A DNA stretch of 64,000 nucleotides from positions 80,082 through 144,081 of the forward strand of contig JAEKLQ010000021.1 in the NCBI GenBank assembly GCA_019509785.1. The letters run 5' to 3'. Both the position numbers and the translations under genes were made by a program. Within the stretch, counting starts at the first letter, position 1. Every line of letters begins with the position of its first letter. Under the pieces are notes generated by a model, which was given only the letters and a program-made list of their open reading frames with translations, was not told where the DNA came from and did not search any database. The stretch is from Fibrobacterota bacterium. Its GTDB lineage: Bacteria; Fibrobacterota; Fibrobacteria; UBA11236. Below are positions 1 to 64,000 of the stretch, one piece after another.

Positions 1-33
1 TCGCGGGCTTAGTCGTTTGCTTTTCGCCTTGGC

Positions 34-1764
34 TCAGGTGCTTCCCGTGGGTTTGGCCATGGCGGGCTGGTTCCCGTTCTTCTTCGGGGCTTCCAGCACC
101 ATATCGGCGTAGGTCAGGCCGGCGGGGATCATGGGGAACACGTTGTCCTCCTTCTCCACTTCGGCCTCGATGATGCAGGGCCCGTCGTTGTAGGCCAGCG
201 CGGCCGCCAGGGTCTTGCCCACGTCGGCGTTGCGCTTGACGCGGAAGCCCTTCATGCCGTAGGCTTCGGCCAGTTTGACGAAGTTCGGGTTGCCTTCGAG
301 GTCCACGCCGGAAAGACGATTGTCGAAGAACAGGCTCTGCCATTGGCGGACCATGCCCAGGTACTTGTTGTTGATGATGAGGATCTTGATGGGCAGCTTG
401 TGCAGGGCCGCCGTGGCGAGCTCCGACAGGGTCATCTGGAAGCCGCCGTCGCCCACCACCGCGATCACCATGGAATTGGGTTTGGCGAATTGCGCGCCGA
501 TGGCCGCCGGCATGCCGAAGCCCATGGTCCCGGCGCCGCCCGAGCTGATCCAATGGAAACGTTGATCGGTCTTATAGAACTGCGCCGCCCACATCTGATG
601 CTGGCCCACGTCGGTGGTGACGATGGCCTTGCCCTTGGTGAGGCGATAGATCTCGTCCAGCACGAATTGGGCCTTGAGGCCGCCCTGCTTGCCGTACTTG
701 AGCGGGAACTGCTTCTTCCACTTCGCGATCTGCTTGAGCCAGGCTTCGGTGTCGCCCTTGCGGGCGAGGGGAAGCAGGTCCTCGACCACCAGACGGGCGT
801 CGCCCACGATGGAGCAGTCGGGCCGGATCATCTTGTTGATCTCGGCGGGGTCGATATCCACGTGGATCTTTACCGCGTCCGGGCAGAACGCCGAGTACTT
901 GCCGCAAATGCGATCGTCCCAACGCGAACCGATGGACATGATGAGATCGCAGTGCTGGACGGCCTTGTTGGCGTAAGCGGTGCCGTGCATGCCCAGCATG
1001 CCCACGCTCAGGTCGTGGCTTTCCGGAAAAGCGCCCTTGCCGAGCAAGGTGTTGGTCACCGGGATCTGGAGCTTTTCGGCCAATAGTTTCAGGGCGCGAT
1101 CCGCGCCGGAGATCACCGCGCCATGCCCGATGAGCAGGATGGGCCGCTTGGCCTTGGCCAAGAGGTCGGCGCATTTCGCCAGGGCGGCGGAATCGCCGGC
1201 TCCCGGGATGGAATAGCCGGGCAGATCCATCTCGACGTTGTAATTGGGCTCGAACATCGCGCTCGACACGTCCTTGGGAATGTCGATGAGCACCGGGCCA
1301 GGTCGGCCGGTCTCGGCTATATAAAAGGCTTCCTTGATGATGCGCGGGATATCGTTCACGTCGCGCACCAGATAAGAATGCTTCACGGCCGGATAGGAAA
1401 TGCCCACCACGTCCGCCTCTTGGAAGGCGTCCAGCCCGAGCATGGGCTTGATGGTCTGGCCGGTGATGACGATCATCGGGACGGAATCCATCATGGCGGT
1501 CATGATCCCGGTGATGGTATTGGTGGCGCCCGGGCCCGAGGTCACCAGCACCACGCCGGCCTTGCCGGTGGCGCGTGCCATGCCGTCGGCCATATGCGTG
1601 GCGCCCTGTTCATGGCGGGTGAGGATGAACTTGATGGGGGAATCCACCAAGGCGTCGAAAATCGGGATGGCGGCTCCGCCAGGATGCCCGAAGATGTATT
1701 CGACCCCATGCTGGTGGATGGAATGGATTAAGGCTTCGGCTCCGGTACACATCTTATTGGCCAT
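34..1764 (-). CDS. ilvB: Acetolactate synthase large (catalytic) subunit, biosynthetic type (thiamine-diphosphate enzyme)
   Basis: 576-aa ORF with hallmark ALS/TPP-enzyme blocks ([31 protein letters not shown]-terminal TPP-binding GDGGFQMT) read from the translation; family assignment by recall of ALS large-subunit sequences. Confidence 0.9.
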
Positions 1765-1765
1765 G

Positions 1766-2179
1766 TTTTGCCTCTTCTAAAGTCAGATCAGGTGTTGAGT
1801 ACGAAATTATAGGCAACATTCCCGGAACCAGCAACCCATTCCTTTGATTTTTATCAGGATAATTTCGATTTAAATCGCAAATTTGAAATAACTCCCCCAC
1901 ATTCTCTCCAAAAATTGCCAAAAATCCTCGATATAGAATCGATATCAAGCGACTTATCGTCAAATATTCAATTTTAATAGGCAAATACGAGAATACCGAG
2001 ACCTTATTGAGGGCAAAAGTAGCCAGTCAAGCAGCAAAACCTCTTTTTGAACAGGAGGAAGGACCGCATTCCGACTTAAACCCGTCTCCGGGGTGCTAAT
2101 TTTCCCGTGTCGCTTTCGCGCTCCCATCTCGTCACAACCTTACACACGCATTAATGACTCGCCGAAAGGAGGAACCCGG
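1766..2179. promoter_or_regulatory. AT-rich divergent intergenic/promoter region between ilvB (-) and the ECF sigma operon (+); contains the 12-bp palindrome CGATTTAAATCG (1866-1877), a TCGATAT-N4-TCGATATC pair (1928-1946), and an AAGGAGG Shine-Dalgarno at 2166-2172
   Basis: GC content is strikingly below the ~65% window average. Palindromes and direct repeats read directly from the sequence. No long ORF with credible composition. Confidence 0.45.
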
Positions 2180-2665
2180 CTGGAACTCCGGAGTACCGAA
2201 GATCTATACCGCCGCTATGGACCTATGGTCCTGAGGCGGTGCCGGCAACTGCTGCGCGATGAAGACGCCGCCCTGGATGCGCTCCAGGACGTCTTCTCCC
2301 GCTGGCTGGAACGTGCCGGGGAAAATCCGGAATATCCATCCAGTTTCTTCTACACCATGGCGACCCGCATTTGCATCGACCGCATCCGCAGCGCCGCCGT
2401 CCGGCACCGGAGCGACGATTCGCGGCTGGAGGAGATCGCTTCGGCGGAGGATATCGAAGGCGATTCCCGCGCGCGGCGCTTGCTGGACCGGATCTTCGGG
2501 CGCCAGCATGCCAGCACGCGGGTAATGGCGGTGATGCATTACGTCGACGGGCTCTCGTACGAGGAAGTAGGGGCCGAAGTGAAACTGACGGCGGCCGGCG
2601 TGCGGCGGCGATTGCAGCGGCTGCGCGAGCACGCGGCGAAATGGAACGGGGAGGGAAAATCATGA
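2180..2665 (+). CDS. ECF-family RNA polymerase sigma-70 factor (start codon uncertain: CTG at 2180 preceded by AAGGAGG, or ATG at 2225)
   Basis: Translation shows the sigma2 region (DLYRRYGPMVLRRCRQLLRDEDAALDALQDVFSRWLE) and sigma4 HTH region (MHYVDGLSYEEVGAEVKLTAAGVRRRLQRLRE). Its stop TGA (2663-2665) overlaps the ATG (2662-2664) of the next gene. Confidence 0.8.
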   Translation: MELRSTEDLYRRYGPMVLRRCRQLLRDEDAALDALQDVFSRWLERAGENPEYPSSFFYTMATRICIDRIRSAAVRHRSDDSRLEEIASAEDIEGDSRARRLLDRIFGRQHASTRVMAVMHYVDGLSYEEVGAEVKLTAAGVRRRLQRLREHAAKWNGEGKS

Positions 2666-3531
2666 GCCCAAGGCCCATGCCGGAACAGATGTTGGAACGC
2701 TACCGATTGGGCGAATTGCCCCCGGCGGCCATGGCGGATCTGCGCGCCCGCTGCGAGGCCGATCCGGAACTGCGGGCGCGCCTGGAAGCCCTCGATCGTT
2801 CCGATGCGGCCATCCTGGCGGCGTACCCGCCCGCGGCGATGGCGCGCGACCTGCTTTCGAGAAGGGCATCGGAAAAGGATGCGGGAAGGGAAACGGGAAC
2901 GAATGCGCGGCGATCCTCGCGGGCGGGAAGTCCCGGTCGGCGGCCGGGCTTCGGCCGTAAAGCCTTATGGGCCGCGCCCTCGGGGCTGGCATTGGCCTGC
3001 GGCCTCGTGCTGGCCGTGCGCCATCTCCCCGAACCCAGTAACACGCAAGTTACGGAAAGCCCCGCGGCCTACGCGGTCCGGCTCAAAGGGTCCGATGCCG
3101 GATTGGCCATCTTCCGTAAAGCCAAGGGAGGCGCCGAGCTCTTGCCCCCGCATTCCCTGGCGAAACCGGGCGATACCCTGCAAGTCTTCTACCATAGCCG
3201 CGGACCCGCGTTCGGGGCGATTTTCTCCGTGGACGGGGCCGGGGGGGTCACCTTGCATCTTCCCGAAGAAGGCGGAACGGCGACGGCGCTGCAAACGGGC
3301 GACCTTCTGCCTTTGCCGCATGCTTATCGACTGGACCGGGCCCCGCGCCTGGAACGGTTTTTCCTGATTACGGCCCCGCGCCCTTTCTCTGTAGACGGAT
3401 TCTTGCAACAGGCCCGGGCCGCCTTCGCGGTCCGGCATGAGGCGCTCGATTCCCTGTCGGGGCTGGAAGCGGGCTTCCGCCAATATCCTTATACCTTACG
3501 CAAGCCCGGGAAGGGCGAGGGATCGAAATGA
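2662..3531 (+). CDS. Membrane-spanning anti-sigma factor (RskA/ChrR-like N-terminal anti-sigma domain, one TM helix, ~170-aa periplasmic C-terminal domain)
   Basis: N-terminus MSPRPMPEQMLERYRLGELPP matches the L-x-x-Y-x-L-G-x-L anti-sigma signature. Hydrophobic segment ALWAAPSGLALACGLVLAV. ATGA overlap with the sigma factor upstream and with the caspase gene downstream (3528-3531). Confidence 0.7.
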   Translation: MSPRPMPEQMLERYRLGELPPAAMADLRARCEADPELRARLEALDRSDAAILAAYPPAAMARDLLSRRASEKDAGRETGTNARRSSRAGSPGRRPGFGRKALWAAPSGLALACGLVLAVRHLPEPSNTQVTESPAAYAVRLKGSDAGLAIFRKAKGGAELLPPHSLAKPGDTLQVFYHSRGPAFGAIFSVDGAGGVTLHLPEEGGTATALQTGDLLPLPHAYRLDRAPRLERFFLITAPRPFSVDGFLQQARAAFAVRHEALDSLSGLEAGFRQYPYTLRKPGKGEGSK

Positions 3532-5723
3532 AGATCTCATTCCGCTCAACCGGCTACGCATTGGCCTTGGCCATCGCTGCCTTGTCCGGGATCCCGGCTT
3601 CCGTGGCCCCGGCCTCCTTTGCTTCGAAGTCCGCCGTCTCGGCGCCCGCCGGCCCGGCGTCCGCCCCTTTGCGCCGCTTCGCCTTGGCCGTTGGCGTCAA
3701 CGACGGCGGTCCCGCTCGCGTTCGCTTACGCTATGCCGGCAGCGATGCCGCCAACTTCGCCGCCGTGATGGAGCGCTTCGGCGGAGTCGCGTCGCGCGAC
3801 ATGCGCGTCTTGCGCGAACCTGGCCGTCGCGAATTCCTGGAAGCGTTGGCCTCCATGCGCTCCGCGGTGGCGGCCGCGAACGCGGCCGGGCAACGGGCGG
3901 AATTGCTGGTCTATTATTCCGGCCATTCCGACGAAGCCGGCTTGTTGCTGGGCCGCGACCGCCTGGACTATTCCGAATTCCGCTCGCGCATCGATTCCAT
4001 TCCGGCGCGCATCCGCTTGGCGGTGGTGGATGCCTGCGCTTCGGGAGCCTTGACGCGCATCAAGGGCGGGAGCCGCTTGCCGGCCTTTTCGGTGGATCAA
4101 AGTTCCAACCTCAGCGGCTATGCCTTCCTCACTTCCAGCTCGGGCGCCGAGGCCTCGCAGGAATCGGACCGCATCCGCGCCTCCTATTTCACCCACTATC
4201 TGGTTTCGGGCCTGCGCGGCGCGGCCGATCGCAATCAGGACGGGCGGGTGACCTTAGGGGAGGCCTATGCCTTCGCTTTCCAGGAGACCTTGGCGCAGAC
4301 CGAAGGCAGCCAGGCGGGGGCGCAACACCCGAGTTACGATATGCGGCTGACGGGAACGGGCGATCTCGTGCTCACCGATTTGCGCGGGACCTCGGCGGGG
4401 TTGGTGCTGGCTCCCGCCGTACATGGCCGATTGTTCGTTCGTTCCTCGGCGGGAGATCTGGTGGCCGAATTGCACAAGCAATCCGGGGCCAAGATGGAGC
4501 TCGGCTTGGAGCCCGGGATTTACGACCTGGATTTGGACCAAGGCGATTCGCTTTTCCACGCGCTCGTGAAGTTGGATACCTTGGAACATGCCCCGGTCTC
4601 CCGTGCCGACTTGAACCTCGTGGCCCGGGAAAGCACGCGGAACCGAGGGGAGGCGGGGCCGGCCGCAGCGTCCATCGGCGCCCCCGATACCGCGCCCTCC
4701 ACCGAGCCACGCGAAAAAGCAACGGCCATTCCCGCGACCTGGATCCCGGCGCGCGCGGCGGTGGTTCCTTCGCTAGGCTACCCGGGAAGCGGCGCAGGGC
4801 CGTGGTCCCATAATCTTTCCGTCAATTTGCTTTCGGGCCGGGCGCAGGACATCAACGGCCTGCAATTTTCCTTGGGTGGGAACCGGGCCGAAGGGCGGGT
4901 GGCCGGCGTCCAATTTTCGCTAATGAATTTCGCATCGGGTCCGTCCACGGGTCTTCAGTACGGGGTCCTGGCCAATGCGCAAGCGCGCAACCATACCGGT
5001 TTCCAACTCAGCTTCGTCGCCAACAACGCCGACTCCCTCACGGGCCTGCAAGCCGGGGCCATCAACCATGCGGGCCGTCTCGAAGGCGTGCAGGCCGGAG
5101 CCATCAATGCCGCCGGGATCGGGGACGGAATCCAGCTGGGAGGCCTCAACGTGGCGGAGAGTCAGCGCGGACTCCAGGCGGGTCTCGTGAACATCGCGGA
5201 CAGCTCGCGCGGATTGCAGGCGGGCCTTTTCAATTATGCGACCCATGGGGAGGGGCTCGTCCTGGGCCTCGTCAGCGTCGTCCGGAACGGGATGCATGAT
5301 GCGGAGGCGACCTTCGATGATCGCTCCATGCTGCGGACGGCCTTTCTGCTGGGGGGACCGTACAATTACAACTACTTGTCTTTCGACATGAAGGCGCGAT
5401 ATCCACGCCACTTGTGGGGAGGGAGCGCCGGGGTGGGCGTGCATATCCCCTTGGCTTATGCCTTCGTCGATTTGGATGCGGGAGGCGGCCTGGTGTTCAA
5501 CGACGTGGATTGGGATAACCAGAGTTACACCGCCCGCTTCCGTTTGATCGGCGGTTATGCGCCCAGCCGTTGGTTCAACGTCTTCGGCGGATTCACCGCC
5601 AACCTGGAGATGTGGCCCGCATCGAGATTCCCCAATCTGAACCCCGATCGGAAGGGCGAGCGTTGGGGCGACGAAATCCGGGCGGAGAAATGGCCAGGTT
5701 TCGTGGTTGGGGTGAGGATATGA
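3528..5723 (+). CDS. Secreted caspase-family (peptidase C14, orthocaspase/metacaspase-like) protein with C-terminal tandem G-[LV]-Q-x-G-x-x-N repeat module and aromatic-rich C-terminal domain
   Basis: N-terminal signal peptide (MKISFRSTGYALALAIAALSGIPASVAPA). Caspase p20-like block with catalytic His (LLVYYSGHSDEAG) and Cys (LAVVDACASGAL). About 10 tandem repeats of a ~14-aa unit (GLQAGLVNIADSSR, GLQAGLFNYATHGE, GVQAGAINAAG...). ATGA overlaps at both ends. Confidence 0.8.
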   Translation: MKISFRSTGYALALAIAALSGIPASVAPASFASKSAVSAPAGPASAPLRRFALAVGVNDGGPARVRLRYAGSDAANFAAVMERFGGVASRDMRVLREPGRREFLEALASMRSAVAAANAAGQRAELLVYYSGHSDEAGLLLGRDRLDYSEFRSRIDSIPARIRLAVVDACASGALTRIKGGSRLPAFSVDQSSNLSGYAFLTSSSGAEASQESDRIRASYFTHYLVSGLRGAADRNQDGRVTLGEAYAFAFQETLAQTEGSQAGAQHPSYDMRLTGTGDLVLTDLRGTSAGLVLAPAVHGRLFVRSSAGDLVAELHKQSGAKMELGLEPGIYDLDLDQGDSLFHALVKLDTLEHAPVSRADLNLVARESTRNRGEAGPAAASIGAPDTAPSTEPREKATAIPATWIPARAAVVPSLGYPGSGAGPWSHNLSVNLLSGRAQDINGLQFSLGGNRAEGRVAGVQFSLMNFASGPSTGLQYGVLANAQARNHTGFQLSFVANNADSLTGLQAGAINHAGRLEGVQAGAINAAGIGDGIQLGGLNVAESQRGLQAGLVNIADSSRGLQAGLFNYATHGEGLVLGLVSVVRNGMHDAEATFDDRSMLRTAFLLGGPYNYNYLSFDMKARYPRHLWGGSAGVGVHIPLAYAFVDLDAGGGLVFNDVDWDNQSYTARFRLIGGYAPSRWFNVFGGFTANLEMWPASRFPNLNPDRKGERWGDEIRAEKWPGFVVGVRI

Positions 5724-6592
5724 GAAAGCGCGTCTTGGCGGCGGCGCTTCTGGTCCTGGGCGGGTGCATCGAGAATCCCGGCGTGGATAAGGATTTGGCC
5801 GATCGGCACAATCGCCTCAGCGCCGACTTCACGGTATCGGAAGCGGCGGATCGCGTGCGGCTTCGCCTCCAGCGCACGGCCGCGGGTACCGAACTTTATC
5901 TCGCCAACCTTACCGACCAGCCCATCGATTCCCTGGATTTCTTCGCCCAGGCCTCGGATGAAGGGCCCCTGCTTTATTCCGGCGGCATAGGCGCCGGGAA
6001 TCCGGTTTTCGACGACTCCCCGGTCGCAGAATTCAACGGAAGGGTGGTGGGCCTGCAAAGCGGGATGGAAGCGGATCTCGGTCCCTTGACCGGCGCATTC
6101 CCCCGGAATCTGGATGAGGCCGACCTGATTTTCGTTACCCTGGCGGTAGACTCGATTTCGAATCCGGTCGTAAACCGGCACGTCGGATATTACTCCGGAG
6201 TCTTCACGGCCCGGGATTCAACGGGATCGGCCATCGAGGGGACCCTGCGGGGGTTGGTTTCCGATCACGGATTCCACTTCTGGTTGCGCACGGGCAGCCA
6301 TGTGTGGGGAGCCCTCAATGGGGATATCCGCGGAGACTCGGTTTATGGGATCAAATACGGCGATGCGGTGGACTATGCCAGGCGGTACGCCGCCACCACC
6401 CTCGCCGTCGCCCTGGATGCGCGCACGGATGATTCGATTGGATTCGCAGCGGTGCTCAGCGGCTTGTGGGGTCCGGGGAATTTCCTGGACCTACGCGTAA
6501 CGCTTTCCCGGTCCGATCCCCAGCGCTGGCCCCACATAACCCTTAAAGCGAACCGCGCCACGCTTCCCAATCCACCGGCGGTTGGGCCATGA
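5720..6592 (+). CDS. Hypothetical lipoprotein (lipobox LVLGGC followed by IENPGVD), paralog of the next gene
   Basis: ATG at 5720 lies inside an ATGA overlap with the caspase gene stop (5721-5723). Signal peptide plus lipobox cysteine. Shares motifs with the next ORF (ENPG[VL]D, VRLRL[QE]R, ELYLANL/RLYLENL, DSL[DE]F, EADLGPL[TA]G, LDLR[VI]xL[SA]RS). Confidence 0.6.
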   Translation: MRKRVLAAALLVLGGCIENPGVDKDLADRHNRLSADFTVSEAADRVRLRLQRTAAGTELYLANLTDQPIDSLDFFAQASDEGPLLYSGGIGAGNPVFDDSPVAEFNGRVVGLQSGMEADLGPLTGAFPRNLDEADLIFVTLAVDSISNPVVNRHVGYYSGVFTARDSTGSAIEGTLRGLVSDHGFHFWLRTGSHVWGALNGDIRGDSVYGIKYGDAVDYARRYAATTLAVALDARTDDSIGFAAVLSGLWGPGNFLDLRVTLSRSDPQRWPHITLKANRATLPNPPAVGP

Positions 6593-7479
6593 AGGCGGCG
6601 TTAGCGGCGGTGGCCCTTTTAGGATTTTCCGCCTGCCTCGAGAATCCGGGTTTGGACTGGGGGCTGGAGAACAAGCAAGACCTGGCCCGCCGGGAATTCG
6701 ACGTGAACGGAAATAGCGTGCGCGTCCGTCTCGAGCGCAGGAATGGCGAAACCCGCCTCTATCTCGAGAACCTGGATCGAAAGGATCTGGATTCCCTGGA
6801 GTTCGCGATCCAGGTTTGCCCGGACCAGGCGATGTTCGCGATCGCCCAACCATATTATCCGGGGCCGATGCAATTGGTCTACTGCGCCGATCCCATCGCT
6901 GAACCCCATGGCACGGCCATCCGCCTGCCTGGCCGCTCCGAAGCCGACTTGGGCCCCTTGGCGGGAGATTACCCGGAAGAACTGAATCGGGTCGGCATCG
7001 CTTTCGTTCCGCTCCGCGATACGCGTAACTCGCCGCGACTCGGAAGCGATCGCTTCGGTTATTACCAAGGAACATGGTTGGAGAACCAAATTAAGGCCGC
7101 GCCCAGATCGGGCTCGCTACGCGGATTTATCCTCCGTGACGGTTATTTCTTGTTTCTGCTCCGGGAAGCCGGTGTGTATTACGGCCCCTTAAGGGGCGTC
7201 CTGGCCGGTGATTCATTGATCGATGCCTACTATCTGACCAATTGGGAATACCACCAGGCTGAGGCGTTGACGGATCCGGCCCACCCTCCGGCCCTCCTCC
7301 TTCCCGCGGCCGGGTCCCCGGATTCGCTCGGGTTCACGGGTCGTTTCATCGTCCATTTCCTTCCAGGACGTCCCGATACCCTGGACCTGCGGATTGCCCT
7401 GGCGCGTTCCGCCGGCCTCGAATGGCCCAAGCCTGTGGCCGCGATCGATTCCGATCTTCCCGCGTCGAATCCGAAGTGA
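6589..7479 (+). CDS. Hypothetical lipoprotein (lipobox LLGFSAC followed by LENPGLD), tandem paralog of the previous gene
   Basis: ATGA overlap (6589-6592) with the preceding gene. Signal peptide plus lipobox. Collinear conserved motifs with the previous ORF, ~30% identity by eye. Confidence 0.6.
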   Translation: MKAALAAVALLGFSACLENPGLDWGLENKQDLARREFDVNGNSVRVRLERRNGETRLYLENLDRKDLDSLEFAIQVCPDQAMFAIAQPYYPGPMQLVYCADPIAEPHGTAIRLPGRSEADLGPLAGDYPEELNRVGIAFVPLRDTRNSPRLGSDRFGYYQGTWLENQIKAAPRSGSLRGFILRDGYFLFLLREAGVYYGPLRGVLAGDSLIDAYYLTNWEYHQAEALTDPAHPPALLLPAAGSPDSLGFTGRFIVHFLPGRPDTLDLRIALARSAGLEWPKPVAAIDSDLPASNPK

Positions 7480-7577
7480 TGCCCCGCATCCACGGATGAT
7501 GCCCCGGATCGCCTTTCGGAGACACGCTTCCGCCTAGCTTTGGGATCCGTCGCCATAGCGCGCCGAAAGGAGACCCT

Positions 7578-8249
7578 ATGCAAACCCTTAAAGACCTATC
7601 CCCCGCCGATTGGCCCCGTGAAAAGCTGATGGAGCGGGGCCCCGGACATCTGTCGAATGCCGAACTGTTGGCCGTAGTATTGGGCCGCGGCCAGCCCGGC
7701 AAGGACGTACTCACCCTGGCTGGCGAAGTGGTGGAAACGTTATCCGGCCTGGAAGACGAGTTGACCCTGGACACCTTGCTGGAAATCAAAGGCATCGGCC
7801 TGGGCAAGGGCTGCCAGATCCTCGCCAGTATCGAGTTCTCGCGGCGTTTCCTCACGGCGCGAAAGAAGCTGAAGGTGCGCACGCCCAAGGATGCTCTGCC
7901 CTTGCTCGGGGCGTTGCGCGCGGCCGCGCAGGAGTGCGTGGTGGTGCTCACCCTGGACGGCAACAACCAGATCATCAAGTCGCATACCATCACGCGCGGG
8001 CTCGCCAACCAAAGCCAAATCCATCCGCGGGAAACCTTCTATCCGGCCATCCAGGACCGGGCCGTGAGCATCCTGGTGGCGCACAACCATCCTTCGGGAA
8101 ACCTGGAGCCTTCGGAAGCCGATTTGATCGCGACGCGGCGATTGGTGGAGGTCTCGAAGACCTTGGGGATCCCGGTGCTGGATCACCTCATCGTGGCGGA
8201 GGGCGGGTTCTTGTCGATCCGGGAGAAGTATCCGGCTTATTTCGGCTGA
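7578..8249 (+). CDS. radC: RadC-family JAB/MPN (JAMM) domain protein (UPF0758)
   Basis: JAMM motif HNHPSGNLEPSEADLIATRRL, N-terminal HhH-like LSNAELLAVVLGRG. AAAGGAG RBS upstream of the ATG at 7578. Confidence 0.85.
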   Translation: MQTLKDLSPADWPREKLMERGPGHLSNAELLAVVLGRGQPGKDVLTLAGEVVETLSGLEDELTLDTLLEIKGIGLGKGCQILASIEFSRRFLTARKKLKVRTPKDALPLLGALRAAAQECVVVLTLDGNNQIIKSHTITRGLANQSQIHPRETFYPAIQDRAVSILVAHNHPSGNLEPSEADLIATRRLVEVSKTLGIPVLDHLIVAEGGFLSIREKYPAYFG

Positions 8250-8280
8250 GCGCTCAGGGAGGTATCGTGCCGTTCGGCGA

Positions 8281-8302
8281 CGCCTCAGACCGGGCTGAGG
8301 CG
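8281..8302. terminator. Candidate bidirectional terminator hairpin between convergent radC and the tlpA-like gene (CGCCTCAG-accggg-CTGAGGCG, 8-bp perfect stem)
   Basis: Inverted repeat read directly from the sequence, located in the 55-bp gap between two convergent stop codons. No strong U-tract. Confidence 0.5.
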
Positions 8303-8304
8303 CA

Positions 8305-9198
8305 TCAGAGGTATTCCTTGATCCACTTCTCGATGTCGCGCTGTTGATGCAGCCCCACCTCCATGCGCTGGATGACGCCTTGCTTATCGATCACCGCCAA
8401 GGTCGGGAAGGCGAGGGCCTGGTATTGGTTGGTCGTGATGTGGCCGATATCGTTGAAGAGCGGATAGGAAAGCTTGGCGGTGGACTGGAAGGCCTTCAGA
8501 TCCGGAAGGCTTTCCGAACTCACGCCGATGATCTCGAGGCCTTTGCCATGGTACTTCTTGTAGACCGCATCCAGGATGGGCAGCGACATGCGGCAGGGGC
8601 CGCACCAGGTGGCCCAGAAGTCCACCAGTACCACCTTGCCCTTGTTCTGCGCCAGCGCGCCGGCGTCGCCGGAGTAGTATTTCCCGTCGAGCGCGGGCGC
8701 GGGGCCTCCCACCAGCATCTGGGTGATGACGCGCATGTCTTCCGGCTTCGGGGAGAGGGCCATCTTCTGCTTGAAGGCTTTGCCATCGCGGCCCACGCGC
8801 AGTTCCACCATTTCGCCTACGCCTTTGGAATGGATGGTATCCAATAGGGTCTTGCGGCCATGCAGGTCGGTCGCGTTGATGGAGAGGATGAAGTCCCCTT
8901 CCTTGAGGCCGGCTTGATCGGCGGAGGTACCGCGGAAAACCTGCTGGACCTTGACCACGCCTTCGGCCGTGGTAGGCGCGTAGGCGGCGGGAATCTCGTT
9001 TTGGGGGACATCGGCGATGGCCACGCCGAGCCAGGCGGATGGCTTTTTTGCCGCCTGGGTCGGCGATGCAGCGGGCGCGTCGGGGACGACCGTTGCCCCG
9101 ACCGAGGCCGGAGCCGAAGCGGGATCGGTCGATTTATGGGCGGAACCCGCCGCGGCAATGCATCCGAGGAAGGCGATGAAGAGGCCCAAACGCGACAT
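8305..9198 (-). CDS. TlpA-like thiol:disulfide oxidoreductase lipoprotein with PDZ domain (thioredoxin fold, WCGPC active site)
   Basis: Signal peptide/lipobox (LFIAFLGC), PDZ-like block ([16 protein letters not shown]), thioredoxin motif [19 protein letters not shown]. Confidence 0.8.
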
Positions 9199-9249
9199 TG
9201 CGGCTCCTTTCCCAAGCAGGTTTGCAATCTACGAATTTAACTTTGGTCC

Positions 9250-9669
9250 ATGACAATCAGCCATTGGATTACGGTTTGCGTTTGCGCGCTTCCGCTTGGC
9301 GGGTGCACGGTGATCGGCGGGGTCATAGGCGCCCACCGGGATGCGGAAATCATCGGCACTCGCGAGGTGGCGCCGACCAAGGCCGGCGATCTTTCTTCCA
9401 AAACCGTCATCTACGCAACCCTGGCGGGGAGGGAGCCTGCGAAAGGCCGCTTCCGCGGCGTGTCGGATTCCGCCGGCATCCGCCTGCTTCGGATAGAGAC
9501 GGCGGATGGCCGGGAAAGCCTACCGCTGGACAGCGTTTCCGATCTCGTCGCCGAAGTCCCTAACCGAGGGCATCTGCTGGCGGGGCTCATCATCGGTGCC
9601 GCCATCGACGCCACCTTGGCGGGCGCGGTCTTGGCCATCGTATTCCTGCTGCCCCCGCCGGTCTATTAA
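9250..9669 (+). CDS. Small hypothetical lipoprotein with C-terminal hydrophobic helix
   Basis: ORF with lipobox ALPLGGC and C-terminal TM-like segment. No recognisable domain. Overlaps a longer frame of the next gene, so low confidence. Confidence 0.35.
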   Translation: MTISHWITVCVCALPLGGCTVIGGVIGAHRDAEIIGTREVAPTKAGDLSSKTVIYATLAGREPAKGRFRGVSDSAGIRLLRIETADGRESLPLDSVSDLVAEVPNRGHLLAGLIIGAAIDATLAGAVLAIVFLLPPPVY

Positions 9670-9694
9670 AACCCGAATAACCGGGAGAGGAATA

Positions 9695-10237
9695 ATGGCC
9701 GCTTATATCGTTTTGATCCGCGGCATCAACGTGGGAGGGAAGTCCATGCCCATGGCGGCCTTGCGGGACATGCTCGCCGGGCTCGGCCATGGGAACGCGA
9801 AGACCTACATCCAGTCCGGGAACGCCGTCTTCACCGCGCCCGGGAAGGACGGGATGAAAATCGCGCGGGCCATCGAATCCGCCATCGCCGGGAAATTCGG
9901 GTACGAGGCCGCGGTCATCGTGCGCAGCCTCGAGGAATGGCGCGCTTTGCTGAAGGCCAACCCTTATGCCAAGGCCAAGCTGAAGGATGGGGAACGGCTC
10001 TTCATCACCTTCCTGGAGGAGGCCCCCGCCAAGGCGATGGCCGCCAAGCTGGAAGCCATCCAGGATCCGAAAGATGAGGTGAAGGTCCGCGGCCGCGAAG
10101 CCTTCTTGCTGGTGCGCGGCAGCTACGGGGAATCGAACCTGTCCAACGCCTTCGTGGAGAAGGTGCTGGGCGTGCGCGCTACCACCCGCAATCTGCCCAC
10201 CACCCTTAAGCTGCTGGAGATGGCCGAGTCGTTATAG
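9695..10237 (+). CDS. DUF1697-family protein
   Basis: MAAYIVLIRGINVGGKSMPMAALRDMLAGLG...TYIQSGNAVF N-terminus is characteristic of DUF1697 proteins (recall). GGAGAGG RBS upstream of the ATG at 9695. Confidence 0.7.
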   Translation: MAAYIVLIRGINVGGKSMPMAALRDMLAGLGHGNAKTYIQSGNAVFTAPGKDGMKIARAIESAIAGKFGYEAAVIVRSLEEWRALLKANPYAKAKLKDGERLFITFLEEAPAKAMAAKLEAIQDPKDEVKVRGREAFLLVRGSYGESNLSNAFVEKVLGVRATTRNLPTTLKLLEMAESL

Positions 10238-10314
10238 CCCCGGCCCAACCTTAGGCCCGATCCTAGATGCGCCCCGCCCGGCCCCGCCTCGGGACCGGCG
10301 CCGGACGCGGCCCA

Positions 10315-11337
<1,023 letters not shown>

Positions 11338-11374
11338 GGACAGTCTCCCGAGCGAGGATTCCGGCGGAAAAGTA

Positions 11375-12613
11375 TTAATTATTCACTCGATCGGTTCCAT
11401 CCTTCAATAGGAACCATGCATAGACGGCTGCGGCCAAGGCGATGGCTCCCGATACCTGGTATACCGCGCGCAACGAAAACGCATGCCATAAGGCGCCGGC
11501 GGCGAATCCCGCCAACGCGCCGGGAAGCGTCCCGTAAAAGACCGGCGCGAGCACTTGCAGGGAAGGACGATCCTGCGGCTGATGGGTGCGATCAAGGTAG
11601 ATCCCGAAGCCGGTGAGCGCTCCCGAGAAGAAGCATCCGTGCATGACGAGGGCCAGGCAATATTGCCAGGCGGAATGGGCCAAGGCCAACCCTCCCAGCT
11701 TGAGCAAGGTACCCGCGATCCCGAAGGCCAGCACGGCGCGCAAGCCCCGGCGGCGCAGCATCCAGGCGCAGAGAAGCATCCAGGGGATTTCGCATGCGGT
11801 GGAAACCACCCAGGCCAGGCTGATGACCCGTTGCCCTTGGTGCCAGCGATCGACCAGGTAGTTGGCTTGCATGGAGGTGGCCATGGTATTGGCGAAGTTC
11901 ATGACGCACAACATGATGAGAAGCCGGGCCGTGCGCGGCTCCGCCAGCAGGCGCAAGGAATGGGCGAAGGAGGGACGCGGTTGGAATGGGCCGGCGTGGA
12001 CGGGCGAAGGCGTTCGCCGGAAATCCCATGCGGCCACGAGCAGGGTGGCGCCTAAGGCGGCGGCGAAGCCGGCGTAAAGGAGCGGGAGATCGGAAAGGCG
12101 CGGGAAGCGCATGCTGATGAGGCACCCCGCCAGGAAGCCCGCTGTGCCCAGGCTGCGCAAGCGGAAGAAGGCGTCATGGCCGCGGGACCGCATGGATTCG
12201 AAGGCGCAGGCGGCGTTGAGCGGGAAAACCCCGGCGGAGCAGAAGGAGAAGAAGGCGAACCCGATCAGGAGGGACGGGAATCCGTGCAGGCGCGGAAGCA
12301 CCGCCAGGGATGCGCCGGCGCAAGCCAGGACCAGGAGGAAGGGCAGGCGGGGGCCATGGAAGCGCCGGATGCTGGCGACCTGGAAGAACGGCGAGACGAG
12401 GGCGGCGAGTTGGCCGGCCATGAGCAGGAGCCCGATCCCGAAACGGGAGACCCCGCGGTTCTCGAACAGGTAGGCATGGAATTGGCCGGCGGATATGCCG
12501 ACGAAGGTGAGGAACATGGTGAGGCCAGGGCCGGCCAGGGAGGCCGGCGACGCGGCCGTTTCGGGGACATGGGGTCGCTTCGACGCGTCCGCTCTTCCAT
12601 TTCCCGGTTCCAT
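11375..12613 (-). CDS. Major facilitator superfamily (MFS) transporter, 12-TM type
   Basis: 412-aa highly hydrophobic ORF with periodic TM segments and MFS-like loop motifs. Substrate unknown. Confidence 0.75.
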   Translation of the reverse strand: MEPGNGRADASKRPHVPETAASPASLAGPGLTMFLTFVGISAGQFHAYLFENRGVSRFGIGLLLMAGQLAALVSPFFQVASIRRFHGPRLPFLLVLACAGASLAVLPRLHGFPSLLIGFAFFSFCSAGVFPLNAACAFESMRSRGHDAFFRLRSLGTAGFLAGCLISMRFPRLSDLPLLYAGFAAALGATLLVAAWDFRRTPSPVHAGPFQPRPSFAHSLRLLAEPRTARLLIMLCVMNFANTMATSMQANYLVDRWHQGQRVISLAWVVSTACEIPWMLLCAWMLRRRGLRAVLAFGIAGTLLKLGGLALAHSAWQYCLALVMHGCFFSGALTGFGIYLDRTHQPQDRPSLQVLAPVFYGTLPGALAGFAAGALWHAFSLRAVYQVSGAIALAAAVYAWFLLKDGTDRVNN

Positions 12614-12681
12614 GGCCCGCCTTCGGAGGCGGGCGTCCCCGATGCAGGAGCCTATCCCAACCCGGTCGAATTATAGCTAAC

Positions 12682-14889
12682 TCAGCGCGGGTTCCAGACG
12701 AAGATCGAGTTGCGCATGCCGCCTTGCGTCTGCACGCTGATCAGATAGCGACCGCGGCCCAAGGCCCGGCCGTTCGCATCGCGGCCGTCCCATGTCCATC
12801 GCCCCATTTCCCGAGCCAGGCGGCCGGGACGGTATTCGAATACCACGCGCCCTTGCAGATCGAAGATGCGGATGACCCCCACGTGGGCGGGATGCTTCCA
12901 ATCCAGATACAGGAAGCCCCCGCGGATGGAGAGATCGAAGCGCGGATTCGTATTCTCCTCTTCCGCCATGCGCGACAGCTTTGTGGTGATGACGTTGTCC
13001 TGGCTCGCGGCCTGCGGATGGGCCGCGAGGAAGGCGGTGTATTGGCTAAGCACCTCATACTCGATGGACAAAGAAGTTATCGCTTGCTGATTGGCGTTCC
13101 CGGTCCCCTGTTGCAAGCTCAATTGCCCAATCTTCTCGCGGGCCCATAGCTTCGGCACCGCCCAGGCCATCGCGTCCTCCGCGCCGAAATCGACGGCATG
13201 CGCGAAAGAGACCGGCTGCCCTTGCTTATAGCCCTTTACCGTAATGGTATGCGGCCCGGTTCCGGAAAATTTGCCGCTCAAGCGGTAAGGCAGGCCCCGG
13301 TATAAGCGCGCGGAGGTCGGGTAGAGGACGTCGGAAACCTCCAGGCCCCCGAAATCCACCGTCAGGTTGTCGAGTTGAGGCGCTTCCAACCGGCTCCAGG
13401 CCGCTTCCACAAGGGGGGCCACGGAATCGCCCGAGACCAGGGGGGTAGCGAAGCCGTTACCCACCTTGGCGCATTCCTCCAGGAAATAACGGTTGAGATT
13501 GTCGCCCGCCCCGAAGGTGAATATGGTGGGCTTGGAGGGATGCTGGGAAATGGCCTGCAGGACGGCCTCTTCATTGGTGATGAACCCGTCGGTGAGGAAG
13601 ACATAGTACCGCTGCTTGTCGGAATGGGTCGGCACCGCGAGGGTCTTATTCACGGCGTCCAGGAGCTGGGTGCTGCCGCCCGCGGTAAGCCCCCGCAGGA
13701 AATTCCCCGCGATCGCCTGGTTGGCCGCGGTGGCCGGGACCGGCGTCTCCGATCCGAAGGCATAGGTCACGCCGTCGTTGAAAGCCAGCAAGTCGATGTT
13801 ATCGTCAGCGGTGAGGCGCGACAGGATGTTAAGAACGATCTCCTTTTCCCGCGCTAAGGGCCAGCCATCCTGCGAGCCGGAGATATCCACCAGAATGACC
13901 AATTCCATGGGTCCTCTTTGGCCCGCGAAGGCGGCGGTGTCGGGATACAGGTTGAGCATGAAATACCCCTGGCCTTTCGCATCCGCGGAAACCGCCAGGG
14001 AGAAATCCGAAGCCGTCCGGGCGCGCTTGAGGCGCAGTACGTAATCCCGGTTCGGGTAGGTGGCAGCCGTCTGCAACATCACGGAGCGCGTATAAGCCAA
14101 GGAGGGATTATCCGAAATGGACAACACCCCCCGATCCTGCAAGGTCATGCGGGTATCGGCCAGGGTCCCGACGGTTATGGCATGGGACGGGGAGTAGATG
14201 CCGGCGAGGTCCAAGCCCGATTCTACGAGCACGTTGAACTGGAACTCCGGCCCCGATCGATCCTCGGGGGGATTCCAGGGCCCGCTCCCGGCTCCCGCCC
14301 CCGTGCCGTAGCGCGGCCCGATGCGGGTCGGGAACGCCAATTCCAATTCCCCATCCACGTATTTCAGGGGCATGGACAGCTTTATCTCGACCAAAGCCGT
14401 GTCGTTCGGCCCCAAGGTGGCGATGCTCTGTTGGAAGATGTTCGGCTTATCCTGTATCAATAAGGCGGCCTGCCCGCCCTGGTTCTTGATGGAATCGTAA
14501 ATCCCCTGCGCCTTCCCCTTCTCCATGATGGTCGCGACGTAGACCGAGTCCTTGTACTGGTACTTCATCCCGTGTACGGCTCCCTGATCGGGAAGCGGGA
14601 ACAGGTAGACGGTTTCCGTCTTGGCCCGGAAAGGATTCACGAAGCGCTGGGTGACCACCACCTGGGCGATGGCGTCGGTGATGACCACGTTGACGCGGGT
14701 GAAAGACGGGGAGACCGCGACTTGTTGCTTGGTGTCTGGATCGATCATCCCGACCATGGGACCATGCAGGGAGTCGAGGGGGATCTGGCCCAGGGCCGTG
14801 CCGACCGCGGCCGAAACGACGAAGATAAGGATGAGCATGCGGATGGCGGCGCGGCGGATCATGCGGGCTCCCGGTCGGGGTTTACGCAT
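12682..14889 (-). CDS. Secreted VIT (vault inter-alpha-trypsin) + von Willebrand factor A domain protein with FlgD-Ig/T9SS-like C-terminal sorting domain
   Basis: Signal peptide. VIT-like N-terminal region. vWA MIDAS-like block VILVDISGSQDG...LTDGFITN. C-terminal ~75 aa (VIRIFDLQGRVVFEY...WTWDGRDANGRALGRGRYLISVQ) matches the por-secretion-tail / FlgD-Ig-like pattern. Confidence 0.8.
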   Translation of the reverse strand: MRKPRPGARMIRRAAIRMLILIFVVSAAVGTALGQIPLDSLHGPMVGMIDPDTKQQVAVSPSFTRVNVVITDAIAQVVVTQRFVNPFRAKTETVYLFPLPDQGAVHGMKYQYKDSVYVATIMEKGKAQGIYDSIKNQGGQAALLIQDKPNIFQQSIATLGPNDTALVEIKLSMPLKYVDGELELAFPTRIGPRYGTGAGAGSGPWNPPEDRSGPEFQFNVLVESGLDLAGIYSPSHAITVGTLADTRMTLQDRGVLSISDNPSLAYTRSVMLQTAATYPNRDYVLRLKRARTASDFSLAVSADAKGQGYFMLNLYPDTAAFAGQRGPMELVILVDISGSQDGWPLAREKEIVLNILSRLTADDNIDLLAFNDGVTYAFGSETPVPATAANQAIAGNFLRGLTAGGSTQLLDAVNKTLAVPTHSDKQRYYVFLTDGFITNEEAVLQAISQHPSKPTIFTFGAGDNLNRYFLEECAKVGNGFATPLVSGDSVAPLVEAAWSRLEAPQLDNLTVDFGGLEVSDVLYPTSARLYRGLPYRLSGKFSGTGPHTITVKGYKQGQPVSFAHAVDFGAEDAMAWAVPKLWAREKIGQLSLQQGTGNANQQAITSLSIEYEVLSQYTAFLAAHPQAASQDNVITTKLSRMAEEENTNPRFDLSIRGGFLYLDWKHPAHVGVIRIFDLQGRVVFEYRPGRLAREMGRWTWDGRDANGRALGRGRYLISVQTQGGMRNSIFVWNPR

Positions 14890-15046
14890 GGCAGAATCAA
14901 TTCCCGTGCCAGGGACGCAAGGAACCGTTCGGAAGCGGAATCAGCGGTAAATCAACGGTATCCCGAAGGAGCGCCATACCCATCGCCGCCGGCAACCGAT
15001 CTTATGGTCAATCCATGGCGGTCCGTATGTGATCGGATCCGGGATC

Positions 15047-15658
15047 TTATCGAAGCGGAATGCTTTTACGGAATATCCTTCGGGACCGCAGGGCGCCGTC
15101 CCATGCCCTACCGGCCGCATCCACGCCGCCCGACCGGGGGAGCGAACGCGGGTATCGGAACTGCCGGGGAGCGGGGGCGAGCGGCGAAGTACTGCACGGG
15201 GCTGAAACGGGGCGCAAGCTATCGGGAATATAACAGGCAAGATAACCCATGGGTTTCGGACCACCGTCCCAGTAGACGGCGGTATCATCGTAGTGAAAAG
15301 CGATTTCCAAGGCCAAGCGCTCAAGCTGTCGCCCGCTATCGGCATAGCATTGGCCACCCGTACTCATATAACCCCCGCTTATTGTATAAATGGGAGCAAC
15401 GCTGGATTGGGAAAGGGAAGATGTGAATATCACCCTGTTATACTCGGGCACTGAGGGTCGGGGCGGAAACAATGCGCAGGATACGATTCTCGTTTGGACC
15501 CGGGACAGGCTCGAATCCAAAGCATTAAGATCCAGCGAATCCGTGATTATCGCCATGGGGGGCGGACGACCCGAGAACATAGGGATCTCGATGGACCCCG
15601 TTCGTCCCCGGACGAAAGCCGGCGCCGCTAAAAGCAGAAACCAAAAACCGATTCTCAT
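15047..15658 (-). CDS. Possible small secreted protein (only the N-terminal ~140 aa look protein-like; 3' part probably read-through in GC-rich DNA)
   Basis: Signal-peptide-like start MRIGFWFLLLAAPAFVRG. Lies in a locally GC-poor patch (15230-15660) within an otherwise unexplained ~800-bp gap. No homology recognised. Confidence 0.25.
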   Translation of the reverse strand: MRIGFWFLLLAAPAFVRGRTGSIEIPMFSGRPPPMAIITDSLDLNALDSSLSRVQTRIVSCALFPPRPSVPEYNRVIFTSSLSQSSVAPIYTISGGYMSTGGQCYADSGRQLERLALEIAFHYDDTAVYWDGGPKPMGYLACYIPDSLRPVSAPCSTSPLAPAPRQFRYPRSLPRSGGVDAAGRAWDGALRSRRIFRKSIPLR

Positions 15659-15688
15659 CGGATCCCCTTCCGCCTCGAGGCCCCGCGG

Positions 15689-16852
15689 TCAGCGCTTGGG
15701 GCCGGTGTAGATATACCCCGGGCGCACGATGGGCGTGCCCTTGCCCCCGCGGGCTTCCTTGCGCTCGTACACGATCTGTCCGGCGATGCCGACGCAGCGC
15801 GACAGGCCGAAAAGCACCGTGTAGTAGTTTTCGTCCGTGAGGCCGCATGCCGACAGGAGGCAACCCGAGACCGCGTCCACATTCGGGTAAGGATCGGCCG
15901 CCTTCCCCTTCTTCATCAAGATCTCGCTGCCGACCTTGCGAAGGGTGACGGCCAGGCGGAAGAGGGGATCCTTGGAGGCGATCTGTTCGCCCAAGCCGTA
16001 TTGCACCGTCGCGCGCGGATCCTCCACGCGCAGGACGGCATGCCCGAAACCGTAGAGCACCCCGCCCTTGGCCAGCAGGTTCTCCACGTAATCATGTACG
16101 GTCTTCTCGTCGGAAGGATCCTTGATGTCCTTGGCGATGGACTTGAGGAAGCGCAGGCATTCCTGGTTGGCCATGCCGTGCAGCGGGCCCGCCAGGGCGG
16201 CCATGGCCCCCACCAGCGATCCGAACATGTCTTCCAGGCCCGAAGCGATGGCCTTGCCCACGAAGGTGGACAGGTTCCCGCCGCCATGATCGAAATGCAG
16301 GATGGCGAACACCTTCATCAGGCGTTCGAGATCCTTGGAGGCGCCCGGGGCGCCCAGCATGTGCACGAAGTTCTCCATCCAACCCAACTCGGGCTTGGAG
16401 GGGATGGGATCGCCCCAACCGGAACGGATGCGGAAGATGGCGGCTACCGCTTCCGGCAATTGCGCCACCACGTTCACGTAGTCCTTGTAATAGTCGCCCG
16501 TGCCCTCATACATGCCCATGACGTTCAAGGCGGCCAAAAGCCATTTCATGGGATGGCCCTGCTTGGGCAGGCTGCGCAGATGCTCGATCACGCCGCGGTC
16601 GAGGCGCGAATTCGCGATGAGTTCCATCTTGAAGGTGGAGAGCTGGGCGGCGTCCGGCAATTCGCGCTTGAGCAGGAGGTAGATCACCTCTTCCGGCTGC
16701 TTGAGGGCCAGTTCGGCGATGGTGTAGCCGCCATAGGTCAGGCCCTTGTACGGATCGACGTCGCTGTTGGGGCAGGTGCCCACGGGGAAGCCGCGCAGGC
16801 CCGTATCCAGGTGTTCCTTGGTGATGGTGAAGAGGACGTCGTTATCGGCCAT
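15689..16852 (-). CDS. Citrate synthase family protein
   Basis: Citrate synthase signature GFGHAVLRVEDPR and the upstream HGGGN region. Start assigned to MADNDVLF (ATG at 16852). Confidence 0.85.
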   Translation of the reverse strand: MADNDVLFTITKEHLDTGLRGFPVGTCPNSDVDPYKGLTYGGYTIAELALKQPEEVIYLLLKRELPDAAQLSTFKMELIANSRLDRGVIEHLRSLPKQGHPMKWLLAALNVMGMYEGTGDYYKDYVNVVAQLPEAVAAIFRIRSGWGDPIPSKPELGWMENFVHMLGAPGASKDLERLMKVFAILHFDHGGGNLSTFVGKAIASGLEDMFGSLVGAMAALAGPLHGMANQECLRFLKSIAKDIKDPSDEKTVHDYVENLLAKGGVLYGFGHAVLRVEDPRATVQYGLGEQIASKDPLFRLAVTLRKVGSEILMKKGKAADPYPNVDAVSGCLLSACGLTDENYYTVLFGLSRCVGIAGQIVYERKEARGGKGTPIVRPGYIYTGPKR

Positions 16853-16886
16853 TTCGCATTCCTTCCGGCTTTTCCCGTCTTCCCGC

Positions 16887-18227
16887 TTAAATGGCGTCGG
16901 CGACGAGTTTGGCGAATTCAAAGCACTTGACCTCGCGCGCGCCTTCCATCAGGCGGGCGAAATCGTAGGTCACGGTCTTGGCGCCGATGGTCTTCTCCAG
17001 GCCCCGTTCGATGGCGTCCGCCGCTTCCTTCCAGCCCAAGTGGTTGAGCATCATGACGCCGGAGAGCACTACCGATCCGGGATTGACCTTGTCCAGGTTG
17101 GCGTACTTGGGCGCGGTCCCGTGGGTGGCCTCGAAGATGGCGTGGCCGCTCATGTAATTGATGTTGCCGCCGGGGGCGATGCCGATGCCGCCCACCTGCG
17201 CCGCCAAGGCGTCGCTCAGGTAATCGCCGTTCAGATTGAGGGTGGCGATCACGTCGAAGTCCTCGGGGCGGGTCAGCACCTGCTGCAAGGTGATGTCCGC
17301 GATGGAATCCTTGATGACGATGCCCGCGCCCGGCTTGCCCTCGGGGATCTTGACCCAGGGCCCGCCGTCGATTTCGACCGCGCCGAACATCTCCTTGGCC
17401 ACCTGGAAGCCCCAATCGCGGAAGGCGCCTTCCGTGAACTTCATGATGTTGCCTTTATGCACCAGGGTCACGCTCTTGCGCTTATGCTGGATGGCATAGC
17501 TGATGGCGCTATGCACCAGGCGCTCGGTGCCCAGGTAGCTGACCTGCTTGATGCCGACGCCCACCTGCACGGGGGCGGGCCGCGCCGGGGCGCCGATGGC
17601 CTCCAGCTTCTTCTGCCATTCCTGCGAGGCCTTCTCGGTGCCGAAGCGGACCTTGCCGAAATCCTTGGGGAATTCCTTGGCCAGGAAATCCAGCACCTTC
17701 TTGGCTTCGGGCGAATCGCTCGACCACTCGATGCCGGCGTAGATGTCCTCGGTGTTCTCGCGGAAGATCACCATGTCGACCTTCTCGGGATGCTTGACCG
17801 GGGACGGTACGCCCGTGAACCAGCGCACCGGGCGCAAGCAGACGTAGAGATCGAGGATCTGGCGGAGGGCCACGTTGAGGGAGCGGATGCCTTTGCCCAC
17901 GGGCGTGGTCAGCGGGCCTTTGATGCCCACCAGGTATTCCTGGAAGGCGGCCAGGGTCTCGTCCGGAAGCCACTGGCCTTCGCCGTAGACCTTGGTGGAC
18001 TTCTCGCCGGCATAGACTTCCATCCAAGCGATCTTCCGCTTGCCGCCGTAGACCTTGCGCACGGCCTCGTCGAAGACGTGGCGCGAGGCCTTCCAGATGT
18101 CCGCGCCGGTGCCGTCGCCTTCGATGAAGGGCAGGATGGGCCGGTCGGGGACCTGGAGCTTCTGCTGGGCGTCGATGCGGATTTTTTCGCCCTCTTTGGG
18201 CACGATTACATGTTTGAAGTCAGCCAT
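16887..18227 (-). CDS. icd: Isocitrate dehydrogenase, NADP-dependent (homodimeric type)
   Basis: 446-aa ORF with IDH/IMDH family blocks ([43 protein letters not shown]), recognised by recall. Confidence 0.9.
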
Positions 18228-18398
18228 GGGGTTTCCGGTCGGTTGGGAGTCAAGACGGTCGTTTCAACAGGGAAATATAGTATGGTGGTCGGGCGCTGGC
18301 GCGAATTTGGCGGCGACGGGGGCGCGATCCGAATGAAGAATTGGCACGCCTACGCCCTCCAATGGATGGCGGGGTTTCCCGCCCTCCAGAAGGGGCGC

Positions 18399-18932
18399 TC
18401 AGAGGTCGTTCTGATCCGGTCCCTTCAGGAAGGGATCGGCTTGGGCCTTGTCGAGGCCGGTAATCGTATGGGTCAGGGTCAGTTGCGTCCCCGCGAAGTC
18501 GCGCGACAAGCGGAATTCGACGACCCGGTACCAAAGCCCCTTGGGCTCCGACTTGAAAGCGTGGTTGATGCAAAGGCATTTGAACTTGAAGCCCAACGAA
18601 TGCGCGGCCGGGTGCACGGTATGGGGCGCCGCGAAAAAATAGCGGACGCTGTCGGAAGGGTTCCTGAAGACCAGCGCGAAGCGTTTCCGTTGCCCCGGCG
18701 ACATCACGAGTTCCGCCCCGGGTATGGGCTTCCCGAGGGGAGCGTCCTTTTCGTCGGCGACGCTACGGGTTTCCCACAGCTTGGGCCTCCCTTTCACCTC
18801 GTAAATGATGATGGGGCCCGGGAAACCCTGGTATTCCCATTGCAGATCCACCTTCACGATCGCCTTGGTAACTTGCGGCGCGGGAGCCGATTGGCCTATG
18901 GATGCGGCGAGAATTAGTGCCAGCGCGATCAT
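18399..18932 (-). CDS. Hypothetical secreted protein
   Basis: Signal peptide MIALALILAASIGQSAPA. Start overlaps the stop of the upstream gene by 4 nt (ATGA, 18929-18932). Confidence 0.5.
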   Translation of the reverse strand: MIALALILAASIGQSAPAPQVTKAIVKVDLQWEYQGFPGPIIIYEVKGRPKLWETRSVADEKDAPLGKPIPGAELVMSPGQRKRFALVFRNPSDSVRYFFAAPHTVHPAAHSLGFKFKCLCINHAFKSEPKGLWYRVVEFRLSRDFAGTQLTLTHTITGLDKAQADPFLKGPDQNDL

Positions 18933-20332
18933 CGGGCCTTCCCTTCGCGCGCGAAGAGGAGCTTCCCGAAATGGATCCTCTTCCCGCCCTTATCGATCGC
19001 CACTTCGAACTTTCCGCCTCGGGCCGGTTTTACCGAGATGAATTCCTGGAGGATGCGGGGTCGGTCCCCGGAGGCCGCATCGTCGTTCCGATTGCAGTCG
19101 CGTCCGCAACCGTTGCAATCCCCGTACTCGTCGGATTCGTAATACAATCCGAACAGCCTCAGTTTAAGGCCGCCGGCATCGGCGCGCTTGATCTCGTAAT
19201 TGCCAAGGGCGAAATATCGGATACCGTCGTCTTCGCCCTGTACCCCCGAAAGGTAAAAGCTGCCGTCGGCGCGCATCCGCAGGGTGGCCTTCACATCTTC
19301 CGATGCGTCATTTACCTCGCCTTCGGCCAGATAGGAATCGTTCAGGAGCGGGCCGGCTTTGGCCGCGGCGAAGTCGAGCCGATTACGCGCGATCGCTTCC
19401 TTGAGGTTCGCCGTGGGATCGAGCATGAACCAGTCCTTCCCGTCGAAGAACCGGATTTCGCTGAGGACCAAGTCCTGGTAGGATTTCCCCAAGTATGCGT
19501 CCACGACCTCCATCTCCAAGCGCTTGCCTTCGAAGGGCTTGGGCAATTCCACTACTTGCGATCCCAGGATATCCTTGAGGACCGCCACCTCGGAATAGCC
19601 CCCATCGCCCGTGAACCGGACGCGGCGCGGCCTGGAGTTGGACCAGCAATGCTCCGCCGAGCGTTGGTACCCGTTCCAGATGCGCAGCTTCTCGATGCGA
19701 CGCTGCCGATCGAAGGCGAACGTGAGGCGGGCGCCACGGGACTGTTTGTCCGTGGCCCATCCGTATTCGAAGCGGGAGTCGAAGAGGAATACGGGGTCGT
19801 AGGCCGAACGCGGCTCCAGAACGCTGGAAGCCTCCACGCTCCCGCCCGCCAGGACCGGGACCTTGACGGTATAACTGGCCCCCCGGGGATCCTTGAGATC
19901 GATGCCGCATATCCTGAAGCCGGAGTTGGATTCGAAATTGAAGGTCAGCGACCGGACATCGATGCTATCCGTGAATCCGCCCACGGTCAGCGTGTCCCCG
20001 TGTTGCTTGGGATAGATGGCTTCCGGCACTTCCCCGGACAGGTTGGAGTCCACTTGCAATCGCAATTGATCGAAATTGAAGAAAATGGACATGTGCGGAT
20101 CCATTTTGGCTCCGCAGGTATTGATGGATATGCCCTGGACCGGGATGGGCTGGTCGAAGTACAGGTGCAGCTTTACGAAGCGCGCCTTGGGATCGGGCGC
20201 CCAGCTATGCTTGGAGAAAATCGAGAAAGGGAGTTCCTCCCCCAGGGCGTTGGTATAGGCCATGGATAGGAATGCATCGCGGGCGTTGGCGGCGACGGCG
20301 GCCAGCGCCAGGGCGATTGCGAAGGCTTTCAT
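18929..20332 (-). CDS. Hypothetical secreted protein (467 aa), Cys-rich basic C-terminus
   Basis: Signal peptide MKAFAIALALAAVAANA. Balanced amino-acid composition, unlike the antisense 455-aa frame. No confident domain assignment. Confidence 0.55.
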   Translation of the reverse strand: MKAFAIALALAAVAANARDAFLSMAYTNALGEELPFSIFSKHSWAPDPKARFVKLHLYFDQPIPVQGISINTCGAKMDPHMSIFFNFDQLRLQVDSNLSGEVPEAIYPKQHGDTLTVGGFTDSIDVRSLTFNFESNSGFRICGIDLKDPRGASYTVKVPVLAGGSVEASSVLEPRSAYDPVFLFDSRFEYGWATDKQSRGARLTFAFDRQRRIEKLRIWNGYQRSAEHCWSNSRPRRVRFTGDGGYSEVAVLKDILGSQVVELPKPFEGKRLEMEVVDAYLGKSYQDLVLSEIRFFDGKDWFMLDPTANLKEAIARNRLDFAAAKAGPLLNDSYLAEGEVNDASEDVKATLRMRADGSFYLSGVQGEDDGIRYFALGNYEIKRADAGGLKLRLFGLYYESDEYGDCNGCGRDCNRNDDAASGDRPRILQEFISVKPARGGKFEVAIDKGGKRIHFGKLLFAREGKAR

Positions 20333-20345
20333 GCGGGAATCCCTT

Positions 20346-21005
20346 TCATTCCACGATGCGGTAACCGGACTTCACTGCCGCCTTGGGCAAGGCGTCGAAA
20401 TGCCACCATTCCAAGGGGAGTTGGATGAATCCGGCTTTCTCCATGATGCGCCGCAAGAGCTTGCGGTCGGCGACCTGGACCGGAGTCAGGGCGCCGGACT
20501 TCAGGAAGGCGGATTCCAAGCGCGGTTGGGCCAGGTCGGAGAAATCATCGAATGGGCTTCCCATGTCCATGGCCTTCCCGGAAGCGTCGAGCACGCCCAA
20601 ATCGACCGCGAACCCGTAGTTGTGCATCGATCCCGTGGCGGGGTTGGCCACGTATTTCTCGCGGGGGGTCCCTTTGACTTTGTCCCAGAGTCGGTATTGG
20701 ACCGAGCGGGGCCGTAGCGCATCGTAGACGACCAATTTCGCGCCCGGCCGTTCCGCCGCGAGCAAGCGAGCGGCGGAATCCAGTTTCGCGGCCGCGATCC
20801 GATGCAGGAAAGGGATGCGGAAATCGCCGTACAGATCCGCTGCGAGGAAATTGTCCGCGGAAGCGTACTTGAGATCGATGGCCAACGCCGGGTTCGCGCT
20901 GATGTCCACGAATTCGGCGGAGGCTTGCACCTGCCGCAAGGATTCGCCCGGAGTGGCGGCGAAGGCCGCGCGCAAGAGCAGAAAAATCGGGAAGAGGGCG
21001 CGCAT
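20346..21005 (-). CDS. D-alanyl-D-alanine dipeptidase, VanX/DdpX family (peptidase M15D), secreted
   Basis: Motifs SMHNYGFAVDL and LEWWHFD are typical of VanX-type zinc dipeptidases. N-terminal signal peptide. Confidence 0.8.
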   Translation of the reverse strand: MRALFPIFLLLRAAFAATPGESLRQVQASAEFVDISANPALAIDLKYASADNFLAADLYGDFRIPFLHRIAAAKLDSAARLLAAERPGAKLVVYDALRPRSVQYRLWDKVKGTPREKYVANPATGSMHNYGFAVDLGVLDASGKAMDMGSPFDDFSDLAQPRLESAFLKSGALTPVQVADRKLLRRIMEKAGFIQLPLEWWHFDALPKAAVKSGYRIVE

Positions 21006-21059
21006 GCGGTTGATCAGGGAAAAGCGTAGTCGAAAAAATGCGCGCGGCCGGTCATTGAA

Positions 21060-23129
21060 TCAGCGACCACTGACCAATATCTGCCGGGTTTGGACCAGGC
21101 GATCCGTTTTCAACCGCAATAGGCGCAATCCGCTTCCCCCTAGGTTTCCCAGGACCACCTGGTTGGGCCCGGCGGGAAGGAAGGCATCCAACAAGGTCGC
21201 GATTAAACTGCCATGGATGTCGGATAACTCGAGACGGACGCGGGAAGGCCGATCGAGGCGGAATTCCACCTTGTCGCCGGATCGCAGGGGACTGGACGGG
21301 GCCAAGCCGTGGCCAACGGAACGGGGCTTGCCGACGGCGACCGTCGCCCGCATTTCGGAAATGGATCGCTGCCAAACCCCGCTGGTCCCGACCCCTGCGA
21401 AGAGCGTATCGCCAGAGGCCGCCAGGGAATAGATCTCCGACTTGGGGAGGTTGGACTCCACCTCGGTCCAAGAAACCCCGTTGTCCACGGAGAGGTAAAT
21501 GAACCCGGTGCTGGTTGCCATGAACAGGGAGGAACCGTTGGAAGCGAATACATCGAGACTCGTCTCACTGGAAGCGTACCTGAGGATTTCCCAAGTCGAG
21601 CCACCGTCCTGGGAACGGCGTACGACTTCATCTTTCAGCCCCGCGAACAAGGCGCCGCCCTGGGCTAAGAGCTTTTCGAGGCCGGCGTCGGGGTCCCTCC
21701 GAAGCGACCATGTGCGGCCCGAATCGGCGGAACGCAAAATGCCGGATTCGGAGCTTGCGAACATCTGACCGTTGAACTGGGCAAAACCTCCGATGCCGCC
21801 GTTGTAAATGACGCTATCCTTATCGGAGAACGCCAGGCTGGACCAAGAAGCTCCTGAATCGAGCGAGCGAAGGGGGTTCGAGGATGCGGCCATGAAGTAA
21901 TTGCCGATGGAGGCGAAGCTTTCGATTTCGGAACCCGGGGTAAGTCCGGCGGACGAATCCCAGTTTGCCCCCGCATCGGTCGAATGGAAAATGGGGCCTT
22001 CCCAGGATCCGGCCACGAGATGCCGCCCCAGTATTCCCAAGGCGCCGATATTAGTGTGTTTCAATCCATGGATGCCCTGCGTCCATGTCCGCTGGCTCCG
22101 GGAATACCGGTACACGCCGCCGTTGTAGGTTCCCGCGAACAAGTCGTCGCCCCGGACCAGCAGGGCGTGGGCCGAAGCGTTTATCAGACCGCGGTTCGAC
22201 TGGACCCAGGAATCGCCATTGTCCCCGCTCCGGAAAATCCCGGCCGTGGCCGTGCCCGCCAACAGGCTGGATCCGCTCACCGTCATCGCCAGGACCACGG
22301 TGTCGGTCAATCCCGAGATGGTCCGGGTCCAGGTTTTGCCGGTGTCCGCCGATCGGAAGATACCGGAGGAACCGGATGCGAAAAGGTCCGGTCCCCGAGC
22401 CAACAACGCGGTCAACCGATCGTCCTTATGGATCCATTTCCAAGTGCTTCCGCTGTCCTCGGAACTCAGGACTCCCCCATAGGTCCCGGCAAGCACGTAT
22501 TTCCCCATGATCGCGAGCGAAATGATATCGGTGTCGAGGGGAATCCCGGTCTTGAACTGGATCCAGGAATTACCGCTATCGGATGAGCGGAAAACGCCGC
22601 TGTGCTCGGTTCCGGCGAAGACATAGGCCGGACTGGCCGCCAGGCAGGATATATCGGTCGGGATTCCAGCGGCGCGGACCCAGGATCCGCCGTTGTTGGC
22701 GGTACGATTCAAGCCGGCTCCGCCGGTGACCGCGAAAACATAGTCGCCATAGGCGAGGATCTGCTCGACTTCGTAAGAGAACAAGCCCTGGCCGGCGTCT
22801 TTCCAAGTATTGCCGTTGTCGAACGAATGGGCCATCGTGTAGCTGTTATTGGCGAACCAAATCGAGCCTTTGACGCCGATACTGGAAATCTCCAGGGAAC
22901 TCATTCCGTTGTTGGCCGCCACCCAAGAGCCGCCTCCGTCATAGGAGCGGAAGAGGCCGGTCCCCTTGGTGCCCGCAAACACCGTATCGCCCTTGGCGCA
23001 GAGGGCCGTAATCGGCCTTCCGCCACCCGTCGGCCCATCGATGGAAATCCATTGGGCGCGCAAGGCCGTGGCCAAGCAAAGGCCGGCAAGCCCCATCCTG
23101 GATGCAAATCCCGTTCCCCGGCGCATGGC
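21060..23129 (-). CDS. BNR/Asp-box repeat beta-propeller protein (sortilin/Ycf48-like) with FlgD-Ig/T9SS-like C-terminal sorting domain
   Basis: At least 11 Asp-box motifs (S-x-D-x-G-x-[TS]-W: SYDGGGSW, SSDSGNSW, SADTGKTW, STDAGANW...). Signal peptide. C-terminal sorting-domain-like tail. Start set at MRRGTGFASRMGLAGLCLA. Confidence 0.8.
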   Translation of the reverse strand, partial: AMRRGTGFASRMGLAGLCLATALRAQWISIDGPTGGGRPITALCAKGDTVFAGTKGTGLFRSYDGGGSWVAANNGMSSLEISSIGVKGSIWFANNSYTMAHSFDNGNTWKDAGQGLFSYEVEQILAYGDYVFAVTGGAGLNRTANNGGSWVRAAGIPTDISCLAASPAYVFAGTEHSGVFRSSDSGNSWIQFKTGIPLDTDIISLAIMGKYVLAGTYGGVLSSEDSGSTWKWIHKDDRLTALLARGPDLFASGSSGIFRSADTGKTWTRTISGLTDTVVLAMTVSGSSLLAGTATAGIFRSGDNGDSWVQSNRGLINASAHALLVRGDDLFAGTYNGGVYRYSRSQRTWTQGIHGLKHTNIGALGILGRHLVAGSWEGPIFHSTDAGANWDSSAGLTPGSEIESFASIGNYFMAASSNPLRSLDSGASWSSLAFSDKDSVIYNGGIGGFAQFNGQMFASSESGILRSADSGRTWSLRRDPDAGLEKLLAQGGALFAGLKDEVVRRSQDGGSTWEILRYASSETSLDVFASNGSSLFMATSTGFIYLSVDNGVSWTEVESNLPKSEIYSLAASGDTLFAGVGTSGVWQRSISEMRATVAVGKPRSVGHGLAPSSPLRSGDKVEFRLDRPSRVRLELSDIHGSLIATLLDAFLPAGPNQVVLGNLGGSGLRLLRLKTDRLVQTRQILVSGR

Positions 23130-23263
23130 ACCTCGAAAGATAGTTCTCCTGCGTAACAGAAAGCACAGGATCGGATGCAATCCGGCAATCGTGAGCTATT
23201 TTCTTGTTCGCACGAGGTTCCTCGCACGACGCTCGGAGCCAGTGAAGAATAAGGCGATCCCGG

Positions 23264-25285
23264 ATGCGAATAAACCGCAAAGCCCACCTGATTCTCCCGG
23301 CCCTTTTCTTGGCATCCATGCCGGTACTCGGAGGCCAGGATGCCTGGGAATGGCAATTCCCCCGGCCCCAGGGCAACGATCTCAATTCGGTTTTCGTGAC
23401 CGCTCCCGGCAAGGCCGTGGCGGTAGGCAGCGGCGGCGCCATGTTGATCACCTCCGACAAGGGTCAGCATTGGAACCTGCTTCCCTCGCTTGGCCCGGGA
23501 AGCTTGTGGGACGTGCACTTTCCCGTGCCCGATACGGGGTACGCCGTGGGCGATTCGGGATGGATCCTGAAGTCTACCGACGGAGGAAGCCACTGGACGC
23601 CACTGCTTTCGCATAGGATCGAGCATCTGTACTCGGTTCATTTCGCGAATGCCAGGACGGGATATGCCGCCGGCGATGCCGGGGTCATCATCAAGACCAG
23701 CGACGGGGGCCTATCCTGGAAAATGATGGACGGGGGACGCGCCAACTTCCTTTGGAAGGTGTTCGCTTTGGACTCCGCCAACGTTTGGGCCACCGGCAAC
23801 GAAGGCGGGAAGGGGATGATCTTGCACTCGGCGGATGGCGGAGCCACGTGGGCGGCGCAATTGCAGGATACCCTGCTTACCGTGCGCGACATCCATTTCC
23901 GCGACCGCGCATCCGGTTATGCCGTGGGCGATTTCAACGGCTACCTCAAAACTTCCGATGGCGGCGCCCATTGGACCTTGGATGCATCGATATGCCCGTG
24001 GGGGTGCCTTGGAATTGATTTCCCGGAAGCGGATACCGGTTATGCGATGAGATCCGATTCCCCGGTGGTGCACAAAACCGTGGATGGCGGCGTCAATTGG
24101 TCGACCGATACCTTGCCGGGAGCGCGGAACGCCATTCTGCAAGCAATCGGATTCGGAAGCTCCGGCGACGGGTATATCGTGGGCGTTCGCGGGCAAATCT
24201 TGACGGCATCAAGCGCATCCCCGCGAACGTGGCAAAGCACGGAAACCTTGCCGGGCTTGCGGGATCTCGTCATCGCCGCCGCGGGCGTCGCCTACGCCGT
24301 CGGAGATGAGGGTACCATCGTGAAGAGTTCCGATTCCGGGCGAACCTGGCTCAGGCAGGAAAGCGGCACCGATTCGGGACTCAAGGCGATCAGTATGCTG
24401 GACAAGAATACGGGCTATGCCGTGGGGCGGCAAGGGACCCTGCTCCGGACCCGGGACGGGGACCATTGGACGTCTTTGCCGGGACCCGCATTCAATTGGG
24501 AAGGCGTGGCTTTCCCGCAAGCGGATACCGGCTGGGTGGTCGGTTGGTATTTACGCAGCGCCGAGGTGGACGGGGTGATCCGGAAATCCGACGATGGCGG
24601 CCTGACCTGGCAAGACCAAGGCCCGCCTCTTTCGGTGCGGATCGAGTGCGTTCGTTTCCTCAATACGTCGACCGGGTATGCCGGGGGCGAGGGCGGCACC
24701 ATCCTGAAGACCAAGAACGGCGGAGCCTCATGGGTTACCCAGAAGGCCGGATCCGGCCGGATTACGGACCTCTATTTCTTCAATGCCGACACGGGATTCG
24801 CCGTCGAAGAAGCCTCGGCGGTACACGGGACCGTGAATGGAGGCGCGACCTGGACCTCCAAGTACAAAGGTCCTGCCTACCCGACGAACATCGCCTTCGC
24901 GGACCGCAAGATCGGGTTCGCAGGCGGTTACAACGGCTTCATCAAAACCACGGATGGCGGGGAGACCTGGTCCCCCTTTACCCAAGTGTACCCGACATCG
25001 GTCTCCGGTTTGGATTTCCGGGGAATGGCCTGGGGATTAGCGGTGACAAGCCTCGGCGGAATATTGAGGTACATACCGGATCCGGATCTTCCCGTCACGA
25101 AACTTTCCGGGTCCGGACGGAAGGGGTATGGCAGCAGAGGCCGCTCTCCTTTCGGCCCGGGGGAATCCCGCGTCGTGCAGGCAGTCGATCCCCGCGGCAA
25201 GAGGGTCATTCTGAAAATCGGAGGTGCGCCTGCGCATATGACGACCCCAGCCTTCCCGATCCCCCTTCCGGCTGAAAGCCCTTGA
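23264..25285 (+). CDS. BNR/Asp-box repeat beta-propeller protein (Ycf48-like), secreted
   Basis: Signal peptide. 12 Asp-box motifs (TSDKGQHW, STDGGSHW, TSDGGLSW, SADGGATW...). Divergently oriented to the previous gene. Confidence 0.8.
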   Translation: MRINRKAHLILPALFLASMPVLGGQDAWEWQFPRPQGNDLNSVFVTAPGKAVAVGSGGAMLITSDKGQHWNLLPSLGPGSLWDVHFPVPDTGYAVGDSGWILKSTDGGSHWTPLLSHRIEHLYSVHFANARTGYAAGDAGVIIKTSDGGLSWKMMDGGRANFLWKVFALDSANVWATGNEGGKGMILHSADGGATWAAQLQDTLLTVRDIHFRDRASGYAVGDFNGYLKTSDGGAHWTLDASICPWGCLGIDFPEADTGYAMRSDSPVVHKTVDGGVNWSTDTLPGARNAILQAIGFGSSGDGYIVGVRGQILTASSASPRTWQSTETLPGLRDLVIAAAGVAYAVGDEGTIVKSSDSGRTWLRQESGTDSGLKAISMLDKNTGYAVGRQGTLLRTRDGDHWTSLPGPAFNWEGVAFPQADTGWVVGWYLRSAEVDGVIRKSDDGGLTWQDQGPPLSVRIECVRFLNTSTGYAGGEGGTILKTKNGGASWVTQKAGSGRITDLYFFNADTGFAVEEASAVHGTVNGGATWTSKYKGPAYPTNIAFADRKIGFAGGYNGFIKTTDGGETWSPFTQVYPTSVSGLDFRGMAWGLAVTSLGGILRYIPDPDLPVTKLSGSGRKGYGSRGRSPFGPGESRVVQAVDPRGKRVILKIGGAPAHMTTPAFPIPLPAESP

Positions 25286-25354
25286 AGATGGCCCTGCGGG
25301 AAACGCAGGTTCGCCGGATTCGTAAAGCCGCGTTGAACGTTCGGGCGGAACCGG

Positions 25355-27598
25355 CTATGCGCCGGACTTCCGTACCATCACCGGAATGAATTTCGAAGTC
25401 GGCGTATTGCTGCGCTCGGCCACGCTGTCCAAAGGCACCAGCACGTTCGTCTCGGGAAAATAGGCGGCCGCGCAGCCTATCGGTATCTCGTAAGGCTTGG
25501 CCTTGAAACCGGGCGCCATCCGCACCGTCCCGCGGGAATCGGTCCCCACCAGGTCCACCTTCTCCCCTTCCGCCAGGCCGCGCGCGCGCATGTCCGCGGC
25601 ATTCAGGAAGACCACCCGCCGTTCCCCGAACACGCCGCGATAGCGGTCATCCAGGCCGTAAAGAGTGGTGTTGTATTGATCGTGGGAGCGCAAGGTCATG
25701 AGCCGCAACTCGCCTTCGCGGAGCACGATCGGATCCAGGGCCGCCGCGACGAAGCGGGCCTTGCCCCCGGCGTTCTCCCATTCCCGCCGGCCGGCGCTGT
25801 TCCCCAGGTAGAATCCGCCCGGTTGCTTGATCTTGGCGTTGAATTCTTCGAAGCCCGGCACCACTTCCGCGATGCGCTCGCGAATGCGCCCATAATCGCC
25901 GGCCAGGCTTTCCCAAGGCACCTTGGAGGCGGGCAAGGCGGCCCGCGCCAGACCGGCCACGATGGCAACTTCCGAAAGCAGATGAGGCGAGGCGGGCCGC
26001 TTGCGGCCGGTGGAGGCGTGCACCATGCTCATGGAATCCTCCACCGTAACCTGCTGGTTACGTCCTTCGCGCAGATCGATCTCGGATCTCCCCAGGCAAG
26101 GCAGGATATAGGCGTGGCGGCCGGTAACGAGATGGCTGCGATTGAGCTTGGTGCTGACATGAACGGTCAACTCGCAGCCGCGCAGAGCCTGTTCGGTTCG
26201 ATCCCCGTCCGGCGTGGCCGCGGCGAAGTTGCCCCCCATGGCGATGAAGGCCTTGATCTTGCCTTCGGCCATTCCCATGATGGCCTCGACCACGTCGGCG
26301 CCGTGGCCGCGCGGGGGAGCGAATCCGAAGGCTTTCTCCAGGCTGTCCAGGAATTGGGCCGAGGGTTTTTCGGTGATGCCCATGGTGCGATCGCCCTGGA
26401 CGTTGCTATGGCCGCGCACGGGACATGCTCCCGCCCCTTCCTTCCCGAGGTTGCCGCGCAGCATCAGCAGATTCACCAGCATCTGGATGGTGGCTACCGC
26501 CCTCTTATTCTGGGTCAGGCCCATGGCCCAACAAGCGATCACCCGCCCGGAACGGCAATAGAGATCGGCTACCTCTTCGATTTCCACGCGGGGCACGCCG
26601 CTTTCCCGTTCGATGGCTTCCCAGCCCTCGCCCCGGATGTCCGCGGCGAACGTTTCGAATCCCTCGGTATGCGCGCGGATGAAGGCATGATCCAGAACCT
26701 GGCCGGACCGGGCATCTTCGGCCGCGAGCACGGCCTTGCAAAGGCCCTTGAGCAGGGCCAAATCGCCGCCTACCAAGGGCGTCAGGTAATGGGTAGCGAG
26801 ATCGGTGGGAGTGTTGGCCAGCATCGCCATCGCATCCTTGGGATGGATGAAGCGCTGCAATCCGGGCTCGCGCAAGGGATTCACCGCCACGATGGGCGCG
26901 CCGCGGCGGCGCGCCTGTTGCAAGGTGCTCATCATGCGGGGATGGTTGGTGCCCGGGTTCTGGCCGATGATGAAGAGGCAATCCGCGGCGTCGAAATCGG
27001 CCAGGGTCACCGTGCCTTTACCGGTGCCGATGGAATCGCTGAGCGCCACCCCGCTGCTCTCATGGCACATGTTCGAGCAATCGGGCAGATTGTTGGTCCC
27101 GAATTCCCGCGCGAAAAGCTGGTAGAGAAAGGCCGCCTCATTGCTGGTCCGTCCGGAAGTATAGAAGGCCGCCCGATCGGGATGGCCCAAGCCCCGTAGG
27201 ATCCTGCCGATACGGGCGAAAGCGTCTTCCCAGGCGATGGGCCGGTAGCGATCGGAAGCGGCATCGTATTCCATGGGATGGGTCAGCCGGCCTTGCTGCT
27301 CCAGCCAGAAGTCCGATTGCGCGGCCAATTCCTTCACCGTATGCTTCGCGAAGAATTCCGGATCAACACGTTTCGTAGTGGTTTCCGCGGCCACCGCCTT
27401 GAGGCCGTTCTCGCAGAAGTCCAGGCGCGAATGCTCCCCTTCGGGCCAGGCGCAGCCGGGACAATCGAATCCGCCGGGTTGGTTGACCCTGAGCAGGGCG
27501 GCCGTGCCGGAAACCATGGACCGTTCCCGGAGCATGGCCTTGCCGCTGGCGATGAGGGCGCCCAGGCCGCCCGCCACCGGACCCTTGGCGCTTTTCAT
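25355..27598 (-). CDS. FdhF/YdeP-family molybdopterin oxidoreductase (formate-dehydrogenase-alpha-like)
   Basis: N-terminal Cys cluster (CPGCAWPEGEHSRLDFCENG), molybdopterin oxidoreductase blocks. Start at MKSAKGPVAGG in an ATGA overlap with fdhD. Confidence 0.8.
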   Translation of the reverse strand: MKSAKGPVAGGLGALIASGKAMLRERSMVSGTAALLRVNQPGGFDCPGCAWPEGEHSRLDFCENGLKAVAAETTTKRVDPEFFAKHTVKELAAQSDFWLEQQGRLTHPMEYDAASDRYRPIAWEDAFARIGRILRGLGHPDRAAFYTSGRTSNEAAFLYQLFAREFGTNNLPDCSNMCHESSGVALSDSIGTGKGTVTLADFDAADCLFIIGQNPGTNHPRMMSTLQQARRRGAPIVAVNPLREPGLQRFIHPKDAMAMLANTPTDLATHYLTPLVGGDLALLKGLCKAVLAAEDARSGQVLDHAFIRAHTEGFETFAADIRGEGWEAIERESGVPRVEIEEVADLYCRSGRVIACWAMGLTQNKRAVATIQMLVNLLMLRGNLGKEGAGACPVRGHSNVQGDRTMGITEKPSAQFLDSLEKAFGFAPPRGHGADVVEAIMGMAEGKIKAFIAMGGNFAAATPDGDRTEQALRGCELTVHVSTKLNRSHLVTGRHAYILPCLGRSEIDLREGRNQQVTVEDSMSMVHASTGRKRPASPHLLSEVAIVAGLARAALPASKVPWESLAGDYGRIRERIAEVVPGFEEFNAKIKQPGGFYLGNSAGRREWENAGGKARFVAAALDPIVLREGELRLMTLRSHDQYNTTLYGLDDRYRGVFGERRVVFLNAADMRARGLAEGEKVDLVGTDSRGTVRMAPGFKAKPYEIPIGCAAAYFPETNVLVPLDSVAERSNTPTSKFIPVMVRKSGA

Positions 27599-28482
27599 GC
27601 TTCTCCCCGGGTGATCGATGCCGTCAAATCCATAGCCGGGGCATGCGCATGCCCCCGGTCTTCCCAAAAGACCCGCTCGGGATGGCTGTAAACGGTCGCC
27701 TTCCCGCCGCGGCAGAAGGCCAGCAAGGTAATCCCGGCTTCGCGGCATAACTTCACCGCCAAGGTAGAGGGCGCGGAGACCGCCAACAAGAAAGGGATGT
27801 TCGCCTTGGCGGCCTTTGACACGATCTCGTAGGAGACCCTTCCGCTGATGAAAAGCAGACCGGCTTGCTTAAGCGCGCGTTCCCTCAGCAAATGCCCGAT
27901 CGCCTTGTCCACCGCGTTGTGCCGGCCCACGTCCTCGCGCAGGACCAACAGTCCGCCATCGGCCGCGAAGAGGGCGGCCGCATGGCTGCCGCCGGTGCGG
28001 CTGAATAATTCCTGGGCCGAGCGCATGCGGCCTTCCAGAACGGGTATCAGGGCAAGATCCAAACGCGCTTCCGCCCGGTCGCCGCGCAGGGCCTGGACTT
28101 CGAGATCCTCTGCCGACACCTTACCGCATACGCCGCAAGATGCGTTGGAGATCAAGCGGCGCTCGGCCGGTTTCCGATCCTCGCGTGCCGCAGGCTTCCG
28201 CATAATCTCGATGGCATCGGAACATCCTTCGCCGGCGGCCGGGATTTCCTTCGCCGTCTCGACATCATCCCAGGAAACCAATTCGCCTTCCCCATGCAAA
28301 AGCCCGATAGCCAAATCCGTATCCTGCCCCGGGGTCCGCATGGTCATGGAAAAAGCCGCGCCATCGACGAGGATTTGCAACGCGGCTTCCTCGGCCAACG
28401 CGTCATCGACGGTCCGGAAGCGGCCCTCTTGGGCATGCAAAGCCTGCACGGTTCCGGTTCCTGAAGCTGCGACGATATCCAT
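27595..28482 (-). CDS. fdhD: Formate dehydrogenase accessory sulfurtransferase FdhD
   Basis: FdhD blocks NASCGVCGK and VGRHNAVDKAIG. Translationally coupled to the downstream oxidoreductase. Confidence 0.8.
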   Translation of the reverse strand: MDIVAASGTGTVQALHAQEGRFRTVDDALAEEAALQILVDGAAFSMTMRTPGQDTDLAIGLLHGEGELVSWDDVETAKEIPAAGEGCSDAIEIMRKPAAREDRKPAERRLISNASCGVCGKVSAEDLEVQALRGDRAEARLDLALIPVLEGRMRSAQELFSRTGGSHAAALFAADGGLLVLREDVGRHNAVDKAIGHLLRERALKQAGLLFISGRVSYEIVSKAAKANIPFLLAVSAPSTLAVKLCREAGITLLAFCRGGKATVYSHPERVFWEDRGHAHAPAMDLTASITRGEA

Positions 28483-28615
28483 GGAGACCCCCAAGGGAAT
28501 TGAAAAATTAGCAAAACCGGGGCTCGGCATCCCAAGCGGGGAAACGGGACGCCTTGCAGCAGGGCCCGCCATGGACGAACAATGCCCGGCGGTTTAGCTA
28601 CTATCTGAAAGTTAT

Positions 28616-29806
28616 ATGGCAACGATGCTACGAAGAAGGTTGCTGCGGACTTTTCTGGTCGCGCTGCCGTTCATAGCCGGTTGCGCATCGGAAGGGCTCC
28701 TGGGGCCGCCGCCGTCGGCCCATCCCAATGGGATCGGGCGCATCGGCGATGGCACCTTGGCGGATCAGTTGGAACTGATCCGCGGGAATCATCGCCTACC
28801 GGCGCTGGCCGCGGTTATTTTCGGCCCGGACACCATTTTCGAATCCGCTTCCGTCGGAGTTCGGGCGCTGGGGCACGATGAGCGCATCGGCCCCGATGAC
28901 CTATGGCATATCGGCTCCCTTACCAAATCGATGACGGCCACCGTGGCGGCGATCCTTATCGAGCAAGGGCGAATCAATTGGTATACGACCTTGGCGGAAG
29001 CCTTCCCCGATTTGCCCATGAGGCCGGAATACCGATCGGTAACGTTGAAGGATCTGCTCACGAATTCTTCGGGGATGGTCGCCGATGCGACAAGGGCGCC
29101 CAGTTGGAATAGCCAATCGGGGTCTACGCAAACCATTACGGAGCAAAGGCTTCAATTGGCGAAAGAGTATTTATCGATGAAACCCGATTCCCCCGTCGGG
29201 ACGTATAACTATTCCAATGCCGGGTACATCATCGCCGGAACCATGCTGGAAAAAGCCACCGGCGAATCCTGGGAGGAACTGATACAAAAGCTGCTTTTCA
29301 CGCCGCTTGCCATGGCAAGCGCGGGTTTCGGACCGCCACGCGGGACGGGCCCGGTCGATCAACCCTGGGGGCATTCCATCGTCGATGACGGATTCGCGCC
29401 CGTTCCCCCGGGCCCCGACGCGGACAATCCTCCTGCGATCGGACCCGCCGGAACAGTCCACGGGGACATGGCGGATCTCGTGAAGTATTACCAGGTCCAC
29501 CTGAAATCGGGGATGGGCCGGCAAACAGGAATCCTTTCCGATAGTTCCTTCCGGATTTTACATACGCCCGTGCCGGGTACGATCTATGCCTGCGGATGGG
29601 GAGTGATCGATAAGGCCTGGGCCGGGGGCGTCGCTTATCAGCATGAAGGAAGCAATAAATTCTGGCTGTCGGATATCTGGCTGGCGCCCGAGAAGGGATT
29701 CGGCATGCTCGTTTTGAGCAACGGCGCCGGCCTTAGGGCCAGCCAAGCGGAAGACGATGCGATTGCCGCTTTGATCACCCGCTTCAATGGCGAACCTCCG
29801 AACTGA
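28616..29806 (+). CDS. Serine hydrolase, beta-lactamase/class-C-like family, lipoprotein
   Basis: Lipobox LPFIAGC. S-x-x-K active-site motif in LWHIGSLTKSMTA. Confidence 0.8.
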   Translation: MATMLRRRLLRTFLVALPFIAGCASEGLLGPPPSAHPNGIGRIGDGTLADQLELIRGNHRLPALAAVIFGPDTIFESASVGVRALGHDERIGPDDLWHIGSLTKSMTATVAAILIEQGRINWYTTLAEAFPDLPMRPEYRSVTLKDLLTNSSGMVADATRAPSWNSQSGSTQTITEQRLQLAKEYLSMKPDSPVGTYNYSNAGYIIAGTMLEKATGESWEELIQKLLFTPLAMASAGFGPPRGTGPVDQPWGHSIVDDGFAPVPPGPDADNPPAIGPAGTVHGDMADLVKYYQVHLKSGMGRQTGILSDSSFRILHTPVPGTIYACGWGVIDKAWAGGVAYQHEGSNKFWLSDIWLAPEKGFGMLVLSNGAGLRASQAEDDAIAALITRFNGEPPN

Positions 29807-30416
29807 AAATCCCGTGGCGAATAAAACCAAGCTGATTCGCCCCCTGTTGTTCGCATCGCTATTGCTTTCGCGCGAAGTCCTGGCGGGCGAAACGATAGAA
29901 GCGCCATTCCCATCGACCCGCGAAAGCGCCGACGAACATCCTATGCAATACGTCTCCCTTACCTTTTCGCCTCTCAGCCTCCTGATACCCGAAGGTGAAA
30001 TCGGCATCGAGATGAGGAAATATGAAAAGTTGGGGCTGGGGGTTGTCGCCGGGGCGGGAAGGATTACCCAGGTATCCCCGGGCGTGAAATTGCATCTCTC
30101 GATCTATGATTTAGGCATACAAGCCAACTACTACGCGGTAGGAAGTTTCCGGCACGGAATGCAATTGGGATTCCGGGGAGTATACGAACATTTCGCCAAT
30201 CCCTTCGTCCATCAACTCCCGATATCGGGCAGCAACTTCAAGTTAGGGTCTTGGGTAGGCTATAAATACGTGATGAAGGTAGGTTTGACCTTCCAGACGC
30301 AGATCGGCTGCCAATATATCTGGAATCACGAGTCGGACGGAATCGAAGGCGGCACGAACTCCAAAAGCGAATCCCTGGCGCCGCTTCTCGAACTCGATCT
30401 CGGCTGGTCCTTCTAA
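29787..30416 (+). CDS. Hypothetical small outer-membrane beta-barrel-like protein (alternative GTG start at 29814)
   Basis: Signal-like N-terminus, alternating hydrophobic pattern and C-terminal ...LDLGWSF ending in Phe, typical of OM beta-barrels. Fold is inferred. Confidence 0.45.
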   Translation: MANLRTENPVANKTKLIRPLLFASLLLSREVLAGETIEAPFPSTRESADEHPMQYVSLTFSPLSLLIPEGEIGIEMRKYEKLGLGVVAGAGRITQVSPGVKLHLSIYDLGIQANYYAVGSFRHGMQLGFRGVYEHFANPFVHQLPISGSNFKLGSWVGYKYVMKVGLTFQTQIGCQYIWNHESDGIEGGTNSKSESLAPLLELDLGWSF

Positions 30417-30586
30417 CCGAACCCAACGGAGCGAGGGCCCCTCCTAGAGGTTTGTTCCTCGTCCCCCATTCTCCAGAGCCGCTTCCCCGTGCGGCCCCGA
30501 TGCGCCCACCCGCTATCCCGCTCTCCAAACCCCACCCCATTCCCCCGCGGGCCTTGCGCCCAGGCCCGCCGGGGCCGCAGGCCCCG

Positions 30587-30643
30587 CCTTCTCTCCCCTC
30601 TCCCCATTCCCCTCTCTCCCATTCCTACCCACCCCCTCTCTTC
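30587..30643. repeat. G-free polypyrimidine (C/T-rich) tract on the + strand (polypurine on the - strand), inside a 500-bp noncoding gap between convergent genes
   Basis: ccttctctcccctctccccattcccctctctcccattcctacccaccccctctcttc read directly from the sequence. 57 nt without a single G. Confidence 0.6.
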
Positions 30644-30914
30644 GCGTTCCACGAAGTAGGGCCCGGGGCTTGTCACGCGCGGGGCCGCGGCCTGGCCGGG
30701 TCGAGTCGCGGCGAATCGAGGCGGGCGCAGCGCGGCAATCGCGATCGATTCAATGGATCGATAGCCCGCATACCTCAACCATGGATTACAGAGGGAAATT
30801 TGCGGGCGAAGCGATTCCCGCGCGAAGCAGCGATTACAACGTACCGTCGAGCCTCGTCTGAGCCGCGCCGCGACCCGTCCAGGCCGCAGACCCACCCCTA
30901 CAAAGACCCGGTCC

Positions 30915-32393
30915 CTACTCCGGCTTCCACTTACGGATCTTCATATACTGCGGAAAAACCTCCGGCTTGAAAATCGACTTGTTCGCGAGCAGGCGCAAAC
31001 ACTCCTGTATCCCCTCCGTGATGGAAGGATGCGGATGGATCGATTTCATGATATCCGCCACGCCCTTATCCTGATCCATCAGATGCGCGATCACCATGAT
31101 GGTGTTGGATGCCTGCGGCCCGGCGGCGCGCATCCCCAGGATGCGATCCTGCCCGTCATCGCTCACGAGGATTTTCACGAACCCATCCGTGCGACGCATG
31201 GCGATGGCGCGGTTCAGCAAGGCGTTGGAATAATAGGCGACCTGGTATGGGATGTGGTTCGCCTGGCATTGCATCTCGTTAAGGCCCACGGCCGCCACTT
31301 CGGGATTGAAGAACATGATGGTGGACATGTTGCTATAGCGGAGCGGGTACTTGTTCTTGAGGTACATCGCCTTTACCGCATAGCGGCCTTCCATCTCGGC
31401 CACGTTATACAGGGCCGAATGCTGGGTCGCATCGCCCACGGCGAAGATGTTCCCTTTCACGCGGCAATCGCCGTCGGTATCCAGGGCGCCGCGGGAATTG
31501 ATCTTGATGCCCACCTTGTCCAGGTTCAGGCGATCCAGGTTCGGGGTCCGGCCCACGGATACCAGGGCCACGTCCACTTCCAGCACCATGGAGCGGCCCT
31601 CGTCGTAGTCCACCACCACCTCGAGGAAATCGTCATGGTGGATGATCTTGCGGAGGATGGCGTTGTGATGCACTTCCACCCCGCGGGCGGCAAGGTTGGC
31701 GTTCACGAATTCGCTGATGTCCGCGTCTTCGCTGGGCAAAACGCGCGGCTGGCGATCGAGCAGATGGACCTTGGTCTGGTGGAAATTGGAAAAGATGGTG
31801 GCGTATTCGCAGCCGAGCACGCCCGCGCCGATGATGAGGAAGCGCTTGGGGAACTTCTTCAGGCTCAGCACGTCGTCCGAGGTGAGGACGCGTTTATGAT
31901 CGCAAACGATGCCGGGGAATTCGCGCGGCTTGGACCCCGTCGCGAGGACGAAAAAATCCGCCCGGATGGTTTCCGTCGTGCCGTCGGGATAGGTCACCAG
32001 AACCGAATGTTGATCCAGGAACGATCCCCATCCCCGCTTCAGGGCGATCGAACCCGGTCCTTTCCAGCGCGGGGCCGTAAAGCTTTCCACCTGGGAAAGG
32101 ATCTGGTACTGCTTCTCCTTGGCGGCGTTGATGACCGTGTCGCGCACCTGTTCGTAGTCGACCGCCAGGCCGGCGGCGCGGTAGCCGCGGTCCACCGCGG
32201 CGGCGGTGGCGTAGTCCTTGGACAGCTCCCATAAGGTCTTCGAAGTCATGGCCCCGTGCATGATGCCGGCGCCGCCGATGTTGCCGCCTTCCAACATCAC
32301 CACGCGCTTGCCGAAATCGAACCCGCGCATGGCGGCCGCGAAACCGCCGGGGCCCGATCCGATCACGCAAATGTCGTACTTATCCGGTTCCAT
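30915..32393 (-). CDS. FAD-dependent pyridine nucleotide-disulfide oxidoreductase family protein (SthA / dihydrolipoamide-dehydrogenase-like), apparently lacking the redox-active CxxxxC disulfide
   Basis: FAD GxGxxG (DICVIGSGPGG), NAD(P) site (FLIIGAGVLGCEYA), C-terminal dimerisation domain (HPHPSITEG). The disulfide position reads GGAGIMHGAMTSK with no Cys. Confidence 0.75.
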   Translation of the reverse strand: MEPDKYDICVIGSGPGGFAAAMRGFDFGKRVVMLEGGNIGGAGIMHGAMTSKTLWELSKDYATAAAVDRGYRAAGLAVDYEQVRDTVINAAKEKQYQILSQVESFTAPRWKGPGSIALKRGWGSFLDQHSVLVTYPDGTTETIRADFFVLATGSKPREFPGIVCDHKRVLTSDDVLSLKKFPKRFLIIGAGVLGCEYATIFSNFHQTKVHLLDRQPRVLPSEDADISEFVNANLAARGVEVHHNAILRKIIHHDDFLEVVVDYDEGRSMVLEVDVALVSVGRTPNLDRLNLDKVGIKINSRGALDTDGDCRVKGNIFAVGDATQHSALYNVAEMEGRYAVKAMYLKNKYPLRYSNMSTIMFFNPEVAAVGLNEMQCQANHIPYQVAYYSNALLNRAIAMRRTDGFVKILVSDDGQDRILGMRAAGPQASNTIMVIAHLMDQDKGVADIMKSIHPHPSITEGIQECLRLLANKSIFKPEVFPQYMKIRKWKPE

Positions 32394-32507
32394 GAATCAC
32401 TCCGCGGGAATTTTCCCCAAGGATACCTAATCCAAGTCCGCTTTTCCAGTTCGCGCCCGATCCGTTTCACTGAACCGCAAGCGGATCCCGTCGCGGAGCG
32501 GGGCGCT

Positions 32508-33200
32508 TCAGCCGGCGCGGGCCCGGGCCATCAACGGATCTTCGATGCCCGCTTCCGCGAAGCCTTTCGCCCGCAGCAGGCAGGCCGGGCATTTGCCGCA
32601 AGGCGGGTAATGCCCTTCATAGCAAGTGTGGCTGAAGGCCAGGGAATCCAGCGCCCCCAGTTCGCGGGCCCAGAGCACCGATTCGGCCTTGGTTTTGAAC
32701 ATGAGGGGCGTATGGATATGGAACTCCCCTTCCGCATGGCCCAAGCCGAGACCCAAGGCGCGTTCCAGGCTCTTCAGGGTGGCGTCCCGGCAATCGGGAT
32801 AGCCGCTGTAATCGGTTTGGCATACGCCCGTGACAAGATGCCGGATTCCTAGAGTGAAGGCGTAGCTGGCCGCGTAGGTGAGGAAGATGAGGTTGCGTCC
32901 CGGCACGAAGGTGTTCGGTAGGCCGCTGTCCGGTACGGGCGCGATGGCCAGGTCCGGATCCACGAGCGCGTTGCCGCCCAACTCGCGGAAGAAGTCCAGG
33001 CGGAAAACCCTTAACGGGACCGCCAGACGTCCCGCGATGGCGCGCGCGGCTTCCAACTCGGAAGCGTGCCGTTGCCCATAATCGAAGAAGACCGCCTCCA
33101 CCCGCGCGAAAGTCCGCAAGGCCCAATGCAGGCAGGTGGTGGAATCCTGGCCCCCCGAGAACACGACCAAACAGGCTTCGGAAGACAATGCCCGATTCAT
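32508..33200 (-). CDS. queC: 7-cyano-7-deazaguanine synthase
   Basis: PP-loop SGGQDS and C-terminal zinc-binding CxxC...CGKCPAC cluster. Confidence 0.9.
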   Translation of the reverse strand: MNRALSSEACLVVFSGGQDSTTCLHWALRTFARVEAVFFDYGQRHASELEAARAIAGRLAVPLRVFRLDFFRELGGNALVDPDLAIAPVPDSGLPNTFVPGRNLIFLTYAASYAFTLGIRHLVTGVCQTDYSGYPDCRDATLKSLERALGLGLGHAEGEFHIHTPLMFKTKAESVLWARELGALDSLAFSHTCYEGHYPPCGKCPACLLRAKGFAEAGIEDPLMARARAG

Positions 33201-33817
33201 CGCAGCCCCAGTTCCTTATGCAATTGGAAAGACAATCGCCAACGCGGCCGGGCCATAACGGCCTGGATGGTCCTATCGCGCTCGGCCCTACTGCGCGCCG
33301 AATCGCGCTCCCCGCCGCCCCACGGCGCGGTCCGGATTTCCTTCGGCTGCAGGAAATAATGCTCGAACTCCGAGTCCTCGAAGAAGGAAAGATCCTGCCC
33401 TTCGTAGACCAGCTTCAATTCCTGCCCGCGCTTCAAGACCCATTTCCCCTTCTGCGACAATTTGGGGCTTACCGTCACCCAATCCACCCCCAGGGTTTCG
33501 GCGGAAGTTCCGTTGGTTTCCATGGAGACGTAATACCCGGCCGCATGCAGAAGCTCGACCAGGACGCGGAAGCCCGGCTGGAGGGTCGGCTCGCCGCCCG
33601 TCAGGACCACGAACCGGCAAGCCCCGAAGCCTGCCACGCGTTCCAGGATTTGCGCGGGGGTCAGCTTCTCGCGGGGCGAGAAGTCGGTATCGCAGAAATC
33701 GCAGGCCAGGTTGCAACCCGTCCCGCGCACGAAGACGGCGGGTTTGCCCGCGTGGAATCCTTCCCCCTGGAGGGAATGGAAGATTTCGGTGATACGCAGG
33801 AAGGGTTGGCTTGGCAT
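33197..33817 (-). CDS. queE: 7-carboxy-7-deazaguanine synthase (radical SAM)
   Basis: ITEIFHSLQGEG... CNLACDFCDT radical-SAM cluster motif typical of QueE. Overlaps queC by 4 nt. Confidence 0.85.
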   Translation of the reverse strand: MPSQPFLRITEIFHSLQGEGFHAGKPAVFVRGTGCNLACDFCDTDFSPREKLTPAQILERVAGFGACRFVVLTGGEPTLQPGFRVLVELLHAAGYYVSMETNGTSAETLGVDWVTVSPKLSQKGKWVLKRGQELKLVYEGQDLSFFEDSEFEHYFLQPKEIRTAPWGGGERDSARSRAERDRTIQAVMARPRWRLSFQLHKELGLR

Positions 33818-33987
33818 TGATGTCGGCGCCGGGATTAAGGGTCCTTAATACGACCGGACCCGGCGGCCCGCGCGGGCCCTTGGGACTTCGGCGCCGCCCC
33901 TAAAGGTAGCAACCGCGCCCCGGCCCTGAAAGGCCGACGGCCCGGCCGCCGGGAACCGTTCCCGCCGATGTACCTTTTGGAAAGGCT

Positions 33988-34644
33988 ATGCAGAACGATT
34001 CCTTCGAAAAATCCCAAAGGTACCTGAACCAATTGCTGGGCTACCTGGAAGGATTGAATAGCGAGATGGAAAGCGACTCCTCCGAGGCCGCCTCCACCGG
34101 GCCCTTGGGGCTGCCGGCCCGTATCGCGGCCATCCTCACCGATAGCGGTTGGCTGGAAGGCCTGCATCTCAAGGCCCAGGGTTGCCTGTCGTCGGACTTG
34201 TTGGAGTTCGTCCGCGTCGTAGGCTACGCATTCGAAATCGAGGCTTCGCCCTTGGGCGCGTTCAAGCTCCCCTTCATCGATAACGAACTGGTCATCCAGC
34301 GCAAGACGTTGAACGCCTTCATGGAAAAGGCGTGGTTGGCCTACCATGCGGCCCTTCTCTCCGCCTACGCCCTCAAGCCCCTCCGTTTCGAACGCGTCCC
34401 TTCCGTGGACGGGCTGGAAGAAGTGGTCCGCATCCGCGAAGCCCCCTCCGAGACGGACGAGGGCCATTCGCCCGCATTGCGCGCGGAAGCCCTGCATAGC
34501 CTCAACAACGCCCTGGCCGGGATCACCAGCTACGTGAGCCTGATCCTGGAAGAGCGGATGGATGATGAGGATTTGCAGGAGAAATTAGGCTTGGTGCTGG
34601 AGGCGGCCAAGCGGGCGGCTACCCTCGTGCCGGCTTGGGAGTAG
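33988..34644 (+). CDS. Hypothetical protein with C-terminal HisKA-like dimerisation/phosphoacceptor domain and no ATPase domain
   Basis: C-terminal EALHSLNNALAGITSYVSLILEE resembles the H-box (h-E-[LI]-[RN]-N-P-L) of histidine kinases. No HATPase_c follows. Confidence 0.4.
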   Translation: MQNDSFEKSQRYLNQLLGYLEGLNSEMESDSSEAASTGPLGLPARIAAILTDSGWLEGLHLKAQGCLSSDLLEFVRVVGYAFEIEASPLGAFKLPFIDNELVIQRKTLNAFMEKAWLAYHAALLSAYALKPLRFERVPSVDGLEEVVRIREAPSETDEGHSPALRAEALHSLNNALAGITSYVSLILEERMDDEDLQEKLGLVLEAAKRAATLVPAWE

Positions 34645-34647
34645 CGC

Positions 34648-35385
34648 TTAGAACCCGTGATCGATCTGCGCCTTGGCCCGCAGTTCTTCCTTGGCATCGC
34701 CGGCCAATCCCAAGGCGGCCCCGGCCATGAGGCGGGAATGACGCCCGAAGGCGACGATCAAGGCGGGCTGGATATCCATCGCCAGGTGATTTTCGAAATC
34801 GCGGGACTGGCTGGATGCGATGAGCCCGAGCTCGAAGGACAAGGGACGGCCCGGCATCAGGACCGGATACCATCCGGCTTCGAAGGCCGTCAGGGCACGG
34901 TTATAGACCAGGGCGTCCAGAAAGCCTAAGCGGAGGGCCAGGCGCGAATCGAGGATTTCGAAATGGTGGAAGCGGGAAACGGCGGCGAAGGAAAGCCCGA
35001 AGTCCCTGTCCCCATTGGCCGGCACCAGCAAGTCCGCCTGATAACTGGTCCGTGTGCGCGATTGCCATTTGCCCCCGAAGACCAGGAAAGGCACGTGATC
35101 GTTCGTGCCGCTGCCCCATGCGGTCTGGATGCCCGCCCCCAATTCCACGTCCGGCGCGGCCCGGAACGCCAAGGACACGGGGATCTGCCAGATGTCGGTG
35201 TTGCGCGAATCGATGATGGCCGCGCCGGACAAGTGCAGGGTTTGCGGGCGGACGCCGGCGGGCTCCAGATCGTAAGAGGCATAGTGGATGGGGTTGAAGG
35301 CGCTCGCAATGGCCGGCAGGGCCAGGCAGGCGGCGAAGGCCCCTGTAACCGCCCGGTTACGCACGTTCCGCATGGGTATGCTCAT
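34648..35385 (-). CDS. Hypothetical outer-membrane protein (signal peptide, C-terminal Phe)
   Basis: Signal peptide AFAACLALPAIASA. Beta-strand-like alternation. Terminal ...IDHGF. Confidence 0.5.
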   Translation of the reverse strand: MSIPMRNVRNRAVTGAFAACLALPAIASAFNPIHYASYDLEPAGVRPQTLHLSGAAIIDSRNTDIWQIPVSLAFRAAPDVELGAGIQTAWGSGTNDHVPFLVFGGKWQSRTRTSYQADLLVPANGDRDFGLSFAAVSRFHHFEILDSRLALRLGFLDALVYNRALTAFEAGWYPVLMPGRPLSFELGLIASSQSRDFENHLAMDIQPALIVAFGRHSRLMAGAALGLAGDAKEELRAKAQIDHGF

Positions 35386-35461
35386 GCCCGAAGTATAGGT
35401 TATTCCCGTCCCGAAGCGAGAGCGTCCCGGAAGGCAAAAATGTTATCTTGGGAACCATCCC

Positions 35462-36673
35462 ATGCCGAAATCCAAACGGAAATCCCCATCGCCGCGTAAG
35501 ACCGCGCGCAAGGCCACCCGTAAGGCCGCCGCGCCTTCCGATCCGGCCCCGCGGCCAGGCTGGACTGATGCCTCCATCCTCCGCATCGCGCGCAAGTCCA
35601 TCCAGGCCCTGAAGCCTTACGTGCCGGGCAAGTCCATAGAAGAGGTGCAGGCCCGATATCAGCCTAAGATGATCACCAAGTTGGGCTCGAATGAGAATCC
35701 CCTCGGAGCCAGCCCCAAGGTGATCGAAGCCCTGGGCGCGGCCCTTCCCAAGGTCAGCCTATATCCGGACGGATCCAGCGGCGCCCTGCGCCGGGCCCTC
35801 GCCGAATGCTTCGGCGTCGAGCCCGGGCAAATCATGGTCGGCAACGGCTCGGACGAGGTCCTGCTGCTGATCGCTGCCGCCTTCCTGAACCCGGGGGAAA
35901 AGGTCCTCGTTTCCGAGAACACCTTTTCCGAATACGAATTCGCCGGCCGGGTGATGGACGGGAAGATCGTGAAGATCCCCTTGCGCAAGCATCGCTATGA
36001 TCTGGCCGCGTTCAAAAAGAAGTTGGCCACCAAGCCGAAGCTCGTCTTCCTTTGCAATCCCAACAATCCCACCGGCACCTATTTCAGCCATGCCGAGCTC
36101 GAAGCGCTCTTGCGCGCGGCCCCGCCCCGCACCTTGGTGGTGGTGGACGAAGCTTACTGCGAATACGCGGACGCGCCGGATTTCCCGCGCTCCTTGGAAT
36201 TGCTCGCGGCTTATCCCAACCTCATCATCAGCCGCACCTTCAGCAAGATTTTCGGAATGGCGGGCTTGCGCCTGGGCTATGCCTTCGCCCATCCCTTGAT
36301 CATCCGCGAGACGGGGCGCGTCAAGACCCCTTTCAACGTGAACCTGCTGGTGCAGGCCGCGGCCCTGGCCGCCCTCTCGGACGGGGATTTCAAGCGGCGG
36401 TCCATCGCCAACAACCTCGAAGGCCGCGCCTTCCTGGAGAAGGAATTGGCGGCGCGGGGACTGGATCCCTTGCCCACCCAGGCCAACTTCATTTGCTTCC
36501 GCGTGCCCCGCCCCGCCGTGGACGTTTGCGAGGACATGCTGAAGCAAGGCCTGATCGCGCGCGCCTTGAAGAGCTTCGGGCTGGAGGATCGGATCCGCAT
36601 CACCATCGGGACGCCGGATCAGAACGAACGCTTCTTGCAAGCCTTGGATGCGGCCCTAGCGCCGCATCCATAA
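35462..36673 (+). CDS. hisC: Histidinol-phosphate aminotransferase with ~32-aa Lys/Arg/Pro-rich N-terminal extension
   Basis: Class-II aminotransferase blocks (LKPYVPGK, KLGSNENPLG, PNNPTG, pyridoxal-Lys region FSKIFGMAGLRLGY). N-terminus MPKSKRKSPSPRKTARKATRKAAAP precedes the conserved region. Confidence 0.85.
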   Translation: MPKSKRKSPSPRKTARKATRKAAAPSDPAPRPGWTDASILRIARKSIQALKPYVPGKSIEEVQARYQPKMITKLGSNENPLGASPKVIEALGAALPKVSLYPDGSSGALRRALAECFGVEPGQIMVGNGSDEVLLLIAAAFLNPGEKVLVSENTFSEYEFAGRVMDGKIVKIPLRKHRYDLAAFKKKLATKPKLVFLCNPNNPTGTYFSHAELEALLRAAPPRTLVVVDEAYCEYADAPDFPRSLELLAAYPNLIISRTFSKIFGMAGLRLGYAFAHPLIIRETGRVKTPFNVNLLVQAAALAALSDGDFKRRSIANNLEGRAFLEKELAARGLDPLPTQANFICFRVPRPAVDVCEDMLKQGLIARALKSFGLEDRIRITIGTPDQNERFLQALDAALAPHP

Positions 36674-36718
36674 GCGCCAGGCTCGGGAACCGGGCTTTAC
36701 CCGGTCACTGATGCGGAC

Positions 36719-38986
36719 CTAGCCCGTCACTTCCATCGCCAGCATGGTCAGATCGTCGTGGTACGGCTCGCTGCGGATGAATACCGCCACGTCGTCGAGG
36801 ATGGTCTTGATGACCTTTTCCGGCTCATGGCCCTTCCCCCGCGACATCAACTCCAACAGTCGCTTGATCCCGTAGAATTTCCGTTCCGAGTCCATGGCTT
36901 CGAGCAGGCCATCGGTGAAGATCAGGTAGCGATCGCCATGCAGCAAGTCCAGGATGACCTCCTCCATCCGATCGGAGAATTCCTTGCCGGAGACCATGCC
37001 GAGCGCGAGGCCCTTGGGGTTGATCGGCTTGGGCGCGTTGCCGTTGTTGGCGTGCTGGATGAGCAGGGGCGGATGCCCCGCGCGCGCGTAGGACATGGAT
37101 TTTCCGTCCTTGTCGATGATGAGGCAGAGCGCGGTCACGAAGCTCTTGTCGTCCAAATCCTCGATCATCAACTCGTTGACGGCGCACATCAGCTTCTTGG
37201 CCGAGGTTTCGTAGCGCGCCTCGGCGCGGAAGGTGCTCCGCAGCATGGTCATCACCAAAGCCGCCGGGATACCCTTGCCGCTCACGTCGGCGATGACAAC
37301 CACCCAATTGCCCGAATCGGTTTGGAAGTAATCGAGATAGTCGCCGCCCACCTCGTAGGCCGGATAATAGACGCCCTTCAGGTTGATACGCGGGATGGAG
37401 GGCTTCTCCTGGGGCGTGAAACGGCGCTGGATATCCTGCGCCACCTCGAGCTCGCCCTGCAGGCGCGCCTTCTTCTCCACTTCCTGGAAATTGTTGGCGT
37501 TCGATAAGGAGACGGCGGCCTGGGCCGCCAGGGTGTTGAGCAGGATCTTCTCCTGTTCGAACCAGGCCGCGAAGGCGGGCGGCGCGAAGAGCTGGACCAC
37601 CGCGATGGACTTCTCCTCGACCAACAGGGGCAAGGCGACGTAGACGGGATAGGCATCCATGCCCGACCATTGGATGGAACCCAATAAGGCGTCGGCGCGG
37701 CGATCGGCGGCGAAGAGGGTTACCGTCAGAAGACCCTCGGCCTGGGCCGCCAGGGCCTTCTCGCAAGACCTTCGGGCGGACGCGTCCGAAAGCCGGGGCG
37801 TGGCCAAGACGCATTCATATCCGTCCCGGCCGCGTTCGCAGAGGGCGGCCTCGATGCCCGGGAAGCTGCGCGCGAAGGTGTCCAGGATGGCCGGGATGAG
37901 CTCGCGGCGATGGTTGAAATGCGCCAAGCGGTGGGCGGCCGAGTTCAGGAAGTTAAGTTGGTTGACCCGCGTTTCCAGGCGCTGGTTCGCCTCTTGCAGC
38001 ATCTGCTCGTTATCGCGCAAGGCGCGCTCGGTGCGCAAGTGTTCCTTGATCTCCTGTACCAAAGCGGCGGTGCGTTCCTGCACGCGCACTTCGAGCTCCT
38101 CCTTGGCCTTGCGAATGGCCTCCTGCGCGGCCAGCCGCTCGGTGACGTCGCGGGAAATCCCCACCAGCCCGGTGATGTTCCCGTCCTTGTCGTAGAGGGG
38201 CACCTTGGTGGTCGAAACCCAGGCATCCGGGCGGCCCGTAGAGAAAGTCTCACGTTCCACCTTATCGATAATCGGGACGCCCGAGCGGAGGATCTCCTGC
38301 TCGTCGTCGTAGGCCTGCTGGGCATGCTCCTTGGAGAAGAAGTCGAAGTCGGTCTTGCCGATGGCATCATCTAGGTTCTTCAGGCCTTCCAGGTGGATGC
38401 CCCGGCTGACGCGGATGAAACGGCTCTGCCGATCCTTGAAATACACGGCGTCCGGGATATTCTGGAGCATGGCGTAGAGAAGATTGCTTTCCTGCGCCAG
38501 CGCTTCCTCCGCGCGCTTCAGGCCGGTCACGTCGCGTGTGATGCTGCAAATGCCGACGACCTTTCCGTCGGCGTCGCGCATCGGGATCTTGTTCGTGAGC
38601 ACCTGCATGGGGGAGCCGTCGGGATACCGTTCGGTTTCCAGCTTGTCCAGGATGGACTTACCCGTGGTGAGCACGTACTGGTCGTCGGCCAGGCCGGCTT
38701 CTTCCCTCACCCGATCGGGATTGGTTTCGAAACCCGTCTTGCCGATGAAGACGGACGGATCGGTTACGTCGCGCAAGGCCGCCATGCTGCGGTTCACCCA
38801 GGTGAAGCGGCCTTCCTTGTCCTTGAAATAAATCAGATCCGGGACGTTGTCCGCCAGCACCAGGAACGGACGTAGTTGCTGCTCCAAGGCGCGATTCCTC
38901 GCGTCGAGGCCGGCTATGCGCAGCCGGAGCTCCTCTACGTTTTCGTTCCCGGCGTTGCCGGACATGCCTGTGCTTTCTCCCGACAT
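36719..38986 (-). CDS. Multi-domain signalling protein: coiled-coil + PAS + PAS + GAF-like + PP2C/SpoIIE serine phosphatase (RsbU-like)
   Basis: PP2C block DYLDYFQTDSGNWVVVIADVSGKGIPAAL ... YARAGHPP ... LIFTDGL. Two PAS-like segments upstream. 755 aa. Confidence 0.8.
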   Translation of the reverse strand: MSGESTGMSGNAGNENVEELRLRIAGLDARNRALEQQLRPFLVLADNVPDLIYFKDKEGRFTWVNRSMAALRDVTDPSVFIGKTGFETNPDRVREEAGLADDQYVLTTGKSILDKLETERYPDGSPMQVLTNKIPMRDADGKVVGICSITRDVTGLKRAEEALAQESNLLYAMLQNIPDAVYFKDRQSRFIRVSRGIHLEGLKNLDDAIGKTDFDFFSKEHAQQAYDDEQEILRSGVPIIDKVERETFSTGRPDAWVSTTKVPLYDKDGNITGLVGISRDVTERLAAQEAIRKAKEELEVRVQERTAALVQEIKEHLRTERALRDNEQMLQEANQRLETRVNQLNFLNSAAHRLAHFNHRRELIPAILDTFARSFPGIEAALCERGRDGYECVLATPRLSDASARRSCEKALAAQAEGLLTVTLFAADRRADALLGSIQWSGMDAYPVYVALPLLVEEKSIAVVQLFAPPAFAAWFEQEKILLNTLAAQAAVSLSNANNFQEVEKKARLQGELEVAQDIQRRFTPQEKPSIPRINLKGVYYPAYEVGGDYLDYFQTDSGNWVVVIADVSGKGIPAALVMTMLRSTFRAEARYETSAKKLMCAVNELMIEDLDDKSFVTALCLIIDKDGKSMSYARAGHPPLLIQHANNGNAPKPINPKGLALGMVSGKEFSDRMEEVILDLLHGDRYLIFTDGLLEAMDSERKFYGIKRLLELMSRGKGHEPEKVIKTILDDVAVFIRSEPYHDDLTMLAMEVTG

Positions 38987-38997
38987 TAACTAACCCC

Positions 38998-39903
38998 TCA
39001 AGCCCGCGGATGCGCCTTGGCGTAGGTCTCTTTGAGCTTCGCCATGGATACGTGGGTGTATTTCTGCGTAGTGGACAACGAGGCGTGGCCCAGCATTTCC
39101 TTCACCGCCATCAGATCCGCCCCGTGATCGAGCAGGTGGGTCGCGAAGGAATGCCGCAGCACGTGGGGGGACGACTTGCCGCGCCGTCCCATCGCCCGTA
39201 ACCGGTCGGTTACCGTCCGTTGTATGATGCGGTTGCCTACGGGCTTCCCGTGGGCCGACATGAGAACCGCCCCGGCCGCCGGGATCCCCCGGGCCGCAAG
39301 CAAGGCCTTGTATTCTTCGAGGCACGCGCGGGCGGAGGCGGTGACGGGCACGGTGCGATAGCGGCCGCCTTTGCCCAACACCCGGACCGAAGATCCGTCG
39401 CGGGCGATCTGGTTCCACTTGAGCCCGGTCAATTCCGAAAGCCGCAGGCCGGAGCCGTAAAACATTTCCAGGCAAAAGCGGGTACGGATGGCTTCGAAGC
39501 CGGCCGGCTCTTGATCTTCCAGGACCCCGTTCAGGAACTCTTCGCCGGCCACCGTGACCAGCTTGCTGTCCTTCCGGGGGAAGGCGATGGTTTGGGCGGG
39601 ATTGCGGGGCAAGCCGCGCTCGGCCATATATCCGCCGAATCCCTTGAGGCAGGCCAAGAGGCGCGCCTGGCTGGCGGCCGCCAAGCGGCGGGCTTGCGCG
39701 GAGAGGAAGGCTTGCAGGGATTTCTTGTCGAGATCGGCCGCGCGTTCCGGGCCCCGCTTGGCGGTCCAAGCCAAGAGCTTGCCTAGGTCGCGCCCATAGG
39801 CGGCCAAGGTATGCGGGGAACAACCTCGCACATCGCGCAAGTCCGCGAGGTAGACCTCGATGGCTTGCGGTAGGGTCCAGGAATCAGGCTCCAAGGCGGC
39901 CAA
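38998..39903 (-). CDS. Tyrosine site-specific recombinase, XerC/XerD family (start uncertain; TTG at 39903 proposed because the long ORF overlaps the upstream HD-GYP gene)
   Basis: Catalytic region RHSFATHLLDHGADLMAVKEMLGHASLSTTQKYTHV (R..H..R..Y tetrad), N-terminal core-binding domain. Confidence 0.75.
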   Translation of the reverse strand: MAALEPDSWTLPQAIEVYLADLRDVRGCSPHTLAAYGRDLGKLLAWTAKRGPERAADLDKKSLQAFLSAQARRLAAASQARLLACLKGFGGYMAERGLPRNPAQTIAFPRKDSKLVTVAGEEFLNGVLEDQEPAGFEAIRTRFCLEMFYGSGLRLSELTGLKWNQIARDGSSVRVLGKGGRYRTVPVTASARACLEEYKALLAARGIPAAGAVLMSAHGKPVGNRIIQRTVTDRLRAMGRRGKSSPHVLRHSFATHLLDHGADLMAVKEMLGHASLSTTQKYTHVSMAKLKETYAKAHPRA

Positions 39904-39976
39904 TCCTATCCTTTCCGTTCCTACTATTTCCCCAAATAGTAGTAATCCGAGGCGCCCGGGCCCGCTTCCGGTCGTT

Positions 39977-41170
39977 TCATTGCAAGCGCGCGAATTGGAT
40001 CTTAAAGCCCTCCTCTTCGGCCATGTCAAGGGTCCAAGGCTTGATCTTCTTCTTCTCGCGGTCGAAAATGATGAGCAGCACCGGTTTTTCCGGGTTGAGC
40101 AGGCCGGTGCGCGCGACAACCCCGGAATAGCCGGTGTACTTGCGGTATTTCTTATCCTCGACGATTACCACGCGGGATCCCACCGGGTAAGCCGGCACGA
40201 TGGTGATGAAAGCGTCGACGACGGCCCGGTTGAGATGCGTGCCCGCGCCCTTGATGATGAGGCGCATGGCCTCATCCGGGGTTTGCGGGGCCACCGTGCC
40301 GGGACGGGGATTGAGCATTGAGATATAGGCATCGGCCACCGCCGCGATTTCGGCGTAGCGGTGGATCATGCCCTTCTTCGGGCTCAAGGTCTTGATGGGG
40401 ATCTGATTATCCCCTCTCAGGCCGCGCGGATAACCTTTTCCGTCCTGGCGCTCATGATGCTGGTAAGCGACGTGCGCGGTGGTAATGCCGATGCGATCGT
40501 TCTGGCGCAGGATGGCATAACCCAGGGCGGGATGCTCGCGATACAGGTTCGATTCCGCTTCGGTCCATTGGCCTTGCTTGTTGAGGAGGGACGCCGGCAA
40601 AACCACCATCCCGAGATCCATCAGGAGGCATCCGAGAGCCAGTTCCTCGATTTCGCGTTGGGTATACTTCAGCTTGGTGGCCAGGAGGATGGCGGTGACG
40701 GCCACGTCCAGCGCATGCTGGTAGTTGTAGCCGCTTTTGGTCCGGATGGAATTCAGGTTGACGGCCACGGGCTCCTTGCCCAGCAGCTCTTCCATGATAT
40801 GCTTGATGACCTTCTTGATTTCCTCGACGGCGATGATGTTCTTGAAGCGGGACGCATCGGCCAGGATGGCCTTGATATTGGCCTGGGTGGCCGTCTTGAT
40901 CTGGGCCACCTGCCGCAGCATGTCGGAGTTTTCCTTGACCACGAACTGGGATTGCAGGGAAAGCTGCTCGTTGACGGTCTCCTCGGGGATGGCGATCTCG
41001 GTGCCCTCTTCGGCGATCCACGCCGCCGAGAGTTCGATTTCCTTCATCTTCCCGATCACGCGCTCGTTGATGACGTTGCCGGCGGATAGCAAAAGCTCTC
41101 CCGACTCGCTCACGATCGAGCGCGCCAACCGCATCCCGGGCCGGATTTCCTCCAAATTCAGTTTAATCAT
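39977..41170 (-). CDS. HD-GYP domain c-di-GMP phosphodiesterase with N-terminal unknown domain and ~70-aa C-terminal extension
   Basis: HD-GYP signature HHERQDGKGYPRGL and upstream HD region (QHALDVAVTAILLA). Confidence 0.85.
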   Translation of the reverse strand: MIKLNLEEIRPGMRLARSIVSESGELLLSAGNVINERVIGKMKEIELSAAWIAEEGTEIAIPEETVNEQLSLQSQFVVKENSDMLRQVAQIKTATQANIKAILADASRFKNIIAVEEIKKVIKHIMEELLGKEPVAVNLNSIRTKSGYNYQHALDVAVTAILLATKLKYTQREIEELALGCLLMDLGMVVLPASLLNKQGQWTEAESNLYREHPALGYAILRQNDRIGITTAHVAYQHHERQDGKGYPRGLRGDNQIPIKTLSPKKGMIHRYAEIAAVADAYISMLNPRPGTVAPQTPDEAMRLIIKGAGTHLNRAVVDAFITIVPAYPVGSRVVIVEDKKYRKYTGYSGVVARTGLLNPEKPVLLIIFDREKKKIKPWTLDMAEEEGFKIQFARLQ

Positions 41171-41236
41171 GGCTCGGTCTAAACATGGCGCGTCCCCATT
41201 GTCCGGAATCGCCCCCGAGTTGTCAAGATGACAAGT

Positions 41237-42091
41237 TCACGGACCCGTCGCCCGCTCGTAGCCGAGGCCCGACAACCAAGTGCGGCCGAGGTAGCGATGA
41301 TATCGGATGGCTTGCCGGATGCGGAAACCCTGCCAGGCCAGGCCCATGCCTGCGGCGATCTGGAACGGGCGCGCCGCTACGCCCACGCTGGCTTCCACTC
41401 CCGGATGCGGCCGGATCGAAAGGGAGGCCAAAGCCTTCCAGGCGCCGTCCCCGGACTTGCGGAAATCCAACCGCAGGACTTGGGCCAAAGTCCCCGGATT
41501 CCCGCTCGCATCGGGATCGCGGCTATCCGCCTCCAACCCGATTTGCATGACCCGGCCCGGCAAGGTGGCGGCCGGATGCAGCGGCAGGCCCGCCGCGAAA
41601 GCCCCTACCTTAAGGCGCGGCCAGGGCCGCCAAGCCATGCCGGCCTCTTGCGACGGATCCCATGCGGGCGCCGCCCCCGCCAAGGCGGCGCGCCAAGCGC
41701 TGATGCCGTAGCCGAGATCGAGGGTCCCGGGAAAAGCATCCCGCGACAGGATCCGGACGGACGGCGCCAAGCGGAATCCGTGCTCGGAATAGAGGCCCGT
41801 GATCGATGTAACCCTCCAATCGCATGCCAGCCCGGCGCGTTTGCCGTCCCAGGACGCGCCGACCTCCGCGACGCCCAAGTCGTCCATGCCGTAAGGGCGA
41901 TGGGAATCCAACCTGAGCCCGAATGCGCCCGGGCGCAGGGCCGCCGGATTCTGCCCGAAACCGGACCTTTCCGCAGCTGTCGCCGCGCCCGCACCCAGGG
42001 TGGCGCCATACTCTCCGGCGGTGGGCGAGAGATTGGCGGCTTGGGCCATGGCCGCGAGCCAGAAGCCGGCCGCCACCGGTATCGCTTTCAT
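41237..42091 (-). CDS. Hypothetical secreted/outer-membrane protein
   Basis: Signal peptide MKAIPVAAGFWLAAMAQA. Start overlaps the stop of the upstream LTD gene by 4 nt (42088-42091). Confidence 0.5.
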   Translation of the reverse strand: MKAIPVAAGFWLAAMAQAANLSPTAGEYGATLGAGAATAAERSGFGQNPAALRPGAFGLRLDSHRPYGMDDLGVAEVGASWDGKRAGLACDWRVTSITGLYSEHGFRLAPSVRILSRDAFPGTLDLGYGISAWRAALAGAAPAWDPSQEAGMAWRPWPRLKVGAFAAGLPLHPAATLPGRVMQIGLEADSRDPDASGNPGTLAQVLRLDFRKSGDGAWKALASLSIRPHPGVEASVGVAARPFQIAAGMGLAWQGFRIRQAIRYHRYLGRTWLSGLGYERATGP

Positions 42092-43596
42092 CTTTCCCCC
42101 GCTACGATGGCCCTCTTGCGCGTCCGTCCGTCGCCGAAAGTCAGGCAGAGCACGTAGGCTCCGCGCGGCAACGCGCGGCCGCCGGCGCCGCGGCCGTCCC
42201 ACGCATGCACGCGCCTGCCCGCTCCCCCCCGGCCGATCTCCCTTACGATGTCCCCTTCCAGGCTGAAGGCGCGTAAGACGTAGTCCGCGCCTGCCGGAGC
42301 CAGCACTTCCACCTCCAACGGCGCCTCGGGAAAAGCCGTGCGCCCGGACAAGTTCCAGCCGGCCCCCGCTGGCAGGTCGTTCCCAGCCTCCGGTGCGCCC
42401 GGCTTGATGGGGCCCCAGGACAGGGTATCCACCGCGATTCCCGCCAGGCGGAGGATCAGGGTATCACCGGTGTTACGTAAGGCCCGCCAGGGCTCCGGCC
42501 GCACGACATTAGCCTTAATGGGGCCGAAACGGGCCCGGAAGGCCGCCGTATCCGAAGTAAGGATGATGCGCTCGCCCGGATCCAGGACTCCCGCCTTTGT
42601 CTCCAGCGCCATGGCATCCACCGTGGCCAGGGACAAGGCGATGCGACGGCCCGTCCCTCCCGACACGGAGGTGACGTTCCGGATTTCGACCCACTCCGGA
42701 GCGCCCCCCTGCCCGACCGCTTGGAAGGCCCCGAAGGCTAACGGGCCTCCCCCGGGCTCGCAGGCGACGGCCATGACATTGTCGCCGGGGTTTTCATCCG
42801 GGCTTAAGCTGGCCGACACCCGTCCCCGGGTTCCCGCCGGGATCCTGAATTCCAAGGTGGCGGGATATTCGCCCGCGGAGTCGAGGGAGACGGAATCAAG
42901 CGTCGCCTCGGGAATACCGTCCCAATCGGAGTCGAGGCGCAACGCCACCCATGACCGCGGAGGGGGCCCCGATCCGCGGCTTTCCACGGTAACGCGCACG
43001 CTACTGCCGGCGGCTTCGATCCCCGCGAGGGCGAGATCCCGGCCGGCCGGGGCCGTACTCCGGCTGTTGCGCGAGCCAGGCGTTGCCGAGTCGCCGCCCG
43101 CCTTTCCCGCGAGGGAAGGCAGGAAAGCCGTATAGCCGGCGGCCGCATCCCAAGTGTTTTCCCAACTCGTCCCGGGACGCGAGGCCGGCGCCGTCACGTG
43201 GAAGTTACCCCCGGCCCACGACACGGCCGCATCGAGGGGGCGGCCGTTTACCAGGGTCATGCCGGCCCACCCGCGGGCGCACGCGATCCCGGCCCGCGCA
43301 TAAGCGGTAGAATCCCGGCAAATCAGGAAGCAGTCGGAAGGTCCCAATAAAAGCGGCCCCAGGAGGAAGCTCTGCCCGTCCACGGTAATCGTGACGCCGT
43401 CCAGACGGGTGCTGTCGTTCCCGGGGTGGCCTAGCTCGAGGAATTCACCTTGGGCATCGAGCCAGGCGGCCGGATCGGCGAGGATTTCGGATAGGATGAG
43501 GGCCGGGGTCTCGCTGGCGGCGATCGGGGCAAGTGAAGTAAAAGCGAGCAGCGCGGGCGGGAGCAGAATGCCGTAATGGGACCATCGCGTAAGCAT
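42088..43596 (-). CDS. Secreted protein with two lamin-tail-domain (LTD)-like segments and FlgD-Ig/T9SS-like C-terminal sorting domain
   Basis: LTD-like signatures LILSEILADPA...GEFLEL and EWVEIRNVT. Signal peptide. C-terminal YVLRAFSLEGDIVREI...HAWDGRGAGGRALPRGAYVLCL sorting-domain pattern. Confidence 0.65.
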   Translation of the reverse strand: MLTRWSHYGILLPPALLAFTSLAPIAASETPALILSEILADPAAWLDAQGEFLELGHPGNDSTRLDGVTITVDGQSFLLGPLLLGPSDCFLICRDSTAYARAGIACARGWAGMTLVNGRPLDAAVSWAGGNFHVTAPASRPGTSWENTWDAAAGYTAFLPSLAGKAGGDSATPGSRNSRSTAPAGRDLALAGIEAAGSSVRVTVESRGSGPPPRSWVALRLDSDWDGIPEATLDSVSLDSAGEYPATLEFRIPAGTRGRVSASLSPDENPGDNVMAVACEPGGGPLAFGAFQAVGQGGAPEWVEIRNVTSVSGGTGRRIALSLATVDAMALETKAGVLDPGERIILTSDTAAFRARFGPIKANVVRPEPWRALRNTGDTLILRLAGIAVDTLSWGPIKPGAPEAGNDLPAGAGWNLSGRTAFPEAPLEVEVLAPAGADYVLRAFSLEGDIVREIGRGGAGRRVHAWDGRGAGGRALPRGAYVLCLTFGDGRTRKRAIVAGER

Positions 43597-43656
43597 GCTG
43601 CGGAAAATAAACCCGCGATTCGGGGGCGGTTGAGCGAGGCATCACACGAATGATGG

Positions 43657-43790
43657 GCGCGCCATTGTAGCGCCAAAGGGAGCGCCAATGGAGCGCCAAA
43701 AAAGTGGGAGCCTACTGAAAAAAAGATTTCCGAGGTGGCGGAAGGTCGCGCCATTGGAGCGCCGGATGACGCGCCAATGGCGCGCCACAG
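43657..43790. repeat. Array of four ~22-bp units GCGCCAWTGGAGCGCCAA (two tandem pairs separated by an A-rich 45-bp spacer), immediately upstream of the LTD operon
   Basis: gcgccattgtagcgccaaa / gcgccaatggagcgccaaa / gcgccattggagcgccgg / gcgccaatggcgcgccac read directly. GCGCCA occurs 8 times in 134 bp. Core CCAATGG/CCATTGG are reverse complements of each other. Confidence 0.6.
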
Positions 43791-43841
43791 ACGGCAGAAC
43801 GACGGGACCGGTGGAGTTTAGGTAGGAATTTACGTTGGGAT

Positions 43842-44381
43842 TTAGTGGCCCGGGAATTGGACCAGGGAGAAGACTTCGTGACCCATGTCGCGCAGCTTGC
43901 GGCTGCCGCCCAAATCGGGCAAATCCACGATCACGCCGCAGGCGGCCACGACGGCGCCGATGCGCCGCAAAAGCTCGATGGATGCCTTCATGGTGCCGCC
44001 GGTCGCCATCAGGTCGTCCATCACGATCACGCGTTGCCCGCGAACGAGCGCGTCCTTATGGATCTCCACGCAGTCGCGGCCGTATTCGAGCTCGTATTCG
44101 TAACGCTCCACTTCGGCGGGGAGCTTGCCTTGCTTCCGGACCGGGATGAATCCCGTGCCCAGGCGATCGGCCACCGCGGACGCGATGATGAATCCCCGGC
44201 TCTCGATCCCGATCACCGCATCGACGCGAAGGTCGCGGTACTTATCCTCGAAGGCATCCGTGCTGAGGCGGAATCCCTCGGCATCGTTCCACAGGGTCGT
44301 GATGTCGCGGAAGACGATGCCGGGCTTGGGGAAATCGGGGATGGCGCGGATCTTGGAGCGGATGCGCTCGATGCGCTCCAT
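43842..44381 (-). CDS. apt: Adenine phosphoribosyltransferase
   Basis: IPDFPKPGIVFRDIT and PRPP-binding VIVMDDLMATGGT motifs. Start placed at MERIERIRSKIRAIPDF by alignment to known Apt N-termini (recall). Confidence 0.85.
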   Translation of the reverse strand: MERIERIRSKIRAIPDFPKPGIVFRDITTLWNDAEGFRLSTDAFEDKYRDLRVDAVIGIESRGFIIASAVADRLGTGFIPVRKQGKLPAEVERYEYELEYGRDCVEIHKDALVRGQRVIVMDDLMATGGTMKASIELLRRIGAVVAACGVIVDLPDLGGSRKLRDMGHEVFSLVQFPGH

Positions 44382-44435
44382 CTCCGTCCCAGCCCCGCTC
44401 CGGGCGGCTTTGCTGGGGCCTCCGGCCGCCAGCAT

Positions 44436-44768
44436 CTAGTCCTTGCGGGTGACGCGCGGCGCCAGCTTGGGCTTGAGGTACATCGCGCGATCCTTCGCGG
44501 TGAGCGTCCCCATCGCCTTCTTGAGAAGGGACAAGAGCTCCTTGCGCAGCGGGTAATCCGCATCGAAGTGGATCATCTGCCGGTTCGCGTCCTTCTTCAC
44601 CGTGATGACGCCGCCGCGTAGCAGATTCTTCAACTGGGTCTGCACGCCGAAGAGGGGCAGCTTCAGGTTGATCGTCAGCTCGCGCGGATACGTTTCTTTA
44701 TAGACGCTCAGGTACAGCAGGATTTTGGCGCGCGTGGCCGATCCGATCAAGGAGCGCAGAGCTTTCAT
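44436..44768 (-). CDS. Small hypothetical protein, possibly winged-helix DNA-binding
   Basis: 110-aa ORF. AKILLYLSVYKETYPRELTINLKLPLFGVQTQLKNLLRGGVITVKKDANRQ resembles a wHTH. Weak assignment. Confidence 0.4.
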   Translation of the reverse strand: MKALRSLIGSATRAKILLYLSVYKETYPRELTINLKLPLFGVQTQLKNLLRGGVITVKKDANRQMIHFDADYPLRKELLSLLKKAMGTLTAKDRAMYLKPKLAPRVTRKD

Positions 44769-44795
44769 CTTTATATTCCCCCTTCACTATCCGGG

Positions 44796-45779
44796 TCATC
44801 CCCGAATGTGATACTTCTTCAGGCTTGGTGCGGATTCGGCGATTAGCCCCATGATCCGGGCATGCGCCTCTTCTCCCCCCTGGGTTTCCCGCACCGGGAC
44901 CAAAGGTAGATAAAGAGGTGAGTTGAAGAAGGTCGCTAATGGGATCGGATTCTTGCGGCAGAACACCGCCTTCACCATCGGATCAAGCGCGGCTTGTATG
45001 GCCGCGGCTTGCTTGCGATCTCCGCCACGGAACGCCCGGATTAGGGACAAGTAGTCCCGGGATACCTCAGGAATGTTACCGCCCGCGGTTATGATTCCGC
45101 TTCCGCCCAGTTCGAGTATCGCGTAGAGCGCATCATCTTCGCCGCTTACTAGGGAAAATTCCTCGGGAGAAACCTTAGAGAGGACCGCTTGCGTGTCCTC
45201 TCGATATTTCCCGGGAACCTTGAAGTCCACGGCCTGCTTTAGACCAATGACATTGGCGTTCCGGGACAAGTGGACGAGGGTGTCCGGCTCGATGTAGCTC
45301 GCTGTACGTCCCGGTACGTTATAGATGATCAGCTTCGCGCCGGTCTCGCGCGCGAGCGTTTCGTAGTGCCGGACCAGGCCTTCTTGCGGGGGGTTATTAT
45401 AGTAGCCCGTGACGCAAAGGCATGCCAAGGCTCCGGCGTCCTTGAGGATCGCTTGGATCATGTCCACCGATTCGCGCGTGCTGTTCGACCCCGCGCCGGC
45501 GATTACGGGAACGCGCCCGTCCACGTAGTCCACCGTGAACTTCACGAATTCGATATGCTGCTGATGGCTCACCGTGGGGCTTTGCCCCGTCGTACCCACC
45601 GGTACCAGTCCGTCCACGCCGGTCGCGATGAGATCATCGATGATGTGCTTCGCTTTGGCATAATCGATCGAGTTGCGGAGGCGGGCCGGATCATCGTCCT
45701 TGAGGGGCGTGAACAGGGCCGGGAAAACGCCCTTGAGTTCCCGACCGGTTGAAATGCTTCTGCGCTTGGTATCAGCCAT
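44796..45779 (-). CDS. dapA: 4-hydroxy-tetrahydrodipicolinate synthase family (DapA-like) lyase
   Basis: DHDPS-family blocks ([28 protein letters not shown], Schiff-base Lys region). Start at ATG 45779 rather than 45845 to avoid a 74-bp overlap with accC. Confidence 0.75.
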
Positions 45780-47136
45780 TTGCCTTCTCGACGAGTAGTT
45801 CCGGATGTTGCTCAAGGAACTTGGTGCTGTATTGACCTTTGACAAACAAGGGGTGCTGCAGGATGCGTTTGTGCAGCGGAATTGTGGTCTTCACGCCGAC
45901 GATGACGAATTCGTCCAAGGCGCGCAGCATGCGGGCGATGGCCCACTCGCGCGTGGGCGCGTGCACGATGAGCTTGGCGATCATGCTGTCGTAATTGGGG
46001 GGCACTTCGTAGCCGCTATAGCAATGGGTATCCACGCGCACGCCCATGCCGCCGGGCAAATGGAAGTCGGTGATGGTGCCGGGAGAGGGCCGGAAGTCAT
46101 GGAAGGCGTCCTCGGCATTGATACGGCACTCGATGCTATGGCCCGCGAGCATGATGCTTTTCTGGGAAAACTCCAGCTTCTCGCCCGCCGCCACCAGGAT
46201 CTGGGCCCGCACCAGGTCGATGCCGGTCACCGCTTCGGTTACCGGATGCTCCACCTGGATGCGGGTATTCATCTCCATGAAATAGAAAGAGGAGTCCTTG
46301 TCGAAAAGGAATTCGATGGTGCCGGCGTTGTAATAGCCCGCGCCCTTGGCCCCGGCCACCGCCACCTTGCCCATCTTTTCGCGCACTTCGGGAGAAACGG
46401 CCGGGCTCGGGCTTTCCTCGATCAGCTTCTGGTGTCGCCGTTGGATGGAGCAATCGCGTTCGCCCAGATAGGTCATATTCCCGTGCTTATCGCCCATCAA
46501 CTGGATCTCGATATGCCGCGGCTCGGTGAAGTAACGTTCGAGGTACACGCTGCCGTTGCCGAAGCAGGCCAGCGCCTCGGCCGAAGCGACCGGGAAAAGC
46601 TTGGTCAGTTCCTCTTCGTTCAGGGCCACGCGCATCCCGCGCCCGCCTCCGCCCGCAGTGGCTTTTACGATCACCGGATAGCCCACCGCCTTCGCGGCCG
46701 ATATGGCTTCCTTCAGGTTATGCACCAGGCCCTCGGAGCCCGGGATGGTGGGCACGCCGGCCGCCTTCATGGTGGCCTTGGCCTGCGACTTGTCGCCCAT
46801 GGACCGGATGGCCGCCGGCGAGGGGCCGATGAAGGTCATGCGGTTCTCTTCGCACATCTCGGCGAACTTGGCGTTCTCGGAAAGGAAGCCGTAGCCCGGA
46901 TGGATGGCGTCGGCATTGGTCAATTCCGCCGCGGCCAGGATCTGCTTCATGTTGAGGTAGCTCTGCTTCGAGTTGGGCGGCCCGATGCAGATGTCCTCGT
47001 CGGCGAAATGCACGTGGAGGGAATGGTTGTCGGCGGTGGAATGCACGGCCACGGTCTTGATGCCGAGTTCCTTGCACGAACGGATGACACGCAGCGCTAT
47101 TTCGCCCCGGTTAGCGATCAGGATTTTCTTAAACAC
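45772..47136 (-). CDS. accC: Acetyl-CoA carboxylase, biotin carboxylase subunit
   Basis: ATP-grasp biotin carboxylase blocks ([42 protein letters not shown]). Confidence 0.9.
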
Positions 47137-48229
47137 CCTGCATCCAGCTCCGGTCGGAGGTGCCCTCGACTCCTTTTACCTTGAGTTCGAAATCGTCGGG
47201 ATTGCTGGCGCTGCGCAAGGCGGTCTCATAGCTGATCAGGTCGTCCTGGTAAAGGCGGAGGATGGACTGGTCGAAGGATTGCGATCCGTATTGGGTGTAC
47301 CCCTCGCGGATGCTGGCGTCAATCATGTGGGTATTCTCGGGTTGGTTCAGAAGTTCACGGACGGTGGCGTTGTTGACCAGGATTTCGCATGCGGGCGCGC
47401 GCCCGCGGCCGTCCTTGCGCGCCAACAGGCGCAAGGTGATTACCGAAACCAAGGTACTGGAAAGCATCAGGCGCACCTGCTGATGCTGGTGCGGCGGGAA
47501 GAAGGAGATGATGCGGTTCACCGTCTCCACGGCGTTCATGGTATGCAAGGTCGAAAGAACCAGATGGCCGGTGTCCGCCGCCGACAAGGCGATGGACATG
47601 GTCTCCTGATCGCGGATTTCCCCGACCAGGATCACGTCCGGATCCTGCCGGAAGGCCGAGCGCAAGGCGGTGGCGAACCCGTTGGTGTCCGAAGAGACCT
47701 CGCGCTGGGAGATGATGCTCTTCTTGTCCTTGTACAGGAATTCGATCGGATCCTCGATGGTGACGATGTTCGAGGAGGTGACCTCGTTGATATGGTCGAT
47801 CATCGAGGCTAGGGTGGTGGATTTGCCCGAGCCGGTGGTGCCGGTGACGAGGATGAGCCCACGCTTGCGCAAGGAAAGATCCCGGATGACTTCGGGAAGG
47901 CCCAACTGCTCGAAAGCAGGGACCACGCCCACGATGGCGCGGATGGCCAGGGCGGCCGTGCCGCGCTGCTTGAAGGCGTTCACGCGGAAGCGGCCGATGT
48001 TGCGGATGCCGATGGCGAAATCGATCTCGTGTTGTTCGTCGAAGCGCGTCTTCTGGTTGCGGTCCATCAAGTCGAGGATGAACTGCTCCATCTGCTCCGG
48101 AGTCGTGCGGTCGCCCTGCAAGCGGTACAACTCGCCATTGATGCGGAAGGCAGGCTGCCCGCCCACGCGCAGATGCAAATCCGACGCGTTGCGTGCCACC
48201 ATCTCCTTCAGCAAGGCTTCGACGTTCAT
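47129..48229 (-). CDS. pilT: Type IV pilus retraction ATPase, PilT/PilU family
   Basis: Walker [10 protein letters not shown], Asp box, Walker [11 protein letters not shown], His box [10 protein letters not shown]. Stop overlaps the accC start by 8 nt. Start 2 nt after the accB stop. Confidence 0.85.
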
Positions 48230-48231
48230 TC

Positions 48232-48741
48232 TTAGCCGGGCCTGATCCGGAACAGAACCGTCCCGTATTCGACCGGCATCTCGTTCTGGACGCAGACTTC
48301 CTCGATGACGCCCGTGACGTCCGATTCGATCTCGTTCATGATTTTCATGGCCTCGATGATGCAGAGGACCTGGCCGGACTTGACCGCGGTGCCGACGGTG
48401 ACCAGCGGCGCGCCGCCCGGCGTATTGCTGGCGTAGAAGGTCCCGACCATGGGGGAATTGACGTCCTTGAACTTGCTCGCGTTCGCCGACGGCCCGGATG
48501 CCTGCGCGGCGCCGGAGGCGGCAACCGCGACGGGAGCCGCTTGAACCGAAGCGGGCGCCGCCGGAGCGGAAATCGCCATCGGCATGGACATCATCGGCGG
48601 TAAGGAGGCTGCGTGGGCGACTTCCTTCTTCAGCACGATCTTAGAGGTTTCGTCGCTGAAGCTGATCTCGGTGAGGCTGCTCTTATCCAGCAGCTTTACC
48701 AGGGAAGCTACGTCGCTCAGTTGCATGTTTTTCCTTTCCAA
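48232..48741 (-). CDS. accB: Acetyl-CoA carboxylase biotin carboxyl carrier protein
   Basis: Biotinyl-lysine motif CIIEAMKIMNEIE, Pro/Ala-rich linker. Confidence 0.85.
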   Translation of the reverse strand: MERKNMQLSDVASLVKLLDKSSLTEISFSDETSKIVLKKEVAHAASLPPMMSMPMAISAPAAPASVQAAPVAVAASGAAQASGPSANASKFKDVNSPMVGTFYASNTPGGAPLVTVGTAVKSGQVLCIIEAMKIMNEIESDVTGVIEEVCVQNEMPVEYGTVLFRIRPG

Positions 48742-48793
48742 TGTCCTGTGGGCCCGATCCGTTGCGGCCCCGGAGCCGTACCTGCCGCGGAAG

Positions 48794-51349
48794 CTATTTC
48801 TTCCGCTTGGGTACCTTCAGCCCCGGCCTGGGCCAACGGGGATCCGATTCCGGCCCGCGATCGCCCTCCGCCTTGGAGGCTTCGATTTCGGCGATCCGCT
48901 TCCGGACCGATTCGTTCTCGGGTTCCCGCTCTTGGAGCTGGCGGTATATCTGCAACGCCTGCTCCTTTAGTCCTTGCTGGAAATATATTTCCGCCAGGGT
49001 GACCGTGGCAACATTGGCGCCCGCGGCCTGCTCCGGCATTTCCTCTTCCGCGGGATATCCGTCCTCCTCGTCCATCATCGGCGAAAGCTCGGGGGCGGCG
49101 GCGACGGGGCCCGCGCCAGCCGCATCCGAAGGCGTCCCGTCCCAGCGCGCATCGGCGACGGCAAGGTCGCTTTCCGCCGTCGCGGCGCCTTTTCCGGTCA
49201 TGGAAGGGGAAGAGGGAAATAGGGAAGACTCATCTTCCCCTTCGGCCGCGGGACCCGATTCATCCAGCTTGACAATCGGCATTTCCATCGTCACGTCGGG
49301 TTCGGGGAACGGATCCGGCATCCCGGCGAGATCGGTTTCGAAAAGGGGTTCTTCCTGGGCGGGAACGGCGCCGGCATCGGCGAACAACTTGTCGAGCCTT
49401 TCCGCTACGTCTCCGCCGTCCACCATTTCGATGGAAGCGGATTCGGAAAGGGAGGGGAGTTCCTCGGGGGCCAAGGTATCGAAGGCGGTTGCGCCCTCGC
49501 TGCGGGTCGCGGCTTGAAAGGAAGCGGGGAACACGTCTTCGCTGGGCAAAATGAGGGTATCGCGCGCATCGGCGGCGACCGTATCATTCATGTTACCCTG
49601 GAAAGGGGGCTCCCGATCCGCCTGGGCGGTGGCGGGCTCCGCGGACGCCCGCGGCGGATCGGGCTCCAGGTTGAAGAGCCTGTCGAGCTGGGCTTCCACG
49701 TCGGCCCCCGTCACCTGCGGGGCATCGACTTGCCAGCCGGCAGGCGGCATGGTCTCGGTGGAGAGGATGGTTTCGTCCCCGAAGGACGGCGCGAGCCCGG
49801 CTTGCGGCGCAGGTTCGACCTGCGTTGCGGGTTCGGCCCGGGGCGCGGGCTCGTCTTCCGTCGGGACATCGGAAAAAGGCGGGAGCAAGTCCGCGAAGGG
49901 GCCGACAGCGGCGGGGGCGGCGGTCGTAGCCGTTGCTGACGAAACCGGAGCCAAGGAAGCCTCGTCGCTCGCCTTCGCCTTCGGGTCGGGGCCGAGCATC
50001 GAATCCAACTTGTCGGCCACGTCTTGGCCGGTCACCATTTCGCCGGAGGCTATTTCGGATGGGGCAGCCGCCGCGCGATCGCCGAAAGCGACCGCATCGC
50101 CCATGATGACCGTCTCGCCCAGGTTAGGTCCTTGGGCCACCGGCAGATCCGAAGCCGAAAGCGCGGCCGGCTTGGGAGTCTCTTCCTCTCCGGTCAGATT
50201 GAAAAGCTCATCCAGGCGCCGTTCGATGTCCTCGCCTTGCACGCGTTCATCCCCGTCTTCCAGATCTTCTCCCGAAGGCGCCGTCCGGGGCAGGTCGGTG
50301 ACGGAGTTCTCGAAGGATTCGCTTGCGGGCGTCGCAGCATCGGATGCGCCGGGAAGATCGCCCAGATCGAAGGGCTCCGCCTCGATGGGGAAATCGGACG
50401 GGGTCTCCAGCGACCGCATTTCCCCGGTCGCGGTGGCCGAAGCTTCCGGCGGCATGTCGGACCGGGGCGCGGCGGCGGTCCAGGTCGCGGTGGCGGACGG
50501 CAGCCCGCCCTCTTCCGATCCGAAAATGCTGTCGAGACGGTCTTCGACGTCGCTGCCCGAAATCGGGGCGGGCGCGTTCTCGCCCAAGGTCTCCGGGCCG
50601 GTCGAGGTAGAAAGCATGTCCATGGGCCTGGGGTCGGCGGCGGAATCGGAAGCGGGCGAGAAGTCGCCGGCCGGGAATTGGGTCGTGCCCGAGGCCGAGG
50701 GGAAGGAATCTTCCAGGGACGCGAGGTTGGGGACATCGCTGCCCGACGGGAGGAAATCGTCGGCCATGTCGTTGAGATTCACCTCCATCACGTCGCCTTG
50801 CAGGCCGTCGGGCTTCGCGAAGGTATCCTCATCGCGCCCGCTCGGGGTCGGCGGCGCGTAGCGGCTGGTTTCGGAAGGCGCCGATGCGGCCGGGGCGGTC
50901 CCCGTCGATCCCGACCCTTCCAGCAGCGCGCGGATCTCCGCGTCCCAGGGTTCGACTTCGAGGATGGAGCGGTAATAGCCGGCGGCCGCGTCGCCCCATT
51001 GGAGCCTGTCCATGATGAGAGCCAGGGAGCGCATGGCGGAGAGGCAGCGGGGATCCAGGCGGAGCGCCGCTTCGAACTGTTCGCGCGCTTCTTCCAGGCG
51101 CCCGGCGTCCAAATGCGTTTTGCCTAAGACCACGTATCCCGCGACGTGAGGGCGGGCGCGCAGGCCTTCCAAGCAAAGGCTAACGGCTTCATCCAAGCGG
51201 CCTTCGGCGCGCAACGCATCCGCGACGCGGGCGAAACCTGGGGACGCGGCCGATCCCGGGAACTTGCGCTGCAGCTGATCGGCAGTGTAACGAATGCTCA
51301 TGAATCCCCCTAAACCAACGGATTCCAGGACCCGGGAAAGGGCCCTCAA
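48794..51349 (-). CDS. Highly acidic TPR-flanked scaffold protein with five reiterated G-x-D-[VI]-[EA]-x-[RKQ]-L-D-x-[LMI]-F motifs and FimV-like C-terminal TPR motif
   Basis: N-terminal TPRs. ~600-aa D/E/P/S/A-rich low-complexity region with motifs SGSDVEDRLDSIFG, QGEDIERRLDELFNL, TGQDVADKLDSMLG, TGADVEAQLDRLFNL, DGGDVAERLDKLFAD. C-terminus TLAEIYFQQGLKEQALQIYRQLQ. Confidence 0.7.
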   Translation of the reverse strand: MRALSRVLESVGLGGFMSIRYTADQLQRKFPGSAASPGFARVADALRAEGRLDEAVSLCLEGLRARPHVAGYVVLGKTHLDAGRLEEAREQFEAALRLDPRCLSAMRSLALIMDRLQWGDAAAGYYRSILEVEPWDAEIRALLEGSGSTGTAPAASAPSETSRYAPPTPSGRDEDTFAKPDGLQGDVMEVNLNDMADDFLPSGSDVPNLASLEDSFPSASGTTQFPAGDFSPASDSAADPRPMDMLSTSTGPETLGENAPAPISGSDVEDRLDSIFGSEEGGLPSATATWTAAAPRSDMPPEASATATGEMRSLETPSDFPIEAEPFDLGDLPGASDAATPASESFENSVTDLPRTAPSGEDLEDGDERVQGEDIERRLDELFNLTGEEETPKPAALSASDLPVAQGPNLGETVIMGDAVAFGDRAAAAPSEIASGEMVTGQDVADKLDSMLGPDPKAKASDEASLAPVSSATATTAAPAAVGPFADLLPPFSDVPTEDEPAPRAEPATQVEPAPQAGLAPSFGDETILSTETMPPAGWQVDAPQVTGADVEAQLDRLFNLEPDPPRASAEPATAQADREPPFQGNMNDTVAADARDTLILPSEDVFPASFQAATRSEGATAFDTLAPEELPSLSESASIEMVDGGDVAERLDKLFADAGAVPAQEEPLFETDLAGMPDPFPEPDVTMEMPIVKLDESGPAAEGEDESSLFPSSPSMTGKGAATAESDLAVADARWDGTPSDAAGAGPVAAAPELSPMMDEEDGYPAEEEMPEQAAGANVATVTLAEIYFQQGLKEQALQIYRQLQEREPENESVRKRIAEIEASKAEGDRGPESDPRWPRPGLKVPKRKK

Positions 51350-51356
51350 ACCCTCA

Positions 51357-51611
51357 TTATATCAAACCATCCAGGGGAATTGCCTCATCTATCAGCATGA
51401 TGGGGATGTCTTCCCGGACGGGATACAGGATTTTCCGATCCGCCCGCAGCAGGCCCGAATCCAGCTTCTCCCGGACCGCTTCGCCGCCCCGGTTCTTGAG
51501 CCGGCCCGCCTCGATTTCGAGGTTGAGGGACGCGATTACGGACGAATCCGCGAGGGAAACGTCCTGCTTGGTTTCCGGGCAACACAGCATATCCAACAAT
51601 TCCTTGTCCAT
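51357..51611 (-). CDS. Trm112/YcaR-family small zinc-ribbon-like protein (UPF0434)
   Basis: MDKELLDMLCCPETKQ...ILYPVREDIPIMLIDEA matches the Trm112p-like pattern. Confidence 0.7.
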   Translation of the reverse strand: MDKELLDMLCCPETKQDVSLADSSVIASLNLEIEAGRLKNRGGEAVREKLDSGLLRADRKILYPVREDIPIMLIDEAIPLDGLI

Positions 51612-51620
51612 ATCTTCCTT

Positions 51621-52574
51621 TCAACCCGCGAATTGGCCGTAAGCCTGCATCTTCGCCAGGCGTTTCTCGACCAGTACTTCCATGTCCACCTTGTAGAGGG
51701 CTTCCAGTTCCTCGGACAGCACGCCTTTGAGGAGCCGGTACATTTGTTCGGGATCCCAATGCGCGCCGCCCAACGGTTCCCGGATGATGCGATCGATGAT
51801 CTTCAGCTCGAACAGATCGGTGGCGGTGATCTTCATCGTCTCGGAGAGATCGTGCTTCTTGGAGCTGTCGCCCCAGAGGATGGCGCTGCATGATTCCGGC
51901 GAGATGACCCCGAACCAGGCGTTCTCCATCATGAGCAAGCGATCGCCTACCCCGATGCCGATGGCCCCGCCGCTGGCGCCTTCGCCGATGACCACGCAGA
52001 GGATGGGCACCTTCAGCACCGACATCTCCATGATGTTGCGGGCGATGGCTTCGGCCTGCCCGCGCTCCTCGGCGCCCACGCCGGGATAGGCCCCCATGGT
52101 ATCGATGAGGGTGATGATGGGCAGCTTGAACTTCTCGGCCAGCTTCATGCAGCGCAGCGCCTTGCGGTAGCCTTCCGGATGCGCCATGCCGAAATTGCGG
52201 CGGATGCTTTCCTTGGTGTCCTTGCCCTTCTGATGGCCCATCACCATCACGCTGCGCCCGTCGAAGCGGGCCAGGCCGCAGATCAAGGCCGGATCGTCGC
52301 CGAAGCAGCGATCCCCGTGCAGCTCGATGAAATCGGTGAAGATGTTCTGGAGGTAGTCGAGCGTATAGGGCCGGCCGGAACGCCGCGACAGTTCCACCCG
52401 GTTCCACGCGGAGAGCTTGCCCGCGATCTTCTTCTGCATCGACTCTTTTTTGGCCGTCAGATCCTTCACGTCCGACTGGTTGATCTCCCCGGTCTTGAGG
52501 AGGTCCTCGATCTTGATCGACAACTCGACCACGGGTTGCTCGAACTCGAGATGGGGACCTTTAGGAATGGGCAT
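51621..52574 (-). CDS. accA: Acetyl-CoA carboxylase carboxyltransferase alpha subunit
   Basis: AccA blocks ([61 protein letters not shown]). Confidence 0.9.
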
Positions 52575-52604
52575 AAGGGTTCCTTGCTTGGCTATCCGGT
52601 TGCG

Positions 52605-54275
52605 TCATTTCCGAAAATTCAAATCGATCAGGCTCATCTGGCCGGGCTCCGGTTCGCCGACCAGAAGCTTCACTTCCAGATCCTTGGTCCCCTGCTCCGA
52701 GAGCAGTTTCACCGCGGTTTGGAAGGCGCCTTCGTCCACGGCGATCACCACGCCTTGCAAATCGACCTTGCGCACGATGGAGGGCAAGGTGCCGAGATCG
52801 CCGATCATGTTCTGCATGATCTCCTGCGGTACCCGGCCGGCGCCCCACTTGATGAAGCCCACGAATTCGTATCCGGCCAGGCGTTCCTGCTGGATGAGAT
52901 CGGCCAGGCGGCGGGCCCGGGCGTTGTTGCCCAAGATGGCGATGCGCTTGGTGGAACCCATAACCTTGGTGAAGAATCGCCCGCCTTGGATGGAAAGGAA
53001 GCGCCAGGCCGTGAGGCAGGCGATGCTCCCGATGGCGGCGAAGGCGAAGGCCACGCGCGAGAAGGCTTCCTCGCGGATGAAGAAGCTCAAGGCGAAGAAG
53101 CTGAGGAAGGAAACGCACAAGGTGGCGAAGATGGTCTTCAGCTTGGGCACCAGGCGGCCGTAATCCCCGATGTAGGCCATGGGCACCAGCACGGAGATCG
53201 AGACCAGGCAATGCCAGAAGAAATACAGGGGCCGATTGGTATGGTAAGGGGAAAGCATTCCCAACCAACCCATATAGAGGAAGGTGACCGCGTCCAGGAT
53301 CCCGTTCACAAGGCCCAGATCGAGGATCCAACGCTGCCAACGCTGGAAGCGCGAGTACGCGAAATTGGCCACCGCCAGGATGGTCACGCCCAGGTAGAAG
53401 AAGATGAGCGGCAGGGCGCGCAATTCGAAATGCTTCTTCGAGAAGATGACCATGGACTCGTAGAAATAGAGGAAGGAACGGAAGGGCTTGCTCTTGGCGC
53501 TCTCGCCCTTGAAGTGGATGGCCGTGGTCTGGGGATGGTAGAAATTGCGCTTCCCCAGGGTCTTGATGCGGAAGCAGAGATCGAGATCCTCCCCGTACAT
53601 GAAGAAGTCCTCGTCGAAGCCGCCGATCGAGCGGAAAAGATCGGTGCCGACGCACATGAAGGATCCCGAAACGGCGTCCACCTCGTGAGTCTTGTTCTCG
53701 TCCAGGAAGGTGAGATTGTATTTGCCGAAGACGCGGCTCTTGGGGAAAAGGGTGGATAGCCCCATGAACTTGTAGGCGGCGACTTGCGGCGAAGGGAAGC
53801 TGCGTTTGCAGGCCAACTGGAGGCTGCCGTCGCGGTTGACGATCTTGCAGCCGGCCACGCCCACCTGCTCTTGGGCGCGCATGAAGTCCCACATCACCTG
53901 GAAGGTATCCTCGCTCACGAGGGTATCCGGATTGAGGAACAGGAGCAGATCCTGGGAGGCCACGGCGGCGCCGCGGTTGCATCCGGTGCCGAAGCCCAGG
54001 TTCCGATCGGACTTGAGCCACAGGACTTCGGGAAAGCGCGGCTTGAGCAGGGTCAGCGTGCCATCGCGCGAGTCGTTGTCGAAAACGACGACTTCGATAT
54101 CCCCGGCGAACTTCGCCGCCGCGTGGTAGATGCTCTGGATGCAGGCATCCAGGTATTCCCGCACGTTGTACGAGACGATGACGATGGAGATGCCCGGTCC
54201 CTTCGCGCCTTCCGGCGAAAGCTCGGATTGCGGCGCCCGTTCCGGAACCGCGCCCAGCCGCGCCGGCGGCTTGAC
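52605..54275 (-). CDS. Family-2 glycosyltransferase fused to a C-terminal multi-TM + Rossmann-like segment resembling the N-terminal half of WbaP-type sugar transferases (start uncertain, GTG ~54275)
   Basis: GT2 block ISIVIVSYNVREYL...VVVFDNDSRDGT...DED-containing region, then ~6 TM helices, then KRIAILGNNARARRLADLIQQ...YEFVGFI (CoA-binding-like) with no Bac_transf catalytic domain. Confidence 0.65.
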   Translation of the reverse strand, partial: VKPPARLGAVPERAPQSELSPEGAKGPGISIVIVSYNVREYLDACIQSIYHAAAKFAGDIEVVVFDNDSRDGTLTLLKPRFPEVLWLKSDRNLGFGTGCNRGAAVASQDLLLFLNPDTLVSEDTFQVMWDFMRAQEQVGVAGCKIVNRDGSLQLACKRSFPSPQVAAYKFMGLSTLFPKSRVFGKYNLTFLDENKTHEVDAVSGSFMCVGTDLFRSIGGFDEDFFMYGEDLDLCFRIKTLGKRNFYHPQTTAIHFKGESAKSKPFRSFLYFYESMVIFSKKHFELRALPLIFFYLGVTILAVANFAYSRFQRWQRWILDLGLVNGILDAVTFLYMGWLGMLSPYHTNRPLYFFWHCLVSISVLVPMAYIGDYGRLVPKLKTIFATLCVSFLSFFALSFFIREEAFSRVAFAFAAIGSIACLTAWRFLSIQGGRFFTKVMGSTKRIAILGNNARARRLADLIQQERLAGYEFVGFIKWGAGRVPQEIMQNMIGDLGTLPSIVRKVDLQGVVIAVDEGAFQTAVKLLSEQGTKDLEVKLLVGEPEPGQMSLIDLNFRK

Positions 54276-54307
54276 CCGGTGGCCCGGCAGGTTCCGCAAG
54301 AACGTGC

Positions 54308-55018
54308 TCAAGCCGAACCCCCGAAGAAGCGGAGGCGGATGAGCAGGAAGAGGGCTTCCTTGATGATGCCACCCGACATCTTGGAGGCGCCGTGGGTCCG
54401 GTCCCTGAAAATGATCGGGATTTCCTTGATGCGGTAGCCTTTCTTCCAGAGCTTGTACTTCAGCTCGATCTGGAAGGAATACCCGGTGGACCGGATCTTC
54501 GCGAGGTCCAGGGTCTTGAGCGCCGAGACGCGGTAGCACTTGAAGCCGGCGGTGGCATCCTGGATGGGCATGCCCGTGGCCCAGCGCGCGTAGACGTTGG
54601 CGAAGTAGCTCAAAAGCAGCCGGCTCATGGGCCAGTTGACCACGTTCACGCCGTTGATATAACGGCTGCCGATCACCAGATCGTTGTCCTGGATCGCAAC
54701 CAGGAACGTCGCCAGGTATTCGGGGTCATGGGAAAAGTCGGCATCCATCTCGAATACGAAATCGTACCCCTCATCGATGGCGTATCGGAACCCGCGCACG
54801 TAGGCGCTGCCCAGGCCCTGCTTGCCTTCCCGCTGGATCAGATGGAGGTTTTTGCGTCGGGGCAGTTGCTCGTTCACCCACTTGCCGGTCCCGTCCGGGG
54901 AACCGTCATCCACCACCAGGACATCCAGGTCCAGACCGGTCGCGTCGATGCGATCCAGCATCCGGGGCAGGTTCTCCATCTCATTATACGTGGGGATGAT
55001 AACTAAGGTTTTAGCCAT
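54308..55018 (-). CDS. Family-2 glycosyltransferase, dolichyl/polyprenyl-phosphate mannose synthase (Dpm1/Ppm1-like), soluble type
   Basis: LVIIPTYNEMENL...VVDDGSPDGT...DADFSHDP typical of Dpm1-like GT2 enzymes. Confidence 0.8.
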   Translation of the reverse strand: MAKTLVIIPTYNEMENLPRMLDRIDATGLDLDVLVVDDGSPDGTGKWVNEQLPRRKNLHLIQREGKQGLGSAYVRGFRYAIDEGYDFVFEMDADFSHDPEYLATFLVAIQDNDLVIGSRYINGVNVVNWPMSRLLLSYFANVYARWATGMPIQDATAGFKCYRVSALKTLDLAKIRSTGYSFQIELKYKLWKKGYRIKEIPIIFRDRTHGASKMSGGIIKEALFLLIRLRFFGGSA

Positions 55019-55124
55019 GATGCCGAAACAGGCTTTAGACCAAGCCCCATCGGTGGAGCGAATATAACAAAAGGCCCCCTGCGGACCGTGCCGTGCCGCG
55101 GAAATCAGGGGAATTCAGGGAAAT

Positions 55125-56000
55125 TCAGCCGGCATCGACGCGGGCGAGCTGCCCGGACACGTCCCGGGGCGTAAAGTCGGTGTCGCGGATCAATTTGTCG
55201 ATGCGCAATCCCGATCGCAAGGGACGGCGGGCGGCTTGCTTCAAGTCGGCCGTGAGGCAGGGCTGGATGAGGGAGGCATCGAGGCCGTAATGGGCGGCGA
55301 TGGCCCTGGCCCAATCGAAACGACTGTTCCACTCGGACCCGGCCACATGATAGATTCCGCCGCGCCCGCCTGCCACCAGCTTCCAGATCGCCGAAGCCAA
55401 ATCTTCCGCCAAGGTGGGGTTCCCGAACTGGTCGGTGACGATGCGGATGGTTTTCCCCGCCGCCAGGCTATTGCGCACGAAGTCGACGAAGCTCGTTTTC
55501 ATTCCGCGGCCTTTTCCCCATAAGGTCATGGTGCGGACCACCAGCGAGAGGGGAGCGCCGGCCAGGGCCAGGGCTTCGGACTCCAGCTTGGTGGAGCCGT
55601 AGACGCTCAAGGGCCGGGTAGGCGCGTCTTCGGCATACGGCCCGGCTTCGCCGTCGAAAACGTAATCGGTGGAGACGTGGACGAGGGGCTTGCCGAAGGC
55701 GGCCATCCAGCCCACGGTATCCCGGTTGATGAGTCCAGCCAGGGCGGGTTCGCGCTCGCACAGATCCACGTCGGTGACGGCGGCGGCATTGAAGATCCGG
55801 TCCGGGTCGACGGCGCGCACCACGGCTTCGAGTTCGTCCCGCTTTCCGATATCGGCCGAACGGTAGCTCGCGAGGGATTCGGGGAGGATGGGCTCTGGCT
55901 CTTTGCCGACCCCGTGGATTTCCCATCCGCCCGCGGGACGCGCCCGCAGAAGGTTCTGGCCCAAAAGGCCGTTGCATCCCACTAGCAGGATTTTCGCCAC
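55125..56000 (-). CDS. dTDP-4-dehydrorhamnose reductase-like NAD(P)-dependent sugar reductase (RmlD family)
   Basis: N-terminal Rossmann ILLVGCNGLLGQNL, STDYVFDG and YGSTK catalytic region characteristic of RmlD/SDR-extended enzymes. Confidence 0.7.
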   Translation of the reverse strand: MAKILLVGCNGLLGQNLLRARPAGGWEIHGVGKEPEPILPESLASYRSADIGKRDELEAVVRAVDPDRIFNAAAVTDVDLCEREPALAGLINRDTVGWMAAFGKPLVHVSTDYVFDGEAGPYAEDAPTRPLSVYGSTKLESEALALAGAPLSLVVRTMTLWGKGRGMKTSFVDFVRNSLAAGKTIRIVTDQFGNPTLAEDLASAIWKLVAGGRGGIYHVAGSEWNSRFDWARAIAAHYGLDASLIQPCLTADLKQAARRPLRSGLRIDKLIRDTDFTPRDVSGQLARVDAG

Positions 56001-56003
56001 GCC

Positions 56004-56945
56004 TTAGGCTTCCCCGATGGCGCGGGCGACCGGGCGATCGCGGTTGGCCATGCGATGATTGATCATCTCGCCCAAAAGCCCGATGGACACGAACTGGATG
56101 CCTACGATCATGAAGGCGACGCCGGCCAGCATCAGGGGCCGTACGTGCCCGTTGCCGGTGACCGCCCATTGGATGGCGAAGCCGGCGAGGATGAGGAAGC
56201 CGACGAAACTGCAGAGGAGGCCCACGAAACCGAACAAGTGCAGGGGCCGGGTGGTATAGCGATGCAGGAACACCAGGGTGATGAGATCGAACATCCCGTT
56301 GTTGAGGCGCGCCCATCCGTACTTGGAGACCCCGAACTTGCGCGCGCGGTGCTCCACGACCTTCTCGGCGACCTTGAACCCGTCCCAATGGGCCAGCACC
56401 GGGATATAGCGATGCAATTCGCCGTACAGGTCGAGGCTCTTCACCACCTCGCTCCGGTAGGCCTTGAGGCCGCAGTTGAAATCGTGAAGCTTCACGCCGG
56501 AAACCCGCGAGGTGATCCCGTTGAAGACTTTCGAAGGCAGGGTTTTGCCGAGAGGATCGTGGCGCTTCTTCTTCCAGCCGGAAACCAGATCGGCGCCGTC
56601 TTCCAACATCTTGATTAGCGCCGGGATCTCATTGGGGTTGTCCTGCAGATCGGCATCCATGGTAATGACGTATTTGCCCCGGGCTCGGGCGAAGCCTTCG
56701 GAAAGGGCGGCGGCTTTGCCGCTGTTGCGCCGGAATTGCACACCGCGGATGCGTCCGTCCTGGTCGGATAGCCTTTGGACGCATGCGAAGGTGCCGTCCT
56801 TGCTGCCGTCATCGATCACGATGGCCTCGTAATCGATCTTTTCCCGCTCGCACACCTCGCGGATTTCCCGCGCCAGCTCGGGCAGGCTCTCGACCTCGTT
56901 ATAGGCGGGGATGACGATGGAAAGGGTGGGGCTCATGACCTTCAT
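56004..56945 (-). CDS. Family-2 glycosyltransferase, polyprenol-phosphate hexosyltransferase type (GtrB/ArnC-like) with two C-terminal TM helices
   Basis: LSIVIPAYNEVESL...VIDDGSKDGT...DADLQDNP, C-terminal TM helices. Confidence 0.8.
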   Translation of the reverse strand: MKVMSPTLSIVIPAYNEVESLPELAREIREVCEREKIDYEAIVIDDGSKDGTFACVQRLSDQDGRIRGVQFRRNSGKAAALSEGFARARGKYVITMDADLQDNPNEIPALIKMLEDGADLVSGWKKKRHDPLGKTLPSKVFNGITSRVSGVKLHDFNCGLKAYRSEVVKSLDLYGELHRYIPVLAHWDGFKVAEKVVEHRARKFGVSKYGWARLNNGMFDLITLVFLHRYTTRPLHLFGFVGLLCSFVGFLILAGFAIQWAVTGNGHVRPLMLAGVAFMIVGIQFVSIGLLGEMINHRMANRDRPVARAIGEA

Positions 56946-58102
56946 TCTCCGCCTCGCGGCGAGGCATCGGCCGCGGGCAATGCGCCCCCGGCCGCTTCAT
57001 CAGCGGCCGCATCCGCAGCCGCTTCGGCCGCGGTCGCGATCCCGGCGGAACGGCCCCGCACAAAGTAGAATCCGCCCCCCAGCATGACAACCAGGCCGAC
57101 CACGGAAGGAAGGAACGCCAATGCCGCAGCGGTGGCGTTGCCATCCGCCGCCGCCAACACGCCCGGCAGGGTGTACAGATAGGTGCCGATGCTTTGCGGA
57201 ATGCCCCAGCCCCCCACGTTGAGCGGAATAACGCCCGCCAGCGCGATCACGGGGATGAAGCAGAAAAAGAAAACCGGCGAGATGCGCGCGTCCAACGCGA
57301 TCCCGGAGAACCAATGGACGTCGATGCGCAGCACCTGCACCAAACACGAGACGGCGATGATCCACATCATTTCCCGCCAGCGGGCCTGGTAGGCTTGCAA
57401 GATGCCCTGCATGCGGCCATGGGCCTCGGCCAGCCAGCGCATGCCCGCCCAATGGATGAGCGCGTTCACCAGGGCCGCGATGCGGCGGGACAGCAAAAGG
57501 ATCAGGACCGCGACGAAGATCCCGAACACCAGCCCGACCGCGTAGAGCAGATGGCGGAAGACGCCTTGGTCCAAGGTATGCCGCCAGAGCGCGAAGGCCA
57601 CCGCCACCAGGGACAACAGCGAAAGCGAGAAAAACCCGATCAGCCGATCGAGGAAGGTGGCCGCCACGGCCTTGCCCCAGCCGTCCGACCCCTGCTTCGC
57701 TTCGTATACCCGCAGGGCATCGCCGCCCACCGTCCCCGGCAGGAAGTTGTTCAGGAACATGCCCGAGTAGTAGGCCCGGAAACATGCGCGATACCCCATG
57801 GGAATCCCCTGCAAACGCAAGAGCAGGAACCATTGGTAGGCGCCCGCCGCCACCGAGATGAAGAAGAGGACCGCGCTTAGAAGTACCCAGCTCGGCCGCG
57901 CGCCGGCAAGGGTTTGCAAGATACGGCCCTGTCCGTTCTTGTTGATCACCCACCACAGGATGGCGAGGGCGGCGATGAGGCGCAGCCAAATCCAGGCCCG
58001 CTTCCGGCGCCGTCGCCGGTCGCCCGACTTTCCCAGGTCGCCCGACCGTCTGCGGTCTCCCGACCTTCCCAGGTCGCCCGACCGTCTGCGGTCGCCGCTC
58101 AC
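56942..58102 (-). CDS. Flippase-like integral membrane protein (UPF0104 / lysyl-phosphatidylglycerol-synthase TM-region family) with repeat-containing basic N-terminus
   Basis: 8 predicted TM helices, conserved Gly/Pro pattern of UPF0104. N-terminal RRSGDLGRSGDRRRSGDLGKSGDRRRRRKR. ATGA overlap with the downstream GT2. Confidence 0.65.
   Translation of the reverse strand: MSGDRRRSGDLGRSGDRRRSGDLGKSGDRRRRRKRAWIWLRLIAALAILWWVINKNGQGRILQTLAGARPSWVLLSAVLFFISVAAGAYQWFLLLRLQGIPMGYRACFRAYYSGMFLNNFLPGTVGGDALRVYEAKQGSDGWGKAVAATFLDRLIGFFSLSLLSLVAVAFALWRHTLDQGVFRHLLYAVGLVFGIFVAVLILLLSRRIAALVNALIHWAGMRWLAEAHGRMQGILQAYQARWREMMWIIAVSCLVQVLRIDVHWFSGIALDARISPVFFFCFIPVIALAGVIPLNVGGWGIPQSIGTYLYTLPGVLAAADGNATAAALAFLPSVVGLVVMLGGGFYFVRGRSAGIATAAEAAADAAADEAAGGALPAADASPRGGE
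58039..58101. repeat. Perfect 27-bp direct repeat (tcccaggtcgcccgaccgtctgcggtc x2, 36-bp period), in frame, encoding the duplicated RRSGDLG[RK]SGDR peptide
   Basis: Read directly from the sequence at 58039-58065 and 58075-58101. Confidence 0.6.
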
Positions 58103-59331
58103 GCCCGTCCTCCCTGGGAAGCGGCCGGTCCCGCCAGGGTATCATCCGTGTTACGTCCCCCCGGGTTGGCGGCCCCGCCTGGGGATCTCTCCCAAGCGCG
58201 CAGCAAGGCGTCGCGGGTGACCTCGAAGGTCTTTTCCCAGGTATGCCGGGAGGCCCAGTCCAAGCCGCGCAAGCGCATGGCGGCGGCGGCCTCCGGATCC
58301 GACAGGATGCCGCGGACCGCGGCCGCGAAGGCCTGCGCATCCCCGAAAGGGACCAAGTAACCGGTCTCGCCATGGCGCACGCTGTCGCACAGGCCCGGCA
58401 CGTCGGTGGCCACCACGGGAGTCCCGCAGGCATTGGCTTCGATGGAAGTGAGCCCCCAGCCTTCCTTGAGAGAGGAGTTGACCACCACGCGGGCCTCGCC
58501 GTAAAGCTCCACCTTGCGCTCTTCGCTGATGAAGCCCAGGAATTCCGTGCAAGCCTCCAACCCCAATGCCTTGGCCTTTTCCTTCAAACGGGGAACGTCG
58601 TCGCCGGAGCCGGCGATCTTGAGGACGAGATCGGGGAAGCCGGGTTTGAGGGCCGCGGCGCCTTCCAGGATCATGTCCAGGCCCTTATACCGCTTGATGC
58701 GGCCCACATAGAGGATGACGTTGCCGCGTTTGGCGGGATCGGCGGGCGGGCGGTACATGGATAAATCGGCGCCCTCGGGGGCGATGTCCACCTTGCCGAA
58801 GCCTTTGCGGATCAACTCGACCCGGCTGCTCTCCGATCCGGTCAGCACTTGCACCCGGCGATAGGCCGCCGGCATGAGGGCCTCGAAGGCAAGCACGTAG
58901 CAGGCCATGGGCCAGGCGGTTTCGTGGAACAGGACGCGCCCGAACAAATGATGGATTTGCGCCACCACCGGCTTGCCGCAGAACCAGGGCAGGAAGAAAG
59001 GGATCTTGTTGGAATCGTCCAGCACCACGTCGATGGCGTGCCGCCGGCACCAGCCGCGCGCGCGCAGGCCCACCGTGTAGTTGAAGAGGAACTTGCCGCC
59101 GATGCGATGGACCTCGACCCCGTCGATGATCTCGCGGGCGGGAGCCCCGGCGAAGGCGTGGGAATATTGCACGCAGGCGAAGCCCGCCGCTACCAGGCGC
59201 ACGGCCACCTCGTGGAGATGGACCTCGGCGCCCCCCGCCTCGGGATTCTTGATATCCCGCCAGTTGACCAAAAGGACCCGGGGGCGGCGCCCCGCGGGGC
59301 CCGCTACGCCGGACCCGCTCTTCGCCGCCAT
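58099..59331 (-). CDS. Family-4 glycosyltransferase (GT-B, retaining type)
   Basis: GT4 C-terminal signature region (EGWGLTSIEANACGTPVVATDVPGLCDSVRHGETGYLV). Confidence 0.8.
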   Translation of the reverse strand: MAAKSGSGVAGPAGRRPRVLLVNWRDIKNPEAGGAEVHLHEVAVRLVAAGFACVQYSHAFAGAPAREIIDGVEVHRIGGKFLFNYTVGLRARGWCRRHAIDVVLDDSNKIPFFLPWFCGKPVVAQIHHLFGRVLFHETAWPMACYVLAFEALMPAAYRRVQVLTGSESSRVELIRKGFGKVDIAPEGADLSMYRPPADPAKRGNVILYVGRIKRYKGLDMILEGAAALKPGFPDLVLKIAGSGDDVPRLKEKAKALGLEACTEFLGFISEERKVELYGEARVVVNSSLKEGWGLTSIEANACGTPVVATDVPGLCDSVRHGETGYLVPFGDAQAFAAAVRGILSDPEAAAAMRLRGLDWASRHTWEKTFEVTRDALLRAWERSPGGAANPGGRNTDDTLAGPAASQGGRA

Positions 59332-59345
59332 GGGTTCCGATTCTC

Positions 59346-62300
59346 TCAGGACTTCTTGCCCGATGGGGACGTGGTCCCCTTCATGGCGGTGTCCTTCTGT
59401 TTACCCGCGGGCGCCGGGGCCGTGCCCTTGGGCTTCCCGTTCTGCACCGGGGCCAGGCCCGGGATTCCGCCTTCACCCGGCTTAGCCGCGGTCTTATCCG
59501 CCGCGTGGGCCTTAGCGCTGTCTGCCGACGCGGCCCCGGGGGGCGGCGCGGGGTTGCGCATCTGGGTTTCCAGGAATTGGATCTGCTGGCTTACCATGGC
59601 CGCGTACTGGTGGCTGGGATTTGCGCGCAGCCATTCGGCCAGCACGTCATGCGCCTTCCCGAGATTGCCCCGCTTCTGGTACAGATCGCTCAGACCGTAC
59701 CACAATTCGAAGTCGTTGGGGGCTTGCCCCTTGAGATCGTTCAGGAGCGACTCGGCTTGGTCGAACTTGCTCTGCTCGATATAGAGCTGCGCGAGGTTGG
59801 CGCCGAAGAGCCTCGGATTGGGGGCATCGTGGATGCCTTTGCGGTAGTAGGCCTCGGCCTTGGCGTAGTCCTTGACGGCCTGGTAAAGCTGAGCGCCGTA
59901 ATAATTGTTCCGCCACTCGCGGGGGAGGATCTTGGCGTTCAACTGCAAGTACCTCTCGGCGAAGGCGATCTTGTCGTCCCGTTCCTTTTCTTTGGCCGCG
60001 ATGGCGGCCTTCAGGGAATCGGACGGAGCGGCCCCGGCGGACTTCTTCAAGCCCTCCAATTGCTTCTGGATTTCCACCAGCTTTTCCTGCGCCCACATCA
60101 CCAAGCGGAAGTCCGTCGCCGAATAGTTGGTCAAAAGGCCTTCGGTATTCAGATCCACGTTCAGCTTGGGATCGCCCAGGCCGCGGAAACGGTACACCGA
60201 ATCCACCAGATGGGCCGTCAGCGGGGCGTCGATATCCTTGTTCTTCTTCTCCTCCGTAAGGGTGTAGACCATCCCCTCCATGACGACGTATTTCTCCAGG
60301 CCCATCATGTTCTCGTCGCCCACCGTGACGGCGAAATGGATCGGGTGCGCCGGATAGTTGTTCTGGACGATGTGCAGGACCATGATGTCCTGGACCTTCA
60401 GATAGGGGCGCGGCTCCAGCTCGCTCACGATGGCGGAGTTGGGGACCTTGAACTCCACGGTTTTCTTGAAGCGCCAGGGTTGGGGCTCCATTTGCTTGAT
60501 CTCGTCGTCGCTGAACCCGATGTTGAGCTTCGGATCATGCGTCTTCAACTGCTTGATGTACCAATCGGTATTCACCAGGGACAGGTTCACCACGCGTACG
60601 TCGTTGCGGATATGCTCCACTTCCTGGATGAACCAGAGCGGAAAGGTATCGTTATCGCCGTTGGTGAAGAGCACGCTGTTGGGCCGGCACGATTGCAAGA
60701 GGTTGTAGGCGTAATCCCATGGGATGTAATCCCCCGTTCGATCATGCTCATGCCAGTTCGCCCACGATGGTACCGCCGCCGATACGGCCAATAAGGCCAG
60801 CCCCACTCCCCGGGGCATGCCATTGCGGCCGCCCGACTTCTCCTTCAACTTGTTCATCAGGAATCCCGAAGCCACCCCGAACAGGATGCCCATGAAGATG
60901 AAGCCGGGCGTGAAGAAGTAATCGCGATCGCGCACCTCGATATGCACGTTCTCCGGCTTCGCTTGCGGGTTGAAATTCTGCGATTTCCAATAATCGTAGT
61001 CGCGCATTTCCATCTGCGACCCGTCGGCGAAATTCATGTAGAAGATGAGGGCGTAACTGCCGATCGCGTAGAGCAGAAGCGCATAGGTCCCCAAATGCTT
61101 GTTGCGCTTGTACAGCAGATAGCCGCCGTACAGGAAAGGGGCCTGGAACAGCAAGAAGAGCAGCATCTGGACTTGACCATTGCTCCCGATGTTCATGAAC
61201 AAGGTGTTGAAATCATGCTTGACCGGGTGGATCCGGACCACCGGCTCATTCTCGTCGGCGCGGGTCTCCCCCACCTTCCAAGGGAAATACTGGCTGAGCA
61301 TATAGCCGCCGTATCCCATGTGGGGATAGACCAGCAATTGATGCAGCAGAACGCCGCGCCGATGGAAGGCGCGCGTGATCATGGATTCCGAGCCGTATTG
61401 CTTGCGCTCGAGGTATTCCTTGAAGACCGGCCAGGTGCGGGGCTCGTTCTCATCGATCTTCGGTTCGACGCTGGACCGGATGGGCACGTAAGCGTAGCTG
61501 GAGAAACCCAGCAAGGAGACTAGCCCTAAGATGACGGCGAACTTCCACCGCCGCTTGCCCTCCAGGTTCTTGGCCATCAGCCAGGCGACCAGGCCCACGG
61601 CCACCAGGCTCAGGGCGTAGAAGATGAAATCGCCGATATCATAGATGACGGCCATGAGCCCCAAGCCGGCCAGCGCCGTGGGGAGGTCGAATTCCAGATC
61701 CGGCATTCCCACCGCCACGATGGCGCCCACCACCAGGACCGAAACGTAGGCCCAGAACATATCCACCTTGGCGCCGCTCACGAGGATCATGCTGGCGATC
61801 CCGAAAGTGGCGAACACGAGGACGAACCCGAGCCAATTCTTGCGGTGGCGATCTTCCGAGATGACCACGAACAGGAGCACGGCGGGCATGGTGATGAAGG
61901 AGAAGGGATGGACGCCCATCCCTAAGAAGGCCAGATAGGCGATGAGGGCCAGGATGCGATCCGCCTTGGGGGTCCCGCGCCGCTCGTACCAATCCAGGGA
62001 CAGCCAGGAAATGAGAAGCACCAACAGCATGGAGGTCCCGTACACTTCCGCTTCCACCGCGCTGAACCAGAAGGTATCGGAGAACATGACCAGCACCGCG
62101 CCGATGAGGGCGGCGCAATGGGTGGCGAAGCGATCGAGCTTACGGGCGCAGGCGATGTCGAGCAGTTTGACCGTGAACAAATAGCACATCATCACCGTAA
62201 GGGCGCTGGTCAGCGCCGAGATGACGTTGACGCGCGTGGCGGCCTCCCGGAAAGGGGCGACCAGGATGAAGACCCGCGCCAGCAAGGTGAACAAGGGATT

Positions 62301-62459
62301 CCCCGGCGGATGGGGATTGCCCAGGATGTTGGATGCGCCCACCAACTCGCCGCAATCCCAGAAAGAGACGGTGGGGGCCATGGTGGCCAGGTAGACCGCG
62401 AAAGCCACGGCGAACATGGCGAGCGCCAGGATCAGTTTCAGTTGCTTCTCTGCCAGCAT
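59346..62459 (-). CDS. Large polytopic membrane protein of the DUF2723/TMEM260-like GT-C superfamily with C-terminal TPR repeats and K/A/P-rich tail
   Basis: N-terminal SFWDCGELV...GNPHPPGNPLF hallmark of DUF2723. >15 TM helices over ~650 aa. C-terminal TPR-like repeats, then a lysine/alanine/proline tail. Confidence 0.8.
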   Translation of the reverse strand: MLAEKQLKLILALAMFAVAFAVYLATMAPTVSFWDCGELVGASNILGNPHPPGNPLFTLLARVFILVAPFREAATRVNVISALTSALTVMMCYLFTVKLLDIACARKLDRFATHCAALIGAVLVMFSDTFWFSAVEAEVYGTSMLLVLLISWLSLDWYERRGTPKADRILALIAYLAFLGMGVHPFSFITMPAVLLFVVISEDRHRKNWLGFVLVFATFGIASMILVSGAKVDMFWAYVSVLVVGAIVAVGMPDLEFDLPTALAGLGLMAVIYDIGDFIFYALSLVAVGLVAWLMAKNLEGKRRWKFAVILGLVSLLGFSSYAYVPIRSSVEPKIDENEPRTWPVFKEYLERKQYGSESMITRAFHRRGVLLHQLLVYPHMGYGGYMLSQYFPWKVGETRADENEPVVRIHPVKHDFNTLFMNIGSNGQVQMLLFLLFQAPFLYGGYLLYKRNKHLGTYALLLYAIGSYALIFYMNFADGSQMEMRDYDYWKSQNFNPQAKPENVHIEVRDRDYFFTPGFIFMGILFGVASGFLMNKLKEKSGGRNGMPRGVGLALLAVSAAVPSWANWHEHDRTGDYIPWDYAYNLLQSCRPNSVLFTNGDNDTFPLWFIQEVEHIRNDVRVVNLSLVNTDWYIKQLKTHDPKLNIGFSDDEIKQMEPQPWRFKKTVEFKVPNSAIVSELEPRPYLKVQDIMVLHIVQNNYPAHPIHFAVTVGDENMMGLEKYVVMEGMVYTLTEEKKNKDIDAPLTAHLVDSVYRFRGLGDPKLNVDLNTEGLLTNYSATDFRLVMWAQEKLVEIQKQLEGLKKSAGAAPSDSLKAAIAAKEKERDDKIAFAERYLQLNAKILPREWRNNYYGAQLYQAVKDYAKAEAYYRKGIHDAPNPRLFGANLAQLYIEQSKFDQAESLLNDLKGQAPNDFELWYGLSDLYQKRGNLGKAHDVLAEWLRANPSHQYAAMVSQQIQFLETQMRNPAPPPGAASADSAKAHAADKTAAKPGEGGIPGLAPVQNGKPKGTAPAPAGKQKDTAMKGTTSPSGKKS

Positions 62460-62472
62460 CTTGCGGGTTCCT

Positions 62473-62886
62473 TTAATCGGGATTTTGGAAAGTCTTGGCG
62501 ATGGCGTCCAGGACGCCGTTGACGAACCGGCTGGAATCGCCGGTCGAGAATTTCTTGGCGATGTCCACAGCCTCGTTGATGGCCACTTTCAGGGGGACGT
62601 CCTGCATGTACATGAGCTCGGCCACCGCGCAGCGGATGATCAGCTTATCCACGATCGCTATCCGGTCCAGGTCCCAATTGCTGGCGGCCGCAGAAATGCG
62701 GGCGTCGAGATCCTGCTGGCTCTCCAATACCTTGCGGGCCAGGCGCGTACCGTACTCGCGCGCGTCCTGGGGCAAATCCGGATCCTCCGCGAGGCCCTTG
62801 AGGGCTTCGGCGAAGGCTTCCTTGCCCACCTCGACGGCGTAAAGCAATTGCATGGCGAACTCGCGCCCGCGGCGTCGGGAGATCAT
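62473..62886 (-). CDS. nusB: Transcription antitermination factor NusB
   Basis: RRGREFAMQLLYAVEV... NusB fold consensus. Confidence 0.85.
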   Translation of the reverse strand: MISRRRGREFAMQLLYAVEVGKEAFAEALKGLAEDPDLPQDAREYGTRLARKVLESQQDLDARISAAASNWDLDRIAIVDKLIIRCAVAELMYMQDVPLKVAINEAVDIAKKFSTGDSSRFVNGVLDAIAKTFQNPD

Positions 62887-63440
62887 TTACGGGTTTCCTT
62901 CCGCATAGTACTCCCTTTGATCTTTTCCAGCAGATCCGCCATCTCCAGGGCGCCGAGCGCGGCTTCCCTGCCCTTGTTCCCGCGTCCGGCGTCCGCCCGT
63001 TCCAGGGCTTGCTCCAGGTTCTCCGTGGTGAGCACCCCGAAGATGACGGGCACGCCAGTGCCCAGGGCGGCCTCGCGCAATCCGTCGGCCGCCATGGAAC
63101 AGACGTAGTCGTAGTGGGACGTATCCCCGCGTATGACGCATCCCAGCGCCACCACGGCCTCGTACCTGCCCGTAGCTGCCAGGGTTTTCGCGGCCAAGGG
63201 CAGTTCCACTGCGCCCGGGACCTTAGCCACCATGATGCTTTCCGCCTTCGCCCCATGCTCTATGAGGCAGGCGACCGCCCCGGCTTCCAACTGATCGGTC
63301 ACCAGGGAGTTGAACTTGGCCGTCACGATGGCCACCTTGCGCACGCGCCCCTCGGGCGCCCGCGCCGCCGGATCGCCGACGAGAGGTGCCAGCCCCTTCG
63401 CCGAAGGGATCGCGCCGCCGGCCTTGCTCTTGCCCGCCAT
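62883..63440 (-). CDS. ribH: 6,7-dimethyl-8-ribityllumazine synthase
   Basis: VAIVTAKFN...VALGCVIRGDTSHYDYV lumazine synthase core. Overlaps nusB by 4 nt. Confidence 0.9.
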   Translation of the reverse strand: MAGKSKAGGAIPSAKGLAPLVGDPAARAPEGRVRKVAIVTAKFNSLVTDQLEAGAVACLIEHGAKAESIMVAKVPGAVELPLAAKTLAATGRYEAVVALGCVIRGDTSHYDYVCSMAADGLREAALGTGVPVIFGVLTTENLEQALERADAGRGNKGREAALGALEMADLLEKIKGSTMRKETRK

Positions 63441-63443
63441 CCG

Positions 63444-64000
63444 TCAGCCCTGCTTTCCGGCCTTCTTGGCCGCGCCTTCCAAAGGCGACTGCCGGGTGAT
63501 CTTCAACCCATATCCCTCCAGCCCGCGGATGGGCTTGGGATGGTTGGTCAGCAAATGCAAATGGCGTACGCCCAGATCGAAAAGGATCTGCGCGCCGATG
63601 CCGTAAGTACGGGCGTCCATGTTGGCGGAATGGTGATCATTCTTCCGGCCCTTCGGATTCGCTTTCGCCAGCGCGGCCCCGCCACGACCCGATCCCGCCG
63701 TCCCGGTCGCCGGACCCGCAGGCCCGAAGGACTCGATTTTGCGGGAGAAAGCCGTCTCCGCGTCCACCTGGCGCATGTAGAGGAAAACGCCCCCCTGCTT
63801 CGCGATCAGATCCAATCCCGTATGCAAGAGGCGGCCGCAATCGCAACGGGTCGATCCGAAAACGTCCCCCACCAGGCATTCCGAATGCACGCGCACCAGG
63901 GCCGGGCGCTTGGGGCTGATATCGCCCTTCACCAAGGCCAGGTGCCGCCTTCCATGGATGACGTCCTCGTAAACGAAGGCGCGGAACATGCCATGCCGGG
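63444..64000 (-). CDS. ribA: GTP cyclohydrolase II domain of RibA/RibBA (N-terminal part lies beyond the window end) with a low-complexity insertion
   Basis: Zinc-binding RVHSECLVGDVFGSTRCDCG motif. Gene truncated at 64000. Confidence 0.8.
   Translation of the reverse strand, partial: RHGMFRAFVYEDVIHGRRHLALVKGDISPKRPALVRVHSECLVGDVFGSTRCDCGRLLHTGLDLIAKQGGVFLYMRQVDAETAFSRKIESFGPAGPATGTAGSGRGGAALAKANPKGRKNDHHSANMDARTYGIGAQILFDLGVRHLHLLTNHPKPIRGLEGYGLKITRQSPLEGAAKKAGKQG

Follow-up and report, generated by a model that had tools for sequence, protein, structure and literature searches.

The window analysed here, a 64,000-nucleotide stretch of a Fibrobacterota contig, carries a genuine five-gene operon at positions 2180–7479, with + strand genes for an ECF sigma factor, an anti-sigma factor, a C14 protease and two lipoproteins. 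The first three genes form a widely conserved core, to which the lipoproteins are a local add-on. Our best model, which we rate a little short of probable, is that of a trans-envelope signalling operon in which the protease would cleave the anti-sigma factor. The value of the window itself is modest; it is a further instance of a known, uncharacterised kind of sigma/metacaspase operon, with a clade-specific lipoprotein extension. Its features are as follows.

2107–2133, + strand: putative ECF-type promoter, at a position shared by relatives; −35-like GTGTC(GCTTT) at 2107–2116, −10-like (CT)CGTC at 2128–2133
2164–2173, + strand: Shine-Dalgarno sequence of the sigma gene, AAAGGAGGAA, read in the sequence and kept with the following CTG in the relatives L002 and L008
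2180–2665, + strand: ECF (group IV) sigma factor, by Sigma70_r2 and TIGR02937; about 161 aa if the start is CTG 2180
2662–3531, + strand: single-pass anti-sigma factor, 289 aa; NCBIfam anti-sigma and DUF4384 matches below cut-off; conserved next to the caspase gene
3079–3090, + strand: RxKG motif, R140-L-K142-G143, at the start of the periplasmic domain; hypothetical candidate cleavage site
3528–5723, + strand: secreted metacaspase-like C14 protease, 731 aa; Peptidase_C14 profile, intact His/Cys dyad
3924–3926, + strand: catalytic His133 (YYSGHS), invariant across an alignment of 20 sequences; aligned with the metacaspase motif YSGHG
4035–4037, + strand: catalytic Cys170 (VVDACASG), invariant in the same alignment; aligns with DSCHSG of metacaspases
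5720–6592, + strand: lipoprotein 1, 290 aa; lipobox LGG-C16 (LVLGG-C16), then ENPG
6589–7479, + strand: lipoprotein 2, 296 aa, paralogue of lipoprotein 1; lipobox FSA-C (LGFSA-C), then ENPG

The ATGA stop/start overlaps that join the five genes were read directly at 2662–2665, 3528–3531, 5720–5723 and 6589–6592 of the + strand, and a TGA at 7477–7479 closes the block. The initial annotation, made from the sequence, had placed four ATGA overlaps at these coordinates, and the operon organisation that it deduced is borne out by them. A 4-nt overlap is the commonest type of operon junction, so a run of such overlaps is unremarkable in itself. What had been described as a ‘rigid five-cistron unit’ is a conserved unit of three genes followed by a clade-restricted lipoprotein accessory. 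The sigma/anti-sigma/caspase cassette is present in at least 574 bacterial species, from which 80 species-level loci were sampled in Fibrobacterota, Myxococcota, Spirochaetota and other groups. The three genes are colinear in 56 of the 80 sampled loci, spread over several phyla, and the anti-sigma gene followed by the caspase gene was found in a further 16; an anti-sigma homologue thus lies directly upstream of the caspase gene in 72/80 loci and directly after the sigma gene in 56/80. A gene-neighbourhood search had been suggested with the initial annotation, and the recurrence of the gene order in 56/80 loci is its outcome. The core junctions are usually conserved as 4-nt overlaps across the family, ATGA or GTGA joining anti-sigma to caspase in 51/72 sampled loci and sigma to anti-sigma in 38/56. 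Translational coupling of the anti-sigma and caspase genes suggests that the two proteins are made in matched amounts.

Around the operon lie ilvB (ilvBN), radC and a PDZ-thioredoxin gene, in a synteny that relatives keep. This setting bears on whether the module could be an anti-phage or programmed-cell-death device, with the caspase-like protease as a killing effector under sigma control, after the fashion of the CRISPR-associated Craspase or the DdvS/DdvA defence island. Caspase-like proteases with sigma/anti-sigma pairs are known in defence contexts (PMC11506125; bioRxiv 10.1101/2022.08.17.504292), and cell death was the 2012 reading for the Myxococcus operons in the available text of PMC3501461. 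We nevertheless regard such a device as very improbable here: PADLOC models match none of the five proteins, the housekeeping neighbours (ilvBN, radC, thioredoxin) are syntenic in relatives and do not make up a variable defence island, and an exported protease cannot reach cytoplasmic targets. The analysis gave no support for the dormancy or cell-death-like role that had been suggested earlier.

The sigma gene start at 2180 is a CTG codon placed 6 nt past the strong Shine-Dalgarno sequence. Alternative starts are GTG 2093, given by the ORF tool, and ATG 2225, the equivalent of an internal ATG called in relatives. We favour CTG 2180 because the same Shine-Dalgarno sequence and CTG-GAA are kept in L002 and L008, where no ATG, GTG or TTG is available before the region-2 helix; GTG 2093 is disfavoured because the putative promoter falls within the reading frame that it opens. 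Profile searches matched the product to Sigma70_r2 (3.9e-12; 46.2 bits, cut-off 24) and TIGR02937 (3.8e-19; 68.9 bits, cut-off 42.9), both above cut-off as the initial reading of an ECF sigma factor had anticipated, and to Sigma70_r4_2 at 25.3 bits, marginally below the cut-off of 25.7. The closest solved relatives are SigE-type ECF sigma factors, and the adjacent anti-sigma gene that marks an ECF sigma is present, the 2662–3531 gene overlapping the sigma stop codon. Judged by its sequence, the protein can be assigned to the ECF (group IV) sigma-70 factors. In the ECF classification of Casas-Pastor et al. 2021 (PMC7826278), the main text mentions neither caspase nor C14 nor CHAT.

Three parts make up the anti-sigma factor: an anti-sigma-like N-terminus that is short and of non-zinc type, a single transmembrane helix (about aa 103–122, nt 2968–3027) and a periplasmic DUF4384-like domain (about aa 142–289). 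The NCBIfam anti-sigma models match at 1.8e-8 and 4.6e-6, both under their cut-offs, and the N-terminus scores 34.7 bits against NF052375 (cut-off 100) and 26.4 bits against PRK13920. DUF4384 (PF14326) matches the window protein with an E value of 0.0054 and 17.2 bits, below the Pfam cut-off of 27; 17 of the 47 family members match it with E values of 0.01 or lower, the best at 4.8e-6. The cognate single-pass anti-sigma factor annotated beside the ECF sigma is supported, though the profile matches sit below their cut-offs. Class I anti-sigma factors possess an N-terminal helical anti-sigma domain, which carries HxxxCxxC in the zinc-binding subtype; that subtype was rejected, as the N-terminus has no conserved His or Cys in the alignment of 47 sequences.

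The RxKG motif is located about 20 residues past the membrane helix. Across the 47 aligned sequences K142 and G143 do not vary, and the RxKG string, searched as an unanchored regular expression at any position, occurs in 59 of the 72 caspase-adjacent anti-sigma-like ORFs, including forms without a cytoplasmic domain. Ectodomain-only ORFs that lack the anti-sigma N-terminus adjoin the caspase gene in L009, L011, L031 and L068. RxKG may have no more than a structural role, forming strand one of the periplasmic domain. Elsewhere, DUF4384 is fused to p20 caspase domains within single proteins (PMC6426788), and some Csx30 proteins, the substrates of the caspase-like Csx29, end in a DUF4384 domain (bioRxiv 10.1101/2022.08.17.504292).

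The protease scores 30.4 bits with the Peptidase_C14 profile (cut-off 21.4). Its signal peptide (about aa 1–32) is followed by the caspase domain (aa 49–271, nt 3672–4340), a small β-sandwich (aa 290–365), a β-solenoid of LA_2272 repeats (about aa 405–588) and, at the C-terminus, an outer-membrane-type barrel of 8 strands (about aa 589–731). The initial annotation of a signal-peptide-bearing C14 protease with an intact dyad stands, given the score above cut-off and the invariance of H133 and C170; the His and Cys motifs are kept in 80/80 protease homologues. The putative S1-pocket residue Asp168 lies two residues ahead of Cys170. In a profile alignment with solved metacaspases, RYAxSD73A falls on LRGCxNDA and D168-x-C170 on DSCHSG; D73 and D168 correspond to D95 and D211, the Asp pair in the TbMC2 S1 pocket that binds basic P1 residues (PMC6426788). 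With such an acidic S1 pocket, the protease is predicted to cut on the far side of Arg or Lys. The protein has the caspase-hemoglobinase fold, the p20-type domain and the His-Cys dyad of peptidase family C14, and its acidic S1 pocket matches that of the metacaspase/orthocaspase branch (C14B). An AF2 model of the caspase domain is of low confidence in part, with pLDDT below 50 at residues 171–218, 228–244 and 262–288.

By its C-terminal barrel, the protease appears anchored in the outer membrane, and the protease domain would then face the periplasm, a barrel topology drawn from fold matches only. The class with which the barrel is compared, OmpA-N / OmpX / OmpW / PagL, comprises 8-stranded antiparallel membrane barrels that follow a signal peptide. 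The protein ends in ...GVRI, without the aromatic residue usual in outer-membrane protein signals. A trans-envelope geometry of anchor and stalk, together with the matched amounts suggested by the coupled junction, could also suit a co-anti-sigma role, in which the protease or its non-catalytic parts would shield the DUF4384 ectodomain, bound across the periplasm, from another site-1 protease until an outer-membrane disturbance breaks the contact and sets off the signal. General knowledge of the sigma-E pathway, in which RseB protects RseA, offers an analogy. We consider this role improbable; all 80 homologues keep the S1 motif along with the His and Cys motifs, which argues for selection on catalysis, a property needless for pure binding.

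The two lipoproteins share 32% identity (E 4e-34), and the lipobox Cys (C16) and ENPG are invariant in 8/8 aligned family members, in keeping with the two paralogous ENPG lipoproteins of the earlier reading. Both carry the lipobox by which bacterial lipoproteins are recognised, and lipidation is predicted. The family is tiny and, among the loci examined, was seen only in Fibrobacterota, where its genes always follow the caspase gene in a copy number of 0, 1 or 2: two in the window and L005; one in L087 and L088, the single copy in L087 being an orthologue of lipoprotein 2 (E 5e-101); and none at L007. In L002, an 85%-identical relative, the lipoprotein has decayed to a 106-aa remnant. A β-barrel fold is proposed for these proteins within our best explanation; surface lipoproteins of the TbpB / NHBA / fHbp-like kind consist of a handle domain and an 8-stranded barrel lobe, and are exported by Slam. 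Most likely, the Fibrobacterota lipoproteins act as accessory partners of the protease, be it as sensor, inhibitor or substrate.

Across phyla, a family promoter motif of ECF type, GGTGACA-N15-CGGTGTT, is found upstream of the module. A looser form of the pattern precedes the sigma gene in 41/59 related loci, and the top 5-mer/4-mer pair upstream of sigma occurs in 28/59 loci against at most 10 in shuffles. The putative window promoter is a degenerate Fibrobacterota form of this motif: a block like 2107–2133 stands at the homologous position in L002, L005, L007, L008 and L088, and the clade pattern GTRNCRMTTT-N12-YCGTY has one match in the window against 0.01 expected. The pan-phylum PWM scores only 5.5 bits there, inside the shuffle range, and since this is no better than shuffles the assignment rests on positional conservation within Fibrobacterota. 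In 10 Myxococcaceae/Archangiaceae loci without an adjacent sigma gene, the motif stands immediately before the anti-sigma gene, and in L075 and L078 it immediately precedes the caspase gene; these matches are independent of the motif training set. Second promoter copies precede a gene for a small outer-membrane protein, an ExbB/ExbD/TonB/receptor cluster (found in one relative, L056) and a caspase-less repeat-barrel paralogue. Autoregulation by the sigma factor, which the initial annotation had deduced, is supported by the promoter in 41/59 loci, clear for the family, and by its putative, degenerate copy at the homologous place in the window.

Autoregulation raises a further reading. As a downstream member of the autoregulated operon, the protease gene would certainly be induced by sigma, the motif stands directly before the caspase gene in L075 and L078, and other promoter copies drive outer-membrane and TonB genes, consistent with an envelope regulon. 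The protease could then be an output of sigma and not its activator, with DUF4384 sensing another envelope cue and the induced protease, here with the lipoproteins, degrading or processing envelope proteins as a stress or remodelling response. We judge this somewhat unlikely; it leaves unexplained why DUF4384 travels with the caspase gene, as ectodomain-only ORFs and in fusions elsewhere (PMC6426788), and why translational coupling is so frequent at the anti-sigma/caspase junction. We infer the link between protease and anti-sigma factor, and the conserved adjacency would fit a protease that is an output equally well.

Taken together, the model in which the protease cleaves the anti-sigma factor would operate as follows. 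The ECF sigma would be held at the inner membrane by the single-pass anti-sigma factor, which would display its DUF4384-like domain in the periplasm, and the β-solenoid stalk would tether the protease to the 8-stranded barrel of outer-membrane type. An envelope signal would activate or reposition the protease, which would make a site-1 cut in the juxtamembrane periplasmic segment of the anti-sigma factor, the candidate site being RxK-G; intramembrane and cytoplasmic proteases would next free sigma. The freed sigma would transcribe its own operon from a GGTGACA-N15-CGGTGTT-type promoter and, in other lineages, nearby outer-membrane and TonB-system genes as well. In this Fibrobacterota clade, one or two lipoproteins would have been gained after the protease gene. 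More tentatively, this may be a novel mode of ECF activation, in which an outer-membrane-anchored metacaspase serves as the dedicated site-1 protease that cuts the anti-sigma factor after RxK of the DUF4384 ectodomain, a split trans-envelope counterpart of DdvA and Craspase/Csx30 with the Fibrobacterota lipoproteins as lineage-specific modulators.

To our knowledge, few of the abundant bacterial metacaspases and orthocaspases have a known physiological substrate, and most ECF sigma groups are without a known activating step. Found in at least 574 species of several phyla, the cassette offers a testable pairing of one protease, one candidate substrate with a putative cleavage motif and one reporter-ready promoter. 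If the model is true, it would define a physiological substrate of bacterial metacaspases and explain DUF4384 as a domain that docks caspases or serves as their substrate.

The novelty implied for the combination in the initial annotation does not hold, as sigma-70-family/metacaspase operons were already reported in 2012 (PMC3501461); we agree with it that no named, characterised system matches. Our literature search found no experimental study of the sigma/anti-sigma/caspase cassette, the pairing itself having been noted in 2012. In the available text of that article, Asplund-Samuelsson et al. describe a sigma gene in a predicted operon with the metacaspase for 4/5 M. xanthus metacaspases, and operons conserved in Myxococcus, Anaeromyxobacter, Haliangium, Sorangium, Ralstonia and Fibrobacter (PMC3501461). 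These are the same lineages as the sampled loci, and the window likewise holds sigma and metacaspase in one operon, joined through the anti-sigma gene. As far as the available text goes, PMC3501461 records co-occurrence only, and the anti-sigma factor, DUF4384 ectodomain, outer-membrane anchor, promoter and mechanism were not found in it; the twin lipoproteins are a feature of the window, outside the operons described there.

A related system is DdvS/DdvA of Myxococcus xanthus, which, like the window, has an ECF sigma and a single-pass anti-sigma factor together with a His-Cys protease module of the caspase superfamily in the periplasm; the caspase-like CHAT of DdvA is proposed to start its own proteolysis (PMC11506125). 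In DdvA, the anti-sigma factor itself carries the TPR-CHAT module, which governs a CBASS/CRISPR defence island (PMC11506125), whereas the window encodes a separate C14 metacaspase-like protease with an outer-membrane-type anchor and a DUF4384-like ectodomain, without a defence context. A DdvA-type anti-sigma factor was rejected, since a profile search gave no TPR or CHAT match in the 289-aa protein and the protease is a separate gene product. In the type III-E Craspase system (Csx29, Csx30, Csx31, RpoE), an ECF-type sigma is likewise bound by an anti-sigma-like protein that a caspase-like protease cuts, but the system is cytoplasmic, RNA-guided and CRISPR-linked, and its protease is a TPR-CHAT protein. 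A Craspase module (Cas7-11, Csx29, Csx30, Csx31) was rejected, with no PADLOC match in the five proteins and no cas genes here. FecA/FecR/FecI also pairs an outer-membrane protein with an inner-membrane anti-sigma factor bearing a periplasmic domain and an ECF sigma; the outer-membrane partner in the window would be a small protease-bearing barrel and not a TonB-dependent transducer, and FecIR-type signalling was rejected, as profile searches matched no FecR or TonB-dependent receptor in the five proteins. In RseA/DegS/RseP, release of the autoregulated sigma-E begins with a site-1 cut in the periplasm, some tens of residues away from the membrane; DegS, a serine protease of the inner membrane, is activated by the C-termini of outer-membrane proteins. 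Our model shares with RseA/DegS an autoregulated ECF sigma and a single-pass anti-sigma factor that receives its site-1 cut on the periplasmic side; unlike DegS, the candidate protease would be an outer-membrane-tethered cysteine protease, for which anti-sigma cleavage is only presumed. If it does cut the anti-sigma factor, DdvA, Craspase/Csx30 and the window module would share one principle, the control of ECF sigma factors by caspase-family proteases.

Direct reading of the + strand recovered five open reading frames, the last of which stops at 7479, together with every ATGA stop/start overlap claimed in the initial annotation (2662–2665, 3528–3531, 5720–5723 and 6589–6592). These junctions and the profile searches establish the feature as real and the earlier anatomy of the five genes as accurate. 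The source of the window is a Fibrobacterota metagenome-assembled genome, and a 100% identical protein is present at NCBI. The genes are:

2180–2665, + strand: gene 1, ECF sigma factor (Sigma70_r2 3.9e-12; TIGR02937 3.8e-19, above cut-off)
2662–3531, + strand: gene 2, single-pass anti-sigma factor, 289 aa (NCBIfam anti-sigma profiles 1.8e-8 and 4.6e-6, below cut-off)
3528–5723, + strand: gene 3, secreted metacaspase-like protease, 731 aa (Peptidase_C14 30.4 bits, cut-off 21.4)
5720–6592, + strand: gene 4, lipoprotein 1, 290 aa (lipobox and ENPG motif)
6589–7479, + strand: gene 5, lipoprotein 2, 296 aa (32% identity to gene 4, E 4e-34)

As the 4-nt overlap is the commonest type of operon junction, four consecutive overlaps are not improbable per se. 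At the core junctions, however, the family conserves the 4-nt overlap; in related genomes ATGA or GTGA joins the anti-sigma and caspase genes in 51 of 72 loci, and the sigma and anti-sigma genes in 38 of 56. A terminator scan placed a hairpin, CATGGGCCTTGGGCTCATG (2679–2661, − strand), precisely across the ATGA overlap of the sigma and anti-sigma genes; the same palindrome on the mRNA strand could fold around the coupled stop and start. For the sigma gene, the start at 2180 uses CTG, lies 6 nt 3′ of a strong Shine-Dalgarno sequence, AAAGGAGGAA (2164–2173), and competes with a GTG at 2093 from the ORF listing and an internal ATG, equivalent to 2225, chosen by gene callers in relatives. CTG 2180 is probably the start, since the identical Shine-Dalgarno and CTG-GAA are kept in two Fibrobacterota relatives (L002 and L008, both devoid of a canonical start ahead of the region-2 helix) and since the putative promoter falls within the ORF opened from GTG 2093. 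Automatic calls from the internal ATG in relatives cut off the beginning of region 2.

The protease family is widespread, with more than 3,300 matches in the protein collection; at least 574 species-level genomes carry a member, and they belong to Fibrobacterota, Myxococcota, Spirochaetota, Latescibacterota, Bdellovibrionota and Bradymonadales. Gene order was examined in the best 80 homologous loci (numbered with an L), searched using the window's own proteins. The sigma, anti-sigma and caspase genes are colinear in 56 of these, spread over several phyla; in a further 16 the anti-sigma gene, or its ectodomain alone, lies directly ahead of the caspase gene. Neither was detected in the remaining eight, two of which are contig ends, and another, L075, has its sigma and anti-sigma genes divergent on the other strand. 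Loci from Myxococcaceae and Archangiaceae have full-length anti-sigma and caspase genes and no adjacent sigma gene, and in Archangium minus, for one, the gene upstream of the pair is on the opposite strand; the sigma factor that pairs with them must come from another place in the genome, or several paralogous modules must share one. M. xanthus reportedly has four operons of this kind.

The two lipoproteins do not share this distribution, and in place of the "rigid five-cistron unit" proposed earlier we find a conserved three-gene core with a lineage-specific lipoprotein extension. The reading of the two as ENPG paralogues was correct; all eight family members aligned keep both the lipobox Cys and the ENPG motif. 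The family is tiny (seven proteins in 5.8 billion clusters; 59 representatives in 1.84 billion). Counting placement where the upstream sequence was identifiable (the upstream ORF of L089 gave no match), a lipoprotein gene lies directly 3′ of the caspase gene in the window and in L001, L005, L008, L087, L088 and L090. Copy number varies inside a single Fibrobacterota clade: L007 has none, the 85%-identical and fully syntenic L002 retains a 106-aa remnant (10097–10417), L087 (464–1372) and L088 (8001–8816) have one gene each, and L005 (10043–11800) and the window have two. Between themselves the two L005 copies share 45% identity, against about 23% with the window pair, which suggests repeated duplication and loss; these changes occur among close relatives in a locus that is otherwise syntenic from ilvBN to radC. 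Pfam and NCBIfam profile searches with lipoprotein 1 gave no match. A fold search returned generic 8-stranded barrels only, for which reason we assign the lipoproteins no particular function.

The genes flanking the operon are housekeeping-like. An acetolactate synthase large subunit gene (34–1764, − strand) lies upstream; radC (7578–8249, + strand) begins 98 nt past the operon, and the gap contains no recognisable terminator; next comes a PDZ-thioredoxin fusion carrying a signal peptide (8305–9198, − strand). The flanking order is kept in L002 and L088, and radC and the PDZ-thioredoxin gene are also found in L087. Farther out, a 340-aa protein (10315–11337, − strand) combines an OmpA-like C-terminus with many Asp-rich repeats, DKDGFQDxDGCPDPDND, which resemble thrombospondin type 3 repeats and are predicted to bind calcium; it is conserved in the syntenic relatives, with OmpA matches in L002, L087 and L088.

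The intact His/Cys dyad attributed to the C14 protease withstood comparison: neither H133 nor C170 varies in a 20-sequence alignment, and both motifs are present in 80/80 homologues examined. At the level of sequence the enzyme is catalytically competent, and this universal retention of catalytic residues weakens a role as a protective co-anti-sigma factor, which we regard as quite improbable. Aligned to solved metacaspases, the family profile places RYAxSD73A on LRGCxNDA, YSGH133S on YSGHG and D168-A-C170-ASG on DSCHSG, so that D73 and D168 are the counterparts of the two Asp residues with which TbMC2 binds basic P1 residues (PMC6426788). By its motifs the enzyme is of the metacaspase/orthocaspase type rather than an Asp-specific caspase, and is predicted to be specific for Arg/Lys. 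A sub-threshold NCBIfam match to "caspase, EACC1-associated type" (55 versus 140 bits) was taken as caspase-domain similarity only. Profile search also detected LA_2272 repeats in the 731-aa protein (1e-14), and a small β-sandwich (aa 290–365) separates the protease domain from the stalk; the simplest reading of this inferred topology is a protease anchored in the outer membrane, its catalytic domain hanging into the periplasm. A defence or cell-death role, in line with the cell-death-like circuit first envisaged, is very unlikely: the protease is exported, its surroundings are syntenic housekeeping genes and PADLOC gave no match. On the PADLOC result we set the defence reading aside.

The periplasmic part of the window anti-sigma factor matches DUF4384 weakly, and 17 of 47 members of its family match the same model (best 4.8e-6); no solved structure matching the family by sequence was found. 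About 20 residues past the membrane helix, the 47-sequence alignment contains a nearly invariant (T/V)-R-x-K-G motif, with K142 and G143 invariant; the motif fits a protease cutting after basic residues, and its position is typical of site-1 cleavage. L011 and L068 have divergent sigma and anti-sigma genes, and beside their caspase gene lies a separate ectodomain-only ORF, lipoprotein-like in L011 and with an N-terminal hydrophobic segment only in L068. Stand-alone DUF4384-like proteins adjoin the caspase gene in L011 (5288–5968), L068 (5393–5944), L009 (5321–5950) and L031 (5417–5845); they are lipoprotein-like or carry just a membrane or signal helix, lack the anti-sigma N-terminus and, in L011 and L068, sit beside a complete, divergently transcribed sigma/anti-sigma pair. 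Even where it has lost its tie to anti-sigma function, the DUF4384-like domain thus stays beside the caspase gene, which points to a direct functional link between the two.

The analysis supports the identity of the components, their conservation, a common promoter and the placement of every part at the envelope; in the proposed model, the protease would act on the anti-sigma ectodomain. Four lines of evidence suggest this step: i) the adjacency of the two genes is conserved and usually translationally coupled, ii) DUF4384 independently associates with caspase domains, being fused to them in single proteins (PMC6426788) and ending some Csx30 proteins, which are cleaved by the caspase-like Csx29 (bioRxiv 10.1101/2022.08.17.504292), iii) ectodomain-only ORFs adjoin the caspase gene, and iv) the R-x-K-G motif suits a basic-residue cutter at the site-1 position. 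We hold this model tentatively, as a serious possibility. Its main rival, that the protease is a mere output of the sigma factor, seems to us less probable.

Upstream of the sigma genes, the best 5-mer/4-mer pair of a bipartite motif occurred in 28 of 59 loci versus at most 10 in shuffles, and the looser pattern GGT(G/A)ACA-N15-(C/T)GGTGTT in 41 of 59, with fixed spacing, 23–89 nt ahead of the region-2 codon. Scanning the 80 loci (1.9 Mb) with the PWM at a threshold of 17 bits returned the training sites, as it should. Outside the training set, the motif stands immediately before the anti-sigma gene in the ten Myxococcaceae and Archangiaceae loci that keep the anti-sigma and caspase genes but have no sigma gene next to them (L009, L012, L013, L015, L025, L028, L035, L046, L049 and L050), and immediately before the caspase gene in L075 and L078. 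Just 3′ of the caspase gene, a second GGTGACA-N15-CGGTGTT copy is present in four loci from other phyla, preceding a small outer-membrane protein of about 200 aa ending in ...AGVSF (L041, 8107; L064, 8092), an ExbB/ExbD/TonB/TonB-dependent receptor cluster (L056, 8134) and a 420-aa LA_2272-repeat and barrel paralogue without the caspase domain (L068, 8020). Judged from the motif positions across the 80 loci, the sigma factor appears to drive its own operon as well as envelope genes; the autoregulation suggested in the initial annotation thus gains support from the family, the window copy being degenerate.

This copy, GTGTCGCTTT-N12-TCGTC (2107–2133), scores 5.5 bits with the pan-phylum PWM, a value not separable from background, as shuffles reach 16. 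We assign it because a homologous block occupies the same place in five relatives (L002, L005, L007, L008 and L088) and because the clade promoter pattern has one match in the window versus 0.01 expected. Neither the PWM, which gave no credible second site within the 64 kb, nor the stricter clade pattern, with no match in the window beyond the operon's own site, allows further regulon members to be named there. Scanned for sigma-70 promoters and intrinsic terminators, 1700–7800 showed no enrichment over shuffles and yielded neither an internal promoter nor a terminator after 7479, and an Rfam search of 1–12000 gave no match.

The sigma/metacaspase combination is not new. A 2012 report (PMC3501461) describes operons that hold both a sigma-70-family and a metacaspase gene; they include four of the five M. 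xanthus metacaspases and also occur in Anaeromyxobacter, Haliangium, Sorangium, Ralstonia and Fibrobacter, so that the window holds one more member. In the searched literature we found no description of the cassette's anti-sigma factor or its DUF4384 ectodomain, of the protease's outer-membrane anchor or of the promoter, and no experiment on the sigma/anti-sigma/metacaspase module; the main text of the ECF reclassification paper (PMC7826278) does not mention caspase, C14 or CHAT. The cassette is of a known but uncharacterised kind, and the window instance is ordinary within its family. The cassette offers a candidate substrate, open to direct test, for a bacterial metacaspase, and perhaps a new way of activating ECF sigma factors.

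Comparison with known systems places the window system outside the DdvA, Craspase and FecIR families, as the defining features of each, when tested, were absent from it. A precedent for the proposed action on the anti-sigma factor is DdvA, which carries a fused periplasmic caspase-like CHAT domain, the proposed starter of its own regulated proteolysis (PMC11506125). The window system would work most like a split version of DdvA, with the protease separate, or like the RseA/DegS pathway with a cysteine protease.

Follow-up and report, generated by a model that had tools for sequence, protein, structure and literature searches.

A caspase-family protein with a predicted outer-membrane repeat-barrel anchor, encoded in a conserved ECF sigma/anti-sigma operon

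Introduction

Bacterial caspase homologues are abundant and are mostly discussed only as possible cell-death proteases; to our knowledge, substrates or physiological roles are known for almost none of them. Metacaspases and orthocaspases (MEROPS C14B) include Arabidopsis AtMC4 and AtMC9, yeast Yca1 and Microcystis MaOC1. Precedents for caspase-fold proteases controlling anti-sigma/ECF pairs are Csx29-Csx30-RpoE and DdvA-DdvS. [quoted passage not shown] In Myxococcus xanthus, DdvA is an anti-sigma factor with a fused periplasmic TPR-CHAT domain that acts in a dimer and has been suggested to make the initial cut in anti-sigma inactivation. Site-1 cutting of a single-pass anti-sigma factor on an envelope cue is performed in the DegS-RseA-sigmaE system by an inner-membrane serine protease that is activated by OMP C-termini. 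In FecA-FecR-FecI cell-surface signalling, one operon encodes an ECF sigma factor, a single-pass anti-sigma factor and an outer-membrane protein whose N-terminal domain lies in the periplasm. The LA_2272/VC2662 repeat proteins (NF047436, NF047437, NF047435) have in common a 14-15-residue G-L-Q-x-G-x-x-N repeat; LA_2272 and LA_2273 are lipoproteins, and deletion of VC2662, a protein of 187 aa, had no phenotypic effect in V. cholerae carrying an ompU mutation. Sigma-metacaspase operons were noted in Myxococcus and Fibrobacter by Asplund-Samuelsson et al. 2012, who gave no mechanism, and M. xanthus is reported to contain four.

Here we describe such an operon in a window of 64,000 nucleotides of a Fibrobacterota genome (GCA_019509785.1, contig JAEKLQ010000021.1). 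Unlike the metacaspases and orthocaspases listed above, its caspase-family protein is exported, predicted to be anchored to the outer membrane by a solenoid and barrel, and encoded with an ECF sigma/anti-sigma pair; it lacks the type I prodomain and the type II linker and has ~18% identity to solved metacaspases. Craspase likewise couples a caspase-fold protease genetically with an ECF sigma factor and an anti-sigma-like protein, and DUF4384, to which some Csx30 C-terminal domains belong, is also the family weakly matched by the anti-sigma factor here, but Craspase is cytoplasmic, RNA-guided, CRISPR-associated and of CHAT rather than C14 type, whereas the protein here is predicted to be periplasmic with an outer-membrane tether and has no CRISPR link. 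It differs from DdvA in being a separate, C14-family, predicted outer-membrane protein whose partner anti-sigma factor carries a DUF4384-like domain. The site-1 cut of DegS is likewise proposed here, in this case for an operon-encoded cysteine protease with a predicted outer-membrane anchor. The three-component logic is that of FecA-FecR-FecI, with a predicted periplasmic protease in place of STN and an anti-sigma factor that is not FecR-type. A FecA-type TonB-dependent transducer was rejected, as the caspase ORF has no STN domain, plug, TonB box or 22-stranded barrel.

Results

The caspase gene is third in a translationally coupled series of ECF sigma factor, anti-sigma factor and caspase genes on the forward (+) strand, to which all coordinates refer. 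The product of the sigma factor gene (2093..2665) matches Pfam Sigma70_r2 (E=3.9e-12), Sigma70_ECF and Sigma70_r4_2, as well as TIGR02937 (E=3.8e-19; 68.9 bits against a cut-off of 42.9). Its true start probably lies downstream of the GTG at 2093; the orthologue in locus L081 is called as 146 aa. The sigma stop codon overlaps the anti-sigma start (ATGA) and similar start/stop overlaps continue along the rest of the operon. The putative anti-sigma factor (2662..3531) comprises a predicted N-terminal sigma-binding region (aa 1-95), a basic stretch preceding a lone TM helix (nt 2962-3018, aa 101-119; hydropathy peak 1.93 at residue 101) and a predicted periplasmic DUF4384-like domain (aa 144-289). 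It matches the NCBIfam 'antisigma' family at E=1.8e-8, yet below the family cut-off, and its best PDB profile match, the ChrR anti-sigma domain, is not significant (E=0.39). The HxxxCxxC zinc motif is missing from the protein. The DUF4384 match is weak here (E=0.005) and is found in 22 of 40 homologues.

Sigma, anti-sigma and caspase genes follow one another in this order on a single strand in 63 of 72 assessable loci, and in 69 of the 72 the anti-sigma gene lies directly upstream of the caspase gene. These loci span Fibrobacterota, Myxococcota, Spirochaetota (including Leptospirales and Treponema), Latescibacterota, Eiseniibacteriota, Fermentibacteria and Bdellovibrionales, and have no other conserved neighbour genes among them. 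In roughly 50 of 63 related loci, an ECF-type promoter dyad with the family consensus GGTGACA-N15-GGTGTT precedes the codon of sigma residue 36 by ~55-100 nt. The window's own ECF-type dyad (2103..2137; cGTGTCG...CTCGTCA) is degenerate and a weak match only, at the homologous position in an alignment with L001 and L002. This conserved operon, the source of the protein's probable function, is the main omission of the original prediction.

The caspase ORF (3528..5723) starts with ATG and encodes 731 aa, in agreement with its earlier description as a secreted caspase-like ORF, and its product has 100% identity to 'MAG: caspase family protein [Fibrobacteres bacterium]'. From N- to C-terminus the layout is signal peptide, C14 protease, beta-sandwich, linker, LA_2272 beta-solenoid and 8-stranded barrel. 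The predicted Sec-type signal peptide (3528..3626, ~aa 1-32) has K2 and R6, a hydrophobic core at residues 9-21 and a heuristically assigned cleavage site, ASFA/S (slashes denote cleavage), and by hydropathy is the sole strongly hydrophobic segment. There is no lipobox in the protein, in which C170 is the sole Cys. The full-length AF2 model has a pTM of 0.52, such that the relative placement of domains is not readable from it.

The C14 domain (3669..4352, aa 48-275) has the caspase-hemoglobinase alpha/beta fold and is matched by Pfam Peptidase_C14 (PF00656) over residues 49-271 and profile positions 1-224 of 233 (E=4e-7; 30.4 bits against a cut-off of 21.4). NCBIfam NF047832 (caspase, EACC1-associated type) scores below threshold (55.2 bits against 140). 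Both motifs of the p20-like core originally described (GHS...DACASG) are found, with H133 (nt 3924-3926) in SGHS and C170 (4035-4037) in DACASG. In a 61-homologue profile, YYSGHS aligns to metacaspase YSGHG and DsCaSG to DSCHSG, which places H133 and C170 on the metacaspase catalytic dyad. D73 (3744-3746) aligns to the metacaspase '...CIND' motif, and D168-A-C170 (D168 at 4029-4031) corresponds to 'DSC'. The S1 pocket residues of metacaspases are known from the TbMCA2 and Yca1 structures. D73, H133, D168 and C170 are each kept in 81 of 81 homologues, which argues for retained catalysis. With both acidic S1 positions present and invariant, the suggested Arg/Lys specificity is upheld at the level of sequence, and we predict a metacaspase-type cysteine protease that cleaves after Arg or Lys. 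The following beta-sandwich (4368..4622, aa 281-365) is modelled by AF2 with seven or eight strands at pLDDT 84-95 and showed no similarity to the anti-sigma periplasmic domain in hhalign.

Protease and anti-sigma factor have a basic motif in common. R177-I-K179-G180-G181 (4056..4070) lies in the disordered L2 (intersubunit) loop of the protease, 7-11 residues past the catalytic Cys, and pLDDT is below 50 for residues 178-190. R177, K179 and G180 are invariant (81 of 81 sequences) and G181 is nearly so (80 of 81); R177-x-K179/G-G is proposed as a candidate zymogen self-cleavage site. In the anti-sigma factor, R140-L-K142-G143 (3079..3090) lies in the juxtamembrane linker, bordered on both sides by indel-rich segments. 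K142 and G143 are invariant among 56 sequences, 48 of which have R140; in a second alignment R140 and K142 are each present in 40 of 40. Judged from this conservation, it is a candidate site-1 cleavage site that may be cut after K142. A protease of this family contains T-x-x-[KR]-G 2.3 times on average, compared with 0.41 times after shuffling. Being only four residues long, R-x-K-G could be a structural rather than a cleavage motif. A possible release site is suggested by E368-x-T-x-x-R373-G374 with the variable disordered linker that follows it (together 4629..4730; linker aa 370-401), which differs in length and has low pLDDT; R373 is invariant (81 of 81 sequences) and G374 nearly so (79 of 81).

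The beta-solenoid (4740..5282, aa 405-585) consists of 14-16-residue LA_2272 repeats. The earlier count of ~10 repeats at residues ~440-580 resolves into nine clear G-[LVIF]-Q units (nt 4857-5252, aa 444-575), starting at residues 444, 460, 475, 491, 506, 520, 534, 548 and 562 with spacings of 16, 15, 16, 15, 14, 14, 14 and 14, and one degenerate unit, GLVLGL, at 576. Composition-preserving shuffles (2000) gave 0.68 such units on average and never more than 5. The beta-helix or beta-roll suspected from this periodicity is reflected in the AF2 model, which predicts solenoid coils and adds degenerate ones at 405-443. The repeat family, for which the original prediction had no name, is named in NCBIfam as NF047436 'LA_2272 repeat' (54 bits against a cut-off of 25, in 5 stretches). 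The units are not detected as tandem repeats at the DNA level, and are therefore old and diverged; between 2 and 15 are recognisable per solenoid across species. Two related families were rejected, namely NF047437 (VC2662 family, equivalog; 37.6 bits against 140, repeat region only) and NF047435 (LA_2272/LA_2273 lipoprotein; 10.9 bits against 30, the only Cys being C170).

The C-terminal domain (5292..5720, aa 589-731) is predicted to form an 8-stranded antiparallel OmpA-like beta-barrel ending in the motif WPGFxxGVR[IFL]. The last 150 aa contain 12% Gly, 7.3% Phe, 4.7% Tyr and 4.0% Trp, compared with 4.2% Phe, 2.9% Tyr and 1.1% Trp in the whole protein, and end in VGVRI; the aromatic-rich C-terminus noted earlier is thus real. 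All eight strands alternate, the family-mean Kyte-Doolittle value being +1.2 to +2.9 for one face, as a lipid-facing side would have, and -0.2 to -1.4 for the opposite one. As in a C-terminal beta-signal, 56 of 61 sequences end in a hydrophobic residue (I, F, L, Y or M). These features, so far as a model can indicate, favour the outer-membrane beta-barrel first suggested. No Pfam or NCBIfam OMP barrel family matched, and the OmpA-like kinship extends no further than the fold. The strand number of the barrel is even; its three turns measure only 3-6 residues, one loop is long, and one of the four loops is as short as the turns.

With a periplasmic C-terminus, an even strand number would place the N-terminal domains in the periplasm. 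Two relatives of the anchor module without a caspase domain, P0366 and P0288, carry an N-terminal STN domain and are encoded directly after an ECF sigma and FecR anti-sigma pair, which also argues that the N-terminal domains face the periplasm, since STN must meet FecR. Between the two locations first considered, cell surface and periplasm, the periplasm is favoured and the cell surface disfavoured. Against this, NCBIfam labels the LA_2272 repeat a 'surface' repeat. The barrel probably sits in the outer membrane, with the protease hanging into the periplasm on a rigid repeat rod. Another relative, P0367, is apparently fused to a Ser/Thr kinase, with no TM segment; if real, this fusion would misfit an outer-membrane anchor.

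Discussion

Our analysis suggests a model, to which we give about an even chance of being correct, in which an outer-membrane-tethered, Arg/Lys-specific protease is the site-1 protease for its own anti-sigma factor and thereby turns on transcription. The anti-sigma factor is the most likely substrate because the protease is the third gene of a sigma/anti-sigma operon conserved across phyla. From the architecture, folds, catalytic and S1 residues, operon, promoter and common motifs observed here, we infer the membrane topology, the cleavages, the kind of signal and the following order of steps. The protease would be exported by Sec and its barrel inserted in the outer membrane, so that a rod of ~12 LA_2272 coils and a flexible ~30-residue linker suspend the protease and beta-sandwich in the periplasm. 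An envelope signal would activate the protease through a cut at R-x-K/G-G in its own L2 loop, and the active enzyme may then cut the anti-sigma factor at the matching R-x-K/G, between TM helix and DUF4384-like domain. Intramembrane proteolysis would subsequently free the sigma factor, which could transcribe the operon from its own ECF-type promoter.

A possible, if doubtful, alternative is that the protease is a mere output of the ECF regulon. The anti-sigma factor would then sense envelope stress via its DUF4384-like domain and be cut by DegS/Prc- and RseP-type housekeeping proteases, and the induced caspase would degrade damaged envelope proteins or remodel the envelope. Many ECF operons include their own effector genes, and co-transcription of the protease downstream of sigma and anti-sigma from a promoter that looks autoregulated fits equally well on its own; the P2 residues of the two basic motifs also show no co-variation across loci (Fisher p=0.77). 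Such an output role leaves unexplained, however, why R-x-K-G is near-invariant in an exposed anti-sigma linker and matches the L2-loop motif of the protease, why the same anchor module accompanies STN signalling domains in FecI/FecR operons, and why these three genes alone have stayed together in so many phyla. Conformational signalling without proteolysis, in which the caspase domain binds or senses, much as STN does in FecA, and other proteases cut the anti-sigma factor, would account for the parallel with the STN-solenoid-barrel proteins, and pseudo-orthocaspases do occur in other lineages (PMC6426788). The invariance of His133, Cys170 and both S1 aspartates makes this very unlikely in our view.

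Programmed cell death was the role on which Asplund-Samuelsson et al. 2012 speculated for sigma-metacaspase operons. An executioner caspase held by the anti-sigma DUF4384 domain as inhibitor, and activated for example by phage or development, would degrade envelope proteins and kill the cell; DUF4384 is often fused to proteases, and the Craspase and SAVED-CHAT systems are defence-linked. We nevertheless consider a cell-death or defence module distinctly unlikely, as no PADLOC model was matched by any operon protein, the locus is flanked by housekeeping genes (ilvB, radC) in stable synteny rather than by a defence island, and four operons in M. xanthus suit signalling paralogues better than suicide modules. 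Least probable, and highly unlikely, is a surface-exposed protease or adhesin whose solenoid and caspase lie outside the cell in autotransporter-like fashion to act on external substrates, the sigma link being regulatory only. Passage of a polypeptide needs 12 or 16 strands, not eight; given a periplasmic C-terminus, the even strand number would place the N-terminal domains in the periplasm, where STN-bearing relatives must be to meet FecR. A classical (type Va) autotransporter was rejected, the barrel having 8 rather than 12 strands and the autotransporter Pfam family (PF03797) being unmatched.

Should site-1 cleavage by the tethered protease prove correct, it would represent a third kind of protease-gated periplasmic anti-sigma switch, after the DegS-type and CHAT-fused types. 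The LA_2272 repeat-barrel module would become a signalling anchor of the outer membrane and would also, in some FecI/FecR operons, stand in for TonB-dependent transducers. The family offers a concrete candidate substrate, the co-encoded anti-sigma factor at R-x-K/G, and a defined output in the form of an ECF regulon whose promoter is recognisable, and it occurs in genetically tractable organisms such as M. xanthus. A broader and unlikely reading is that LA_2272 solenoid and 8-stranded barrel together form a general, previously unrecognised outer-membrane partner of ECF sigma/anti-sigma pairs, alternative to TonB-dependent transducers. The caspase version would be a trans-envelope ruler, with solenoid and linker setting the depth at which the protease hangs, such that the anti-sigma R-x-K/G is reached only on a change in envelope geometry or outer-membrane integrity. 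This would amount to a caspase-based sensor of periplasmic spacing whose signal is relayed by cleavage, not conformation.

The family is large: of the first 600 candidate stretches from a one-genome-per-species collection, 542 were confirmed to contain relatives, a lower bound for the collection, and more than 3,000 protein clusters match the family. Downstream of the caspase gene in the window are two paralogous lipoprotein genes (5720..7479; 5720-6592 and 6589-7479) with lipoboxes LGGC and FSAC. The pair is clade-specific, with one 106-aa homologue in the close relative L081 and none in other loci; both genes are translationally coupled to the operon by ATGA overlaps, and their mutual identity is 32%.

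Architecture of the protease

The open reading frame at 3528-5723 (forward strand) is real, and its 731-residue product is most readily understood as a protease that is tethered to the outer membrane, faces the periplasm and forms part of a three-component ECF signalling system. The protein is 100% identical to the GenBank entry 'MAG: caspase family protein [Fibrobacteres bacterium]' and is a member of a large, uncharacterised family, with more than 3,000 matching clusters and full-length relatives at ~40% identity in Myxococcota. Scanning one genome per species (GTDB) yielded at least 542 relatives, confirmed among the first 600 candidate stretches. The original prediction of a caspase-like core is borne out by a Pfam Peptidase_C14 match at residues 49-271, above the gathering threshold. 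In the protease-family profile YYSGH133S aligns to metacaspase YSGHG and D168-x-C170-x-SG to DSCHSG, which places the H133/C170 dyad on the C14 catalytic positions, while D73 aligns to the Asp of the metacaspase '...CIND' motif. D73, H133, D168 and C170 are kept in 81/81 species-level homologues. In the TbMCA2 and Yca1 structures the counterparts of D73 and D168 lie along the S1 pocket, which confers selectivity for Arg or Lys.

An AlphaFold2 model built from an alignment of 61 homologues (mean pLDDT 84.9) begins with a disordered N-terminus carrying a signal-peptide-like segment (hydrophobic core 9-21, putative cleavage site ASFA|S), followed by an alpha/beta domain (48-275), a beta-sandwich (281-365), a disordered linker (370-401) and an all-beta region (405-731) with pLDDT >95. 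Residues 400-731 modelled separately returned pLDDT 95.4 and pTM 0.86. We hold this domain architecture with high confidence, and the C-terminal half has the regular beta fold that the periodicity had suggested rather than disorder. Nine G-[LVIF]-Q units, the first starting at residue 444 and the last at 562, follow one another every 14-16 residues, far above the count in 2000 shuffles (mean 0.68, maximum 5), so the tandem repeats noted originally are upheld. The aromatic-rich C-terminus is likewise present: the last 150 residues are enriched in Gly as well as in Phe, Tyr and Trp, and the sequence closes with VGVRI. In NCBIfam the repeat is catalogued as NF047436, 'LA_2272 family surface repeat', for which the protease scores 54 bits (cut-off 25); it stays below the cut-offs of the two related equivalog models, VC2662_fam and LA_2272_fam_lipo. 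Tandem Repeats Finder detected no tandem repeats in the DNA of the repeat region because the copies are too diverged. Recognisable G-x-Q units number 2 to 15 (median 8) per caspase homologue in the related loci L001-L080; this variation between species means that solenoid length is not fixed in the family. Our literature search found no publication giving LA_2272, VC2662 or DUF4384 a function.

A predicted outer-membrane anchor shared among signalling loci

The C-terminus of outer-membrane barrels is periplasmic in all known cases. Combined with the even strand number of the eight-stranded barrel, this means that the solenoid and all N-terminal parts should be periplasmic. The turns thereby assigned to the periplasm measure 3-6 residues, and the sole long loop (698-716) would lie outside the cell.

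Residues 400-731, the solenoid-barrel anchor module, served as query for an exhaustive phmmer search, which retrieved 5,712 representative clusters, 1,609 of them at E<=1e-10. Some relatives consist of the module alone (350-500 aa) and others carry different N-terminal domains. P0366 has an STN and a CarboxypepD_reg-like domain and P0288 an STN-like match (E=2e-5), and both genes directly follow ECF sigma and FecR/FecR_C anti-sigma genes. Proteins combining an STN or STN-like domain, an LA_2272 solenoid and an eight-stranded barrel are encoded at 5001-6782 in locus L083 and 4001-5728 in L085, in the place behind the ECF sigma and FecR genes that a TonB-dependent transducer would normally take. 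The P0366 and P0288 loci share the layout of FecI-FecR-FecA, but with a solenoid-barrel in place of the TonB-dependent transducer barrel, and these proteins apparently represent a kind of FecA substitute not described before. STN domains contact FecR in the periplasm, and therefore the N-terminal domains of the anchor face the periplasm. Where the original prediction had allowed either the cell surface or the periplasm, strand parity and the STN relatives thus favour the periplasm over the surface.

The anchor module is a recurrent outer-membrane member of sigma/anti-sigma triads; one relative, P0247, has no sigma gene nearby. A module-only solenoid-barrel paralogue of 501 aa (P0243; L084 3541-5046), whose N-terminal 200 aa are without a Pfam domain, is encoded directly 5' of a canonical sigma/anti-sigma/caspase triad. 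P0282 resembled a non-caspase relative but was rejected as such, since it proved to be a caspase-family gene with a frameshift, placed in a normal triad. At a contig end (L088 1-1758), P0367 joins a partial Ser/Thr kinase domain, mid-domain, to the family beta-sandwich, ExTxxRG motif, solenoid and barrel. It has no TM segment, and if real the fusion conflicts with an outer-membrane anchor; P0367 may be an assembly chimera.

Operon organisation and conservation

The protease gene is the third of five genes coupled by ATGA stop/start overlaps. It is preceded by genes for an ECF sigma factor (2093-2665) and a single-pass membrane protein that matches anti-sigma and DUF4384 families weakly (2662-3531), and is coupled to genes for two paralogous lipoproteins (5720-6592 and 6589-7479; lipoboxes LGGC and FSAC, 32% identity). 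Neither lipoprotein matches a Pfam or NCBIfam family, and both genes are clade-specific. The 85%-identical relative L081 carries a single 106-aa lipoprotein homologue (8097-8417).

Operon conservation was surveyed by tblastn with the sigma and anti-sigma proteins of the window, taking the best 80 loci, 72 of them assessable. The anti-sigma gene is present in 69/72 of these, and both genes in the same order and strand in 63/72. The surveyed loci span Fibrobacterota, Myxococcota, Spirochaetota (Leptospirales, Treponema), Latescibacterota, Eiseniibacteriota, Fermentibacteria and Bdellovibrionales, and all-against-all ORF clustering of the 80 loci gave no recurrent neighbour besides the triad. An apparent anti-sigma::caspase fusion in L062 (5077-8283, a 1069-aa ORF) was rejected as an out-of-frame read-through with 100 Arg-rich middle residues; the joined ORF is a frameshift or overlap artefact, and no gene fusions occur among the 120 best anti-sigma homologues.

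A dyad GGTGACA(C/G)-N15-GGTGTT precedes sigma residue 36 by 55-100 nt in ~50/63 loci and is probably the cognate, autoregulated ECF promoter. The dyad could serve for genome-wide definition of the ECF regulon. The window and its nearest relative hold a degenerate dyad only, at the homologous position, and GT[GA]ACA-N14-17-GTGTT has no match anywhere in the 64-kb window. Within the operon, the counts of sigma-70 promoters and of intrinsic terminators are what chance would give. Across several phyla (L003-L080) the dyad is strongly kept.

The start of the sigma gene is ambiguous (2093-2230): the longest ORF begins at GTG 2093, an extension that contains the promoter-like element. Seven nucleotides after a conserved AGGAGG (2168-2173) comes a CTG kept in L001 and L002, and gene callers give a sigma orthologue of 146 aa. 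A non-canonical CTG start is possible.

Shared motifs and a proposed mechanism

The loop after the catalytic Cys is poorly ordered in the model (pLDDT <50 at residues 178-190), and it is the L2/intersubunit loop, where caspases are cut during activation; the points of comparison in caspase-3 are Cys163 and Asp175. This loop carries R177-x-K179-G180-G181, kept in 80-81/81 sequences. Across the anti-sigma family the juxtamembrane stretch behind the TM helix is variable in both length and sequence, with one exception, the motif [E]-x-[T]-R140-x-K142-G143, which has indels on either side: K142 and G143 occur in 56/56 sequences and R140 in 48/56, and in a second alignment R140 and K142 in 40/40. 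A further motif, E368-x-T-x-x-R373-G374, opens the variable linker of the protease (R373 in 81/81, G374 in 79/81).

Given a predicted Arg/Lys-type protease with R-x-K-G both in its own activation loop and in the exposed linker of its partner, the simplest reading is a self-activating site-1 protease. The enzyme would cut itself at the R-x-K-G motif of the L2 loop and would then act as the site-1 protease for the anti-sigma factor of its operon at the matching linker motif. From the sequences we infer the anti-sigma factor to be the substrate, at about even odds. The P2 residues of the two motifs show no co-variation across 56 loci (Fisher p=0.77). Homotypic pairing, examined as homology between the protease beta-sandwich (276-369) and the anti-sigma periplasmic domain, was rejected (hhalign probability 0.2%, 3 aligned columns), as was a defence system, PADLOC returning no match for any of the five operon proteins.

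We place the protease system among protease-gated anti-sigma switches and cell-surface-signalling triads. For periplasmic site-1 cleavage the classic model is DegS-RseA. Control of an anti-sigma/ECF pair by a caspase-fold protease is established for craspase: there Csx30 is cleaved by Csx29, which sets RpoE free. According to the craspase preprint, some Csx30 C-terminal domains are DUF4384, a domain 'often fused to protease domains', and the anti-sigma factor in the window likewise has its weak DUF4384 match. Such a protease role has also been proposed for M. xanthus DdvA-DdvS, in which the anti-sigma factor carries a fused periplasmic TPR-CHAT domain. Operons with sigma-70-family genes were already reported by Asplund-Samuelsson et al. 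(2012) for 4/5 M. xanthus metacaspases, with the same association in Anaeromyxobacter, Haliangium, Sorangium, Ralstonia and Fibrobacter; those authors speculated that programmed cell death might be involved. The operon link itself is thus known from earlier work. Our literature search found no publication on the solenoid-barrel anchor, the shared cleavage-type motif, the promoter or the caspase/anti-sigma mechanism, and the main text of the ECF reclassification paper does not mention caspase, DUF4384 or C14.

Two further genes of the window are syntenic in L081. That at 8305-9198 (reverse strand) adjoins radC and encodes a secreted PDZ and thioredoxin/AhpC-TSA fusion, its synteny with the operon being kept. 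The other (10315-11337, reverse strand) encodes a secreted protein in which many Asp-rich thrombospondin type-3-like repeats (DKDGFQDxDGCPDPDND) are combined with an OmpA peptidoglycan-binding domain at the C-terminus.

Follow-up and report, generated by a model that had tools for sequence, protein, structure and literature searches.

In an uncultured Fibrobacterota bacterium, two tandem genes at the downstream end of a sigma factor, anti-sigma factor and caspase operon, here called lipo1 and lipo2, encode paralogous lipoproteins of the ENPG family, which by sequence comparison is new, small, unnamed and restricted to one phylum, and both are translated in step with the caspase gene because every junction of the operon is an ATGA overlap. 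The role proposed for them, held tentatively and with rather less than even confidence, is that of lineage-specific accessory (sensor or regulator) subunits of a periplasmic caspase/ECF module. The features of the operon are given in Table 1 by their positions in the window, that is, the whole stretch of 64,000 nucleotides that was analysed.

Table 1. Features of the caspase operon and of the two lipoproteins that it encodes.
Feature	Position	Strand	Basis
ECF sigma-70 family factor	2093..2665	+	Pfam Sigma70_r2 (E 3.9e-12), Sigma70_ECF, Sigma70_r4_2
Membrane anti-sigma factor, periplasmic DUF4384-like domain	2662..3531	+	Weak NCBIfam/Pfam matches
Secreted caspase-like protease (C14, His133/Cys170)	3528..5723	+	Pfam Peptidase_C14, NCBIfam LA_2272_repeat
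lipo1, ENPG-family lipoprotein, 290 aa	5720..6592	+	ORF, BLASTP, start/stop overlap
lipo1 predicted lipidated Cys16 and tether motif C-I-E-N-P-G-V-D	5765..5788	+	Family conservation
lipo1 predicted N-terminal beta-sandwich domain, aa 32-141	5813..6142	+	AF2 model; conserved DS and DLG motifs
lipo1 predicted C-terminal eight-stranded up-and-down beta-barrel, aa 156-264	6185..6511	+	
lipo2, paralogous ENPG-family lipoprotein, 296 aa	6589..7479	+	ORF, BLASTP, start/stop overlap
lipo2 predicted lipidated Cys16 and tether motif C-L-E-N-P-G-L-D	6634..6657	+	Family conservation
lipo2 predicted N-terminal beta-sandwich domain, aa 32-144	6682..7020	+	AF2 model
lipo2 predicted C-terminal eight-stranded beta-barrel, aa 157-273	7057..7407	+	

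That the first lipoprotein gene starts inside the caspase stop codon had been claimed from the DNA letters alone and was borne out, the lipo1 ATG (5720-5722) overlapping the caspase TGA (5721-5723). Beyond that earlier observation, the lipo2 ATG (6589-6591) overlaps the lipo1 stop codon (6590-6592) in the same manner, and the sigma/anti-sigma (2662-2665) and anti-sigma/caspase (3528-3531) junctions are ATGA as well, giving four consecutive overlaps that join sigma, anti-sigma, caspase, lipo1 and lipo2. Judged by homolog N-termini, the real start of the sigma factor is probably near 2180. The anti-sigma factor scores below the cutoffs of the NCBIfam anti-sigma models and matches Pfam DUF4384 weakly (E 0.0054), and its ortholog at locus L086 has a weak, precomputed DUF4384 match on record. 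The caspase matches Pfam Peptidase_C14 above the gathering score (E 4e-07), and behind this domain follow a beta-rich middle region, LA_2272-type repeats (NCBIfam LA_2272_repeat in 5 stretches) and, at the C-terminus, a domain that carries an OMP-like beta-signal. Its catalytic dyad is invariant across 40 homologs, the C-termini of which show alternating hydrophobic residues and a final F, I, L or Y. Having a signal peptide as well as the OMP-type beta-signal, the caspase would therefore lie in the same compartment, the periplasm, as the lipoproteins and the DUF4384 domain. Promoter and terminator scans gave results no better than for shuffled sequence, and a PADLOC scan of the five operon proteins gave no match to any anti-phage defence family.

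Both lipoprotein ORFs were found where the sequence-only reading had placed them, each with a lipobox leading into C-[IL]-E-N-P-G-x-D: the N-terminus is MRKRVLAAALLVLGG-C-IENPGVD in lipo1 and MKAALAAVALLGFSA-C-LENPGLD in lipo2. A signal peptide followed by a lipobox with Cys at +1 is the pattern of an SPase II lipoprotein, and this Cys, the predicted site of lipidation, is present in 97% of 39 family members. BLASTP aligned the two proteins at 32% identity over 274 residues (E 4e-34), collinearly from the lipobox as far as the LDLR..L.RS motif of the C-terminus, a similarity far beyond chance which confirms that the two genes are paralogs, as had been proposed. An exact public match to lipo1 is the hypothetical protein JF616_01090 of a Fibrobacteres bacterium, and lipo2 has an ortholog (P0005) that is 56% identical. 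Within the family, conservation is highest in the octapeptide next to the lipid anchor, with a mean top-residue frequency of 0.82 versus 0.13-0.46 elsewhere; besides this tether the conserved residues are glycines and aromatics, and the N-terminal half is better conserved than the barrel half. Such strong conservation of an anchor-proximal peptide is unusual among lipoproteins, and the peptide may serve in docking or sorting. As a general lipoprotein sorting signal ENPGxD was rejected, being confined to the ENPG family within the DNA examined, with only 19 stretches matching C-[IL]-E-N-P-G-x-D in 596 Gb of genomes. A motif-pattern search of a metagenome collection gave 15 stretches, of which 0 were confirmed. 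Also unsupported was cleavage of the tether by the caspase at Asp23, the D-A-C-A-S-G active-site motif of the caspase being one that we take to resemble Arg/Lys-specific orthocaspases and metacaspases, and no conserved basic residue following the tether motif.

The two proteins had been left without a family name, and none was found for them: lipo1 and lipo2 have no Pfam match at E up to 0.1 and no NCBIfam or PADLOC family, and the 39 members gave no consistent Pfam match at E up to 10. The family was defined by exhaustive profile search, word-indexed homology searches yielding five close relatives only. This exhaustive search returned 45 representative matches, including three apparently spurious repeat proteins, and the family alignment holds 39 sequences. 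P0019, P0038 and P0046 were rejected as members, being weak profile matches and long repeat proteins that resemble PPC or cadherin-type beta-sandwich repeats. The N-terminal domain of the ENPG lipoproteins may have a distant PPC-like origin. All identifiable genomes with the family are Fibrobacterota, and no description of the triad of sigma factor, anti-sigma factor and caspase, of the function of the LA_2272 repeat or of the ENPG lipoprotein family was found in the literature.

The predicted fold of the ENPG lipoproteins is a beta-sandwich followed by an eight-stranded soluble beta-barrel, with two all-beta domains in the AF2 model of lipo1 (pLDDT 70, pTM 0.69) and a more confident model for lipo2, built from 39 sequences (pLDDT 87, pTM 0.80). 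In Foldseek searches of the PDB the C-lobe of TbpB, with its handle and barrel, was the only match below E 0.001, while HpuA, NHBA, LbpB and PmSLP were also listed. This match, and a sequence variability as high as is typical of surface lipoproteins, would suit receptors of the TbpB/HpuA type, flipped to the outside of the cell to capture a ligand from the surroundings, with the neighbouring outer-membrane protein as partner or anchor. Such a function is nevertheless highly improbable: the TM-scores to TbpB-type structures are low (0.26-0.32), the tether is short and conserved where a long flexible anchor would be expected, and the C-terminal domain of the caspase, of about 140 aa, is presumably too small for a translocon. 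Furthermore, no Slam (DUF560), TonB-dependent receptor or SusC-like gene lies beside the ENPG genes, the neighbours in the window and at related loci being sigma, anti-sigma, C14 caspase, RadC and PDZ-thioredoxin. The family profile searched against PDB sequences gave nanobody and designed-Ig noise only, at E 0.02 or worse. Two candidate origins of the N-terminal domain within the operon were rejected by hhalign, namely a decoy copy of the anti-sigma DUF4384 domain (probability 0.1%, 47 anti-sigma sequences) and a copy of the middle domain of the caspase (probability 1.9%, 40 caspase proteins).

The claimed coupling to the C14 caspase gene extends through the family, since the lipoprotein start lies inside the stop codon of the caspase/barrel gene, with the same 4-nt overlap, in 13/13 related loci with upstream DNA (drawn from L001-L004, L012, L085-L087 and the contigs of P0003, P0022, P0034, P0035, P0041 and P0042). 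The wider synteny with RadC and PDZ-thioredoxin is also kept at these loci, and because the family belongs to one phylum and its locus has this conserved surrounding, vertical inheritance could be a partial cause of the complete linkage. The lipoproteins across the loci are merely 20-33% identical to one another, versus 57-84% for the caspase between lineages, a pattern of identities in which the caspase is a conserved core and the lipoprotein a variable add-on. Loci vary in carrying two copies, one copy or a 106-aa remnant; this decayed remnant is all that is left of the lipoprotein in L012, the closest relative, whose caspase is 84% identical. Because lipoproteins paired at the same locus are closer to each other than to the copies of other loci, the history of the pair suggests that duplication recurred, or that gene conversion took place, along with loss. 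The paralogy implied by the tandem duplication of the sequence-only reading stands, but one single duplication is too simple.

The caspase gave 363 metagenome matches, and the triad is widespread and strictly syntenic, with the anti-sigma gene upstream of the caspase at 61/61 loci and the sigma gene at 48/48 metagenome loci where the upstream DNA measured 1700 nt or more. Outside Fibrobacterota the triad lacks the ENPG lipoprotein, and among 67 other loci 66 have the triad without it. At 12 of 67 loci, in another clade, the place downstream of the caspase is taken by an unrelated lipoprotein of about 150 aa; this position appears to matter beyond the ENPG family. Since the triad lacks the lipoprotein at 66 loci and the gene has decayed in L012, the ENPG lipoprotein is not needed for the core mechanism, and for the same reasons an obligatory role as inhibitor or chaperone is unlikely. 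As cognate inhibitors or holding chaperones they would form stoichiometric complexes with the periplasmic caspase, which would stay inactive until a signal displaced them. Staphostatins and AprI/Inh, each an inhibitor of the protease encoded by the adjacent gene, are eight-stranded barrels, and both the predicted eight-stranded barrel of the C-terminal domain and the translationally coupled gene directly downstream of the protease gene are consistent with such a function, to which a low probability is given.

The tentatively preferred accessory role is suggested by the 13/13 caspase linkage, the four ATGA junctions, the conservation of the tether and the recurring downstream lipoprotein in the other clade, and also by the predicted sandwich and eight-stranded barrel, as in the ligand- or protein-binding TbpB lobe, HpuA and NHBA. 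The module would consist of the ECF sigma factor, the membrane anti-sigma factor with its periplasmic DUF4384 domain and an outer-membrane-anchored caspase facing the periplasm. The C-[IL]-E-N-P-G-x-D peptide and the better-conserved N-terminal half would keep the lipoprotein close against the periplasmic side of the outer membrane, beside the barrel anchor of the caspase, and the fast-evolving barrel half would bind the signal, either a ligand or a state of the envelope. Binding would alter the access of the caspase to the periplasmic domain of the anti-sigma factor, or its activity on it, and the changed action of the caspase would control release of the sigma factor. We infer that the lipoproteins sit at the inner leaflet of the outer membrane and touch the caspase, that the caspase acts on the anti-sigma factor, and which way the regulation runs.

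The lipoproteins could instead be outputs of the module, that is, outer-membrane lipoproteins whose induction by stress depends on the sigma factor and which bind molecules that are hydrophobic or come from the envelope, as Blc and YceI/BcnA do, their genes being simply the last to be co-transcribed in an autoregulated ECF operon. This is considered unlikely, as it accounts neither for a family-specific peptide beside the lipid anchor being the most conserved feature nor for the recurrence of an unrelated lipoprotein behind the caspase gene of another clade, and every family locus retains the 4-nt overlap of the lipoprotein and caspase genes. Least probable of all, and suggested only by co-expression with the protease, is that they are substrates whose cleavage frees a fragment or destroys a structural lipoprotein: the exposed low-confidence loops hold no conserved basic or acidic cleavage site, the orthocaspase-like motif presumably predicts Arg/Lys specificity whereas the conserved charged residues of the tether are acidic, and the supposed substrate is absent from most systems with the same protease.

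A bolder form of the accessory-subunit proposal, itself improbable as a whole, would make the triad a widespread, undescribed trans-envelope pathway in which the caspase is the site-1 protease cutting the anti-sigma factor. The ENPG lipoproteins would then be Fibrobacterota-specific sensors that dock via C-[IL]-E-N-P-G-x-D onto the membrane anchor of the caspase, possibly arranged with its small barrel as RcsF would be, and other clades would have recruited unrelated lipoproteins for the same job. A defined operon of protease, anti-sigma factor and accessory lipoprotein would make it possible to test whether the protease that senses the signal in an envelope stress pathway can be a caspase, and if the lipoproteins are its input or regulatory subunits they offer a handle on the large uncharacterised class of bacterial caspase systems represented by the metagenome matches, where the ECF sigma/anti-sigma pair is always present. 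If they are co-transcribed outputs only, the finding is a new phylum-restricted domain family.

Among known systems, TbpB, LbpB, HpuA and NHBA have a handle domain and an eight-stranded barrel, but the ENPG proteins show only the low TM-scores given above and no Pfam or PDB-sequence match to them, and in contrast to the long flexible anchor peptide of the TbpB type they have a short invariant tether, occur in Fibrobacterota only and have a caspase as putative partner. The staphostatins with the staphopains, and AprI/Inh with serralysin-type proteases, resemble them in the eight-stranded barrel and in a gene adjoining and co-transcribed with that of the protease; however, the ENPG proteins are two-domain lipoproteins, and at loci that keep the same caspase intact their gene is dispensable or missing. 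Staphostatin and Inh structures were not among the top structural matches, and no sequence family match was obtained. Blc and YceI/BcnA share generic barrel similarity only, whereas the ENPG proteins have an extra N-terminal domain, a conserved tether and strict coupling to the caspase gene, and no lipocalin or YceI signature was found in them with Pfam or NCBIfam. The Craspase of type III-E CRISPR (Csx29, Csx30, RpoE) is similar to the upstream triad, not to the lipoproteins, in that the link between a caspase-like protease and an ECF-type sigma factor is the cleavage of a sigma-binding protein. In some Csx30 proteins the C-terminal domain is a DUF4384 domain, which is frequently found fused to proteases (bioRxiv 10.1101/2022.08.17.504292). 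Craspase differs in being cytoplasmic and RNA-guided, with a TPR-CHAT protease and without lipoproteins or an outer-membrane anchor. The lipoprotein adaptors of periplasmic proteases at the outer membrane (NlpI-Prc, LbcA-CtpA) and the accessory sensors of envelope stress (RseB/MucB, RcsF, NlpE) have TPR, LolA-like and other folds and act with serine or PDZ proteases, not with a caspase. Their folds differ from that of the ENPG lipoproteins, with no homology, and the likeness is by analogy only, in the same proposed logic by which a periplasmic protease or an anti-sigma pathway is gated by an accessory protein, either periplasmic or anchored in the outer membrane.

The two open reading frames described as a lipoprotein pair, lipo1 and lipo2, were both present as proposed, and the lengths and positions of these and other features are collected in the table below. 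BLASTP aligned them collinearly from one end to the other, with 32% identity across 274 residues (E 4e-34), in agreement with the sequence-only reading, which had taken them for tandem paralogs at about 30% identity. Both N-termini carry positive charge, then a hydrophobic stretch and then a lipobox, which runs as claimed directly into [IL]ENPG[VL]D (LGG/C with IENPGVD in lipo1, FSA/C with LENPGLD in lipo2). The window belongs to the genome of an uncultured member of the Fibrobacterota, and an exact public copy of lipo1 is the hypothetical protein JF616_01090 of a Fibrobacteres bacterium. The start of lipo1 does lie inside the stop codon of the caspase gene (ATG/TGA overlap, ATGA at 5720-5723), and the ATG of lipo2 overlaps the lipo1 stop likewise (6589-6592). 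Since the upstream junctions sigma/anti-sigma (2662-2665) and anti-sigma/caspase (3528-3531) are also ATGA, the five genes form a single tightly coupled unit; its GC content is uniform and RadC begins 98 nt after it. The flanking genes recur in the related loci L001 and L004, and only the downstream ones in L002 and on the contigs of the related proteins P0034 and P0035, so that the module occupies a fixed site on the chromosome within this clade of Fibrobacterota.

Features of the window and of related loci (L numbers)
Feature	Locus	Position	Strand	Remark
Long ORF	window	34-1764	-	flanks the locus; conserved in L004
ECF sigma factor	window	2093-2665	+	
Anti-sigma factor	window	2662-3531	+	membrane protein, DUF4384-like domain
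C14 caspase/barrel	window	3528-5723	+	
lipo1	window	5720-6592	+	290 aa
lipo2	window	6589-7479	+	296 aa
RadC	window	7578-8249	+	
PDZ-thioredoxin protein	window	8305-9198	-	
OmpA-family protein	window	10315-11337	-	Asp-rich repeats
Secreted protein	window	12682-14889	-	735 aa; by eye VIT/vWA-type, C-terminal tail sorting-domain-like
Tandem lipoprotein pair	L003	7104-8831		
Tandem lipoprotein pair	L002	879-2571		
Lipoprotein remnant	L012	8031-8351		106-aa ORF
Unrelated lipoprotein	L011	2299-2748		also in L013, L022, L026, L028, L034, L036, L046, L053, L058, L068, L070

Neither lipoprotein had a match in Pfam, NCBIfam or PADLOC or a counterpart in the searchable literature, in keeping with the sequence-only reading, to which no family name suggested itself; nor did any of 39 family members show a consistent Pfam match with E allowed up to 10. 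Word-indexed searches returned only five close relatives, and an exhaustive profile search of 1.84 billion cluster representatives (E up to 0.001) returned 45 proteins, most of them of 250-300 aa, in which C-[IL]-E-N-P-G-x-D comes directly after a lipobox; the exceptions were a few fragments and three long repeat proteins, apparently spurious. A motif scan of 596 Gb of genomes gave 19 stretches, of which three were confirmed as relatives, all three in Fibrobacterota MAGs. In the 39-sequence alignment no segment is as conserved as the lipid-proximal octapeptide, which runs from Cys16, the predicted lipidation site, to Asp23 (mean top-residue frequency 0.82 vs 0.13-0.46 elsewhere), and positions D70-S71, G121, G156, Y158, G160, G174, G178 and G184 are also well conserved. 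Among all DNA examined the motif is confined to this family, and ENPGxD was therefore ruled out as a general sorting signal.

In every member with readable upstream DNA, the start falls within the stop codon of a caspase/barrel gene (loci L001, L002, L003, L004 and L012, and the contigs of P0003, P0034, P0035, P0022 (L086), P0017 (L085), P0041 (L087) and P0042), a favourable outcome of the test set beforehand, whether the family always adjoins a C14 gene. For P0017 the 51 upstream bases encode DDIRAERWTGFFLGVRL and then a stop, and ATGA was found at all 10 junctions whose DNA was read. These cases are not independent, because they come from a single phylum and share the synteny of RadC and the PDZ-thioredoxin gene downstream.

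Two lipoprotein copies are found in the window, L003 and L002, the latter two being different lineages, and one copy in L004 and in L001, where it is of the lipo2 type and directly behind the caspase gene. The two copies of a locus share 32% identity (window), 45% (L003) or, as far as L002 could be read, about 42%, and are closer to one another than to the copies of other loci, a pattern pointing to duplication on repeated occasions or to gene conversion. Both copies in L003 have the same first 25 mature residues, which suggests either a recent duplication or gene conversion. Caspases of different lineages share 57-84% identity, whereas the lipoproteins share 20-33%. In L012, which is the closest relative in the data and has a caspase 84% identical to that of the window, the lipoprotein is reduced to a remnant with internal deletions and the degenerate motif CLDNLGP, which retains the ATGA overlap with the caspase stop and is followed by RadC.

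This remnant was the only match to the family in the 67 metagenome triad loci (sigma factor, anti-sigma factor and caspase) with at least 400 nt downstream. In 12 of the 67, which come from a separate high-GC clade, the same position behind the caspase/barrel gene is taken by an unrelated lipoprotein of about 150 aa; it has the lipobox ..ASVSC/GS, a linker rich in Pro and Gly, and a C-terminal domain rich in Cys. In the remaining loci the genes vary and include convergent ones and, for instance, a same-strand gene of 337 aa that is well conserved. Lipoproteins thus recur behind the caspase without being universal there, and they are unrelated to one another between clades. The decay in L012 and the absence elsewhere are hard to square with an obligatory inhibitor or chaperone of the caspase, a role that we consider unlikely. 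If the lipoproteins were plain co-transcribed outputs, for example ligand binders resembling Blc or YceI, this dispensability would be accounted for, but the conserved octapeptide and the recurrent position would stay unexplained; this reading is likewise improbable.

AlphaFold2 models of lipo1 (six sequences; pLDDT 70, pTM 0.69) and lipo2 (39 sequences; pLDDT 87, pTM 0.80) both consist of a beta-sandwich at the N-terminus (about aa 32-144) and, at the C-terminus, an up-and-down barrel of eight strands (about aa 156-273). The residues just past the motif are confidently placed in the lipo2 model (block 21-30, pLDDT 86), so that the lipid anchor would directly abut the folded domain, without a long linker between them. 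The predicted fold belongs to a known, generic class and does not establish any specific homology; profile-profile comparison excluded that the lipoproteins are homologous to the operon's own anti-sigma or caspase proteins. Two of the long repeat proteins, P0038 and P0046, matched the N-domain weakly at profile positions of about 25-125, and by eye their repeats look like pre-peptidase C-terminal (PPC) domains. The sandwich at the N-terminus might be a distant relative of these domains, for which family scans gave no confirmation. A surface receptor of the TbpB type is very unlikely, as the expected partner genes are missing.

The caspase protein comprises a signal peptide, the C14 domain, a beta-rich middle, LA_2272-type repeats and a C-terminal region of about 140 aa. 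The C14 domain spans aa 49-290, and its His133/Cys170 dyad does not vary among 40 homologs; the repeats together with the C-terminal region cover aa 400-731. A role of the lipoproteins as substrate of this protease is without a supporting site and has very little probability. The C-terminal region (window 5280-5720, aa about 590-731) had no Pfam match and ends in the 40 homologs with alternating hydrophobics and F/I/L/Y (..YPGLLLGLQI, ..WPGFVVGVRI, ..FAGVRLF), the pattern of an outer-membrane beta-signal. The region probably serves as an anchor in the outer membrane, in the form of a small barrel, and a domain of about 140 aa can only be a small barrel with both ends periplasmic. We therefore infer that the caspase resides in the periplasm, attached to the outer membrane, where it would share its compartment with inner-leaflet outer-membrane lipoproteins and with the anti-sigma factor's DUF4384-like domain. 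Scanning metagenomes with the caspase alignment gave 363 confirmed relatives, and in the 80 kept (L005-L084) the anti-sigma gene was upstream in 61/61 and the sigma gene in 48/48 loci with enough DNA. With these relatives and this unbroken order the triad is a widespread, strictly syntenic module, for which no description was found in the searchable literature.

The lipoproteins are tentatively read as accessory subunits, which would dock to the caspase near the membrane and would thereby give the pathway an input or a brake. This reading fits best because a conserved core is combined with a variable, lineage-specific lipoprotein, in which the octapeptide is strongly conserved, the N-terminal half is the better conserved one and the barrel is fast-changing; all the alternatives are weaker. 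A further proposal takes the triad for an envelope signalling pathway that is driven by the caspase and in which the lipoproteins would be the sensors; we regard it as improbable. Fusions of DUF4384 with protease domains are frequent, some Csx30 proteins have DUF4384 as their C-terminal domain, and the caspase-like Csx29 cleaves Csx30 in a pathway involving an ECF-type sigma factor (bioRxiv 10.1101/2022.08.17.504292). Neither the fold class nor the broader notion of an envelope protease with an accessory lipoprotein next to it is without precedent, and what is new is the family itself.

Follow-up and report, generated by a model that had tools for sequence, protein, structure and literature searches.

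Between apt and the LTD-like gene, both on the minus strand, lies a gap of 245 bp (positions 43597–43841) with eight copies of a TGGCGCKMC(A) box, read in gene orientation, that form two four-box clusters. This array is real and not random. We read it, with confidence a little short of even, as a lineage-specific multi-site operator or activator platform for a putative DNA-binding regulator. Among the candidate functions and origins, we rank a docking array on DNA first, a hairpin element in the transcript second, a REP-like or slippage-derived repeat third, and a set of sigma-54 promoters last. The window, meaning here the whole 64-kb stretch of DNA that was analysed, has a G+C content of 62.5%.

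The gene at 43842–44435 on the minus strand is firmly assigned as apt (adenine phosphoribosyltransferase) by its match to the NCBIfam equivalog NF002634, which scores 252 bits against a cut-off of 170. Its stop codon is at 43842–43844 and the LTD-like gene starts at 43596, in agreement with the initial annotation, which had placed the array between the two. The gene run that ends in apt consists of accB, T2SSE, accC, a DHDPS-family (dapA-like) gene at 45845–44796, a gene for a 110-aa winged-helix (wHTH) protein at 44768–44436, and apt itself, the dapA-like and wHTH genes also lying on the minus strand. The LTD-like gene (42088–43596, minus strand) encodes a 502-aa protein with a signal peptide, a lamin-tail-like domain, and a FlgD-Ig-like C-terminus. 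The 502-aa protein scores 25.7 bits against the Pfam lamin-tail domain, which is below the threshold of 34.3; PF00932 is present in many of its homologues, and in NCBI the exact protein is annotated as hypothetical and belongs to a Fibrobacteres MAG. The LTD-like gene opens a conserved run that continues with a signal-peptide protein of about 284 aa (284 aa in the window, 42091–41237) and an HD-GYP gene (41170–39977), both on the minus strand. The neighbourhood also holds accA/B/C and a XerC/D-like gene, and an ECF sigma factor gene lies at 2093–2665, about 40 kb from the array.

In gene orientation, the distal cluster occupies 43744–43787 (minus strand; −191 to −148, with the A of the ATG as reference) and consists of the boxes dA1 (TGGCGCGCCA, 43787–43778), dA2 (TGGCGCGTCA, 43776–43767), dB1 (CGGCGCTCCA, 43764–43755), and dB2 (TGGCGCGACC, 43753–43744). 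The proximal cluster occupies 43655–43698 on the same strand (−102 to −59) and consists of pA1 (TGGCGCTCCA, 43698–43689), pA2 (TGGCGCTCCC, 43687–43678), pB1 (TGGCGCTACA, 43675–43666), and pB2 (TGGCGCGCCC, 43664–43655). A T-rich spacer of 45 bp (43699–43743, minus strand) separates the clusters, which are offset by 89 bp, and within each cluster the boxes are spaced 11/12/11 bp apart. Viewed on the plus strand, the boxes become eight GCGCCR hexamers that start at 43659, 43670, 43682, and 43693 and at 43748, 43759, 43771, and 43782 (TGGCGC in gene orientation). They fall into four units of about 23 bp, U1 (43657–43679), U2 (43680–43702), U3 (43746–43768), and U4 (43769–43791), which form two tandem pairs on either side of the spacer, where the plus strand has A6 and A7 runs. 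This is the arrangement that the initial annotation had described as four ~22-bp units in two tandem pairs about an A-rich spacer, and we find it at 43655–43787 with units of about 23 bp. The alternation of CCATTGG and CCAATGG cores that it reported holds for U2 (CCAATGG), U3 (CCATTGG), and U4 (CCAATGG) but not for U1, whose core is the imperfect CCATTGT. Repeat searches returned 47-nt direct copies that are 81% identical and 89 bp apart as well as 40-nt inverted arms with 78% complementarity, and Tandem Repeats Finder returned period-11 arrays at 43659–43699 and 43747–43787 and a period-23 array at 43655–43700.

The boxes themselves are more uniform than the sequence around them. Of the 48 cells at positions 1–6, 47 agree with TGGCGC, and all eight boxes have C at position 9, while positions 7, 8, and 10 and the 1–2-nt spacers vary between copies. 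The box consensus, TGGMGCKCCA, is its own reverse complement. The alternating cores had been taken to mean that sites lie in both orientations, but CCAWTGG is a palindrome, and its centre base sets no polarity. The positions that do so are 4 and 7 of the box, and judged by these the eight window boxes all point in the same direction or are symmetric.

As a bare 10-mer, the motif occurs about as often as expected by chance. GCGCCAWTGG with at most one mismatch has 23 matches in the whole window, where 23.1 are expected; eight of the 23 lie within the array, as does every exact match, and elsewhere in the 64 kb the frequency is at random expectation. With the bare 10-mer at expectation, there is no sign of a dispersed motif in the 64 kb. 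When the spacing of the boxes is included, the array stands out. All six matches to GCGCCR-N4-7-GCGCCR in the 64 kb are in the array (2.2 expected), and so are both of the window's phased chains of at least four boxes, defined as TGGCGC with at most one mismatch in 11/12-bp steps, of which 0.02 are expected per Markov shuffle. A third phased chain at 18297–18330 has three boxes, two of them with mismatches, and is at chance level (0.4 expected). We found no second box locus in the 64 kb of the window genome or in 21.5 kb of one relative, and the roughly 100 kb examined of this clade gave no sign of a regulon. A search of a genome collection for TGGCGC-N5-6-TGGCGC-N5-6-TGGCGC gave no sequence titled Fibrobacteres or Fibrobacterota among the 120 matches listed; these were 6/12-nt repeats within coding sequence and matches due to chance in GC-rich taxa, and only one of the 120 contained the TGGMGCKCCA decamer.

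We then compared the gap with orthologous loci, five of which came from a metagenome search and the others from exact-protein look-ups. The gene order dapA-like, 110 aa, apt, LTD, ~290 aa, HD-GYP is kept in every recovered locus. The array was found only in four sampled lineages, in which the LTD protein is at least 80% identical, and its copy number differs among them, with 2+2 units in the window, three in L003 (= L131 = L132), three in L008, and two in L009. It is absent from six more distant orthologous promoters, namely L010 (LTD identity 69%), L137 (67%), L138 (65%), L133 (56%), L004 (48%), and L005. Thus, when conservation of the array was checked as the initial annotation had suggested, it extended to orthologues of at least 80% protein identity and not to the six beyond. 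By this comparison, the conservation of LTD promoters does not extend to the array, which is a lineage-specific addition, confined to one shallow clade, in a promoter region that is itself conserved. At the same place, L004 carries an unrelated three-copy repeat, CGGCCG-N3-GGCCAW, with a 22/23-bp period, which is a possible parallel to the array.

In L003, L008, and L009, the orthologues of the window proximal cluster are the promoter-proximal boxes, and the window distal cluster is homologous to units 1–2 of L008 and L003. Only the window lineage has the 45-bp T-rich spacer; the arrays of L003, L008, and L009 are contiguous. The distal unit is inverted in these three, and unit 1 of L003 is a true inverted copy of unit 3, even at non-consensus positions, where GTA pairs with TAC. 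As a separate observation, a 51-bp segment has the two window clusters on either side of it as inverted repeats, and about 4 kb downstream there is a gene for a tyrosine recombinase. With regard to an invertible switch, the independent samples L001 and L002 have the same orientation, and the orthologues lack the split.

Across the four array lineages, the three promoter-proximal 9-mers have 27 columns, of which 25 are invariant (binomial P = 7e-5), compared with 2 of the 17 spacer and linker columns (Fisher P = 2.5e-6). At fourfold sites the same lineages are 70–79% identical, and 57% of columns are invariant. The 25/27 in the boxes, set against 57% at fourfold sites and 2/17 in the spacers, indicates that the boxes are under constraint while the spacers are free to change. 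The last TGGCGC starts 19 nt before a conserved GTGATGCC in all four array lineages. The initial annotation had proposed an array of protein-binding sites, and such an array would fit the conserved boxes, the free spacers, and the place upstream of a conserved core. Box cores that stay alike while their tails and spacers have diverged also argue against recent duplication or homogenisation; because either process would copy the spacers too, likeness limited to the boxes favours a reader of their sequence.

These data bear on the possibility that the array is a selfish or mutational palindromic repeat without a host role, either REP/REPIN- or MITE-like or a product of replication slippage and template switching that grows and shrinks within the gap. 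The number of units varies among close lineages (2, 3, 3, and 2+2), there has been an inversion and a 45-bp insertion, the repeat is restricted to one shallow clade, and the whole arrays of L003 and L008 each form one large imperfect palindrome, as in a REP doublet. E. coli REPs have a GTAG head, which the GTAGCG start of some units recalls. Like REP, BIME, and REPIN elements, the array has GC-rich imperfect palindromes after a gene, in both orientations, with long hairpins and a variable copy number. Unlike them, it has an 11/12-bp box periodicity and a fixed register to a promoter, kept relative to the core in 4/4 lineages, and it is a single locus in the 64 kb and again in the 21.5 kb of the relative, whereas classical REPs occur about once per 6–10 kb. 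Neither the scanned window proteins nor the genes annotated around the L131 locus include an IS200/IS605-type (RAYT) transposase, and boxes far more conserved than fourfold sites, with freer spacers, speak against neutrality. We consider a repeat of this kind unlikely.

The DNA immediately below the array is conserved well beyond the array itself. We anchored ten upstream regions at the ATG without gaps, with LTD identities to the window from 85% to about 47%, and the core is ungapped in ten orthologues, down to 48% protein identity. The row for L133 is offset, its called start being a later ATG, and its core was taken from a separate comparison. In the window, a CRP/FNR-like box (TGTGATGCCTCGCTCA) lies at 43631–43646 on the minus strand (−50 to −35 from the ATG), with two mismatches to TGTGA-N6-TCACA. 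In the ten orthologues, GTGA is at −49 to −46, followed by six free bases and then (T/G)C(A/C)C, giving the family pattern GTGA-N6-(T/G)C(A/C)C at an identical ungapped distance from the ATG in all ten loci; the L004 copy is a perfect GTGA-N6-TCAC. The GTGA box is part of the core promoter and lies outside the array.

A −10-like hexamer, TATTTT (43604–43609, minus strand), stands 7 nt before the ATG, and TA(T/C/G)(T/C)TT at −13 to −8, followed by GCATG, is found at the same position in the ten orthologues. If the hexamer is a promoter element, then its distance of 7 nt from the ATG would imply a leaderless or near-leaderless LTD mRNA. TAYCTT also occurs 11–12 nt before the ATG of two other first-in-operon genes of the window, which agrees with short or absent leaders in this organism. 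By analogy, the distance from the box centre to the hexamer would match the geometry of a class-II CRP/FNR-type promoter, and a transcription start at the ATG, or one base ahead of it, would put the box centre near −41.5. On this reading the boxes stand upstream of the putative promoter, in DNA that may be untranscribed.

The core also bears on whether the 11-bp box pairs might themselves be promoters of the sigma-54 type (GG-N10-GC), the proximal pair driving LTD transcription with a leader of about 70 nt and the upstream boxes serving as enhancer sites. TGGCGC-N5-TGGC pairs do keep the GG and GC spacing, with four matches on the gene strand. However, each match has three mismatches to TGGCAC-N5-TTGCW, including A-22 and T-14, and an eightfold promoter element is unlike the build of a sigma-54 promoter. 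The downstream core, with its hexamer 7 nt from the ATG, is kept in array-less orthologues too, which would place the promoter there, and no rpoN or enhancer-binding protein gene was seen nearby. We regard sigma-54 promoters as very improbable.

In the docking arrangement that we prefer, the recognition element would be the 9–10-bp box TGGCGC-K-M-C-(A), with boxes 11 bp apart in a 23-bp unit and units joined head to tail to give the 11/12/11 spacing. Two units at −59 to −102 would sit directly upstream of the LTD-operon core promoter, in which the CRP/FNR-like box has its centre near −42 and the −10-like hexamer TAYYTT precedes the ATG by 7 nt, and two further units would sit 89 bp higher, past the T-rich spacer. 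Dimers or a higher oligomer would bind cooperatively on adjacent boxes, the bound regulator would help or hinder RNA polymerase at a class-II-type promoter from its upstream position, and in the window genome a loop could bridge the two clusters. The place of the array directly upstream of the core fits that of sites for upstream activators or anti-activators. We infer, rather than observe, the promoter role of the core, the protein on DNA that would read the boxes, and the sign of regulation. Against a docking array stand the absence of the array from the six distant promoters, the lack of a second box locus in the DNA searched, and the inverted distal units of L003, L008, and L009, which would fit a palindrome or hairpin better than a strict head-to-tail array.

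Architecturally, a core repeat phased at about 11 bp upstream of a promoter is of a known kind; the self-complementary box is unusual. One close likeness is to the multi-repeat sites of the OmpR/PhoB family, which share a 6–9-bp core, few free bases, and a period of about 11 bp. In that family four repeats make a core site for two dimers, more repeats extend it, and the sites lie upstream of or abut the promoter, as does the array. Examples are the pho boxes of PhoB, the fourfold TT(A/T/C)ACA of B. subtilis PhoP, and ArcA sites with 2–5 repeats at 11-bp spacing. Streptomyces PhoP is described with 11-nt direct repeats (PMC2275107), and M. tuberculosis PhoP with 7-bp repeats and a 4-bp spacer (PMC4832192). 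The eight TGGCGC cores of the window conform to the 6–7-bp core repeats at a 10–11-bp period that mark this family. As to the single orientation of its repeats, the window boxes are forward or symmetric, whereas the distal unit of L003, L008, and L009 is inverted. The array differs further in its 11/12 alternation, which makes a 23-bp unit, in its near-palindromic box (TGGCGCGCCA), and in that the region examined holds no response regulator gene.

The tandem operators of lambda are a second point of comparison. OR1–OR3 bind cooperative dimers at about 23–24 bp from centre to centre, and the array can likewise be written as 19-bp near-palindromes, GGnGCnCCA-W-TGGnGCnCC, 23 bp from centre to centre, in adjacent pairs and with the second pair at a distance that would permit looping. 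Unlike the lambda operators, positions 4 and 7 mostly repeat directly, there is no adjacent repressor gene, and the array is upstream of the promoter with no overlap.

The initial annotation had also raised IHF and partition proteins as possible readers of the array. Neither found support. The IHF consensus WATCAANNNNTTR is absent from the gap (43597–43841, at most one mismatch, either strand), and we rejected an IHF site for this reason. Partition is a natural comparison, since plasmid R1 parC has two sets of five 11-bp repeats flanking a promoter, and in the window, though only there, two sets of ~11-bp repeats stand around a core of about 45 bp. Unlike parC, the arrays of the orthologues are contiguous, there is no parM/parR or parA/parB, and the context is chromosomal and housekeeping. 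With no ParA, ParB, ParM, or ParR gene nearby and a split architecture that is unique to the window genome, a partition centromere was rejected as well.

The strongest competitor of a docking array is a hairpin RNA element in the transcript of the apt operon, acting as a terminator, 3′-end stabiliser, or insulator between the housekeeping apt operon and the LTD promoter, with box repetition a by-product of palindrome growth. The alternating W makes neighbouring units complementary, so each pair can form a hairpin. In sense RNA the window distal cluster gives a hairpin with 15 pairs at −33.7 kcal/mol (z −4.3) and the proximal cluster reaches −25.9 kcal/mol, while the arrays of L009, L008, and L003 reach −23.9, −46.2, and −51.4 kcal/mol, the last with a 20-pair stem that includes two G·U pairs (z −7.8). 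A strong sense-strand hairpin of −24 to −51 kcal/mol is kept 50–85 nt past the apt stop codon in 4/4 lineages. In none of the five arrays is the antisense fold more stable than the sense fold, and the advantage of the sense fold is clear only in L003 (−51.4 vs −40.4). The centre W bases of paired units are complementary in every case, unit 1 of L003 inverts unit 3 as described above, and one outer pair is C-G in the window and L008 and A-U in L003 and L009. A selected hairpin would, moreover, show conserved stems and free loops just as the boxes and spacers do.

In a formal count of covariation on the four promoter-proximal hairpins, 93.8% of cells are paired and there are two compensatory pairs, and 185 of 500 shuffles do equally well, so covariation is not above the control; 11 of the 16 pairs never vary among the four sequences. 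Quasi-palindromes can acquire changes that look compensatory through template switching, with no selection involved, and a mutational origin could account for the change seen here. The hairpin energy ranks about 13th among the 60-nt segments of this 62.5% GC window and is not exceptional for it. Nor is there a U-tract behind the array hairpins, where CAUCAUUCGUG or UGGUGUUCGUG comes next. A search of Rfam gave no match at E up to 1 on 43000–44500 and none at the gathering score across the window.

A run of seven T residues does occur in the window genome, and only there, after a different hairpin. This is a 5-pair TTCCG..CGGAA stem in the spacer (43743–43728, minus strand) followed by T7 at 43724–43718, and together they look like a candidate weak intrinsic terminator of the apt operon. 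The scan for terminator-like sites found one site where 0.5 are expected in shuffles, which is not significant alone. The proximal cluster is downstream of this T7 and upstream of the putative promoter, and may be untranscribed, and the 89-bp gap of L010 has no hairpin, so the junction needs no terminator. There is a precedent for termination by repeats in the Caulobacter GTA cluster, where the terGTA terminator consists of GC-rich direct repeats, 150 bp long, that contain inverted repeats (PMC11150451). In terGTA as in the array, the repeats stand between one gene and the other genes of a co-directional cluster. The array differs from terGTA in its 23-bp units, its lack of a U-tract, and the separate conserved promoter core downstream. 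What a hairpin element leaves unexplained is a box that recurs four times per cluster in one orientation. Since pairing needs only complementary arms, the same box four times in one orientation favours a reader of sequence, and the fixed register to the promoter core likewise favours such a reader over a hairpin. We judge a hairpin RNA element to be rather unlikely.

For the regulator itself, the window offers few candidates. No obvious DNA-binding regulator gene was found in the window besides the ECF sigma factor and the 110-aa wHTH, and neither the window nor the ±10 kb annotated in L131 contains a gene for a DNA-binding response regulator, rpoN, or a RAYT. The 110-aa protein, encoded two genes upstream, has a weak match to an ArsR-like winged helix (20.6 bits to NF033788, below the cut-off) and an E value of 0.3 to Rv0081. 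It is 98–100% identical among array loci and still 89–91% identical in the array-less L010 and L133, and its N-terminal ~57 residues do not differ between loci that have the array and these two that lack it. We considered this protein as the array's regulator and rejected it, since a protein that is nearly unchanged in array-less loci is not specifically coupled to the array. Being unchanged in loci with and without the array, the wHTH tracks the conserved core box instead and is a candidate for binding the conserved GTGA-N6-TCAC box. A literature search on TGGCGC direct-repeat sites found no matching regulator, and the box sequence matches no regulator site known to us.

We also considered a two-level module that joins a cooperative DNA operator to a hairpin in the apt transcript that would insulate the housekeeping operon, the whole recently born and with L004 as an independent second origin. 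Tandem and inverted duplication of one near-palindromic 10-bp box would have built the operator, and the arrays with 2, 3, 3, and 2+2 units would be successive snapshots of its growth. We hold such a module to be quite unlikely.

The array is of local interest and is not a new kind of system; if it is merely a hairpin or slippage product, then it is ordinary. To our knowledge there are no mapped promoters or regulators in this Fibrobacteres lineage, and a literature search found none. If the boxes are regulator sites, the array would give a handle on gene regulation in an uncultured soil/peat Fibrobacteres lineage, consisting of a defined box (TGGCGCKMC), a defined target operon (for an LTD protein that is secreted, a protein with a signal peptide, and a c-di-GMP phosphodiesterase of the HD-GYP type), and a promoter, probably leaderless, that has its CRP/FNR-like box near −42. 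Over the four close lineages, the series of copy numbers would then amount to a small natural experiment in the expansion of a binding-site array.

The sequence immediately upstream of the LTD gene (43597-43646, minus strand) is conserved without gaps across 10 orthologues. These are the window, L003, L008 and L009, loci that carry an array of TGGCGC boxes between apt and LTD (eight boxes in the window), together with the array-lacking relatives L010, L137, L138, L133, L004 and L005, and the same positions were compared in all ten. Counted from the LTD start codon, this core contains GTGA-N6-(T/G)C(A/C)C (-49 to -36), TAYYTT (-13 to -8) and GCATG. As judged from sequence, this geometry is that of a putative class-II CRP/FNR-type promoter giving a leaderless mRNA, and no CRP/FNR-family gene was seen near the LTD locus. 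A TAYCTT hexamer also lies 11-12 nt upstream of the ATG at two other gene starts in the window, 33988 (+) and 35462 (+), neither of which is preceded by a Shine-Dalgarno-like sequence. This arrangement suggests that mRNAs of this organism commonly have short leaders or none.

The conserved GTGA-N6-TCAC box has a candidate reader in a 110-aa protein that weakly resembles ArsR/SmtB-like winged-helix proteins and whose gene (44436-44768, minus strand) is placed between a dapA-like gene and apt and remains syntenic with the LTD operon throughout. Its conservation is extraordinary, with 98-100% identity across loci that share just 79-85% identity in LTD, and 89-91% even to loci at 56-69% LTD identity. 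Alternatively, the protein may have a non-regulatory housekeeping role.

Other repeats are found upstream of LTD in relatives that lack the array. The distant orthologue L004 (48% identity) has a three-copy direct repeat, CGGCCG-N3-GGCCAW (1944-2007), that is unrelated to the window array and shares both its 22/23-bp period and its location in the gap that separates apt from the LTD core promoter; the same segment holds 8-bp GCGGCCGC palindromes able to pair. In L010 (1928-1952) and L137 (about 895-925), a perfect 11-nt direct repeat, CCGTGCGCCCG, occurs in two copies at 14-bp spacing next to a GTGATC box, and it could be either an upstream site of another kind or the sequence from which the GCGCC-type boxes arose.

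Within the window, the only other phased TGGCGC-like chain lies upstream of the isocitrate dehydrogenase gene (18297-18330, +) and has three boxes, two of which contain a mismatch; such a chain is no more than chance allows (0.4 expected per shuffle). Tandem repeats occur at the 5′ end of the LPG_synthase_TM gene (58010-58096; 18/36-bp units, 4.8 and 2.4 copies), within an OmpA-family gene (10705-11232; 249 bp, 2.1 copies) and after an ECF sigma gene (2861-2907; purine-rich, 24 bp, 2 copies). Under a GC3-based gene filter, the stretch from about 21000 to 27600 holds only short ORFs apart from a 797-aa ORF (minus strand, ending near 27748) that adjoins an FdhD gene, and no Rfam family matched there.

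The 284-aa protein encoded downstream of LTD (41237-42091) carries a signal peptide and matched no known family, and the initial annotation's outer-membrane-protein label for it is putative. Signal peptides are also present on the LTD-like protein itself (42088-43596, minus strand) and on a VIT-VWA protein (12682-14889, minus strand), both of which end in a FlgD-Ig-like domain that may be a common C-terminal sorting or anchoring domain.
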